Source: Mobula hypostoma
Taxonomy: Eukaryota
Direction of reading: 5' to 3'
Assembly: GCF_963921235.1 (NCBI RefSeq)
Contig: NC_086097.1
Location: 50,470,001 to 50,534,000 of the forward strand
DNA: 64,000 bases
Shown: piece after piece, positions 1 through 64,000 of the stretch
Numbering within the stretch: the first letter of the stretch is position 1
Layout: every line of letters starts with the position of its first letter
Program-made: the position numbers and the translations under genes
Notes under the pieces: model-generated
Database searches by the model: none
What the model was told of the DNA's origin: nothing
What the model saw: only the letters and a program-made list of their open reading frames with translations

Positions 1-89
1 TGAATGAAGTTAAGAGTGTGTGGAAGTGGGGATAATATGTGCTGTATGTGCAGAACTGAAAATGGGTAAAAGGTTAATTGAAGCAATGA

Positions 90-1050
90 GTAGGGATCAA
101 TGGGTCTTTCCTCAGCTGACAGACTTTTATTGGTGTATTGCAGGGATTAGCACTTAAACCCTAACTATTTTTACTTTAGATCAATGATTTAGAAGAGTGG
201 ACCAGATGTAACACTTCCAAGTTTGCTGTTGATACAAAACCATGTAGGTTTGTGAGTGATGCTATGTAAGGAAAGAGGTTTCAAAGAGATGTACAAACTA
301 AGTGAATCAACAGCATGGCAGATGAAGTACAATATAGAAAAATGTAAGATTATCATCTTTGGTAGTAGTAGGAAATGTTGAGTTTTAAATGGTGAGGGAT
401 TCAAAGAGAAGTGGGAGTCAAAATGCACTTTTCACTTCAGAGCTAACTTGTTGGCACTGAGGAAGGCAATTTGTATCTTGCTACAATTACCTGAGGCCTT
501 GGTGACACTCAGCTGAAGTATTGTAGACTGCTTTAGTCTCTTCACCTGAATATCAATAGGCTTCAGAGCAGGTACAGCAATAATTCACCAGACTAAAAAA
601 TTATATTACATAGATGCTGGAAATCTGAAATAAAAGCAGAAAATGTTGTATACACTCAGCAGGGAGCATCTTATTTTCAGTTGTGGAAGAGTTTGAAACC
701 TGAAACGTTAGCTCTGATTACCAGACTGCTTTGTGTTATATGAGAGTTTCAAAATGCTAAGACTTCCTTGGATTCAAAAGAAAGAGATCGGCTGATGGAA
801 GTATTGAAGATTCTTAGAGCGCACAAAGATAAATATGGTGAGGATGTTTTCCTGGCTGGGAATTCGAGAGCTAGGGTCAGAGGTATTTAAAAGAAAGATA
901 GGATAATTGTAAATTTAGATTAAAATATTTTAACTAGAAGAAAACTTGGTCCCATTGAACATGTTCCACTGGACAAAGGCAATATTATTGGGGTAGTGCC
1001 ATAGTGATGAGCTGTAGATGAAAGGATCTGGCTGATATGTTTATAGAGGG
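90..1050 (+). mobile_element. Old, heavily degraded CR1 LINE 3' part (RT remnant)
   Basis: ccaagtttgctgttgatacaaaa (KFAxDTK-like) near 217-239. Downstream blocks resemble the better CR1 copies in the window. No ORF. Confidence 0.7.
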
Positions 1051-1214
1051 GTTAAGGGGGAACACAGAAAAGGTATGTAAAGCTGTGAAGTGCAGAACTG
1101 GAGGAAATGCACAGCAGCCCAAGCTATGGCATCCTGTCTAACACTGGTACAGTATTCTGCTACAAGTTTACCCATTTATGATAATAACTCACTAATTTCT
1201 CCAAACACTACCTA

Positions 1215-2995
1215 TATCTACTTTCAGAGGTAAGCTAGCTAATAATATAAAAGAAAATACAAAAATAGTTTTTCAGATATATAAGGAGTAAAAGAGAGAT
1301 GAGAATGGATATCACATCACTGAAAGGTGACACTGGAGAGATAGTATTTTGCATCAGTCTTCAGTGAAGAAGACTCTAGCAGAATAACAATGTGAGTGTG
1401 TTTTTGGTGGGTGGGGGAACAGAATTGAGTGTTGTTACTATTACTAAGGAGAAGGTGCTTGGGAAGCTGAGAAGTCTGAAGGTACACCTGGGCCACAAGG
1501 AATATACACCAGGGTTCTGAAAGGGGTAGCTGAAAAGATTGTGGAGGCATTAGTCACGATCTTTCAAGAATCACTAGATTTTGGAATGGTTCTGGAGGAC
1601 TGGAAAATTTTAAATGTCACTTTATTCTAAGAAGGGATGGAGGGAGTCAGAAGGAAGGAAATTATAGGTGAGTTAGCCTGACTTCAGTGGTTGGAAAAAC
1701 AGTGGAGTCTTATTAAGGATTTGATGTTGGGGTTACTTGAGGCACATGATAAAATTGGCCAAAGTCAGCATGGTTTTCTAAAGGGGAAAATCTTGCCTGA
1801 CAAATCTGTTGGAATTCTTTGAAGAAATAACAGGCAGGATGGACAAAGGAATTAGTGGATGTTGTTAATTTGGATTTTCAGAAGGCCTTTAACAAGGTGT
1901 CGCACATGAGGCTGCTTAACAAAAAGCCCAAGGTATTATGGGAAAGGAAATGCATAGAAAATTGGCTGACTGGCCGGAGCCAACCAGGGAGAATAAAGTG
2001 GAGTCTTTTCTGATTGGCTGCTGGTGACAAGTGGTGTACTGCAAGGGCCAGTGTTGGGACCGCTGCTTTTCACGTTATGTGTCAATGATTTAGGCGAAGG
2101 AATTGATGGCTTTGTGGGCAAGTTTGTGGGTGATACAAATGTAGTTGAAGGACAGGTTGTCTACAGGACAGACAGTTTGGGGAATGGGAAAGGTGTGACA
2201 GATGGAATATAATTTAGGGAAGTGTATGGTCAGGCACTTTTGCAGAAGGAATAAAGGCATGGACTATTTTCTAAATGGAAAAAAATCAAAGGTGCAAAGG
2301 GACTTGGATTCCTCATGCTGGATTCCCTAAAGGTTAACTTGCACGTTGAGCCATTGGTGAGGAAGGCAAATGCAGTGTTAGCATTCATTTCAAGAGGACT
2401 AGAATACGAAAAACAAGGATATAATGCTGAGGCTTTAAGTTATTGGTGAGTCTACACTTGGAGTATTGTGAGCAGTTTTGGGCCTCTTATCTAAGAAAGA
2501 AAGTGCTGGCATGGGAGAGGGTCCAGAGGAAGTTCATGAGAATGATCCCACTAATGAAAAGATCAACATGAGTTGCTCTGGGGCCTGCACTCTGGAGTTT
2601 TAAAAGAATGGGGGGGGGGTGGGCAGCAGATCTCGTTGAACCTATTGAATAGAAGGTCTGAATACAGTGGATGTGGAGAGGATATTTTCAATACAGGGGG
2701 AGTCTAGGACCAGAGGGCACAGCGTCAGAATTGAGGAACATCCACTAAGAACAGAAGTGAGGAAAAACTTCTTTAGCCAGAGGGTGGTGAATCTGTGGAA
2801 TTCCTCAGCTATGCAAGTCAAGTCATTGGGTATTTTTAAGGCAGAGGTTGATGGGGGTTCTTGATTAATGAGGGTGTCAAAGGTGACAGGGAGAAGGCAG
2901 GAGAATGAGGGATAATAAATCGGCCATAATGGAATGGCAGAGCAGACTTGCTGGGTTGAATGATCTAATTCTGCTCCCTGGTCTTGTGGTTTTAC
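1215..2995 (+). mobile_element. 5'-truncated, degraded CR1 LINE (RT region to 3' tail)
   Basis: ORF fragments SGVLQGPVLGPLLF...KFVGDT and SRTRGHSVRI...RKNFFSQRVVNLWNS. CR1-type 3' end ctaattctgctcc...tcttgtggt near 2965-2990. Confidence 0.92.
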
Positions 2996-3184
2996 ATGTG
3001 CAGGGCATTTCCAGGATGCACCATTTAGCTTCTGATTTTAGCAATAGCTCTGATCTGTATTTCTCAGCCTTAATATTGCAATTTGTTTGCTTTGTCTTTC
3101 ATTAGTTGTCCTCTTCAGTCTACTTTTCAGCTCCATTAACCATGGGATCACCTTGGCAACCTGGATTTCATTCTGCTAAGTATC

Positions 3185-3480
3185 ACGTAAAGTTTATTGT
3201 CATTTATATAACATATATAACCATATAATGTATGTAGAAACGAGACAACATTTGTTTGAGCTAGGGTATAAAATACAGTAGTACCCATAATACATGATAA
3301 CTTTTGAAGGTACAGTTAAAATCTACAGATGAATCACACGTAAGTAACAAACTAAAGTGCATTAATTTTAAATGTTGGAAGGTAAGGAACAGATTAACCA
3401 GTGACACTTTGAATATGATCCGTCTGGGAGTTCAGGAGCCTAATACCCTGGGGGAAGAAACTTCCTCATCATTCCTTGTG
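3185..3480 (-). mobile_element. Rex1/Babar-like non-LTR 3' fragment
   Basis: aagtttattgtca tail (AATAAA on minus) and a gttcaggagcct...ggggaagaaac block typical of this family's 3' end. Recognised from memory. Confidence 0.5.
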
Positions 3481-3802
3481 CTATCCATCCATTTCTGTGA
3501 CCTAAAACTAATTAGTTCTCTCACTTCTGTACAGAGTTAACCTAAAGACTATTTTTCTGCATATCCTTCAAGTGTTTGCAACAATTCTTAATTCACTACC
3601 TGCAAGCTTTTGGTTTTCAGTTGCTTTTGGTTCTTTGGTTTATCAATAATTTTCAAAGTTGACGCTTTTCCTAAACTGGATTTTACTTTTGAAGTAGTGG
3701 AAAAATCGTGTCAATATTGACTGACAATTCTGCATGAATTGTTCCATTGATGGGTTGAATTTTTAAATAAACTTCCAAATTTGTACAAACTACATTTTGC
3801 AG

Positions 3803-3842
3803 GTGAATATCAAGCGAAGCTATTCCTGCAACAAACATACAG
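3803..3842 (+). CDS. Candidate 40-nt penultimate exon of an unidentified host gene
   Basis: Acceptor cattttgcag| and donor ag|gtattt in repeat-free sequence. Open in two frames: (x)EYQAKLFLQQTY(R/S) or VNIKRSYSCNKHT. Confidence 0.5.
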
Positions 3843-4680
3843 GTATTTCCATGAATTAACTCTCACAGTGTAAATTAGTTTTGTTTTTCAAATAAGTGTC
3901 TGGTATATGCTGAATTATTAACCAGCTACAGCTTAGCATTGCACAGCCTGAGAACAATAGGGTTGATTCATTCAAGTGGAAGATGCTATTCAGTGCATTG
4001 TTTTTTTTCTTCCCTTTATCTTACAGAGTTGCATATTGATTGTTAAGAAGTATTTTGTATTATGAACATAACTGATTTCACATTTGTAACAAGCCATCCC
4101 TAGATCTTGATCCCACTTAGGGCTGGGGCAGTAAGTGGGATGATCAAATGTTATAAATGATAACTTTGAGGCAGTGCTGCCACTATATCTGTTTACACTG
4201 CAGAGATGGTATTAATAATATTCTACTTTGGTTTTTATCACCCAAATACAAATCTTTACCCAGCTGAATAGCGATTACTTTTAATATACTCTACCAATTC
4301 TTGCTTTTAGGACAAGTGTCTTTTGAGATTAGAAACCAAACCAGTAGAGGAAATTATCAGGATTTCATGTGCATACAACATTCTTATTTTTGTACATTTT
4401 ACAGCTTTTGTATTTAACAGGTAACACTTAATATTGTACATCTTTAAAACTTGCATTATATTATCAAATATGCTGACTATACAATGTGATTCAGATGAGG
4501 AAACATTTTAAGTTTTGGGATGTGCATACTGTACAGTATTTATTTTGGCAAGTGGGGGCTGTATGTTGTGATTGATCTGAATGGCTGTGGTCTCTGTCTA
4601 CCAGTCTTTTCATAGAGCGCTCATACTTGTTAATTTTCACTTGCATTCTTCAGTTATTAATCCAGCAATGAAACTCTAAA

Positions 4681-4882
4681 TTAGCCAGCCTGTGGTCTAG
4701 TGGCATTGCAACGGACTTTTGAGGTGAGTGGTGCCAGGTTTGAATCCGGCCGGCTCCTTGCATGCTTTCCATCCCTGCTGGGCTGAGCGTTGAGCTAGCA
4801 ACTCGGCCTTGTAAAAAAAAAAAAGATGAAATGGTAAGGTTGCTGCCTGATGCACCAGAAGGTGCGGAAAGGAATAACAATA
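4681..4882 (+). mobile_element. tRNA-derived SINE
   Basis: Pol III A-box-like tggtctagtgg and B-box-like ggtttgaatcc. Flanked by near-duplicate aaactctaaa (4671-4680) and aaactctgaa (4883-4892). Confidence 0.75.
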
Positions 4883-5326
4883 AAACTCTGAAGAGTAACA
4901 TGAGAAAATATTTATCTGTAAACATCTGAAGATCAAGGAAGTACCTGTAGCCATTAATCATATAAAAGAGAAAATTGTTGGCAAGGTTGACAGTGTAGAA
5001 ATATTTTAAAGATCTGGCATATGGTTTAATGGCACAAACCATTTACAAATTTTGATTTGTACCCATGAACATTTTTGATTGTATTCATGAATGAAAGATC
5101 TTGAATCCCTCATGTAGTGACGAGGAGATTGTATTTTCATATGGTATTAATGTTCCATCCAACAACCAATATTCTCCTATCACCTTGTGCATTTAAAAGC
5201 AACTTAGTACCTTGCTGATGCATCTAACGTTATCATTATACATGCGAAATGATATTTAGCAAACTCTAATATTTTCAAACTTTAAACATCTTTTAGATTC
5301 AGTTTGAACTGGTCTACCTACGACAT

Positions 5327-5357
5327 ACATATATATATATACACACACACACACACA
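5327..5357. repeat. (TA)n(CA)n microsatellite
   Basis: Directly visible dinucleotide runs. Confidence 0.95.
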
Positions 5358-6504
5358 ACTTTTAAAATTAATAAATCAGTATTCTCTAAAGTGATTGAAA
5401 CTGAAAATATTTTGTTGGAATTATGCACTCAGTTTCCACAAAATTAGATTGTTTTCATTCTCTGGAGTCAGGAACAGGTTTCACCAATTAATGTAGTTCA
5501 GGAGTTGGAGGTGACCTTGCAACTAACTTGTTCTGCAGGCACAGTTAAGCTAGTAATCATTAGACAGCTTGCAAGGGGAAAAAGAAACTTGTTCCTAGCT
5601 TATTTGTGAAAGGTGATATCTTTTAGAATAGACCATGTGATTGGATATGTCAAGTTTTTCCACTATGTATAATTCAGTGAAAATCTTTTAATTTTCTTTG
5701 GCTGCATCAAAAAAAACCAGATTTGTACAGAACGCATGAAAAGATTAAGTTCCTGTAATTTAGGAGATTGATTGCTTTTCTTTTGGCCTTATTGAATATG
5801 TATACGGAGCCAGATTTGCACTCAGATAAGTGAATTACAGGATTCTGTTTAAAATGTTCATTGATACAAGTATTCTGTGATTAACATATTATCGCTGGCT
5901 TTCAATACTGGAGCTTGAAAAAAAACCCAACTTTAGTCATGTTGCATCTCCATGTTCACTGAAGTACATGGAATTTAATTTGAAAATATAATGTTAAGTT
6001 GAACAGTCTGTCATCACCTTACACCACCTTACTCTATGTTATTCTGTTTGAATATCACATTTTTGTTGCTAACTTCTACCTTCTCCCTCTGTTTGCACCC
6101 TCTCCTGCCAAAAGGAAGGTATGTCCTTGTTTATATTTCAAACTTCAGCAAAGTACAACAGAGTTATGACAGATGATGTCCTGGAGAATCAACATCCCAA
6201 GATGTCAACCAGCAGATTTGATCCCTTTTAAAAATAAAAGGAACGAATGTGTACTCCTTATTCAAGCGTCCTTATGTTAATGGAAATTGAAAGCAGTGAG
6301 CTGACTGATAATTTGTGTAGGTTTCATGCGATGCATTACAAATTGGATTACTGAACAACAACTGTGGTAATTTGTTCTGATTACTCTAATGAAATGTGTT
6401 GCATGTTTTAGAAATACTGTGATTAAATGCAAAACAATTAAATGTAAGATCACAGCTTCCTTGCACCCACATCTGAGTTCCATTCCCACCGTGACACTGA
6501 CACT

Positions 6505-8425
6505 GAGCTCTTCTTCCACCGCCTCTAATCCTACTTCTTTAGCCAGCCCGTACTGATGACCCCTTCTCCCATCTTCAACCCTCCTCCTCCTCCTGGATAC
6601 CCCACTCTGATCTTCTGCCAGCTCAGGATCATTTCATTGCTAAGTGATGATCAGCCATCAACTGTCTAGACTTCAGCACTCCTCTCTCCATTTCTAACCT
6701 CACTCCTCGCTAAAGCACTGCTCTCCACTCTCTGCACTAATCCTAACCTCACCATCAAACCAGTAGATAAGGGAGGTGCTGTAGTAGTCTGGTGGATTGA
6801 CCTCTGAGGTCAAGCAACAACTCTCAGCCACCACGTCTTACTTACCCCTTGGACAGGACCCTACTAAGGAGCAGCAGGCCATTGTTACCCGCACCATCAC
6901 TGACCTTATTAACTCTGGGATATCCCATCCACTGCCACCAACCTCAGTTCCCTCACCCCACACCTCCCATTTCCACCTCCTACCCAAGATCCACAAACCT
7001 TTTTGTCCAGGTAGACCCATTGTTTCTGCTTGTTCTTACCCCACCGAACTTGTATCTGCATACCTCGGCTCTGTTTTACTCCCCTGATTTAGTCCTTTCC
7101 TATTGACATCCGTGACACTTCACGTACTTTTGATCTTTTCAATTACTTCAATTTCCCTGGCCCAGATGATCTCATTTTCACCATGGATGTCCACTCCCTA
7201 TACACCTCCATTCTCCCATCAGGAATGCCTCAAAGCTCTCTGCTTCCTTCTGGACACCAGATGCGACCAGTTCCCCTCCACCACCGCTCTCCTTCGTTTG
7301 GCAGAACTGGTCATCGCTCTCAATAATTTCTCTTTTGGCTCCTCCCATTTCCTTCAAACAAAAAGCGTAGCCATGGACACACGCATGGGTCCCCACTATG
7401 CCTACCTTTTTGTCAGGTATGTGGAACAGTCCATTCCAAGACTATACCAGTATCACTCCCTAACTTTTGCAACACTACATTGACTGCATTGGTGCTACTT
7501 CCTGCACCCATGCAGAACTCAGAGATTTTGCCTCCAACTGACATCCTGCTGTCAAATTTACCAGGTTTGTTTCTGATTCGTCCCTCCCCTTCCTTGATCT
7601 CTTTCCATCTCTGGAGACAGTTTGTTTGCTGATCTTTTATAAACCCACTGATTCTCACAGGTACCTGGACAAACCTCTTCCCACCCTGTCACTTGTAAAA
7701 ATGCCAGCTCCTCTCTCAATTCCTCCATCTCCACTGCATTTGCTCTCAGGATGAGGCTTTTCATTCCAGAACTAATGAGATGGCTGCCGCCTTCAAAAAA
7801 GGGCTTCCCTCCCTCCAGCATCAACACTGCCCTCAGCTGCATCTCTTCCATTTCACGCACGTCTGTCCATCCTGCCACCCCACCAGGGCTAGGGTTCCTC
7901 TTGTCCTCACCTACCACCCCACCAGCCTTCGCGTCCAACACACAACCATCCATAACTTCTACTATCTCCAGTGGGATCCATCACCACCAAATACATCTTT
8001 CCCTCTCCCCTCTTTCTGCAGGAATAGCTTGCTACGTGACTCCCTTCTCCCGTTTGTCTCTCCCCACTGATCTTCCTGGCACTTATCCTTGCAAGCAGAC
8101 CAAGTGCCAGATCTGCCCCTCCACCTCCTCCCTCACTACAATTCATGGGCCCAAACAGTCCTCCTAGATGAGGTGACACTTCACCTGTGAGTCTGTTGGG
8201 GTCATATCTTGTGTCCTGTGTATTGGAGACCCAACATAGATTGGGAGACCGCTTTGCCAAGCACCTGCACTTCATCCGCCAGAAAAAGTGGGATCTCCTA
8301 GTGGCCACCCATTTCAACTCCACTTCCTATTCCATTCCAACATGTCAGTCCACGGTCATTTCTACAGCCACAATGAGTCCAGACTCCGATTGGAGGGGCA
8401 ACGGCTATTCCGTTTGCACACACAT
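6505..8425 (+). mobile_element. Penelope-like element, degraded RT plus GIY-YIG endonuclease; 3' terminal repeat absent
   Basis: Frameshifted motifs KPVDKGGAVVVW, FHLLPKIHK..CPGRPIVSACS, LAELVIALNNFSF..QTKSVAMDTRMGPHYA, and ETQHRLGDRFAKHL..VATHFNS. Confidence 0.93.
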
Positions 8426-9119
8426 GGATTGCTGTTGCCTTTGCTTGCCTCTTTATTGTTTGCGATGAAAGTTCACCACAATTCACTGCAAAAAAAAATG
8501 TTATTGGTAGTGTTTCAATCAAATTACTTTGCTTTCGAAGTACCAGTAAGCTGTTGCACACCTTTGGTAGTGCCACCTTAAACCAGTCATTTTGAAAACT
8601 AGATGGAGTATTAGTGTAATAGTATAGATTAGTATTTTGTAGTCAGAGTTCCATACAATGGAAGATACTGAGATCTGGGTTGGAATTTTGTTAGGACCAC
8701 AATTCCATTTGGCTGAAGTTTGAACTGAATTCAGGTATTCTTTATCTTAATGACACATTTCAAAAGGAGAAATGTTTCTTTTCTGATTTATCATGCAGCA
8801 GGGCAATTAAATTTCTATAAACGCCTTTCTGTCCTTGGTGGTGGTGTATACAAATGCCTATGTCTGTAAATAGTAGACTTGAATCTCCAGGGTGCACTGA
8901 CATGTTGCATTGTTAACTACAACTGTTCTGACATTAAAGGTTCTACAAAAGGTTTTGAAATTTATAAGAGCATTACATAAGCACTCATTAATCTTTTAAT
9001 TGTTTTCTGAAACCTATTTAAAATGCCTTCTTTCAATGTGGATATATTTCTATATAAATTGTCTGACATGCAACATTGCAGCTTTTTGAAGCCAAACGTT
9101 TTAGGAGTTCTGGCAGTCT

Positions 9120-9660
9120 TTATTTATTACACGTCCATCGAAAATGCATTGAAATGTGCTATTTGCATTAACAACCAGTACAACTTAGGGATGTGCAGAG
9201 GGCAGCCTGCGAGTGTTGCCATACAGCAACATGTTCAGCAGAACGACATAAGCAATGACACATAAGAGCAGCAAAGCAAAACCAGTCCCCTCACTCCCCC
9301 CCTCCCCTCCCTCTCTCCCTCCCTCACACATGTTTCCGACTGCAGGAGAGGCTGTGTCTGGGCCTCTAGCCTCCAGTCCCTGGCCCAGACATGGAGCCTC
9401 CGACTTCCAGGCCTCAACCATCAGGCCTCGACTTCTGGACTCACCAACTTCGACCTTCAGCTTTCAGGCTGCTACCTTCGGTAGCGACCCCAGGACTCGA
9501 TCACGACTTTGAACTCCAGACTCGCGTGGATCCCCAATCTCAGGACACACTGACCTTTGGCGGGGGGGGTGAGGGGGTATCACTGGCCCTCATCCCTCCT
9601 GCTTGCAAGGACCTCCAATTCCTAGGACTTGCTGACCTTGGGTTAGTTGCATCTTTCCAG
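9120..9660 (-). mobile_element. Non-autonomous retro-repeat: GC-richer body with a 3' tail shared with the SINE at 60070-60350
   Basis: tttatt...gaaatgtgctatttgcattaa...ggcagcctgcgagtgttgcc matches 60081-60165. Confidence 0.55.
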
Positions 9661-11519
9661 GAAGTACCAAACTGTTTAATGTTATTGTCTGCCTGATTAT
9701 ATGTATGGAAAATGTAGATCCTTGATAATCATATCAAATGTTAACTGACATTTGAGAGCTGTTTAGCTTGGAGGCATCAATAGAGTGGTAGTGGGGGAGA
9801 AACTCAAATAGCTAAAAAGCTGGCCAAGTGCATGCTAGATTCTAAATAAACAATACCAGTTGGAAACATGACACTTGCAAATCATCAGTGTGTATAAATA
9901 GAACTGTAAATCTTTAAAGTCAGTTTTAACAGTAGAGCTAATTGGTTGGTGGATTCAAGAGCCCTACGTATTGGTTGATTTGAACAGGTTGGTATGTTTA
10001 AAAGTAAGTTTGGTTGCCAAGATACAAAATAATCCAATATGGTAACCTGTGTAATTATAAATACTGAATTTAAGTGCTGTGTTACTGACCTTAAACTTAA
10101 TTATCCAGATGTTCAATTAAATGGCTTAAGTTTGAGCTTGTAAAGTTAGCAAAAGAAATAGGGTTTATGTAAATCCAATTTAGCATAGTAGCAGTTCAGT
10201 TAAATATTGCTTGTGAGTTAATTTTTTAAAAAAAGAACAAGCTCAATCTCTCCTTCGAACTTCAATTACTTTAAATTTAAAGATTTGATATGTAATTGTG
10301 CTAATATGGGTTTCAATATGGTTTCCTGACATGGCCTAATAGCACTGTTTGGAAGGCTTTTTATTTGTAATAGCAATTTTCTTTGTATATTGTTTTCAGT
10401 CATGCATGTAAATGTTTCTATGACCTCTTACAAATACAAGCTCCTTGTGTTTGACAATAGTGGTACCCCTGTGGATTGGATATGTAATTGATTCTGCATG
10501 ATTACTTGTAGACTATCAAAGTACAGCTGTTTATGTATCAGAAATAACTTAAACACCTTGTATATTAAACTTTAATGATTGGAAATTGCAACATTATCCC
10601 CTTTTGAGGATGTTAAACTACTAGTTATACCTACTATGAGGATTTAGTATGGCAAAAGGAGGATTGTTTTGCTTCCACTTGGAAAATTTCGTTGGTATTA
10701 AAAATAATTTCTTGCACATACTGTTGCAAAGTATTTACGCAATTGTTTATAAATATCATAAACAGCTGATTTATTTTCTAATTCTGCTTACTATACAGCT
10801 TTTTAATAAATTTGTCATAAGTGTGCATTTTATTCAAGTGCCATTAATAGTAAAATGTTTTTAAACTGTAATCAGGAATAAACACAAAAATAGATGTGTC
10901 ACTTGCTGATGACATGGCCCAGGAGAACACTAGTGGTGCTCATTGTTTGTACAAAAATTCAAGCTGCTTTGTGGAAATACATTCTCATTATTTTGAGGAA
11001 GGGAGAAATTTTCACCCCATTCAGTATATTTCTCATACAAAATAGTAAAATAGATTATGTAGTCATTCACTGGTTTGTTTTAGTGTTTTTGGAGTCCTAA
11101 AAGTGACTTGAAAGATTCTATAACTACAAGTCTTTCTCTTCATTTGCTTGACAGTAGTGGAGGTGAGTTGAGCTCGTATTAGCTGTACTTTGTAAATTTG
11201 CAATCTAATTTTGATTTTTTAATTCTAATTTTATATTGAGTTGAGAGACACGGGTCAAGCTGTTTATCACTAATTTTTAGTTTTATTTTACTCTATCTTT
11301 CTATTGCTGAGACGATTTTTAACGTTGGTTCCCCTGAGCATCTTGCTTTAAGAAGTTAAGGCCAAACAATATTAACTAGCACTTGCAAAATTTGTTGGGG
11401 GTGGGGAAGGAGAGGACTATTGCAATTAGTGTAAAATAGCAGCATAGCCAAGACAAACTGTTTCAGGATTGAATTTCCACTGTTGGTACGGTGGAAGAAA
11501 TATTCCCAATGTGCCATTA

Positions 11520-11740
11520 GGTGGGAGCTGGTACTGCTGCTACCTCAACTTCAAGCTAACTTCAGTGCTGTCTGTATAGAATTTGCACTGTCTCCTTGTG
11601 GGTTTCCCTCAGGAACTCTAGTTTTCTTCCACATTTGAAAGGTGTGCAGACTGGTTGGTAAATTACCCCAGTATAGATGGTGGTTTGAGAATTGAGGGTG
11701 TAGAGAAAGGTGTGTCAGAAAGAATAATCGTGACACAGCT
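11520..11740 (+). mobile_element. V-SINE (degraded)
   Basis: V-domain-like tgtgggtttccctcaggaactctagttttcttccacatttgaaaggtgtgc. Confidence 0.7.
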
Positions 11741-12909
11741 AGAATGTTCAGGCTATTTGCAAAACAAAGCAAATCTTTCTGATAAATATAGAAAGTTGGG
11801 TTGGTTAGAGCTTGTGCCTGAGAAGTAACGCCACCGACTTCCCACCATAGTGAGTGTAAATGAGCTGATCTAAATTGTTCCAGAAGGTCTCTCCTATTAC
11901 ACCTACATAGATTTTTCTTTTAACAGGATTGTTAAACCAAACCATTATATTATTGAACAAGAAAGTTGCCTAACAAAACCAATTTAAAAACAAAACAGCT
12001 TTGAACTTTTGTATGCAGTCTTTAAGGTGTTTCTTCTACAGCTAATGAAGTGTGTGTGAAATCTGCGGCATGTTCGAAATATTAAACTAAGTGACAACTA
12101 AACTCCTCGGCTTTCAGTTAGATTGATTGAAGAAAAAATGTCAGCCATGGGCCAGTTTCCAAAATGGATAGTTTAACCTTTTATTTTGAAGTTCCTGCTA
12201 CAAACCAGGAGTATCAGCTTGGGGTTTTTATGTTCACACAACTCTCCCCTATACTTAACACCTACCGACACCGAGATACATACAAGTGACAACTAACACA
12301 AGTTAATTTCTCAGCACTGGGACACTAGAACTGCTTGTTTGAGAGTATTTGTAAATGATGCAAATTTTTTTACTTTGTAATATTTTCCTTTTTACTAATG
12401 ACTAAATTCTGCCCTTAAGGATCTCGGGTGACAAATTTTGTTTTTTTGCTTATTTTCTTGGCTAAATAGTTGATTAACACAGACAAGCTGTGCAGATACT
12501 TTGCTCAGTTCTTTTGTGCTGCTTATTTCACAGTGATTAGAAAAATGACGCATTCAGAAGAAAATTGTGCTAAGCATGTAGTTTTTACTTGTGACTAATG
12601 CCCATCAGCTTTGAGGTCCTGCAAAGTCAGTATAAATAGTGCTTATGCCAGGGATGTATTTAAGGGAGGAGGATGCAAACAGCAAGCCATAAGCTTGATA
12701 GAAGTTATGTTAACCTCTTGAAAATCACCCCACCAACCACTGCAAGTAGTTAAATTTCAGGAGAAGTCTGATAACTACTTCAAGAGAGGAGGAAAGAAAG
12801 AATCACAAAGTTCTCACAGAATGCTGTATATAAACTTGTTCACAAAAAATTGCTTAAATGCAACATGTAACCTCCATTGTGTGAATATGTACACCCACCA
12901 ACCCCCAAA

Positions 12910-14080
12910 CGTTAATGATCTGGATGGTGGAATTTTGTGGTCAAGTTTGCAAGTGATACAAAGATAGGTGGAAGGGCAGGTAGTGTTGAGGAAGAAGAGA
13001 GTCTGCAGAAGGATTTGTACAGATTAGGAGAATGGGCAAAGAAATGGTAGAATACAGTGTAGGGGAGTATATGGTTATGCATTTTGGTAGAGAAAAAATG
13101 GTGTAGACTATTTTCTAAACGGCAAGCAAATTCAGAAATCGGAGGTCCTAGTGCAGGACTCCTTAAACATTAACCTGCAAATGAGTCAGCAGTAAGGAGG
13201 GCAAATGCAATGCTGAAGTTCATTGCAAGAGGACTAGAATAAAAAAGCAAGACTTTACTACTGACACTTTATAAGATATTGGTCAGACCACATTTGGAAT
13301 ATTGTGAGTGGTGTTGAGTCCCATATCTAAGAAAGGATGTACTGGCACTGGAGAGGGTCCAGAGCAGGTTCACAATAATGGTCCTGGGAATGAAAAGGTT
13401 TGATATGAGGAATGTTTGGCTCTGGGCCTGTACTCACTGGAGTTTAGAAGAATGAGGGAGTATCTCATTGAAACCTAATGAATATTGAAAGGCCTAGTTG
13501 GAGTGGATGTGCAGAGGATGTTTCCAAAACTGAGAGAGTCTAGGACCAGAGTGCACAGACTCCGAATAGAAGGGCATCCCTTTAAAAGACAGGTGGAGGT
13601 GTTTCTTTAGCCAGAGGGTAGTGAATCTGTGGAATTCATTGCCATAGAGAGCTGTGGGGGCCCAGTGATTAAGTATATTTAAAGTGTTGGTTGATGGGTT
13701 CTTGATTAGTAATGATGTGAAGGGTCAGGCGGGGATAATGGTGTTGAAAGCGAAAACAATTTTATTTTTATTTATTGACGGTGCAAAGCAGGCCCTTCTG
13801 TCCCTTCGTGATACCCAGCAACCTCCAAATTAACCTTGGCCTAATCATGGGACAATTTACAATGACCAATTAACCTACCAACTAATACATCTCTGCACTG
13901 TGGGAGGAAACTCACGCAGTCATTGGTTGAACATGCAAACTCCTTGCAGACAGCAGCAGGAATTGAACCTGGGTCACTGGAACTGTAAAATGTTGAGGTA
14001 AACACTATGCTACCGTGTTGCCCCAGTCAATCATGAATGATGGTAGAGCAGGGTGAATGGCCTAATTCTTCTCCTATGTT
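12910..14080 (+). mobile_element. CR1 3' fragment, interrupted near its tail by a V-SINE
   Basis: aagtttgcaagtgatacaaag, agaccacatttggaatattgt and agccagagggtagtgaatctgtggaattc. The tail resumes after 14025. Confidence 0.9.
13760..14024 (-). mobile_element. V-SINE nested in CR1 3'UTR
   Basis: Minus-strand B-box (ggaattgaacc on +), V-domain (actgtgggaggaaac, aacatgcaaactcc) and a tttattttta tail. Confidence 0.85.
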
Positions 14081-16757
14081 GGGGAGCCTTTAAACTATTT
14101 TGGCAGAGGAGTGGGAACTGGAATGATTGTGCTGAAGATCGAATGGTGTATAAATCGACTCTACAAGAAACTGCAAGGGTAAAAAGACCCTGATGGGAAT
14201 TATAAACAGTCCACCAAACAGTAGCCAGGATGTGGGATACAAATTACAATGAGATAGAAAGGACATGTAAAAAGGCAATGTTGCAATAGCCATGGGGGAT
14301 TTCAATGTGCATGCAAGAGAGGGAATTTGTAGAATACCTATGAGATGGCTTTTTAAGAGCAGCTTGTAGTTGAGCCCACTAGGGAAAAGGCAATTCTGGA
14401 TTGGTTGTTCCGTAATAGAACAGATATGAATAGGAACTTAAGGTAAAGGAAACCTTGGGAAGCGATCATAATATGATAGAATTCACCCTGTAGTTTGAGA
14501 GGGAGAAAATAAAGTCAAATGAATCAGTATTACAGTGGAGTAAAGGGAATTACTGAGGGATGAGAGGAGCTGGCCAAAGTTGATTGGAGGAGGACACTAG
14601 CAGGGTTACAGCAGAACAACAATGACTGGAGTTTCTGAGGACGATTCAAAGCTGCAGGATAACATGTGCCAAAGATGAAGTATTCTAAAGGGAGGATGAG
14701 AGAACCTTGGCTGTTAAGGGAACTCAAAGACAGACGAGAGCAATATAGCAAAAATTAGTGGGAAGTTAGAGGATTGGGAAACTTTTTTTAAAAAATCAAA
14801 GCAACTAAAAGCCATAAGGAGAGAAAATGTGTAATATGAAGGCCAATAGTATAAGAGGATACCACAAGTTTTTTTTTCCAAATATCTAAGGTGAAAGAGA
14901 GGTGAGAGTGGATATCAGACCGCTGGAGAAGTAGTAATAGGAGACCAAAAAGTGGTGGAGGAACTTAAGTATTTTACGTCAGTCTTCATTGTGGAGTATA
15001 CTAGCAGAATGCCAAGAATGCAAAAGTGTCGGAGGTCAGAAGTGAGTGTGTTACTATTACTGTGGAGAATCTGGTGTTTGGGAAGCTGAAAATTCTGAAG
15101 GTAGACAAGATGGACTACATTGAGGGTTCTGAAAGAGGTAGCTGTGGAGACATTTATAATCTTTCAAGAATCTGGAATGGCCCCGGGGGGCTGGGAAATT
15201 GTAAGTTTTACTGTGGTAAACCATATATATATGTTGTAAGTGGGTTACCTGTCTGGACACGCCCCCGCTGACTGTCCCTGTGGCTCCTCCCACAGATCCC
15301 TGAATAAAGGCGACTGGGCCTTGGCTCCTCCTCTCAGTCCAGAGGCAGACACTCAGCATGCTGGAGGTCACATTTTACTGTGAATAAAAGCCTTTCAGTA
15401 TTGACTCTACTTCCAGTCTTTTGGAGTTATTGATGGTCTGAAAGGGAGGGAGGCAGAAGAAAGGAAGCTGTTGGAGTCCATTATTAAGGATGAGATTTCA
15501 GGGTACTTGGAAGTGCATGAAAAAGTTAGGCCAAAGTCAGCATGGTTTCCTGAATAGGAAATCTTGCCTGACAAAATCTGCTGGAATTCTTTGAGGAAGT
15601 AACAAGTAAGGTAGACAAAGGATGCTTGCTTGGATTTTCAGAAGATCTTTGACAATGTGCTGAACATGAGACTGCTTAACAAGGTGAGAGCTCATGGTAT
15701 TACCGGACAGATACCAGCATAGGTTGAAGATTTGCTGACTGGTAGGAAGCAAAGACTGGGAATAAAGAGGGCCTTTTCTGAGTGGCTGGCAATGACTATT
15801 GTTCCACAGTGGCCTGTGTTAGAACCACCTGTTTTCACATTTTATGTGAATGATTTGGATGACAGAATTGATGGCTTTATGGCCAGGTTTGCAGATGAAT
15901 GGTAGGTGGAGGGGCAGGTAGTATTAAGGAAGCAGAGAATCTGTACAAGGACCTGGACTGGGAGAATGGGCAAAGAAGTGGCAGGTGGAATATAGTGTAT
16001 GCTTATGCACTTTGGTAGAAGGAATAAAGTCATAGACTATTTTCTAAACAGGGAGAAAATTGAAAACTCAGAGATGCAAAGGGACTTGGGAGTCCTTGTG
16101 CAGGATTCCCTAAACATTAATTTGCAGGTTGAGTTGGTGGTAAGGTAGGAAAATGCAATGTTTGAATTCATTTCAAGAGGACTAGAATATAAGAGCAAGG
16201 ATGTGATACTGAGGCATTGTATAAGGCATTGGCTAGACCACAGTGTATTATGAGCATATCTTAGAAAGGATGAGCTGGCATTGGAGAGGGTTCAGAGGAG
16301 GTTCACAAGAATCGTCCCAGGAAGAAAGGGTTAATGTATGAAGAACATTTGATGGCTGTGGGCCTGTTCCTGCTTGTGCTTAAAATAATGAGGGGCATTC
16401 AATGAAATCTATTGAAAATTGAAAGTTCTGGATGGAGTGGATTAAGGAGGATGCTTCCTATAGCGGGTGAGTATAGGACAAGAGGGCACAGCCTTAGATT
16501 ACATAGAGATGAGGAATTTCTTTAGCCAGAGGATAGTGAATCTGTGGAATTCATTGCCACAGGGGACTGTGGAGGCCAGGTCATTGAGTATATTTAAAGC
16601 GGTGATTGATAGGTTTTTGATTAGTCAGGTTTTCTAAGGTTATCGGAAGGAAGAGGAGAATGGGGTTGAACTGGATAATAAATCAGGCATGATGGAATGG
16701 GATAGCAGACTTGATGGGCTGATTAGTCTAATTATGCTCCGATGTCTTGTGGTCTTA
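14081..16757 (+). mobile_element. Longer degraded CR1 (endonuclease remnant, RT, 3' tail)
   Basis: atgggggatttcaat (MGDFN), attctggattgg, RT blocks and the tail attatgctccgatgtcttgtggtctt. Confidence 0.9.
15212..15437 (+). mobile_element. Solo LTR-like insertion inside CR1
   Basis: Interrupts CR1 homology, starts with TGTGGT and contains two AATAAA motifs. The 3' CA terminus appears lost. Confidence 0.6.
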
Positions 16758-17018
16758 AATGTGAGGGTCTAATTTTGTACAAGCTTTTCCAATCCTTGTA
16801 TCTGTGTGCTAAAGGTCATTATACCTATCTCAACCACTTCCTCTGTAGCTTATTCCACATACAAATCACTCTTTGTGTATTTTTTAAGCTTGGCCGTCAA
16901 GTTCCTATTAAATTTTTCCCTCTGATCTTAAACCTATACCTTCCAGTTCATGATTCCCCAAACCTTCAGAAAAAGACTGGGAGCATTCACCCTATCTATA
17001 CCCCACATGATTTTATAC

Positions 17019-17677
17019 GTATATATTGGTGAGACTCGACGCAGACTGGGATACTGTTTCGCTGAACACCTACGCTCTGTCCGCCAGAGAAAGCAGGATC
17101 TCTCAGTGGCCACACATTTTAATTCCATGTCCCATTCCCATTCTGATATGTCTACTGTCTGATATGCCTCTACTGTCAAGATGAAGCCACATTCAGGTTG
17201 GAGGAACAACACCTTATATTCCGTCTGGATAGCCTCCAACCTGATGGCATGAACGTTAACTTCTCTAACTTCTGTTAATACCCCTCCTCCCCTTCTTACC
17301 CCATCCCTTATTATTTTTTCCTCCTTTTTTTCTCTCTCTGTCCCTCTCACAATAACTCCTTGCCTGCTCTCCATCTTCCTCTGGTGCTCCTCTCCCCATT
17401 TCTTTCTCCCTAGGCCTCCCATCCTATGATCCTTTCACTTCTCCAGCCTTGTATCCCTTTTGCCAATCAACTTTCCAGCTCTTAGCTCTATCCCTCCCCC
17501 TCCTGTCTTCTCCTATCATTTTGGATCTTCCCCCTCCTCCTCCCACTTGCAAATCTCTTACTATCTCTTCTTTCAGTTAGTTCTGATGAAGGGTCTCGGC
17601 CCGAAACGTCAATTGGGCTTTTTCCTATGGATGCTGTCTGGCCTGCTGCGTTCCACCAGCATTTTGTGTGTGTTGCT
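17019..17677 (+). mobile_element. 5'-truncated Penelope-like element: GIY-YIG end, pyrimidine-rich 3' region and terminal repeat
   Basis: Starts at YIGETRRRLGYCFAEHL...VATHFNS. 11-bp TSD tgattttatac (17008-17018 and 17678-17688). Confidence 0.92.
17579..17614 (+). ncRNA. Minimal type I hammerhead ribozyme motif in the Penelope terminal repeat
   Basis: AGTT-CTGATGA-A-GGGT(CTCG)GCCC-GAAAC-GTC-AATT. Confidence 0.75.
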
Positions 17678-19664
17678 TGATTTTATACTCTACTAGATCA
17701 CCACAGTCTCCTAAACTCCAATGAATAAAGTCCATGCCTATCCAACCTTTCCCTATTAACCAGTCACTCAAATCCTGGCTAAATCTCTTCCAGTTTAATA
17801 ACATCCTTTAGGGGGAATGTGAAGGGAACTTCTGGGTGTGGTGAGAGTGGGTTGAGCTGCCGTCAGAAGTCCTGGATGTGGGTTTGATTTCAACATTTAA
17901 GAGAAATTTGGATAAGCACATTGCTCGGTGTGGTATGGGGGCTATGATCAGTTGTGGGTCAATGGAACTGAGCAGCGTAATAGTTTGACACAGTCTAGGT
18001 GGGCAGAAGGGACTGTGTCTGTGCTTGAGCATTTTTTTGACTATTACTGCTTTTCTAATAGCTGGGTGACCATTTCAACACTCTAGGTATGGCCTCACCA
18101 CAACATGACCTCTGAACTTTTACACTCAATGCCCTGATTGATGAAGGCCAGCATGCCAAATGCTGCCTTCACTACCCTATCTACCTGTGACTCCACGTTC
18201 AGGGAGCCGTGTATTTAACTCCAAGTCCCTCTTCTAAAGTGAAAGATCTACCAAGATTTGGTTTTCCAAAATACAACACCTCTCGCTTATCTGAATTAAA
18301 CTCCAATTGCCATTCCTCAGTCAACTTAGATGATCAATATCCCCTTTAATTTTTGATAACCTTCACTGTCTAAGGTTGTTACCATTTTCTGGACAAAGAC
18401 AATTCTATCTTGTAAACCAAGAATATCATAGCATCTGCAATTTTCACAAATATCAAAGATTTGTAACTCAAGGACATTAGATCCTATAGCTTGTTTTACT
18501 TATAGCATCAGGGAAGAAGCCCCAATATCAGTGACAAAAGGATGACCAGCTAACGTAGATCCAGCAGTAACCTTGCTTGACTTGGAACAGAGGATAACTT
18601 CCAATCCTTACCTTCAAACTGAGCAAAAATCAGTAGACTTTATCCCTCTCCATGCAGGTGCTTTGAAGATAGCCACTTATTTCTGTTCCTCCAAACAACA
18701 CCTCTTTACTTGATTGAAATAATAGAATATATAATTCAAATGCAAATTAGTGCAATTGTTAGGTTCAAATTTGGCAAATACTGCTTGGATTCATGTGTTT
18801 CTATTCTGTGTTTCTCTGCAGAGCCTAGCTCTTTCTGTACTTTTTCATGGTTTTGGTAATCAATCCCAGAAAACCATCAATGCCAGAAAAAGGATATTCA
18901 TCAAGGAAAACAACTGACCTCCCACAATTTCTTCTGTTTCCCAGTTTAATATGTGTTGTTGCGGGATTTATTTTCTTAATCTAATCCTGCTTCTAAACAT
19001 GGCCCTTTTCAGGCTGATCTTTAAGTAATTAGTTCCAACTGTGTTCATTTTACTTCATAATGGAACATTTCCATTTCAGACAGCCAACATCAGTATTGGG
19101 CACTTCCGTTCAGAAATTATACTCTGGAGTCGAGGAAAGATCATTCCAAGAAAATAACTCCACTTTAACCAACCCTTAAGAAATATCCATAGTACCAATT
19201 TAGGATATTTTTATACTTCTTACATCAAATGTTTATAAATGATATCTGGATGTTGATGATTAGTCTTGAACTAAGGATATTTTTATGCTGTTGGCTTGCA
19301 TATATTCCAGGACTTGATTTGAAACAACCAAAATGCATAAGAGGTAGAGACCTCCTATCCACCAAAGCGAGAGACATTCATTCAGTTTGTCACTTCATTA
19401 TTAACCGTATCAGCTTTTAAAAATTAAACAGATGGGTTTCAAAGAAAAAAATACTTTCAGTAAAAAAAAAGCTGCTTCTTGGACACATTGTTATCCATTA
19501 ATGATCATCACTTTTGCCTCTCCCTTCCCCTCCATACCACCTGCCCCCTGCCTCGCCTGGAGTTCCTCAAGAACCTAGAAATAGGAAAAGTAGCTGTGAA
19601 CAATTTTGATCTAAGCTTTGTAAATAGACTTGCATTCTTCAATGACTACAAACAAGTACTGGAT

Positions 19665-20140
19665 ATTGGTGGTGGTTGTCCATGTCCGATGATGACAGGA
19701 AACCTGTGCAGGAGAGTTTTTAAAGTGGGAAAGCCATTGCCCTGGGGCAGTTCCACTCTCTCGACTTCAGAAGTCTGGGTCCAGTGGGACTAACAAGCAT
19801 TACAAACTGGAACCTTCCTTGGTTGTAGTGGATGACCACAATGTCTTCTATGCCTCAGCATGCCCCTTGCTCTCCATTGTCTTCTTACCTATTGGATCTC
19901 ACTGTAGATCTCATCTGCCCACTGGAGCTGATGTCATATGCTAATCAGGCATGTCTCTACCTCCCCAGGGTATGAGGCTGATGGCTACCCTCACCTGGTT
20001 TAGCCCCCTTCATGGAAGCGGTATACTGGGGTGTGGCATGCAAACAGCTACTTGGAGCCACAGGTGAGTGCTGAGTGCCCGGTGTGGACCAAAGATGAGT
20101 GAGCTGCCCGAGAAAGGACACAAGCCCCTCCACCAGAGGT
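19665..20140 (-). mobile_element. RTE-related non-autonomous element (5'UTR-like, structured)
   Basis: GC-richer island. The minus strand begins ctctggtggaggggcttgtgtc, resembling RTE 5' ends, and contains ggctaaaccaggtgagggtagc. No ORF. Confidence 0.5.
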
Positions 20141-22299
20141 GGACACCCATATTATACAGGGAAAATTGCAGCTAAATGAAGGAGGTTCATTCTTGTTTTC
20201 GGTTATTTCTGAATGCATTTTATATTTTTAACAGAAGATTTCTGTCACATAGCTGAAAACTACATCACATTGCCAGTTTGGTAGGTGATGTACTATGGCT
20301 GGATTAAAGTATCCAGGGAGCACCTTTGACAATGTTTGTGCAGTAATGGGCTTATGCATTGACTGATAGCAGCACAGCTGTAACTGGCAATTAATGATAT
20401 GGTGTGTTACCTATCATCAAATCTGTAGTGACTTATTAAGTGACACGGGTGAATAACAATCTATTGAGTATGGTGTTTCTGACAAATAGTTCAAATAATT
20501 GAACGCTTTATAGGAGCTAAGAACATGTAATACAGTTCTTTATTGGAAAGAATTGAAACACTGTTAGTTGACATTGCTCTGCAGGGAGAACTTAGTTACC
20601 CAGATAGTTCTAATATTAGTCTATTTTATGATGGTGCAGTCATTTTTTATAATTATGTTGGTTAAGATATTTCTACTGATAATATGTATGAATGTAATCT
20701 GTTGCCATAATCCAGTGAGGAATTTATAAAGAAAGGTCAGTCCTACTTTATGATTTTCCAGATGAGATATTTGGATTGTTTCGGGGCTGTCCTGCAAATG
20801 CTCTCCAAGAGAGCACCGAATCGAAGTTCATTAAATCCCAATTATGTATTAAGACAAATTAACAAGTTTTGAACCAAGTTTTCCTTATTCTTTTCAGTAA
20901 TGTCATGGTTCCTGTCTTGTGTGAACAGCACTCACCTTATTACAAATGTTGGTCACCTTGAGCCTGGATATTTTTTAAAACAATGGTAGCTTTCAAGAAG
21001 TGCTTTACTGTGGATGCAGGGAAAGCAACTGTGAGAGTAGAATTTTGATTAATGTGAAACATTGAGTTGCAGATGTCTTTCTGTTTTAAAGTAAAACTCT
21101 TCTAAAATACATTGTATTAGATGCTGCTGTGTATATAGAAGTGTGATTGGATCTTCATATGTAAGCATTAGATATGAATGTAATGTAATATTCATTGTGC
21201 AGTTATATATTTGCAATTACATAGTTCCCCTTGTGTAGTCACTAAGTGCTCAGTATCAAATTGTGTTTCGCATTAGTCATTAAGCCACAAGGCAATGATT
21301 GGTTGGAGTTTGATTTGGGAGTTCCAATAATAAGCAATTGGATGCATAGCCATCAGCAGTAATGAGGGAAATGCAAGAGATTAGAATTGAAGTCCAGAGA
21401 TAGGAGGACTGCATAGCTGCAGGACATTACAGATATGGACCAAAGCAGTAATGAGCATTTTAAAACTGGTATTCTATCTGCTCACAAACCAGAATTTGAT
21501 TAGAGGTTGGTCATTCTCCAATTACCCAGGATGGAAAATAGGATACCAGCCAGGAAAGCATTCAAATAATTCAGAGCAATGGTTCTCAAACTATCAGGTA
21601 CTGCTACACCTGGTGACACAGTTGCAAGGGTAGAATTAAAAAGTAAGTGGAATTCACGGGAATGCTACTGACAGTGCAGTCATGCGAAACCTGTCCACTG
21701 TTGCTCAATCTAGGTTCTGCCAGGAGCTCTTTACAGGCCTGGTCCAAATATAAGCAGAACACAGGCGGCTTTTGACAATGCTACATGATTTGACTGAGTT
21801 TAATATCACCAACTTTATTCTGTTGATATCAGTGGGGAGGCTGTATGGGGTATAGACATGCCTCGCACTGAGTTGGTTGGTTATTGTGGTTTCAACTCAA
21901 TAATTCCCATCCCAGCACTGTTCAGTGCAGAGATATTGGTTACATTATTAATTTACCAGATTATTAAATTGCCTGTGCCTCTATATAGAAGAATCCAAAC
22001 AACATTCAGGCTGGAGTTGATGATAATTTATATGTAGAGGAAGTGTAGACCTCTTAATGCTAATCTACCATTCAATGAAATCATGCCTGATCTTTCAGAT
22101 ACCAGCAAAAGAAACAGAAACCTATAGGCATGTCATACTCAAGGAGGAGCTGCTTGTTTGGGATTAGAGAAGTTTCACTGATATGCACATGGAAGAATTG
22201 TCACATAAACTGGGAACAAACAAGGTCCTGCAAGGTAGGCTGGTCTTAAAAAAAAAATTTAAAAAAAATAATAATAATGGGGTCCCATGCAATCCAATG

Positions 22300-23235
22300 A
22301 GAGCTAGTTAGGTGGTTCAAAATTGGTTGAGAGGTAGGAAGCCGACGGAGGTGGTTGAAGTTGTTTCTCAGAATGGAGGCTGGAGACTAGTGGTGTGCTG
22401 CTGGGGTCAGCATTAAGACCCTTATTACTCATTAAATATATAAATGCTTTAGATGTTAACACACAAGGCTTGATTAGTAAGCTTGCAGATGACATGGAGT
22501 TAGGTTGTGCTGTTGGTCGTGAGGCTTATTGAAGATCAAAGGAGGATATTGATCAGTTAGGAAAGTGGGCTGATCAATACAGATAAATGTAAGGTGATGT
22601 ATCTTGGAAAGGCAAAAGACTGTAGGACTAATACTATAAATGGTGAGCCACAAGGGACTGTAATGGAACAAGTCTATAGTTCAATGAAAGCAGCATCATG
22701 GGTAGACAGGGTAGAAAAGGGCACTTAGCATGCTGGACTTCACTCAGGGGGTTGAGTATAGGAGTTGGGCTGACATTGCAATTTTATAAGTTGTTGGTGA
22801 GGTTGCACTTATAAGGATGTGGCCAGGACTAGAAGACCTGAGTTATAGAAAGAGGTTGTCTCAGCTAGGTCTTTGGCCTAGAGCAGTGAGAACTGAACTT
22901 ATAGAGGTTAATTAAATCATGATGGGCCTTGGTAAGCTATTTGTCCAGGGTGGGAGAGTCCAAAACTAGGAGCCCTAGATTTAGGATGAGTGGGGAAAGA
23001 TTTAAAAGGATTTGAGGGGTAACTTTTTCACACACAAGATGGTAAATATATGGAACAAGTTCCTTGAGGCAGGTGTAATAGTATCATTTAAGAAGCATTT
23101 AGATAGGTAAATGCAGGGTTGGAGCTTAGAGATATGGGCCAAAAGCAGGCTATTGGGACAAGATGTATGGACATGGTAGTGGGCGCGGACTTGGGCCGAG
23201 AGTCCTATATCCCTGCTGTATTGTTCTATGACTAA
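22300..23235 (+). mobile_element. Degraded CR1 3' fragment
   Basis: agtaagcttgcagatgaca (SKLADD) and the tail gctgtattgttctatgact. Confidence 0.85.
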
Positions 23236-23569
23236 CTACTCAGGATCATTGCTGGTAAGCCTCTCTACAGAGGATGAAGAAAACCTCCATTCAGAGTTTG
23301 ACAGTTTCTAGGCAAAGGCATATATTCAAAATGTACATGTTAGCCTTTGTGAGGACAGCTGATTGTTTATATAGCCATTTCTCTTTGACATTTAATGCTA
23401 TTACCTTCTCTGAATTTCCCTCAACATCATTATTGGGGGGGGGAGGGGGAATCATTCTCCAGAAATTTAGCAGGATCTCCTTCATAAATATTGTATGGGA
23501 GGGAGGCTGGTATCTCGCAATGGGCAACTCCCTGCAAGTCAAATGGATAATGGAACAGTTGCCTGAATG

Positions 23570-23950
23570 AATGCTGCTCAAGCCAAGACAAAGCAGTTCA
23601 TTTAACTGCCACTCCCTCCACTGCTAGTCTAATGCAGCTGCTTTGCCTCCCACCTTGAGATGCACTGCAAAAATTCATCAAGGCTATTTTGAAGGATTTT
23701 CACAAACCATTGACTGATATTCCCAGGAGAGTAAGGATAAGAGGCTGTGGAAATATCGCCAACTCCAAGTTAAAAATCATCCCGGCTATTTCATTCATTA
23801 GTTAGTTTATTGCCTCAAAATTCTGGAATCTCCCACCTAACAGCAAACGAGGAGCCCTCTACCATTAGGACTGTTGCAGCTCAAGAATATTTTCTGACAT
23901 ATTTTGAAAGGCAGTTGGAAATGAGTGATGCTCACATCCTGTGACTGAGT
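23570..23950 (+). mobile_element. Ancient CR1-like 3' end (related pieces near 31300-31620, 35230-35390, 62990-63270)
   Basis: Recurrent block ctggaa..ctcccacctaacagca...ggactg..gcag.tcaag. Confidence 0.55.
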
Positions 23951-24637
23951 TTTTAAAAAAATGCTGAACTATATTTTTTTAAAAAGCCAGGCAAAAGGAA
24001 GCAGGCAGATGAAAAGTAATGCTGCTTAGTCAATAGCTGCTATTCTGTACCCAGGGAACAGTGAATAGAGTGAGTAAGTAATGAATAGACTTGGAAAATA
24101 TTGTCAGACTGAGTAGATGCTTGCCAAAGGGCATGAATAGAAAATGCTGGAGAAACACAGCTAGTCAATCAGCATTTGCAGACCACGTACAATCAGGTTT
24201 CTGGCCAGAACTCCTTAGAATACATGCGGATTATTTCCAGCTTTTGCTGTTTTTCTTTCAATTTTCAACATAAACAGCTTATTCTTAAGAGCTTAGAGTT
24301 GGGCTGAGGTAAAGGGTACTTGTTTAATGGTTTAATCTGTTTACTATATTGTGTCATATTGCCTCACGTTTGCCCCTTCCCCCTGAAGGCCCCTCCATAA
24401 GGTATCTATTTTTCCCTACAATTCATAGTAGCCTAACACTGAAATTAAATCCTTTTGAATATTGTTACTAAAATACTCCTAGATCTGAATGTGGAATTTC
24501 TTTGCTATTTTGGAATAGATCTTAACATAATTTTTCATGTTTGTTTATATAGTAGCCAGATTTTTAGTTTCAGTCTGCTAGCCTCCTTATAATCATTACT
24601 TTAACTTGTTCCTCTGATGCTAGGAATCATATATATG

Positions 24638-25008
24638 TATTCCCTTCTTGTTTTTTTTCTACTGTTTTTAATGGAGGTCGGGTTTGAGGACATGATTTTA
24701 AGTCTTTTAACTCTACTTGTTTCCAAGTTAGCCCATTGCTTTGTTTTGCTTTTAGTTTAGTTGCACGGTGGGTTTTTTTGGGGTTTTTTTTTTCCTTTTT
24801 CTATTGATTCTTTTTCTATTTTTAGATATATATATAAAAAATTAGTATACTATTATCTTACCTTATTATTTTATGTTTAAATTACATTGTTTGTATCATT
24901 TCTTTTCTGTTTTAATATCTCCTGTAATTTTATTATATTCTCACAGTGTATTAGTGCCTATATGGCTTACCTTTTGTATACTTATTCAATAAAAAGATTT
25001 AAAAAGAA
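24638..25008 (+). mobile_element. Severely 5'-truncated L1-like insertion (3'UTR only)
   Basis: T-rich body, AATAAA near 24988 and an A-rich tail. Perfect 16-bp TSD aggaatcatatatatg (24622-24637 and 25009-25024). Confidence 0.8.
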
Positions 25009-25294
25009 AGGAATCATATATATGGCATTTCACCAGACGTATCCCAATTGGAACATAGCCCACTGACCTTCTGTGCTTGGGCCAAACAGTTAAACATTCC
25101 ACTGTTCATTTAGTAATTTTGCTTGTGACATAGGAGGCCATTCAACCCATCAATCCTCTGCCAGTTCTCAGAACAATCCTATCACCCTATTCCCCCAATT
25201 ATTTCCCTGTAACTTATTCTGTTTTACATGTCTATAAACTTCCTCCTTTCCTCCCTCCCTCTTCCCCCCCCCTCCAATTTTTCTGTCATCAATT

Positions 25295-25530
25295 TATACT
25301 CAGTGGCCACTTTATTAGGTACCTGCTGAACCTAATAAAATGTTCACTGAGTACGTTTATGGTCTTCTGAAGCTTAAGCTCATCCACTTTAAGGTTCATC
25401 CTGTTGTGCATTCAGCGGTGCTCTTCTGTTGCACGTGGTTATTTGAGCTACTGTTATATTTCTGTCAGTTTGAATCAGCCTGGCTATTCTCTGACCTCCC
25501 TCATTAACAAGGTGTTTATGCTCAAAAAAA
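25295..25530 (-). mobile_element. Tc1/mariner remnant with a terminal-inverted-repeat palindrome
   Basis: tactcagtggccactttattaggt (25297-25320) is inverted with acctaataaaatgttcactgagta (25330-25353). Minus-strand peptide GQRIARLIQTDRNITVAQIT resembles a Tc1 transposase N-terminal region. Confidence 0.8.
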
Positions 25531-25769
25531 TCAACTGTAGCAGCACAAACGGTAGTAACAAATGGCCAAAATAATATCAATGAAACCCAAGGTCCAGATT
25601 CAGGCTGGCTTCCCAGCATCAATTTCATGTAAACAAATGCCACCTCCAGCGCAGTGTGTCTTCCTTTCCATACAGGATTATCTTATAAATGTTTCAACGC
25701 ATAGAATTAACTTTTTCATCTACAATTTTAAAAAAAAAGGATCCCTAAACTCTCCTTAAGAATTACGAA

Positions 25770-27628
25770 TTGGATGAATATGGGAAGGTATCAGGTTACA
25801 AAATAAACTGGGATAAAAGTGAAATTTTATCTCTTACTAAAGGAGACTATAGTCAATGTGGATTAGTAACCCAATTTAGATGGCCGGTAAATGGTATAAA
25901 GTATTTAGGTATAAGACTTGATAGTGATGTAAAAAATTTATATAAATTTAATTATTTACCACTATTGAAAAAAATTCAAGAAGATCTTGACAAATGGATG
26001 ATACTACCAATAACATTAGTAGGTAGAGTCAATGTTGTAAAAATGAATATATTTCCGAGATTACAGTATTTGTTTCAAACATTACCAATACAATTGCCAC
26101 AGAAATTTTTTCAAGAGTTAAATAAATCTGTGAGAAAATTTCTTTGGAAAGGTAAAATGTCAAGAATATCATTGGAAAAATTGACATGTAAATTTAGGTT
26201 AGGAGGGTTACAACTTCCAAACTTTAAAAATTACTATAAAGCAAATCAACTTAGATTTATTGCATCTTTTTTCGATGATCAAAAACCAGCATGGATTAAA
26301 ATAGAACTAGACAAGATAGGAGAAAATAAACCTGAAGATTTTATATATAAATGGGAATCTAAATGGATATGGGAAAAGAAAGAATCTCCTATATTAACAC
26401 ACTTGATTGATCTATGGAATAAGATGAATGTTGATAAGGAAACGCAGAAATCTCTATTAGCAAGGAGACCTTTGTTTCAGAACAGACTTATTCCTTTCAC
26501 AATGGACAATCAACTTTTATATAATTGGTACCAAAAGGGGATTAAATTTATAGGAGATTGTTTTGAGCGAGGTATATTGATGTCATTTGAACAATTAAAG
26601 GATAAATATAAAATATCTAATAATACTTTCTTTTGTTATTTTCAGTTAAGGGCTTACTTGATAGGTAAGCTGGGTCAAACAATGTTTTTGCCAAAAGCTA
26701 ATGAAATTGAAATTTTAATTCAAAAAGGAAAAATTAAAAAATTTGTTTCTTGTATGTATAATTTGATTCAAGAACAGACAATTAAACAAGGAACCCATAA
26801 GTCAAAGCAAAAATGGGAAACAGATCTGAATATTAATATTGATGAAATAAATTGGTCAAGACTTTGTCTGGATAGTATGACAAATACAATAAATGTTCGA
26901 CTTAGATTAGTACAATATAATTTTTTACACCAATTATATATTACACCACAAAAAATAAATAGATTAAACTCAAATCTATCTGATAAATGTTTTCGGTGTA
27001 ATCAAGAAATTGGTACTTTTTTACATTCTACTTGGTCTTGTTTTAAAATTCAACCTTTTTGGATAAATTTAAGAATCTTATTGGAACAAATTACTGGAAT
27101 TCAACTTCCACATAACCCTGTATTATTTCTATTAGGTGATATTGAAGGGATAAAACCGAAACTTAAATTGAATAAATATCAGAAAGAATTTATAAAAATT
27201 GCACTGGCAGTAGCTAAGAAGACTATAGCAGTTACTTGGAAATCTGATTCGTATTTAAGCATGGATCGTTGGAATAATGAAATGGCTAGTTCTATTCCAC
27301 TTGAAAAAATTACTTATAATTTAAGAGATAATTATGTAACATTCTTGAATATTTGGCGCCCTTATTTACAAAAGATAGGATGTCATATTTAAGTGCTCCG
27401 ACAAAGAATTTGGTTACTTGGGGAAAGTAACGAATAATTATACCAAATTTATTTTGAATCCCATGGAGCATGTGGAAACCTTCCAATACCCAGGCGGCTC
27501 CTTTTTTTTTTCTTTCTTTCTTTTAGGTAGGACTACATATGGGGGGGGGGGAGGGCTAAGGGGAGGGGGGGTAGATTTTATCTTTTCATGTATTTTTGAA
27601 AATTTAATTAAAATTATATATAAAAAAA
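25770..27628 (+). mobile_element. Young 5'-truncated L1-clade LINE; intact 540-codon C-terminal part of ORF2 (25770-27392)
   Basis: SGYKINWDKS, IKYLGI, GRVNVVKMNIFPRLQYLF, GGLQLPNF and CCHC knuckle CFRCNQEIGTFLHSTWSC. Poly-A tail. 12-bp TSD aagaattacgaa (25758-25769 and 27629-27640). Confidence 0.96.
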
Positions 27629-27884
27629 AAGAATTACGAACTTGAGTATAAATATAAAAAGGTAGCCAAAACTAATGGTGCCACTAAAAATCTTGGTGAT
27701 CCACAATCCATATCTTTAGCCTGTTTGCAATCTTCAAGCCTTATGGCTTCAACCTGGTCACCTCCAAGAGATTTGGTAGCTAAACAATAAACTTCAAGCA
27801 TAATTCCTGTGCAGTGGCCTAAACCTTTTGCACACAAAGCCATAAAATAAAGATGCATTTGATTATTTGTGGATTATTTGAGAC

Positions 27885-30311
27885 CGAAAATACATGTCAA
27901 AAGGGAAATGTTACAATAGTCATGGCACCTTCAATATGTAGGTAGGTGCTGGATCCCAAGAGGGGAGATTTCTAGAATGCCTATGTGATGGCTTTTTAGA
28001 GTAGCTTGTGGTTGTGCTCACTAGAGGACCAACTATTCTGGATTGGGTGTTGTGCAATGAACCAGAATTGAGTAGAGAGCTTAAGGTAAAAGAACCCTTA
28101 AGAGAAAATTATTATAATATGATTAAATTCTCCCAGAAATTTGAGAGGAGAAGATGTTACAGTGGAGTAAAGGGAATTACAGAGATATGAAGGAGAAGTT
28201 GGCCAGAATTGATTGGAAAAGACAACTGGCAGGGATGACAGCAGAGCAGCAATGGCTGGAATTTCTAGAAGCAATTTGGAAAGCACAGGACACATACATC
28301 GGAAAGAGGAAGAAGTATTCTAAAGGAAAGATGACAGAACCATGGCTAACTAGAGCAGTCAAAGCCAACATAAAAGCCAAAGAGAGTAAAAATTAGTGGG
28401 AAGTTAGAGGATTGGGAAACTTTCAAAAACCAACAGAAGGCAACCAAAGAAGTTATTAAGACGGTAATAATGGAATACAAAAGTAAACTAGCCGATAATA
28501 TGAAAGAGGATACCAAAAGTTTCTTCAGATACATGAAGTGTAAGAGAGGCAAGAGTGGATATCAGACCGCTGGAAAGCAATGCTAGAGAGGTGGTAATGG
28601 GGGATGAACTGAATAAATATTTTGCATCAGTCTTCACTGTGGAAGACACTTGCAGTATGGTGGAAGTTCCAGGTGTCAGGGGGTATGAAGTGTGTGAAGT
28701 TACCATAACTAGAGCGAAGGTTCTTGGGAAGCTGAAAGGTCTGAAGGTAGGTAAGTCACCTGGACTAGATGGTGTACACCTCAGAGTTCTGAAAGAGGTG
28801 GCTAAAGAGATCGTGGAGGCATTAGTAATGATCTTTCAAGAATCACTAGGATCTAGAATGGTTTCGGAAGACTGGAAAATTGCAAATATCATTCCACTCT
28901 TCAAGGGAAGGAGGCAGAAGAAAAGAAACTATAGGCCAGTTAGCCTGACCTCAGTGGTTGGGAAAATGTTGGAGTCGATTATGAAGGATGAGGTCTCAGG
29001 GCACTTGGAGGCACATGATAAAATAGGCCGTAGTCAGCATAGTTTCCTCAAGGGAAAATCTTGCCTGGCAAATCTGTTGAAATTCTTTGAAGCATTAACA
29101 AGCAGGATAGACAAAGGAGAATTGGTGTATGTCGTGTGCTTGGATTTTCAGACGGCCTTTGACAAGGTGCCATATGTGAGGCTGCTTAACAAGCTACGAG
29201 CCCATGGTATTACAGGGAAGATTCTAGCATTGATAAAGCAGTGGCTGATCGGCAGGAGGCAAAGAGTGGGAATAAAGGGAGCCTTTTCTGGCTGACTGAC
29301 GGCGACTGGTGTTGTTCCATAGAGATCTGTGTTGGAACCAATTCTTTTTACGCTACATGTCAATGATTTGGATGATGGAAGTGACGGCTTTGTTGTAAAG
29401 TTTGCAGATGATATGAAGATAGGTGGAAGGGCAGGTAGTTTTGAGGAAGTAGAGAGGCTACAGAAGGACTTAGATTAGGAGAATGGCCAAAGATATGGTA
29501 GATGGAATACAGCGTCAGGAAGCGTATGGTCATGTACTTTGGTAGAAGAAATGAAAGGGTTGACTATAAGAGAGAAAGTACAAAAAAAAACTGAGGTGTG
29601 AAGGGACTTTTGTGCAGGATTCACTAAAGGTTAACTTGAGTCTGTGGTGAAGAAGGTAAATGCAATGTTGGCATTTACTTCAAGAGGACTAGAATATAAA
29701 GTCAAGGATGTAATTTTAAGATTTTATAAAACACTGGTGAGCCCTCACTTGGAGTATTGTGAGCAGTATTGGGCCCCTTATCTTAGACAGGATGTACTGA
29801 AACTGCAGAGGGTTCAAAGGAGATTCACGAAAATGATTCCAGGATTGAACGACTTGTCATATGAAGAGTGTTTGATGGCTCTGGGCCTGTATTCACTAGA
29901 ATTCAGAAGAATGAGGGGTGACCTCATTGAAACTAATTGAATAGAGAAAGGCCTTGATAGGGTGGATGTGGAGAGGATGTTTCCTATGGTTGGAGATCCT
30001 AAGACCAGAGGACACAGCCTCAAAATAGAGGGGCATCCTTTTAGAACAGAGATGTGGGGGAATTTCCTTAGCCAGAGTATGGTGAATCTGTGGAATTCTT
30101 TGTCACAGACAGCTGTGGAGGCCAAATCTTTATGTACGTTTGTATATTTAAGGCAGATGTTGATAGATTGTTGACCGGTCAGGGCTAGAAGAGATACGGG
30201 GAGAAGACAGGATATTGGGGCTGAGAAGAAAATTGGATCAGCCATGATGAAATGGAGGAGCAGACTGGGTGGGTCAAATGTCCTAACTCTGCTCCTTTAT
30301 CTTATGGTCTT
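27885..30311 (+). mobile_element. Long degraded CR1 (endonuclease remnant, RT, tail)
   Basis: ORF pieces ILDWVLCNE, KSPGLDGVH, NYRPVSLTSVVGK, LDFQTAFDKVP and PHLEYCEQYW. Confidence 0.95.
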
Positions 30312-30780
30312 ACAGTCTTATCTGTTGAAACACAGAGAACTGGCAAATGTATGTGACCCATCTCAAAGTGAAATGCAGACTCTGATTAATTTTTAAAGAT
30401 TTACTTCCTATTCTACTTGATACTAAGTAGACTGACAGGAAAAAAAAATAGCATAATGTCCATGCAGTGGCACCACAACCAGCGAATCTGCGCATAAAAT
30501 CGAATTAAAGTGTTGAATATCATCAATTAGAGTGAAAGGGAAGCAGATGCCAATGTACTGAAATCCAAACCGGTTTTGTCATGTTACAGAGCTATGGTCA
30601 TGCTTGTTAGCAAAGGTAGTTGACAGGTTATAAATTAATCCAAATAATAAACTATTCAATCACATTATCCCTTGATATTTTGACAAATTATATTAACTGT
30701 TCATGTATTTTTATCATTCTGTATCAATAAATGTTACTATATGACCTGCTTATTTAGTCATATCTTTCTAACATTATAAA

Positions 30781-30897
30781 CTAACTCTTCCTTCAGTTAG
30801 TCCTGATGAAGGGTCTCGGCCTGAAACGTCGACTGCACCTCTTCCTAGAGATGCTGCCTGGCCTGCTGCATTCACCAGCAACTTTGATGTGTGTTGG
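30781..30897 (+). mobile_element. Solo Penelope terminal-repeat fragment
   Basis: Closely matches 17561-17676. Confidence 0.9.
30798..30835 (+). ncRNA. Minimal type I hammerhead ribozyme motif
   Basis: TAGTC-CTGATGA-AGG(GTCTCGG)CCT-GAAAC-GTC-GACTG. Predicted cleavage after C30830. Confidence 0.8.
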
Positions 30898-32274
30898 CAG
30901 AATGGAAGTAGCTGTTGTTAAGTTTGTGTCTTCAGGCTCAAGTACATTACATCCTTGCTTGTATATTCTAGTCCTCTTGAAATGAATGCTAACATTTGCC
31001 TTCCTCGCCACAGACTCAGTGTTGAACAACTTTCTCTCAGTATTAATGGTGTTACTTCTCCAGACAGAATGTCCCACTAACAGCATTCTAAGAATCAGCA
31101 TTTACTGGAAACTCTGAATGACCAGCCACAAAATACTATGATTGCAAGCAGAGATTGAAGACTGTTTTTCCTATAGTGAACAAGTTCATTTGCCGATTCC
31201 CCAAATCCCCTACAACATGGAAATTAGGAGTTCCCTGCAGGATTTCAGGTCTAAAAACTCAAATGTTCAGTACGGTATGCCGTCACCACCTCAGCTGTTC
31301 ACATCTTCTACAAAATATGCTGTAATTACCTCCCTAGGCTTCTGCAACAACTTCTCCAAAGAGCAACAACCTCTGCCAAGAAGTGGTGCTGCAAAGCCTT
31401 AGGTATGTGACGATCTGTTGGTTCGCCCCGTTACATATGTACACTATCCTGACAATTAAATATATTTCATTTTCTTTATCATCACTGGAGCTATGTTGTG
31501 GGATTCCCTACCTAATAATGTGGGAGTACCTTAATCAGGCCAACAGAGATTTAAGGTGAATCACCATCTCAAAGTCAATTAAGGATGAATAATAAAAGTC
31601 AAAGTCCACGTCCCTTAACTGGCTGCTGCCTGTCAATATATGTATTTATTTTCCTTTTATTGCACAAACTAGATCAGAGATTAATTGGTCTAAGATTCCT
31701 CCGGCCCTTAAATATTTAAAACCAATCTTTCAATGAGACAACTCAGGCAAGGTAGTAAATACTAGATCACAAAATTAAGGCTCATGTGACATAGTTCACA
31801 CCAATCTTAAGTATGTCTACCAGTTTTAAAAACTTTTTCAGGAATGACATTCTGTTTTTTAAAATCTATTTAATTAAGCATTAAGGCATTTCTGTATGAC
31901 TGTGTCAATATAGATCTTGTATGACTGAATTTTGTTAAATGTTCTCAATTGCCACTTCATTGGAATTTGCTGCTGGGGCTGTTGAACACATTGAAATCTC
32001 TAAATGATGCACCTAACCTGATATAGTTAGTTCCAGGACTGCCTCACATAATACCATTTCTGTCAGCTTTACCAAGCAGCTGCCTGCCTCTTAAAATATA
32101 CTGCATCTGTGCAAAGTCGCAAAATTGCAAAAAAAGAGGCTTCCTTTTAGCAGGAGTTTTAATGAATTAATTTAGTTCCATCTCCTTTTTACTTTCAGTG
32201 TAGACTACCTCATCAGAGTACAAAATTTACTCCCTTCCTCTGGAAACATGAACGTAAGTGCAAGAACAAGAAAT

Positions 32275-32755
32275 AACATAGAACGTAGAAAAGTACAGCA
32301 CAGTACAGGCCCTTCGGCCCACAATGTTGTGCCGACCCTCAAACCCTGCCTCCCATATAAGCCCCCACCTTAAATTCCTCCATATACCTGTCTAGTAGTC
32401 TCTTAAACTTCACTAGTGTATCTGCCTCCACCACTGACTCAGGCAGTGCATTCCACGCACCAACCACTCTCTGAGTAAAAAACTTTCTTCTAATATCCCC
32501 CTTGAACTTCCCACCCCTTAGCTTAAAGCCATGTCCTCTTGTATTGAGCAGTGGTGCCCTGGGGAAGAGGTGCTGGCTATCCACTCTATCTATTCCTCTT
32601 ATTATCTTGTACACCTCTATCATGTCTCCTCTCATCCTCCTTCTCTCCAAAGAGTAAAGCCCTAGCTCCCTTAGTCTCTGATCATAATGCATACTTTCTA
32701 AACCAGGCAGCATCCTGGTAAATCTCCTCTGTACCCGTTCCAATGCTTCCACATA
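32275..32755 (-). mobile_element. Young CR1 3' end
   Basis: Open frame ALERVQRRFTRMLPGL...FFTQRVVGAWNALP and the tail ttctacgttctatgtt. Confidence 0.95.
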
Positions 32756-35529
32756 ACGGTCTGGAATTGTCTGTTCCAAAATTCTCTCTGCCACTAAGAA
32801 AAGTGCAAATCAATGCAGAATTTAGAATTAAAGAAAAATATCTTTTACTTATTGTTCAGACTATTCAGTCCGCTCATGTTCCTGCCTGGAGTATAGTGTA
32901 TGCATAAAGTTCAACTATGTTTTCTATAGTGCATTGCTTTGGAGGTTTACACACAATGCCAGCATTTCACACCCTCATAGCAATTCGAAAACATGTTTAT
33001 AATGACATCAAGCTCTTCGTCATCACCACTCCTTTCAAGTCTCCATTGATTTGAAGTCTCTCTGTCCTGCACTGTATGAGCAGAAATTTCTTTCTGTTAA
33101 CTGCTGGGAAAAATTATTTGGAGACTTCAGTATGCACACAGACTCTGTCCCTGGTGGCCTGTAGGCGTCTTAGTCTGGTTCTGACTATGTAAGGAAGATG
33201 TTAGGGCAAGACTGCTTACCATAATGTGCATAAACCAAAGCTCTAGCAGTAGCTATGTTTAACAAACAGTTCAAATGCAGTTCACTTAAGATGTTGGTGG
33301 CTAAAAGTGAATGAATTGTTTTTATTTTCCAGTTTAGGATAGCTTTGTCCTAATCCCTTGTATTATATTAGATTGCACTTTGATGCTAAATAGACAAACC
33401 ATAATTTCAATTCTCTTTGTTTATAATTCATCGTCAGTTAGGAATTAAGCGTGCACTATCACTATTTTATTGCTGTTAGTTTGATTACCAGAATAAGAGG
33501 CCACAGAGATAGACTCCACTGTTTTAGCCCAGGAAGCAATCAAGAGTAATAAATGCATCATTTTTGGGGTTCGAGGACTGGCCACAAAACCAGTGATAAG
33601 GGAGCTGATGAGGCCCAAACTCTGCCAAACCGCTCGTGTTTCCCATTTTCACCCCAAAGGTTACACCCATATTGTTAGTGCCTACCAGAATTTTGCATGT
33701 TTTTCGAGGACTGATGCAAACAGAAGCAAATTTAAGTTCCATTGTATAGCACTAGCCTACATTTCCCCACAATCAAAGCTATGCAGCTGTAAACACTTCA
33801 CCGTTTACAAATTTGGGAGCCAAAAGTCTCCAGGAATTTATTCTAATTGGCTGGGAAATACTGCGTTGTGCAGTGTCTTTGTAATTTCAATCATGCTTCA
33901 ACTTATGAAATTTTGAAACTTCATGATATTTCATATATCATTTTCATTTATGTATATATAAAACTTTAAAATCAACCATATTTATTAAGATCTGCTCCCT
34001 GTTAACCAAATACAGTTTGTCTGCTGTGGAAACCCATACACATATCTCATGTTCATTAGCAACAAAGATGATGAAAAAGAAAGCTATTTTTTGGAAATTT
34101 CACTAATCCTTGCATTTTATCTACACAATTCCCAAAATCTAAAGTAAGATTACAAAATGCTGGAAAACCTCAGCAGGTCAGGTGACACCTGCAGAAAGAG
34201 AAGCAGAGCTAACATTCCAAGTAAATGACCAGTAGAATTTCTGGCAAAGGGTTATTAATCTGAACCATTCACTCTGTAATAGTCTCCACAAACCCTGCCT
34301 GATCTGCTGAGCATTTCCCTCTTTTTTTTTGTTGTTTTCATCTTTTTTGGTTTCAAACATCATTTTTTTTTGTGTGAGGTATGTTCAGTTTAGCAATTTC
34401 ATCTTGGTATCTAGTTATAAAACAATTACTGTTAGAAGATGCATACTAGAATTTTATGTGTGTGAATTCCTAAGTCTCAACTCAGAGGGAGAATTTTGTC
34501 AGTTCTTAGATCATTTTGATGTAATACAGCTGAAGGCCATTATTTGCAAACTGAACTAATGTGCTTGTAAATACAAAGCAGAAATCTAAGCACCTTAGGG
34601 AGGAAAAAAAACTTACTGGAAGTTTTTTTACACTGTCTTCACATATGGGTATTTATAAAGCAGTAACATGAGCAGCATCAGCATTCCCCTGCTGAAAGGG
34701 AGGGAACTACGAGGAATAAATCTCACTCACCTTATCTCCTTGCTACTAAGTACTGAGTCATTTCGGCAGTTTGTGATCAGACTGTGTCCTATCCATGCAG
34801 GCAGCCATATGGAAGTAAAATTAGGACAAAGGTAAACTTAGCTTTTAGGAAGAAAATGTAATGAATTTATGATCATTTCTGGCCAGGAATCTAGCAGACT
34901 TAAAGTAGGAGAGATCAAATACTTTATCTGAAGCATGATGAATCACTTCCACTCATACATTTTTAAATATTAACACTTTATATTTAACATGTCTTTAATT
35001 AAGTTGGCTTAAATACCATATTTCAACCAAGTGGACAATTGAATGGGGAGCCACCCAAAACTTTGCTGATTCTGGTTCCAATCCAGTTGTGGCCTAATTT
35101 GGCCTCGTAATTTCCTCCACTCTTAAAACAAGCTCAATGATTTTTTTTTAATTTTCAGCTTAGCCAACAATGAGTGCATCTCTAGCCTACAATTATTTCA
35201 AACCTAATATTTAAAGAAGATTCTATCTGGGAAGTGAGACCCATTTATGATGCAACTAAACTATCCTGCTTCTCAACCTTTAGTTATGAGTATTGTGGGT
35301 ATACCTCAAGGACCACAGCAGTCCAAGAAGGCAGTTCACCATCTTTCTAAGGACACCTAGGACTAGGCAATTAAATGCCAGCCTTACAAGGGTATCAGGG
35401 AGAGCATGATCCTTGTGGAAAGCGAATAGTGGGGGGGGGGGGGAGAGTTGGGTAAGATTTGAGCAAGAGTAGCACCTTAATGGGATACTACCACCAAATG
35501 CATCTTTCCAGCATATGAGAGAATATGAA

Positions 35530-35565
35530 AGTCCTGACGAAGGGTCTCGGCCCGAAACGTTGACT
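35530..35565 (+). ncRNA. Minimal type I hammerhead ribozyme motif
   Basis: AGTC-CTGACGA-A-GGGT(CTCG)GCCC-GAAAC-GTT-GACT, with a GUU triplet. Confidence 0.8.
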
Positions 35566-35628
35566 GTACATCTTCCTATTGATGCTGCCTGGCCTGCTGC
35601 ATTCCACCAGCATTTTGTGTGTGTTGCT
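35530..35628 (+). mobile_element. Solo Penelope terminal-repeat fragment starting at the hammerhead
   Basis: Matches 17579-17677. Possible TSD agaatatgaa / agaatataaa. Confidence 0.9.
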
Positions 35629-38600
35629 GGAAAGAATATAAAGAATGGCTAGACAAGGAAGAAAGTTGCCAAAATTGTGGATAGTGGTGCAAGGGCAGAT
35701 GCTGGATGAATTTCTACAGATGTTCACCCATTCGCCATCTGCCCCTGAAAAGGAAGAGCTAACAGCTCCCAACAAAAAAAAGAAGGAACTCAGTTTAAAC
35801 TGGTTTTCCAGATAAAATACGTTGCATGACATGTTTCTTCTCAATTGGGGGATGTAAGGGGCAGGAGAGGAATTGGATTCTTTTTTTTAACCAGTTAATC
35901 ATGGAATAATGTCAATTTTGACAATTTTCATGCTTGTCAGTATGACAGATGATAAAGCTTCTGAATGGAATATTTTGCACACTTTACATCCTTTGTTGCA
36001 AGCATTGCCAGATTTGATCAGTCCCAGTTTTGATGTAGATCATGATATAATTTAGCATAACTTAATAACATACATTATGTTCCAAATGAGAACAATATAC
36101 TGTTCAGCAGTGTAATTTTTTCCCTCTATTTATTATGCAAGATACTTCCTAGCCATTAATATGAAATTTGATTACTATTTTCCATTAACTTGTAAAATAA
36201 AAATGAATTGAGAATTATTCAAGTTACTTCCATTTAGTCTCTCGACTAAGTCTTTTAGCACATCTGGGATGGATTTCATTACAAATCTCAAGGGATGTTT
36301 GACCTCTGCAAAGATTCCATCATTCTTCTATCAAGCCTTTGGCAGAAGGCTATGGAAATGTTGGAAAGCTAAGTCATTGCATCAGGGGGATAATCTCCAC
36401 AGAAATCCCTGCTGCCTGCCACCTCCTTTGCAATCTCACCCATTACTCCTTATCCAGTCCCAATGCAACATTAATTTTAGTTCTGCCTTCTCTGTTTTTG
36501 TGCTGGAAGAACATTCTGAAAAGGAAGGAACTTAATTATTTTTGACATGTCTTTAATTAGATTGCCTAAGTGCTGCAGTTCAATGAATTGGAGTATTGAA
36601 AGGGGAACTTTGCTGCCAGCAATTGCCTATGATATTCTCTTCTTCCTTATGGCCTTATAAAAATCAGGCAGGGAGATGACATCCTACCCTTGTCCATTTT
36701 GTGTTGCTGGCCCAGATCAATTTCACTCTATTTCTTTGCATGCGTTTTGAAGTTTAAGTTTTTAAAATAAATATTTTTTTGAGAAATTAAAAAAATGTAC
36801 AAAATTAATTTCTATTGTTTTAAGGACATATGGAATGCATGAGGGAAACTAGTTTAGTCAAAGTAAGTGATGCATGGATTTTCTTGAACTATAGCCAGAC
36901 AAGCTGGGCTGGTAGGGAGGAGTCCGTTTAGTATTTCTCAAGACATGTTTTAAAAATCTTAGCTGAAATTAAGTTTTCATAAATGTCTTGTGCTTTTTTA
37001 ACATGGCTTTAGAAAGTTTAATGTTAATCTCTGACAATATTCCCCAACTTAAAACACACACATAAATTGGTCTGCAGATGATAAGAATAACATAAGGTCC
37101 ATATGTAATGTGTTGTCTCTGGCCCTCCCCCTTGCTGCTTTATGCATTTGAATTGTATTTGGACATGTGCCTATGTCAGAGCTATAGCACAGCACACAAA
37201 TGTAAGATAGCTGAGCACATTCAGCTGTGTGGAGATTGAGCTTCTGGAGAAATATTTTAAGTGAATGAAGTTTGAGGAATTTTGGGTATGAAGTGGTGAT
37301 GTACAAGAACAGACACTCCAACTCTGCACATTTTATGAAGAAAAAGATATATAAATACAGTATAACCAAAGATTTAGGAACAAAAATAAGGACTAATGTT
37401 ATTAATTAATTTCAGGGCAAAGACATTTTTGAACAAAGGCTCTGAAAGTTAAAAATTGCCATTCATTTAATCCTGATGCTTAACAAATTTTTGGAAGTTA
37501 GAAACCATTAGTTTTATCTGAACTTATTTCCACTCTGCTTTGTGCAATTGAGACCTTTTGCATCTTTGTTAATATTAAAAAAAACATAGTACAGTCCTAT
37601 AAATAATTTAAAGAACTGTGACTTTGGTCATCACCAATAGAAAAGTTTCTGTTGACTTTGATGGAACTGAATATTACAAACTAGGTACAGCTGATGGCCA
37701 TGACACTGCAAACATTTACTGTACATAGCCAAAGAAATATTCCTTGCAAGGTATTTCATCAGTAAAAATTTGACAGAAAAATATAGATCAGATGGCACTT
37801 CATAATATAAATAATCTTATGCAGTATTATATATGTATATAAAAACACTCATTACATACTTTAGATTTCCTACCCAACAATTAATTTTCATCAGTAGCAA
37901 TCTAAAATTAGTTGCACAACACCGATTTCCTCTAATAGTCTTTTTACCCCAATCTCCCCTTTGCATATCCCCTAGAAAGTGTGTGTTGGAATGTAAAAAG
38001 TAGAAGAATCTAGAGAATCATATAGATTAACAAAGTAATTATTATTTTAAAGGGGGGGGAGGGGAGACATTCCCCCTCCCCCCCCTCCCCCCCACTATTA
38101 TTTTAAAAAGGCAGAGTTCCGGATCTCATTTTAGAAAGAACTAAATGATTGAGGTGATACGTTAAACTTGCCTTGAAATTGCTGCAGACTCAGTGAAGGT
38201 ACCCCCTCTGCTGATGTTTGCTCAGGTCCAGCTATAATGAAGGAACAGCAACTATTCACAAGTCAGGGGACCTGCACTGGGGAAGTCCCATGCATCTGGC
38301 CTCATTCTACTTGGTATCAGACTTTGTGGGTTTGGGATGAACGGCAGTGCATTTTTATACTGCAGCTATTGTGCATGGGTGGTACAGGAAGAGACTGTTT
38401 GAGATTGGATGGACTGCTGATCAAGCAGGCTGCTTTGTCCTCGTGGTGTTAGGCTTCCAGTGCTATTGAAGCTACACTCATACAGGGAAAAGGAGAGTAC
38501 CACACTTTGCTTTGTGCCTTGGAGAAGGGAGAAAGATGTCAGGAGATGAATCACCATTTCATAACTAGCTTGTGTGAAATATATAAAAGTTAGAACCTAA

Positions 38601-39959
38601 CTGTTTCATTAAGCAGTTTCCCCAGGGAAAATCTTCAATCAAGGTCTAAAAAGTGAAATTCATATCTCATGAGTTCATAAAAGTCAATTTGTTCAAGTTC
38701 AACCAGATATGAAATAAATGTTTCCATTCAATATATTTTAAATTTTTTTCCAATCAATGTGTTATTTTTAAATTAAGCAGGAACAATGTCCTATTTTTGG
38801 TAATAGAATGCTGGATTCTCAGGAGTTGATTCTATAAAATAATTCAAATCAGAAGTGTTTATGTTTTACAGAGACTCTTGTTGGATCAGTGATGGGGGAG
38901 TAGTAGTGGATTCTAACCCAGAGCACAGCATCTCTCATCTGTGCAGGCATCTGCACTGGGAAGCTCCAACATACTGTGGAGCAAGTAACTGTTCCATGTA
39001 TTCACAGGGAGAACTCTTCGGAGAGTGGGCCAAATGCTTAAGTAGTTTTATTCAGCATCTCTGATGCAGGGGCTGTTCATTATTTCTAAATGTTAAGGAT
39101 TGGTTCACCGTACCTTGATGAAAACCTCACACTACCAACAGAACAGCACGTGGCTGAAACAGGAAGGAGATCACGAACATGATACCTACCCATGGAATAA
39201 TAATAAAATAGCTGAACTTTGAGATGATGGAGGAATATTTTGGGGAAAGTAACCTCAAACCACACAACTGGCAGGAAATATCTCTCTTTAAACAATGTTA
39301 GTTATGAACTGTTGATGCTCCTCTACAAGAAGTTTTCCTCCCAGCAAGGACAGGCCCTGACAAGCTTAATAGGGTCATACAGCACTCTAATTGACTTAAA
39401 TAAGTAGTTTATTGACTATAAAATGACTCTGTGACATCCTGATGTCATGAAAAGGAAATAAAGGATTGACTGATTGATCAGAGGGCCAAAGTCAATCTGA
39501 CTCAACCACTTGCAAGGATGGTGTGCTTCAACTAAGGACAAAGCATTCCTTTGTAAGAGCTCTGCCACAAATTTGATCCTGAGCACTGTATTTACAGTAT
39601 TTGGGAAATTAATGAGCTTAGACATCCTGATATTGGAACTCTACACAACAGTGGTAGTCAATTACTGGAAAGCATTAATCAGAGATGGAAAATCACAAAT
39701 CTGTGGACCGGCTCTCTGCCACCACAGCAATCAATGTGTCAAACCTGGCTTAAAAGGAAAAATGAACGGTAGGTTAGGGATACGCATCACTGACTCCATT
39801 ATGATGAACTCAGGATTTTTGTGGTGCTGAAGCCAATATGCACCCAAAGTGAAGGCTGGAAGAGTCTGTATATTTTCTCTTTGGGAATTAGATGCTATGT
39901 GGGTATCCCATGGATCATAAGACAGCACAATAAGTTGTTGATGCCTGACCAGTTGCTCT

Positions 39960-42145
39960 GCTAATATTTTCAGGCACGACTGTGGGGCCATCAGTAATTG
40001 GTGTGCGCTCAGGAAGTTAGGATCAAATGAAGTGCATGAGTAATATAAAGAAGCCAGAAAAGAACTAAAGAAGAGATTAGGAAAGCCAGGAGGGGTCATG
40101 GAAAGTGCTTGGCAAGTAGGATTAGGGTGAATCCTAAAGCAGTCTAAACATGCATCAGAACCAAAAGGGTAACTAGGGAAAGGGTGGGACCACTCAAGGA
40201 TAAAGGTGGAACATTTACATGGATGCAGAGAATGTGAATGAGATACTTAATGAGTACTTTGCTTTAGTATTTACCAAGGAAAAGGATATGGAAGGCCTGG
40301 AGATCAGAGCTGAATGTCTAAATACATCAGGATGTTTAGAGGTCAAGGAGATGAGGTGTTGGGTCTCCTAATGAGTATTAAGGTGGATAAATCCCCAAGA
40401 CCTGATGGATATTGAAGGAGGCAAGAGATGAGATTGCTGGGCCCTTGACCAGTATCTTCATGTCCTCTCTAGCACAGGCAAGGTCCCGAAGGACTGGCGG
40501 GTGGCTAATGTTGTACCTCAAGAAGAGAATAAGAGAAAATCCTGGGAACTATAGACCGGTGAGTCTCACATCAGTTGAAGGGAAATTGCTGGAGAAAGTT
40601 CTTAGGGATAGGGTATATGAGTATTTGGAAACCCATGACCTAATTAGGGTGAGCCAGCTTGTCTTTGTGCGTGGCAGGTTGGGCCTTACTAACTTGACTG
40701 AGTTTTTTGACAAAGTGACAAGAGGGATTGATAAGGGTAGGACAGTGGATGTTATCAACATAGATTTTAGTGAGGCGTTTGACGAAGTTCCTCATGGGAA
40801 GCTAATCCAGAAGATTAAGAGGCATGATGTCTGCAGTGAATTAGCTGTTTGGATTCAGAACTGACTTGCATTTTAAAGACAAAGGGTAGTGGTTGAAGGG
40901 ATCTATTTGAGCTGGAGGTCTGTAATTAGTGTGTTCCACAGGGATCTGTGCTGGGACCTCTGCTGTTTGTGATGTATATAAATGACATGGATGAAAATAT
41001 AGATGGGTGAGTTAGTAAATCTGCGGTTGATACCAAAATTGGTGGAGTTGTGGATAGTGTAGAAGACTGGCAAAGAATACAACACAGTATAGATCAACAC
41101 ACATAAAAGTTGCTGGTGAACGCAGCAGGCCAGGCAGCATCTCTAGGAAGAGGTACAGTCGACGTTTCAGGCCAAGGCCCTTTGTCAAGACCCGAAATAT
41201 CGACTGTACCTCTTCCTAGAGATGCAGCCTGGCCTGCTGCGTTCACCAGCAACTTTTATGTGTGTTGCTTGAAATTCCAGCATCTGCAGATTTCCTCGTG
41301 TTTGTGACAATATAGATCAGTTGCAGGTATGGGCTGAGAAATGGCAGATGGAGTTTAACCCAGATAAATGTGAGGTGTTGCACCTCGGTAGGGCAAATAC
41401 AAGGAGACAGTACACTGCTAAGGGTAAGGTCCTTAACAGTGTTGCTGAGCAGAGAGATCTTGGGGTCCAAGTTCATAGCTCCTTGAAAGTGGTTACACAG
41501 GTCAAAAAGGTAGTTGAGAAGGCTTATGGAATGGTTGCTTTCATTAGCTGAGGCATTGAGTTCAAAAGTCACAAGGTAATATTGCAACTTTCTAAAACCC
41601 TGGTTAGGCCACATCTGGAGTATTGCATACATTTCTGGTTGGAAGGATGTTAAGGCTTTGGAGAGGTTTACCAGGATGCTGCCTGGTTTAGAGGACATGT
41701 GTTATCACGGGAGGGTGGATAAGCTTGGGGTTTCTCTGAAGCACTGGAGGCTGAGGGAAGATCTGATAGAGGTTTACAAGATTATGGGAGGCGTAGATAG
41801 AGTGAACAGAGAATATCTGTTTCCCAGGATTGAAATCTCAAATACCAGGGGGCTAGTATTGAGGGTGAGAGGGGCTAGGCTCAAAGGGGATATGAGGGGT
41901 AAGTTTTTTTACTCAGAGAGTGGTGGATGCCTGGAATGCACTGCCTGGTTTGGTGGTAGAGGCAAATAACTAGAGACTTTTAAGAGACATTTGGATAGGC
42001 ACATGGATGTAAGGAAGATACCGGGATATGGACATGACCTATGTAGGAGGGATTAGTGTTTGGGTGCTTTTGATTTTCTGAGCTGGTTTGGCACAACATT
42101 GTGGGTCGAATGGCCTGTTCCTGTGCTGTACTGTTCTATGTTTAG
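39960..42145 (+). mobile_element. Degraded CR1 (RT to tail)
   Basis: NPGNYRPVSLTSVEGK, IDFSEAFDEVPH, WQMEFNPDKCEVLH and the tail gtgctgtactgttctatgtt. Confidence 0.95.
41095..41306. mobile_element. Fold-back Penelope terminal-repeat insertion inside CR1
   Basis: 68-bp inverted arms (41095-41162 and 41200-41267) with 1 mismatch. TSD acagtatagatca / acaatatagatca (41084-41096 and 41307-41319). Confidence 0.93.
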
Positions 42146-44849
42146 CTGTACCAATTATCAGATAGTGGGGGCTGTACACACTAATAATGTTCAAACACAC
42201 TGGAACTTTGAAACATTATCATTTAAAAATATTAGATCTATCATCAGATACAGACAAAATAAATAACGTGCTATTCAAACAAAACACTTTCCAAGGTGAA
42301 ATTATTTTAAAAGTAGTGGATTCCATCATAGAGCAGAACAGAACACAGCTCTCTAAGGACGGCACACAAATGCACATTTATCAAATACGATTCATAGCCC
42401 AGTTCCAGACTTTTATGTTAAATATGATTCACGGCATGGGATGGATTTCCCCCAGTACCATTCAGCTTTCCCAGAGCTCATTTATCATACAAGCAATTCA
42501 ACGTGACCTTGCTGTCAAAGATGGTCTAACACACCACAAGTTTTTTGTTCATCTATGCAGCAAGGTTGTAATGAGGTCAAAAGCAAAGTCATCCTGGCTG
42601 AACCAATTGAAAATCAACGAGCAGATTATTGGTAAGTTCCACCTGATTTTATAGTTAACAACTCACCCCTTCACTTTACTGACAATTGAGAGTCCAATAA
42701 CTCTGAAATCTGAGGCTTACTTGCCTATACTGATGCAAGTTTGTTACTGTAGGAAATGATTTTCCACACCACAAACATCTGAATCTGGAAATGAGCAATA
42801 ACTTTGCACTTACGATGAATATCGTAAATTCTGTATGTAACCAGTAGTTTGTCATGTAAGGTCTCAATTACAAGAACATGTAAAGATTCACCACATCCTT
42901 TAACAGATACATACGCACTGCTATTAAGTCATGCAGTCTTACTTCCTTTAACTGTTGTATGCACATGGTTTTTTTCAGTCATGTAATCTAAATATGTATA
43001 ATTATATCATCCTCAAGGGGAAGAGAGAAGTTGCAGTACTGGGCGTAAGCTGAATATAAAGGGAATCTAAGAAGGGGATATTAGATTTCTTGAATAATTC
43101 TTGCATGTTTATTTAAAAGGTAATACTGCTTTGACTTTACGAGTTTAACAGCTGTGCTGAGGCAATGACTGCTGTGAAGAGCAGTTGGTTTTTCAGTAAG
43201 TAACATGAATTTTCTTGTTCCACTTAATTTCTTTTGTGTTTCATTCTATCACAAATCTTCCTTTTTGCTTTTCCTCCTCCCCCACAGACACCCCAACTCT
43301 CGCTCCACTTCATAAAGCTCGTTTTACCGCTGTGTTCCAGTTCTAAGTAAAAATTTTTGATTTGAAACATTAACTCATTTTTCATACACAGAGGCTACCA
43401 GGCCTGCTAGGTTTCCAGCATTTTTAAAAGGAAACACATTCCTTGTGTTTTCTCTCTAATATGAATTTTTGTTTCATCTGATTTATCTGTAATGTCTGCA
43501 AACTGGCACTGTCCACAAAGGCCAAATATCCTTTCTGAATATTTGTTCAAAGCACCAGTAATTAAATAAAAGCACCTAAAATTTTATGTCTCAATTAACA
43601 CCTCTAGCTATGTAGCTTATTGACCACTGCAATAAATGTGAGTTCACTGTGATTCTTGAAATTTTTTTAAAAATAAGGTCCACACTATTTTAAACAATCT
43701 TTCACACAACCACCAATGAATGACTGAATCTAACAAATTTACGTTTGCTATGAAGTTTCATCACTCTTTAAACAAGGCATTTTGCAATTAAAGGTTAAAA
43801 AGTGAATAAAAGGAGCAAGATGCAGAAAGCCTGGGTTTACTTACATGCCATTTAAATTGCTGCAGTTGATTGTACAAAGGAATAAAAATGTTCCTTATCG
43901 TTCTGAAAGCAATCCAGAAATAACATAAGTCCAGGAGACAGAAATCATCATAACCTTGGTCAAAGTTATGTTGACCCAATGATTACATCAATTCTTTTGC
44001 AGATTTTACATCATTCTATTTTAGTTCTAATCCTACCTGAAATCACTTTAGCTCTGGCTGAATGGCAGTCAACATCTCTCAGACACATTCATGTTGCTGT
44101 CCTATAATGTGATTAGCATGCTGTTGCAATGCTAACTTGACAGGAATTAAACTTGCAGGATTGGCTTCAACAGTGACTAGTCAACTGGAAATCTGACTGG
44201 AAAAGGCTTCTGGATCATACTATTCAGCACTTTGTTGTACCTAGATAATTTCCAGGACACTGAATGGAAAAGTGTGTTTCTCTTGGGCTTTAGTTGTCTC
44301 ACAAGTTTTCAAACACTTCTGAAAGTGGTCTTTATTGTCATCGAAAAAGCATTGCAACTAGATTTCATATAGCCCAGGTTTAGTTTTTTTTATAAGTGCA
44401 ACATGAAGAAGGTCAGATCATCTTTTTCTTCTGTTGAAAAATAAATCTGGACCATACTAATGAAACCCAAACTGATGTCTCATCCAAAAACCATCTCTGA
44501 GAACGTGGCATTGAAACGTCAACCTAGATTCAGTTTCTGAAGTTGCATATTAACTCATGTTCTGAGTCAGAAGCACGTGGCTTCAAATCTGCCCCAGCAC
44601 ACAGCTGCCCCATAAATGCAACCATGCATGGTGAAACTCTGCGATTCAGACAGAGAGCACAACCAAACACAGAAACATTCAATTGTGTGAGCAGAAGCAA
44701 CAGAGTTATCTTTCCTAAGTCAGTGTGTCCACAAGAACACAGGCTGGATTGCTTAGTGCTGGTCCAAGACTAATCAATTTTGATATTTTAAGATAGCAAG
44801 GAGCAGCCTCAGCCTCTGGATCTGGTATAATTATATCATTTGACGGCAG

Positions 44850-45530
44850 TTACAGTCACAGAGTAGTACAGCATAGAAAATGGGATCTGCAGCCCCACTC
44901 ATCCATGCCAACTGTGGTGTTTATCCTGTCTGACAACATTAGGCACTTTTCTCTCTCTGCTCCTTATCAAACCACCTGCTCAAATGCCTTTTATTAAATG
45001 CTGTGAATTGTATCATCCTCTGAAAGCTTGTCCCATCATACCGACCATCATTTGTGCCCTTAGATCTCTTTTTATTTTCTCCATTTTACCTTAAACCTGT
45101 GTCATTTAGCTTTAGACTTCCCCCACCCTAGGAACGAGTCTCAGTTTTCCTCTCTCCCCCTCATTATTTTATCAGTCTCTAAGGTCTTCCCTCAGACTCC
45201 TATATTCGAGTGAGAATAAATCTAGCCTATCCAATCTCTGCTGACAAGTACAATCCTCCATTGCGGGGGACATCCTGATCAATCCATTCTGCACTCGTCA
45301 TATGTATCCTACGGAGTAGAAGCTGGAACTGTACACAATACTCCAGGTGTGTCCTGGCCAATGATTTGTAACATGTCAGTGCAACTCCTGCACACAAAGC
45401 TGATGAAAGCAAACATGCCAAATGCCTCCTTCACTGTCCTATCCAGCACTCTCAGGGAACTATGAATTTGCATCCCAGGGTTCCTCTGCACTGTACATCA
45501 ATACGCCTGAGGTGCCTGCCATTTACTGTT
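44850..45530 (-). mobile_element. Old CR1 3' fragment
   Basis: Minus-strand peptide YKSLARTHLEYCVQF. Confidence 0.75.
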
Positions 45531-45539
45531 AGTATCTGA

Positions 45540-48500
45540 CCAGGTCATATCTGCAAGTGGATCACAAACTTCCTGTCTGAGAGGAAGCAGTACGTGAGAC
45601 TAGGCAAGCATATCTCCACATCCTGCTCTGCCAGCACTGGTGCACCACAGGGGTGTCCTTCCTTCTCCTCTCCTCTCCTATTTTCTCCATACACCAATGA
45701 CTGAACCTCCAGTAATCTATTAGATAAACTGATGAAGTTTATGGACGGCACCATTTTTATCAGACTAATCACCAGAGGTGATGAATCAAAGTAGCACCAG
45801 GAAGTAAACAAGCTAAAGTCCTGGTGCAATCACAACAACTTGGAGCTGAACTCACTCGAAGTCATCGAGATGCATATCAACTTTGTGAAAAATGAGTCTC
45901 CTCTCCACCCACTCATCATTAACAACACTACAGTTAGCATTGCTTCAACATTCAGATACCCGGACATCATTATTTCACAGGACCTCTTGTTGGATAATCA
46001 CACACCTCTCCATTAACAAAAAGGTTTGTGAGAGGATGTGTTTCTTGTCACATCGAACATAGACATCTACAGCACATTACAGGCCCTTCGGTTCACAATG
46101 TTGTGCTGACTATGTAACCTACTCAAGAAACGGCCTAAAATTCCCTACTGCATAGCCCTCTATTTTTCTAAGCTCCATGTACCTATCTGAGTCTCTTAAA
46201 AGACCCCATTTTATCTGCCTCTACCACCTTCGCTGGCGATGCATTCCACGCACCCACCACTCTCTGTGTGAAAAACTTACCTCTGACATCCCCCTTGTAC
46301 CCACTTCCAGGCACCTTAAAAGTATGTCCCCTTGTGCTAGCCATTTCAGCCCTAGGAAAAGGCCTCTGACTATCCACATGATCAATGCCTCTCATCATCT
46401 TATACACCTCTATCAGGTCACCTCTCATCCTCCGTTGCTCCAAGGAAAAAAGGCCAATTTCACTCATCCTATTCTCATAAGGGACGCTCTCCAAACCAGG
46501 CAACATCCTTGTAAATCTCCTCTGCACTCTCTCTATAGTATCCACAGTACTCCAAGTGGGGTCTAACTAAGTTCTTATATAGCTGTAACATTACCTCATG
46601 GCTCTTGAACTCAATCCCATGGTTGATGAAGGCCATCACACCATATCCCTTCTTAACAAAACTGCCAACCTGCGTAACAGCTTACAGTATCCTGTGGACA
46701 TGGACCCCGAGATCTTAATGATTCACCACACTGCCAAGAGTCTTACCATTAATACTATATTCTGTCTTCAAATTTGACCTACTGAAATTAATCACTTCAG
46801 ACTTATCTGGATTGAATGTCACCTGCCACTTCACAGCCCAGTTCTGCGTCCTATCAATGTTCCGGTGTAACCTCTGACAATCCTCCAGACTATCCACAAC
46901 ACTCACAACTTTTGTGTCATCAGCAAACTTACTAACCCACCCTTCTACTTCCTCCCCCAGGTCATTTATAAAAATCACAAACTGAAGAGGTCCCAGAACA
47001 GATGCCACTAGTCACCGACCTCCATGCAGAATATGACCCATCTACAACCACCCTTTGCCTTCTGCGGGCAAGCCAATTCTGGATCCACAAATCAAGGTCT
47101 CCTTGGATCCCATGCCTCCTTACTTTCTGAATGAGTCTTGCAGCCAGGGGAGGCAATACACTACCCTGGAATCGCTTTTGCTGCCACCCTAACTATCGAG
47201 TCCCCTCTGACTATTTCTCCGTTTGACTTCACCCTACCCTTCTGAGGCTCAGAGCCGACCTCAGTGCTATTGGTCTGGCTGCTGTTGCTGCCTTGCCCAG
47301 ATAGGTGACCCCCCTCAGCAGTAAACTGTTGCTGAGGGAGATGGCCTGCCTTCCTTCTCCCTTTATCTTGTTCGGTGTTCACCCATCTACTCCCCGAATG
47401 CTGCACCTGCTCAAAAGTCAAATCTATCAATTGTTCTGCCTCCCAGATGATCCTAAGTCCATCCAACTCCAGCTCCTTAATGCAGTCTTTCAGGAGCTGG
47501 AGTTGGCTGCTCTTCCCACAGGTGTAGTCATCAGAGAGACCATCAGGTTCCATGAAATCCCACATCCCACAGGAAGAGCATTATCTGCCATCCTGTCTGC
47601 ATGGTACAGTGGGCAACCAAGACCAACTCAGGAAAAACAAAAGAAAAAACTTACCCTCCTTACCTGTTTCTTTGGCCTCAGCCTCTTCTCATCAAAGCCT
47701 CTTGAGTCAAGCTCCTACTCTCACCACTGGCCTACTTCCACCAATGACCGCCCCACTTGTCCCTTCTGTTCTTCTATTTAATTCGCAGTACTCTGCTCCC
47801 TTCACTGATTGGGCCTCTGGAATGTCTGAGTGCTCGCAAAGCTCTCCTTTTATACAAGATTTGCTGACCTGCGAGTAACAGCGTCAAAGAGCAGTACTCC
47901 CTCCGCTGATTGGGCCTCCAAAGTGGTTTCCTGCAGTGGTTGGTAAAATTTCACCTTCGCCGGAATATATTCATCCAATTCTACACTGCCATCACAGAGA
48001 GCATCCTTATGTCATCCTCACAGCATCCTCTCACAATATGCAATAACTTCAGCGAACTGTCAGGACATTGGCTGCAGTCTACCATCATTGCAGGACTTGT
48101 ATGTGTCCAGGTCAAAGAAGCAGGTAGGAAAAGTAATTGTGGACATTACCCACCCAACTACCTGCCTTTCCCAAAAGCTCTCTTCTGGAAAGTGCTATAG
48201 GGCTATTAAAATAAAAACTTCATCATCTTAAAAGTTTCTTTCCCCAAGCAGTTAATCTGAACATCTACTCTAGTTAACCTTCCCCCCATCTATTACCTCA
48301 GTCATTGCATCGCATTGTAAACACTTTTTATAATGTTTTATTTTGTGGTATTTACATGCTGGTATTTATGTATTTATGCACCTTTTATTCCATATCTGTA
48401 CTTCTAAATTTATTTTATAGAATCTTTGTTTACTTGCTGAATTTGGATGTTTTTTGTTGCATGTCACCCCAACACATCACAACAATGTCCTAACATGTGT

Positions 48501-48545
48501 AAATGTACAGTACATGGCAGATAAGGTTGATCCTTGATCCTGACA
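45540..48545 (+). mobile_element. Rex1/Babar-like non-LTR element (pieces 45540-46050 and about 47925-48545) split by a CR1
   Basis: ggtgcaccacaggggtgt (GAPQGC), tacaccaatgac (YTND), FYTAITESIL and the tandem tail tgatccttgatcctga. Confidence 0.8.
46055..47920 (-). mobile_element. Internally deleted CR1: 5'UTR and ORF1 N-half joined to RT C-terminus and tail
   Basis: ORF1-like MWDF...YTCGK..QLQLL..IKELE and IVRGDSIVR (esterase-like), followed directly by RLIQKVRRHGIQG, VSKFADDTK and FFTQRVVGAWN. Confidence 0.88.
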
Positions 48546-48641
48546 TCCAAAAATGTGTAACCTCACACTTGTGAGTTAAAATTTTAAAGGTCCTGTCTAT
48601 ATTCATATGTGAAATAACTTGCATGGAATGTCCAACATACA

Positions 48642-48764
48642 AGATAGATAGATAGATATACTTTATTGATCCTGAGGGAAATTGGGTTTTGTTATAGCCG
48701 CACCAACCAAGTATAGAGCATAAATATAGCAATACAAAAACCACAAACAATCAAACAACAAATA
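48642..48764 (-). mobile_element. Short 3' tail of a non-LTR element with an (ATCT)n end
   Basis: agatagatagatagatatactttattgatcc reads as AATAAA plus a tetranucleotide tail on the minus strand. Confidence 0.65.
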
Positions 48765-49873
48765 TTGGTGTGGGTGGAGAATTGGTTAGCAGACAGGAAG
48801 CAAAGAGTGGGAATAAACGGGACCTTTTCAGAATGGCAGGCGGTGACTAGTGGGGTACCGCAAGGCTCAGTGCTGGGACCCCAGTTGTTTACAATATATA
48901 TTAATGACTTGGATGAGGGAATTAAATGCAGCATCTCCAAGTTTGCGGATGACACGAAGCTGGGTGGCAGTGTTAGCAGTGAGGAGGATGCTAAGAGGAT
49001 GCAGGGTGACTTGGATAGGTTGGGTGAGTGGGCAAATTCATGGCAGATGCAATTTAATGTGGATAAATGTGAAGTTATCCACTTTGGTGGCAAAAATAGG
49101 AAAACAGATTATTATCTGAATGGTGGCCGATTAGGAAAAGGGGAGGTGCAACGAGACCTGGGTGTCATTATACACCAGTCATTGAAAGTGGGCATGCAGA
49201 TACAGCAGGCGGTGAAAAAGGCGAATGGTATGCTGGCATTTATAGCGAGAGGATTCGAGTACAGGAGCAGGGAGGTACTACTGCAGTTGTACAAGGCCTT
49301 GGTGAGACCACACCTGGAGTATTGTGTGCAGTTTTGGTCCCCTAATCTGAGGAAAGACATCTTTGCCATAGAGGGAGTACAAAGAAGGTTCACCAGATTG
49401 ATTCCTGGGATGGCAGGACTTTCATATGAAGAAAGACTGGATGAATTGGGCTTGTACTCGTTGGAATTTAGAAGATTGAGGGGGGATCTGATTGAAACGT
49501 ATAAGATCCTAAAGGGATTGGACAGGCTAGATGCGGGAAGATTGTTCCCGATGTTGGGGAACTCCAGAAGGAGGGGTCACAGTTTGAGGATAGAGGGGAA
49601 GCCTTTTAGGACCGAGATTAGGAAAAACTTCTTCACACAGAGAGTGGTGAATCTGTGGAATTCTCTGCCACAGGAAACTGTTGAGGCCAGTTCATTGGCT
49701 ATATTTAAGAGGGAGTTAGATATGGCCCTTGTGGCTACGGGGGTCAGGGGGTATGGAGGGAAGGCTGGGGCGGGGTTCTGAGTTGGATGATCAGCCATGA
49801 TCATAATAAATGGCGGTGCAGGCTTGAAGGGCCGAATGGCCTACTCCTGCACCTATTTTCTATGTTTCTATGT
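48765..49873 (+). mobile_element. Young 5'-truncated CR1 with an intact 338-codon RT C-terminal frame
   Basis: SGVPQGSVLGP, YINDL, SKFADDTKL and RPHLEYCVQFW with no stops. Tail tttctatgtttctatgt. Confidence 0.97.
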
Positions 49874-50079
49874 AAAATGCAAACTATGCCAGATGGAAAA
49901 TAAGTCCAGGACCAGTCTATTTCAATCAGATCTTTCCAAAAGACAGGTAAATACTTTGCTAACAAATCCATATACCAAGACAAAAATTACCTGACAAATT
50001 TATTGCAAACTTGCACCAAATCAGGACTTAAAGTCTTTTACAAAAATACATTAATTATCCCAGGTTCTGCCTCTGTACC

Positions 50080-50560
50080 AGCAGTGCACATCAAAAGATA
50101 GATTGGAGGCTGTGAAGAGAGAATGTATATGTATACCTGAAATGAAGATCTATTCATCAAGAAAGGATTACTAGACTGGATCTCATTTTTTCCTCAAGTA
50201 GTCAGATAGTTAATCTACTGGATCTAAAATTATTAAAGGTTTTGGCAGAGTGATGGTGAATATTTCCATTCGTGGGAACATCATAACTAATATCATCAAA
50301 GAAAAAAACAACCAGGGCATCTAACATGAATGCAGAAGAAACTCTTTTCAAAGATCAATGAAAATATGGAACTCACCGTAATGCTTAAGTGAATAATAAA
50401 GATACATTAGTAGAGGAGGACGTGCAAGAGAGAATAATGAATAGAGGGTCATGCTGATAGATTAGGATAAGAAAGGCTGGGGGACACTGAAGTGAGGTAT
50501 AAACCCTGAAACAAACTGTAAGGGCCAAATAGCCCATTTCAATACTACAATCCTATAGGT
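50080..50560 (+). mobile_element. Very old CR1 3' fragment
   Basis: Faint similarity to CR1 3' blocks, and the tail agggccaaatagcccattt. Confidence 0.5.
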
Positions 50561-50949
50561 GCACAAGAGATGAAAATGCATCTTTTTTAGCACAAAAGCC
50601 CTTTGCAATTATGCACTAATTTTGAGAGATCAATGATTTCTCAATAAGATGCCCATTTAGAGATAGACTAATCAGAAATCAGTATCACATAGCACAAGGC
50701 AGACTGTTATAAAATTGACTGTGGAAAACTAACAAAAATGGCTGTTTAAAAAATAATGACAACAATTAGTTTCACTTCTACTGGCACTGACCCTTTTCAC
50801 AGAACTAACTAGCTATATTCTAGTACAGGGGTGTAAAGGTCTAATTTGAATTTGTAAAAGATAATTTATATTCAACAAGCCCAAATCATGTTTTGTGTCA
50901 GTAACTGAAATAGTAGATACTGGAATGTTTATGACAATTAAATTAATGC

Positions 50950-51850
50950 CTGCGAGCCTCAGGCAACATCTCTGGAAAGAGAAATGGAATTAACATTTCA
51001 AGTTGAATACTTCTCATAAGAACCGAGAAAATGAGAAAAGTTATTTTCAGCAGCAGGAGGACGGGTGATGGACAGAAATAAACAGATCTCCCTGACAGGG
51101 TGAGTCCGGAGTAGGTCTGTGGGAAAACTGTAGAAGTATTCAGGTTACGAGGTTAATAAGGGGAGTTGTAAAGAAGAAAGAATACAAAGAAAGGAACGTA
51201 AAAGATGTGAAATGCACAACCCAGGCAATAATAATGACAGCAAAGAAACTGAGCCAAGATGACAGACTGGTCAATACTGATATCGATAAAGTGATAAATC
51301 TTAATTTGTAGAATTGTCTAGAGGACTGCAGGTTGCTGATCTGGATGATGTGGTGCTGTTCTTCCAGCTTACATTGGGCTTCATTATAATAGTACAGAAG
51401 TCTACAAACACATAGGTCAGAGTGGATGAAGAATTAAACTAGCAGGTGACAGGATACTTTAATTTATTTATCGAGGCCTGCCACCAACAACCCATCGATT
51501 TAACCCTAGCCTTGTCACCGAACAATTTACAATGACCAATTAAGCTACTAACCGATACATCTTTGGACTGTGGGAGGAAACTAGAGCACCCAGCAGAAAT
51601 CCATGTGTTCAGGGGAAGGGGGTACAGACTCCATAAAGGTGACGTTGGATTTGAACCCCAAATTCCAATGTCACATTAACCAGTACGTAGGGTCACTCTT
51701 CAAAGAGGTCACCCAATTTGTATTTGGTTTCTTCAATGTTATATAGACCATATTGTGACCATTGACTACAGTACATTAGATTGGAAGATGTGCAGGTTAG
51801 TCGCTGCTTCAGGTGGAAGTATATTTTGGGTCACTGGATGGGATCTCTGA
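50950..51850 (-). mobile_element. Old Penelope-like 3' fragment with a nested V-SINE (about 51460-51690)
   Basis: Degenerate terminal repeat near 50955-51025 and GIY-YIG-like blocks. The V-domain tttggactgtgggaggaaactagagcaccc marks the SINE. Confidence 0.55.
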
Positions 51851-53622
51851 TGTTGCATGGGGATATCTATGGATGGTATGCGTAGGCTTCCTGAGGCATT
51901 AAATGAGGTTACAGATGGAAGATAATTAACCAAGTACACTATTGACTTGGTTAAGCCATCTAAAGTAAATTGTTAATTGTTAATCAAGTGCAAAGCATTC
52001 AGCAAAATTGTTGAAGTAAGGTTATTCTTTGTGTGTAGAAGTCTAAATTGAACAGGAAGGTCTGTTTGGTCCCAGATAGTTGCAATCTTCTTGAGTGTTA
52101 TTGGAACTGTGTTCATCCAGGCAAGTGGAGAGTACAGTATTTCCATCATTTGTCTGATATTTCTTGCAGATGGTAGAAGGGCTTTGCGTCTTAAGAGGAC
52201 AAGTCAGTGTCCTCTGAACTGTCCTTGTAGACATAGTAATTATGTAGCTGTTACAGTTGGGTTTCTGGTCAATGGCAATCCACTTGATTTTGATGATTAT
52301 GAGACTCAATGTCACTGAATAGCAAAGGAAGATAGTTTGACTCTCTCTTGTTGGAGATGGTCATTGCCTGGGACTGTTATATGCATTTACCTGCCTAAAT
52401 GTCTTCAAAGCTTTACTGCAGCCTGACATAGACCAGTTCATTTGTTGAGGATTTGCAAATGGTATTAAATATCATGCAATCAGCAAACATCCCCACTTCT
52501 GACTTGATGCTAGGATGGTCTGGTTCAGAGACTATTAACAAAATCGTACCAAGTATTAACACCTTTACAAAATAAGGGGAAATAATATTGTATAAGATGT
52601 AAATTATTGCTCATCTCTAAAAGTTTTGAACCAAATGCAGGAAACCACAGGGATAAGAATCAAACAGGTCTTAATAACCTTGTAATTTTATACTTGAACA
52701 AATTTATTGGTAGGAAAGGTTTAGAAGCATATGGGCCAAATGTAGGCAAATGGTGCTGGCTCAGAAAGGCACTTTGGTTGGTATTGTCATATTAGGCTGT
52801 TTCAGCATACAAGTTTATGCATTTAAAACTATATGTCTTGAACTCTCTCTATTAAAATCTAACTCCTTGTGGCTTTCTGACCACTGCTCTATGGTTGTAT
52901 TCTACACAATTGTTTCTGTGGGGAACGTGTCTCTTTCTCTTTATGAAGAACTCCAAACTGAAATTACAATCAATGAACTTGCCACAGAATTATCTTCACT
53001 GTCATTATATAAAAAGCAGCCAAAGGAAGAGACACTGACACCGTTGACTACAAGGAAAGCAAGTAGCAATCTGTACTTACCCATCACAGAGATTTATTAA
53101 AATTTGTTACCTTAAGCATATTTGTGTTGGTATGGACAAAAGTAATTGACATTAAAATGTTAATTATTATGAAAATAACTGAAACATCAATATTTAAAAT
53201 GAAATTTCAGAGGCAACTAAAAATTATGAAAACTTGAAGAGGAAATTTGAAGGGTTTCTGAATAATGTTTTCCTGTCTGAGGAAGTATAATTTCACCACA
53301 TGTTCTAACCAAGAATTGTAAAAATGGCAGCTACCAAAGCAAGAGGCAGCCCGCGTGCTTCCTGAAAGAGCAACACATAAACTGAATGGTTGATGCCTCC
53401 TTCCATGTTAATAGCTGTAGCATCCTTAAAAATTAAAACATTATTCCCACAGTACACAATCTGTCTGACTCCTCAAGTAAGTTTTATCATATCACTGGCT
53501 GAACACTACATGATGCTCAGTTCCTGCAATCTTTAATCTACAGCGGTAGCAGCATGTTACAAATTATCACTGGAGTTGCATGCTCATATGAGAACTGTTC
53601 TTTTCCAACCATAGGCTGCCTG

Positions 53623-53907
53623 TGACTCAGACTTGCATATCTGAGTCAGCTGAGCTCAGCAGCTCTCAGCCAAGCCAACAGATGAAATGTTATGCAGTAA
53701 CATTACCCTCTAATTTTGGAGGGGTTGGGGGGAGTGAGTTTTGTCATTATCTGTCACTGATACAGTTTGCATTCTTAAGGAACTTCACAGCAATTAAGCT
53801 GAACTCCATAGAAAACCTTCACTGTAGCCTTATCAAAACTACCTTTTGTTTTAAAAATCTAAACCAAGTTCTGAGTCACTTCCAACACCCAGGTTATTAC
53901 TGAGTCA
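53623..53907. promoter_or_regulatory. Candidate AP-1/Maf-type enhancer
   Basis: Four TGA(C/G)TCA heptamers at 53623, 53642, 53872 and 53901 in apparently repeat-free DNA. Confidence 0.4.
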
Positions 53908-54980
53908 GACCGTTAATGGCATGGCAACTAAGCTCTTAGAATATATTTAGCAACGTACAAAACAAGCACCAGTCCATTTATGTGATTGATGTATACTGAA
54001 GACAGAGACTGCAGACAATAGCAACACACGACCTGCTGGAGGAACTCTGTAGGTCAAACTGCATCTGTGGTGTGGGGGTGTACTGACGCTGGGTTGTGCA
54101 TTTGCTCCACCTATGATAAATGACAATCACTTTCACCCTCTTGCATGGGTGGGATATCCAACAGACCATCTGCTCTTCAAGCCAGGCTGCACCCTCTGAA
54201 AGAGCTTTGGTTACAGGTTGATAACGATATAACATAGGGAGCAAGTCAAATGGCCTCTTGAGCCTGAATAGATACATGGCTGACTTGCCTTTAATCTTTT
54301 CTTTATTGTTTTATCCCCTTTAACCTTTGACCCTAATTATCTTTCTTGGCCTTCAATACATTCAGCACACATTTCTCTAGGGTCAAGAACACCAATGATT
54401 CATCATGTTCTTGAAAAAGAAATTCCTCCTCATCTGACAAAGATGGACAATCATTTACCTAGTTCTAGATCATTCCTGCTAGGGAAAGATTCATATGGCC
54501 TCTACCTTGTCAGTTTCTTCCAGAACTTCAAGTTTTTAAAGATTGCCATGACATTTATGCTCCCCTGATTCTTCACTCTCCATGCTGTCCTTGTCATTGA
54601 GTTTAAGATTTTCACCCCATGCTGGCCGTATATGTCTGGAACAGGAGGCCAATGTGATAAAGTCATATGAAATTTTTAGTTTATATAACTTAAAGTAACA
54701 TCACACAGACGCTTAACTTCCATGGAGGCAACTTAATAAAACAACAAAATGAAGACAACGTGAAAAGCTGTAGTAGAAATACTATTTCTCATTTCCTTCC
54801 CTTAGTTGGATATGATTAGTATCCTAAAGTAACAGCATGAAGTTAGATTTGTGTTGCAGTTTTCCACAACAATTATGCATACATTGCAGGCATCTGACAG
54901 CATTCAATAGCCCCACTTAATGTGATGAACGCTCCTGTAGCTGAAAAGCATTTTGTGGAATCAGTGTTGATATACCACTT

Positions 54981-55250
54981 GGGGTGGCAGGGCAGCGTGG
55001 TGGTTCCCGCAATGCTTCACTGTACTAGCGACCTGGGTTTAATTCCCCTTGCTGCCTACGTTCTCCCAGTGACCGGGTGGGTTTCCTCTGGCTACTCTGG
55101 TTTCTTCCAACAGTCCAAGCGTGTACCAGTTGGTAGGTTAATTGATCAGTGCAAATTGTCCCGTGATTAGGCTAGAATTAAATTGGGGAATTGCTGGGTG
55201 GTGCAGCTTGAAGGGCCAGAGGGGTCTATCTCGTGCTGTATCTCAATAAA
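54981..55250 (+). mobile_element. V-SINE, near full length
   Basis: tRNA-like head ggggtggcagggcagcgtggtgg, ctgggtttaattcc, V-domain gggtttcctctggctactctggtttcttcc and an AATAAA tail. Confidence 0.88.
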
Positions 55251-56123
55251 TTAGATGAATATATAAAAAATTATGTTCCTAACCTCCTAAGTCAACCATG
55301 GTGGGAAGAAATGAAAGGCAATTTCCACAAGCAATAAAGAAATCCTCATTCCTATTAGGTTTCTAGTAGTGGATAAGCAAAGAGAGGAAGCCCTGTGATT
55401 TGCTACTTTGCTGGAATTGGTAGGGGTACCATATACTTTTCTCACATAGAATTGAATAGCCTCCTTTCAGGGAGTCCCCCAGGATTAAGGATGACTTGTT
55501 TTCACACCAGTTTTGTGGGTTGAGAGATGGCCAAGATGGCCTGGTGTGAACCACAGATGAGGCAGGAGCTGCCATACAGAGCAGGTAGTTTGTGAACTGG
55601 TGCTTTTTAAACAGGGTCTCTATGCTCAAAGCCCATCTAGCGATTCTTGATGCAATGTTACATCTCACCTTCAAGAAAGAAAAGCTGCCTTCTTAAGCCA
55701 TATGCTGCATAACAGGAAACTCTCCATTCACTCAGCACACAGATTATTTCCGACCATAGGCAGCAAGTCCTGAAAATGTGCTCCCAGTTTTCCGGCAAAA
55801 GCTGCAAAATATTCTGTTAACCTTAATTAACTTGCTCTGCTGTTCCAACCGGATCATCAGTTGGCAAATTCTAAGGTCTTTCTGTCCATTATTTACTTCC
55901 TAACATTTATTCATTTCCATGTTTTGACCTTTCAAAATGTATTTCACTTGCTACTTTTCCATTTCCATTATCAATGTGGTTACATCTTTCTACAGTATAC
56001 GTATTTCTTCCATATCATCGACTACACAGCCTAGAGAAAGGGCTTTCGGCCTAACTGGCCTATGCTGAATAAGATCATCATCACAGCTAGGTAATTACTG
56101 TTTTTTTGAGAGGATGAATTGCC

Positions 56124-59034
56124 TGTTGTGTCTGTGCTCAACTACATATCAATTAAATAAAAGCACACATGTGGGATATGGCTTTAACTGGTGTATTCAC
56201 ATTACAGCAAGAGAGAGAGAGAGAGAGAAAATGCACGTGCATAGACAACAACGCATGTATAGACAACAGATCAATATGTACTACTAAGGGAAGGGAGATC
56301 ATTGCTCTAAAAGAAATACAAACGTGTAGATCCATACATTACACTTCCTCCTCCGTTAGGTTAATGCTACATAAAACTGTATATGTACAAAACATTATAT
56401 TTCCCTTTCATAAACCCATATCCCAAATAAACATACTTTCACAATATCAGTCCATAACTAACTTCACAGTTCTAAAGGTTCAGTCTTTTGGGTGGCGCTC
56501 TGTTTCTTTCAGGATCATACCTCTGGACCTGTGGGGTGGCATTGGGTTTGTTAGGTGTCTTGTCTAAGATAATGTTCTTGGTTTCCAGTGTTACATTGCT
56601 GTCAGTGACATCATCACAGAGGTAAGTCTGGTCACTGTAATGTGTCCGTCTTGTTCAATGCAGTTGACTTAAGTATGTTCTTCGGTTGAGCATCCAGTAT
56701 CTGGTCCACATGACGTCTCCATGTCAGAGCTCTCAACATCCACTGTGTACATCAGTGGTTCTTGTAGCTATCCTACCAGGTGTCCACTTGTCTTCTTGGT
56801 AATCACACACTATGACTTCTTGTCCAATCTCAAAGTTCCTTGCTGCTTCAGTTGGCAACTGGCTGAACTGTTCATTTTGTACTTCCCTCCAGAGGTCTGG
56901 TTTCAGGAGGTCTATGTGAGATCTCAGATTCCTGCTCATGAACAGCATTGCAGGCGTTTCGATTTGACATCACATGGGCAGAGTTCTGATACTCAAAAAG
57001 GAAGTTGTCCACCTTGTGCTGTAGAGGAATGTCCTCCTTGTCCATCGCCTTAATGGACTTCTCGAATGTTTGGATAAACCTTTCAGCTAACCCATTCATC
57101 GCTGGGTGGTGAGGAGCTGACTTGAAATGTCTGATGCCATTTGTCCTCATGAGCTGTCGGATTTCTTCTGATGTGTATTGTGGCCCGTTGTCACACACAA
57201 TTTGTTCTGGTAAGCTGTTTCTGGTGAGGATAGTCCTCAGAGTGGAGACAGAGATTGTTGACTTCATTGGTATGACCTCTAGCCACTTTCCATAAACATC
57301 CCCAGCAATCAGAAATGTGGAGTTCGTGAATGGCCCGGCAAAGTCAATATGTACACTTTGCCATGGTGAAGACGGCAACTCCCACAGGCATAACTCTGCA
57401 TGTGGGAGTGCATTTTGAATTTTTTGGCATCCCGAACAGCTTTTGGCCAAGTCTTTAATCTGTTTATCTATTCCACACCTTCTCATTAGCATTGAGCAGC
57501 TGTGACAGTCTCTGGTTAGTGCTACAGTTTGGGCTGCAGTTGTCTATTAATGCCACACTAAGAGCATTGATTGAATGCCCATCTACTTGGATTCTTCTCA
57601 ACCATTCACATCTGAAAAATCCTGGCCCTTCACTTTTCAAAACATAAAGCTCTAACTGCTGTGTTTGGCCTCCATATGTCCCATTAACCTTCAGTTTGCC
57701 TTTGGGAGACATTTTTTTGCCTGTGTTGGTCTTTAGCATCACTGAGGTCTTTTCTAATGGTATCTTAGAAAACAGTCAGTTGTAGTCAGCCTCTGAAGTG
57801 ATGGACAAAGTTGACCCACTGTCCAGTTCCATTTTCAGTTTTACACCAGACACATCTATTGTGATCCAGATGATTTTGTCATCTGATTCAGTGATACAAT
57901 GTAATTCTGTGCATTACAGCTCACCATTGTCAGACTCTGTGTTGTCTGTTTCACATTTGGTCAGTTTATGCGTTTGCTTAGTTTTGTGTGTGAAACTCTT
58001 CACTCTGTGTGGTTTTTCTCTTTAGTGGTGCGTTTTGTCTCCCTTGAACATTCTCTCTATGTGACCTCATCTGTGACATTTTCTGCAGACTTTTTCTTTG
58101 AACCAACCATCATTTGCATTATGGGAGTATTTGCCACATCGATAACATTTTTGGCTTTTTGCATTATTCGGGGACATTTTGTGCATTTCACATTCTAACC
58201 TCCTTTTCTGTAGTTCTACTGCATCATTTGCTGCAGTCTTTAATGATATTGCAATAGTCAATGCCCATTCTAAGGTTAGTTCTCTTTCTGCCAGTAGCCT
58301 CTTTTGAGTGCTTTGACTATGCATACCACATATAAACCTGTCCCTTAATGCATCAGAAAGTCCATCTCTAAAGTCACAATACTAGGAAAGTTTGCTCAGT
58401 TCTGTAATGTATTCAGAAAGGCTTTCATCTTCTGACTGGATCCTTTTGTAAAATCTTAAATCTCTTAGTTATTACCATCGGTTCAGGGCTCAAGTGATTT
58501 TGTAAAATTGTAACAATTTCATTGAACGTGTTGCCTGCTGGCTTTTCAGGGGTTACTAGGTTGCATAAGAGACTGCACGTCCTTACACCCATCAAGTTAA
58601 GAAGTGTAGGGGCTTTCTTTTGCTCCTTCATGTTGTTTGCTTTACAATACAGTTCAGCCCTCTCAATATACAACTCGCAGCCTTCATTAGCTATATCAAA
58701 TTTGTCAACTTTCACAACTGAAGCCATTACCACATTATTTTCATTTTAAATTCAGCTCTTCTTTTACTGTTACTATGCACTGTACTCACATGTTTGTTGG
58801 CATCTGTGGCGGCCTTCTTGTGCTGTTTAATTCTCACCGGTTCATTCCGTAACTGTCAGTGCGGTTGGTGATATTCTCTGACATTCAGGTTTGTACACGT
58901 CGCCAATTTGTTGTGTCTGTGCACAACTACATATCAATTAAATAAAAGCATGCATGTGGGGGATGGCTTTAACTGGTTTATTCACATTGCACCGAGAGCT
59001 CATTGCTCTAAAAGAAATAGATCCATACATTACA
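56124..59034 (-). mobile_element. Gypsy (Mag-like) LTR retrotransposon lacking RT/RNase H
   Basis: TG...CA LTRs at 56124-56343 and 58909-59034. 5-bp TSD ttgcc. PBS TGGCGACGTG (58896-58905) and PPT GGAGGAGGAAG (56344-56354). Gag with CYRCGKYSH, protease MELDSGS, and integrase HIDFAGPF..DNGPQY..NGLAERF. Confidence 0.96.
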
Positions 59035-59064
59035 TTGCCCTCATTTAGTTCATACCCCTTTAGA

Positions 59065-59146
59065 CATGGGGTTCCCAACCTTTTTTTATGCCATGGAACA
59101 GTACCATTAACTGAGGGGTCCATGGACCTGAGGTTGAAAATCCCTA
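59065..59146. mobile_element. Tiny hAT/Charlie-type MITE
   Basis: Termini catggggttcccaacc / ggttgaaaatcccta, with flanks ctttaga / ctctaaa. Confidence 0.65.
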
Positions 59147-59329
59147 CTCTAAACCTTTGCTCTTCACATACACGTCCAAGTGCCTTTAAAATATTATTAA
59201 TGTCCCTGCCTCAATTGCTTCCTCTGGTTCTCACTCCATACTGATCAATCTCCAGGTGAAAAAGTTGTGCTCAATTTCAATTAAACCTCTTCCCTCTCAC
59301 GTAGACAAATGCTCACTAGTTCTCGATTC

Positions 59330-60065
59330 CTCAACTTGATTCTTTTTACATTACATGTCAATGATTTGGATGATGGAATTGATGGCTTTGTGGACGATCT
59401 GAAGATAGTTGGAGGGACAAGTAATGTTGAGGAAGCAGGGAGTCCACAGAAGGACATATATTGGGAGAATGGGCCGAGAGGTGGCAGGTGAAATATAGTA
59501 AAAGGGAAGTGCATGGTCATGCACTTTGGCAGAAGGAATAAAGGAATAGATTATTTTCTAAATGAGAAAATTGAAAAATCAGAAATGCAAAGGGATTTGG
59601 AAGTCCTTGTACAGGATTCTTTAAAGATTAACCTGCAGATTGACTTGGTGGTAAGGAAGGCAAATTCATTTCGAGAAGACTAGAACCTAAGAACAATGAT
59701 GCAATGCTGAACCTTTATAAGATTTTATAAGGCTTTGGTCAGACTGCACTTGGAGAATTGTGTACAGTTTTGGGCCCCTTATCTATGAAAAGATGTGCTG
59801 GCATTGGAGAGGGTCCAAAGGTGATCCACAAGATTGTTTCTCAAAATTCAAAGTAAAATTATTATCAGAGTACATACATGTCACCACATACAACCCTGGG
59901 TATGAAGGGATTAATATATAAAGAACACTTGATTCGCCAGGGCATCAAAGGTTATCGGGAGAAATGAAAGGGGTTGAGAGAAACAATAAACCAGCCAAAA
60001 TGGCAGACTCAATGGATCAAATGGACTGATTCTGCTCCTGTGTCTTATGTTTTTATGGTCTAAAA
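59330..60065 (+). mobile_element. Degraded CR1 3' fragment with a small nested tail fragment (about 59840-59900)
   Basis: VNDLDDGIDGFV, gcacttggagaattgt and the tail ctgattctgctcctgtgtcttatg. Confidence 0.85.
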
Positions 60066-60069
60066 AAGA

Positions 60070-60350
60070 TTTGTATTAGCTTTATTTGTCACATACAGTG
60101 AAATGTGTCATTTGCGTCAATCAAATTAGTGAGGATTGTGATGGGCAGCCTGCAAATGTCACCACACTTCTGAGCCAACGTAGCAAGCCCAGAACTCTAA
60201 CCATTCATCCTTGGACTGTGGGAGGACCTGGAGAAAACCACGCAGTCATGGGGAGAGCGTACAAACTTCTTACGGACAGCAGCAAGAATGAAACCCTGCG
60301 ACCGGCACTCTAAAGCGTTTGCACTGACTGCCACATTGCCATGCCACCCC
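60070..60350 (-). mobile_element. V-SINE variant
   Basis: ttggactgtgggagga, gcagtcatggggagagcgtacaaact and the head gccatgccacccc. Confidence 0.8.
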
Positions 60351-60786
60351 AGTTTCCTGCGCATTCACTCTATCTGTGCCCCTCATAATTTTTAAACACA
60401 CATTCTATTGACTACATTTAACCATTTGTGAAAAATTAAAACCCATACTTTATTCTGTCTCCACAGACAGGTTACTCTTTTTGTTCTTTAATTGGCTCCA
60501 CTCTTCATTTCTGTCTTGCCCTTCGCATGTTCTTTTTGTTTCACAACATCCTTTAAGCTTTCCTTGATTTTCCCATGCCCTTTCTTTTTATGTTTCCTCT
60601 GCTTTTACCACTGTATTTTCCATACTCACGTAGGCTTTCAACAATATTTTGCTCTTGCAATGTGATAATAAGTTTTCTTTTATGCTTTATCCTATTCTAT
60701 ATCCATATGCTCCTTAACAGACAGAGGGTTAAAAATTTAGGAACTTCATCTTTTACTTTGTGGGAACCTACTTGTTCTGAACATTA

Positions 60787-60921
60787 ACAACAGGAATTCT
60801 GCAGATGCTGGAAAATCAAGCAACATACATCAAAGTTGCTGGTGAATGCAGCAGGCCAAGCAGCATCTATAGGAAGAGGCGCAGTCGACGTTTCAGGCCG
60901 AGACCCTTCGTCAGGACATTA
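60787..60921 (-). mobile_element. Solo Penelope terminal-repeat insertion
   Basis: Reverse complement of the 30798-type repeat. Perfect 14-bp TSD tgttctgaacatta (60773-60786 and 60922-60935). Confidence 0.93.
60884..60917 (-). ncRNA. Minimal type I hammerhead ribozyme motif
   Basis: Minus strand reads GTC-CTGACGA-AGG(GTCTCGG)CCT-GAAAC-GTC-GAC. Confidence 0.8.
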
Positions 60922-61914
60922 TGTTCTGAACATTATTACTTTTTGAATGCTTTGCTTTGATTTACTTTCTAATTACTATTTTTAATCCACTTTGACTCAC
61001 TCACATCTCAGGGTTGTAACATTAGGGCTTCCTCATTTGAAAACTTTGATCCTGGCCTGTTGCTGTTCTTACACAGTCATGCTAAATCCAAAAAATGAAA
61101 TGATACCCCTTCCATCTGCATCAGTTCATTCACTGAAATTTAGTACACAACCACCACCATTCCTTGGAGCTGATAAAAATAAAGTAATAGCTGACAAACT
61201 GTAAACTTATTTTAAGAATTTAGGCCTTCCAGATCTTTCACAATTTTATCTCATTTTTTATTACAGTAGTTTAAACTCCAGAATTAGTAACCAATTATTT
61301 TAGCATTTCTGAGATAGTTTGGCTGCCAAAGTGCCCTTATATCTCCCTACAACTCCTTTGAGACATACAGCACATGTCCATTAGTTTCTCAGTACATATA
61401 CCTCTGAAGAGTGGAAGACAACAGAATATCTACTGAGGTGACTCAGGCACACTAAGTGTCCATTTACAGGCTGCTGAATCTTAGCACGAGTTGAGACTGC
61501 TTGGCTAAACTGCCAGTCTAGCATCAACTGAGCAATGGGTGTTATTGTGAAGGAGGAATAGCATTAACACCTCAGTGCCTGGTTGATGCCAGAGAGCCAG
61601 GCTTTTTCTCCATCCATGAGAGGAAGTAACTCATTGGAGGAGACAAAGCCATTTTCATGGGTCTTGGATTCTAGGGGAAAAAAACACACTGCAACATTCT
61701 GGGGTCTCTTAATTCCCTAGTTTTTCCTCTTCTTCGGACTCTGCACAGATGTTAGACACAAAGGACAAGGTGGCCAAATCACCTGAGGATCTGGTGTGCA
61801 GTCTTTGCTGTGGTAAAAGTTCTCAAAAAACTATCTATTATTTTGCCATTTTTTTTAATGCAGTGCATTAAAAAATCTTGACTCTGACATACTGTCCAAG
61901 TTTGTGCGCAGCCA

Positions 61915-62135
61915 TGGAGACTCAAGAGACTGTAGATGCTGGAATCTGGAGCAACAAACCATCTGTTGGAGCAACTCGGCCGGTCAAGCATCATCTGTGG
62001 GAGGAAATTAATAGTCAATGTTTCAGGCCAAACCCCCGCATCAGGATCAGGGTTTCAACCCAAAACATCAACAATTCCTTTCCTTTCACAGATGCTGGGT
62101 GATCTGCTGATTTTTTCCAGCAGATTGCTTGTTGT
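61915..62135. mobile_element. Older fold-back Penelope-terminus repeat
   Basis: Imperfect inverted arms centred near 62045-62050. Degenerate core CTGATGC-GGGG...CCT-GAAAC on the minus strand. Confidence 0.75.
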
Positions 62136-62739
62136 GCACAATTATTCCTGGCAAGATGTTCACTCAAAACATTCTAGATTTCCACTCACTTACCTGCATA
62201 TGACATGCCCTTGATGTTGTCGTCTACATTCTGCGACACGACTGGCTTTCCATTCATGAGATGCTTCATGGACCATGGTGAAGCAATATTCAGATTAGAT
62301 TTGGCAAGTGCCAGACAATGAACATGTAGTTTTGAAGAATTTAATCATCCACCTTAAACATTCAATGGGATTACTTTTGCCAGGTCCCTCTACCAGGAAG
62401 TCTCTGACCATAAACTCAGCTGGATCTGCCACATAAGTATCTCCTTGGTTGAACAAGAGACTGCTAATGCTGAAATTTAGAGCAAAAAAAAACAAGCTGC
62501 TGGGTACAGTGCAATGAAATACTCTTCACTGGTCTGGTCAAGCACAGCTAACCATACTCAAAAATCTCAACACTATCAACAAAGCGGGCTGCTTTTTGGT
62601 AACCCAACCACCAATCTAAACATGAATGTGTCGCATGGGAATAAACGGGGAGAACAAATCTGATAGCAATGCTCTGTCAAGAAATGGCATGGACCTGATG
62701 GATGAAAAGACTTCCTCTGTCTCATTGAGTAACAAAGTT

Positions 62740-62978
62740 ATTTACCTTGGCTGCACAAGAGACTATAGCTGATGTAATCTGAAGCAAAAAAAAAAAAATC
62801 CAAGCTGCTGGAAGAGCTTAGCAGCTCAGGCAGCACCTGTGGAAGTAAAGGGATAGTTAATTGTTTGGGTTGAGGCCCTGCATCAGGACTCAACCCAGTT
62901 CTGATGGTCATGATCCAAAACGTCAACTATCCCTCTGACCGCCTGGTCCTCTGAGTCCCTCCAGAAGCTTGTGTTATT
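62740..62978. mobile_element. Older fold-back repeat with two divergent hammerhead-like cores
   Basis: ...gcatcaggact-caacc-cagttctgatgg...caaaacgtcaact. Confidence 0.7.
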
Positions 62979-63434
62979 GATTTATCTTGGCTCTTCTGAC
63001 AGCACCATCTAAACCGATGATCTCCGGCACCCAGAGTAATGCACATGCAAACACTACCAACTACAGGTTCTCCTCCTGACAAGGAAATTTATTGACCTTC
63101 CTAACAGCTGGGACCGGGACCTAGAACTCTCTCCCCAATGCTATTGTGGGAATCCCTTCACCAGAAGGACTGGATTGGGTCAAGGATGGGGAAGACCATC
63201 ATGTTCTTGAGGAGAATCAGGAAATGACAATAAATTCTGTCATTTGCAGTGATGACCACATCATCAGGAACGAAGAAAACCAGATGTCACCATCCTTCAC
63301 CTACCTGTGTAGGTCCCTCCCGCCTTCCCTCACAGCTGCTCTCAGAGAGAATTCATCAGAAACCAGCTCAGGAGTTGTCCTTTCACTCCTTAGAACCTGA
63401 CTGATACGTAGCCTCATGCAAACCAATTGTGATC

Positions 63435-63608
63435 CGGATCTTAACCATCAGGACTGGGTTGAGTCTGGATACAGGATCTCAACCTGAAATGTCAACTGTC
63501 CCTTTACCTCCAAGGATGCTGTCTAACCCACTGAGATCCCCCAGCAGCTTGTTTTTGCTTTTTGCTCCAGATTCCAACATCTGCAGTCATTTGTTCAGCC
63601 AAGGTGAA
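63435..63608. mobile_element. Inverted sister copy of 62740-62925
   Basis: Its reverse complement aligns along its length with 62740-62925. The two spurious ORFs share TIRTGLS.D.G.QP. Confidence 0.8.
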
Positions 63609-64000
63609 GCCAAATCACCTAGCTTTCTTCAATAATCCTCCAAACCATCACTATTGGCCCCTTCAACGAAGATATATAGCTCACTCCAGTTCAGCTTTGG
63701 AAAATGCATTTGTCCCAGTATCCTCAAGCTCATTGTGAGTAAATGCCTTCCCTGATTAACCTAGATGTCATTTTAAGATCAAGTACAATTGTTGTGGATC
63801 CCCCAATCAGAAGAAATAGCTTCTGTCTACGTACTCCATTGTATCACTTTATCTCAGTAGTCCACTTTAACTTCAAAGGAATATAATTGAGCTTTTATAA
63901 TATACCCTGATACTTAGAATCAAATAATTCTTCTTCTAAATCCTAGGAAGTGCACTTGGAGCTTATATAGCAAAGTTATTAAAGTAGCGACTTGCTTAAG

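Follow-up and report, generated by a model that had tools for sequence, protein, structure and literature searches.

The motif at 30798 in this stretch of Mobula hypostoma DNA raises the question of whether it is a hammerhead ribozyme, what carries it, and whether it still cuts. We analysed the whole 64-kb stretch around it (the window; all positions refer to it unless another locus is named). An earlier note on this DNA had proposed four near-intact copies of a minimal hammerhead, with a cut expected after 30830. Parsing each sequence recovered all four copies at the positions and strands that it gave, and in hammerhead numbering C17 of the 30798 copy falls on 30830, the base after which cleavage is predicted.

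Anatomy of the motif in the window

The motif and the four core-intact copies that hold it are:

30799..30834, + strand: minimal type I hammerhead, predicted cut after 30830 (manual parse; fits the Fig. S3 consensus of PMC4209133)
30780..30896, + strand: 5'-truncated 3' end-piece of ~117 nt with the 30798 motif, 95% identical to the 3' end of L051
17020..17680, + strand: longer truncated copy with a hammerhead at 17579-17614, 80% identical to L051
35530..35627, + strand: short copy from stem I onward, with a hammerhead at 35530-35565 that has U17, and a 7-bp common flank word
60786..60917, - strand: short copy starting within the stem I 5' arm, with a hammerhead at 60917-60884 (parse and flank search)

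Stem I of the 30798 copy pairs a 5' arm AGUC (30799-30802) with a 3' arm GACU (30831-30834) over 4 bp, and an extra U30798.G30835 pair lengthens it to 5. The core CUGAUGA (30803-30809) is followed by an additional A at 30810, a 4-bp stem II (30811-30814/30819-30822) with a 4-nt loop and a closing G.U pair, GAAA at 30823-30826, the palindrome ACGU at 30826-30829, and then C17. All four window copies contained CUGANGA, GAAA and NUH in type I order and formed 4/4 stem II pairs, closed by G.U in the 30798 and 60917 copies and by G-C in the other two. The extra base between A9 and 10.1 was an A in all four, as it was in 89 of the 95 young copies described below. A stem III reduced to the self-complementary ACGU, as the note had described, was present without a loop and intact in all four. 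The note's stem I arms of AGUC and GACU held exactly for two copies (30799 and 35530, the latter with U at position 17) and failed for the others: the 17579 copy has arms AGUU/AAUU, with 4/4 pairs still possible, and the 60917 copy is 5'-truncated. In the order 17579, 30798, 35530 and 60917, stem I thus makes 4, 4, 4 and 3 pairs.

Abundance in the window and the genome

The core descriptor gave 4 matches in the 64-kb window and 0 when reversed, and 200 shuffles gave a mean of 0.02 and a maximum of 1. A family profile found 17 window matches at E < 0.05, with the core intact in 4 and not in the other 13. Genome counts covered 3.48 Gb in 200 contigs. A 34-nt family pattern had 45,139 exact matches, rising to 141,046 when as many as 3 mismatches were allowed, with a control count of 0 in both cases. 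The core-only descriptor gave 126,215 matches, compared with 954 when reversed, and 97 of the first 100 matches listed were, by eye, the same family or close variants. This leaves ~125,000 intact cores, or about one per ~28 kb, and upholds the claim of very high copy number. An Rfam covariance-model scan returned 0 hammerheads among its 16 matches at E up to 10.

Cores with a base other than A at position 9 gave 6,116 genome matches against 1,270 for the control, and about 18 of the first 100 of these listed had C. Three neighbouring older copies in the window, at 62046 (-), 62890 (-) and 63462 (+), also have no A there; two have C, while decay of the third leaves it compatible with this pattern. 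These copies may belong to an older subfamily whose core varies at this position. A separate family with C at position 9 was not supported: the sole locus opened, L068, was a typical young copy that had acquired a point change. Four nearby related sequences at G000:C1 4.39-4.44 Mb (L070-L073) have a hammerhead-like core without A9 and a different stem II, and are possibly a local repeat.

The carrier is a Penelope-like element

The motif sits in the pseudo-LTR (pLTR) of a Penelope-like element (PLE), apparently of Neptune/Nematis type. At locus L053 the whole pLTR-ORF-pLTR unit is present, with one motif at 5124 and another at 421, both on the ORF strand; it measures about 3.7 kb once a LINE insertion of ~1 kb is subtracted. 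Full elements carry the motif twice, about 300 nt past the ORF stop and, in the partial pLTR copy upstream, ~170 nt ahead of the start ATG; the latter distance, taken from the first motif base, puts the ATG ~140 nt past the cut site. The motif directly preceded the ORF 5' end at 9 of 10 loci, and at 8 of the 11 fetched RT-matching loci (window excluded) it lay 1.6-1.75 kb downstream on the same strand. The L053 anatomy, the ORF 5' ends and the fit to the PMC4209133 consensus bear out the note's attribution of the motif to the minimal type I hammerheads of PLEs. The upstream pLTR varied in length from about 3 to 756 nt.

A protein search with the window fragment 7088-7480 gave 36,231 first-look candidates in the genome. 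The frames of L051, L053 and L054 contain DKG, the RT motif YIDD and, C-terminally, GIY-YIG with CCHH in a single ORF, and L051, L052 and L053 have a C-x3-CxxC linker between RT and EN. The Pfam match to GIY-YIG (E 4.6e-4) was below the curated cut-off, Pfam gave no RT match in the element ORF, and the 612-aa frame of L054, searched against PDB sequences, gave 0 matches at E up to 1. The RT is thus a putative one, assigned by its motifs only. By the definitions given in PMC8557442, the element would be a C-terminal EN+ PLE of Neptune or Nematis type, a motif-based rather than tree-based assignment. No intact full-length ORF was found among 150 scored matches, where the longest open frame was 634 aa, and all coding copies opened were broken. 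The window holds one such body:

6813..8416, + strand: decayed older PLE body (RT, linker, GIY-YIG) in ORF pieces, 74% identical to L051

It contains stops and frameshifts, and its 3' end, including the hammerhead, is missing.

The young subfamily has a 16-codon upstream ORF between the hammerhead and the main start ATG (L061:1425-1475 and equivalents). In L053 a TGA that follows an upstream ATG and precedes the ORF seems to be in frame with both. We rejected selenocysteine use or read-through at this codon because, of 9 aligned copies, 4 have a 2-nt indel that shifts the frame and 8 have a common in-frame ATG downstream.

Truncated copies and their ends

In addition to the four core-intact copies, the window contains the following end-pieces, all found with the family profile:

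41090..41304, both strands: two end-pieces inverted back to back with their tails pointing outward, cores damaged or missing
61925..62134, both strands: older inverted pair of end-pieces, core decayed
62758..62974, both strands: older inverted pair of end-pieces, core decayed
63459..63595, + strand: older end-piece, core decayed

The 30780..30896 piece terminates at the first of two tail end sites, and a flank search found no target-site duplication for it. The 17020..17680 copy runs from the GIY-YIG coding end through a pyrimidine-rich 3' UTR to the hammerhead and tail, and its flanks have an 11-bp common word, a likely target-site duplication. The 60786..60917 copy reaches the second tail end and has a 14-bp common flank word, likewise a likely duplication. 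Common flank words of 7-14 bp therefore accompany three of the four core-intact copies, the 30798 copy having none.

Measured from the motif start, the 3' ends of 87 young copies fell mostly into two clusters, with 41 at +92..+104 and 31 at +131..+144; 9 ran into the ORF and 6 ended elsewhere. The clusters lie ~37 nt apart, matching the PLE tail of 30-40 bp described in PMC8557442. The 5' ends of 29 independent exact-motif loci were more scattered: 10 lay upstream of the motif by no more than 25 nt, 2 at -26..-50, 3 at -51..-300, 10 at -301..-1000 and 4 beyond. At least 8 of these 29 loci had an inverted back-to-back partner within 1.5 kb, and 2 had a same-strand motif within that distance, ~780 nt away and not as a repeat unit. 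Starts within 25 nt upstream, and inverted partners that often both end near the motif, may mark an RNA start or a stop of reverse transcription. Short copies matched the end of a coding copy at 92-97% identity.

At 30780-30797, and at L053:5141-5120 (-), a branch-point-like word, a pyrimidine tract and an AG stand directly before stem I, like a 3' splice site. In long-context folds the catalytic core can be paired with this pyrimidine tract. A comparable U-rich/AG flank occurs in several of the published PLE hammerheads (PMC4209133 Fig. S3), and in D. virilis an intron ends just before hammerhead stem I, as described in the same paper. Canonical splice ends occurred at 0 of the 15 joints listed from public assembled contigs, which held 128 further joints.

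Conservation of the motif

Copies were gathered with a profile of the sequence downstream of the motif, which gave 126 matches, 121 of them usable, in 79 sequences. Comparisons were made on 95 of 97 young copies and on 19 of 24 older copies, after 5 with less than 55% identity over the motif were dropped; this filter (at least 55%), together with the choice of many loci by their motif, biases the older set (n = 19) toward conservation. The common variants among the 95 young copies were at -19/-17, +36, +37, +48 and +58, all outside the motif. The sole frequent variant inside it was the pair 10.1-11.1 (G.U in 80, G-C in 13). In the 19 older copies the majority base agreed with the young reference over 33 of the 36 positions of the motif, the three exceptions being the free N7, a loop base and the pair 10.1-11.1, while the spacer and upstream flank diverged. 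No compensatory double change was found in either stem among the 95 young and 19 older copies, which showed only one-sided G-C/G.U changes. In public contigs, among the matches listed, loose ends piled up at or within 2 nt of both motif borders; this is as expected if other subfamilies share only the motif block, and supports such sharing weakly.

Purifying selection on the motif in replicating masters is partly shown by these comparisons, and the constraint would be visible only between subfamily masters. The earlier note had proposed that a lack of preferential conservation in young copies would refute its reading. That is the wrong test, because inserted copies decay neutrally.

Folding and the junction record

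In minimum free energy (MFE) folds of monomers, G5-G8 paired with C15.2-C17 in 5 of the 6 copies folded, and the sixth buried the core too. Because it has no separate stem III, a lone copy is predicted to form an inactive hairpin. For the 30798 copy, the double-hammerhead fold had -11.1 kcal/mol versus -26.7 for the dimer MFE, under a nearest-neighbour model that ignores core contacts.

Copies made from RNA that had already been cut would begin at the cut site, and we counted 5' junctions by demanding four non-matching bases ahead of a fixed 27-mer. Raw counts were 407 at the cut site, 126 at +3, 193 at -12 and 64 at +13, a 2-6 fold excess over the control positions in counts that carry no denominators. 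By eye, the first 100 cut-site junctions listed included 21 inversion junctions and 14 internal deletions, both classes guided by a GAC common to stem I or core (microhomology), and 5 of 6 cut-site loci opened were inversion junctions. At the upstream control (-12), about 40 of the first 100 listed were one-base deletions. After the microhomology cases, about a third of those listed, a roughly two-fold cut-site excess remains, which is at best weak and confounded. Set beside the 45,139 exact intact copies, templates that had been cut can have been no more than a small minority. We consider it quite unlikely that the excess is an in vivo cleavage footprint, that is, a minority of insertions copied from RNA already cut after C17. 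If it were true, a family of ~125,000 copies could decide if, and at what point, PLE ribozymes cut in living cells, which none of the compared papers shows.

Proposed mechanism and alternatives

We hold with high confidence the overall picture of a PLE pLTR hammerhead, spread as tail-primed truncated copies and inert in lone copies, and catalysis is its weakest link. Reverse transcription would start at either of two sites downstream of the cut site, at distances of ~65 and ~100 nt, as suggested by the priming described in PMC11167929 and by the two end clusters observed here. Because priming would occur just past the motif, the motif would be copied first, and synthesis would usually stop early. 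Early stopping would account for the end-pieces of the 30780-30896 kind that fill the genome and often form inverted pairs, back to back. Most insertions carry an intact junction across the cut site, and so would have come from templates that were uncut or re-joined there. The likely job of the motif would be to trim or circularise a tandem precursor RNA by slow cleavage, assisted by a dimer or by protein. Selection would retain the ribozyme in masters, in which tandem RNA together with the protein of the element would permit such cleavage. The dispersed copies, ~125,000 of them, most likely persist as inert passengers, given that a lone copy lacking stem III is computed to fold into the inactive hairpin.

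A reading that shares all of this except catalysis is that the motif no longer cuts and is retained in the PLE RNA leader for a structural or protein-binding role, or hitch-hikes beside the priming site. It fits the G.U rather than G-C closure of stem II in the youngest subfamily (80/95), the predicted burial of the core in monomer folds, and the finding of a few hundred cut-site junctions against tens of thousands of intact copies. Published work also points this way: catalytic mutants were without effect on insertion in vitro and Anolis RNA-seq ends at the site were not found, as reported in PMC11167929, and Naiad PLEs are described as thriving without a hammerhead (PMC8557442). Loss of catalysis would not by itself account for the retention of all catalytic positions across subfamilies while the free N7 and the flanks vary. 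Moreover, the G.U pair also occurs in the cichlid, Xenopus 1 and S. mansoni 1 rows of PMC4209133 Fig. S3, and the Anolis motif does cut with protein present (PMC11167929). We regard a non-catalytic motif as rather unlikely.

The short copies could also form an independent non-autonomous family, SINE-like or made of retrozyme monomers, that begins at the ribozyme and is mobilised by PLE protein. The crowding of 5' ends near the motif suggests this, with 10 of 29 exact-motif copies starting within 25 nt upstream versus 3 of the 29 across the 250 nt between -51 and -300, but choosing loci by the motif inflates any pile-up at its border. The 5' ends are also ragged, running from -45 to -1 and into the motif, the short copies match the coding-copy end at the 92-97% given above, and no tandem arrays of a unit were seen in the loci opened, so that we judge a separate family very unlikely. 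Still less probable, to the point of being remote, is that dispersed copies act in host introns and UTRs, as monomers or as cis or trans dimers, and shape the transcriptome. With ~125,000 intact cores, long pre-mRNAs would hold several same-strand copies, and the ACGU palindrome is intact in every core-intact window copy. Against this, the published monomers do not cut and dimers cut little (PMC4209133), same-strand partners lay within 1.5 kb at only 2 of 29 loci, the inverted partners at 8 or more of these loci would mask the motif as double-stranded RNA, and 13 of the 17 family matches in the window have no core.

Relation to known systems

Sequences of this kind are already known, and the novelty is their scale in the Mobula hypostoma genome. 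The association of minimal hammerheads with PLEs has been published since 2014 (Cervera & De la Pena, PMC4209133). Like the metazoan PLE hammerheads described there, the present motif has a U-rich flank, short stem I, CUGANGA plus an extra base, stem II, GAAA, a palindromic loopless stem III and NUH; it lies in both pLTRs, and occurs mostly as single truncated copies with opposite-strand pairs close together. Monomers of those minimal hammerheads gave no cleavage and dimers a low level, according to the same paper. The 40 species of its Fig. S3 include no cartilaginous fish. Whereas that survey stresses heterogeneity, one homogeneous family dominates here, and its ~125,000 cores are more than 10x the 4,000 of coelacanth and 9,000 of Xenopus reported there, in counts made with different descriptors.

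The PAc element (Poseidon) of Anolis carolinensis (Frangieh et al. 2024, PMC11167929) is likewise a vertebrate PLE with a hammerhead at the pLTR-ORF junction and with two 3' end sites that form the tail. Its hammerhead, the one vertebrate PLE ribozyme with published biochemistry, is reported to cut only with the element's protein and to be dispensable for insertion in vitro. In the PAc model, extension from both target strands would explain inverted pairs. The PAc ORF starts inside stem II, unlike the present one, whose ATG lies ~140 nt past the cut site, and PAc belongs to Penelope/Poseidon, whereas the element here has the linker zinc finger of Neptune/Nematis. With the Neptune/Nematis EN+ PLEs of Craig et al. 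(2021, PMC8557442) it has in common the GIY-YIG with CCHH, CX2-5CxxC, DKG, the partial-tandem pLTR, the 30-40 bp tail and the inverted truncated partner; that paper calls the role of PLE hammerheads unclear. Non-LTR retrozymes (Li et al. 2026, 10.64898/2026.07.22.740005) also have a type I hammerhead derived from PLE pLTRs, and are reported in the one Chondrichthyes genome sampled. Retrozymes, however, are described there as tandem non-coding arrays, whereas the present copies are dispersed end-pieces of a coding element; judged by spacing only, the window copies lie kilobases apart and form no tandem array. Our literature search on hammerhead ribozymes in chondrichthyans found no paper.

The ~125,000 cores exceed every count given in the compared papers, and such a number could make in vivo function testable. 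The family is large enough to give statistical power to comparisons of 5' end positions with the cut site, and to a search for depletion of sense intact copies from introns. Ribozyme screens of such genomes would be swamped by these remnants.

Other contents of the window

A 547-aa open frame at 25749-27392 (+) had no Pfam match, and we take it to resemble the C-terminal half of an L1-type ORF2. RVT_1 matches were found at 48717-49781 (+) and 28537-29295 (+), and repeats at 2000-2800, 13000-13700, 15600-16600, 40400-41970 and 59300-59850; these presumably represent many CR1/L2-type LINE remnants. The 223-aa frame at 56872-57543 (-) contains an integrase core (rve, E 1e-9) and is probably an LTR-retrotransposon remnant. 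Lastly, a G-rich/C-rich perfect inverted repeat at 38031-38096 draws several spurious microRNA matches.
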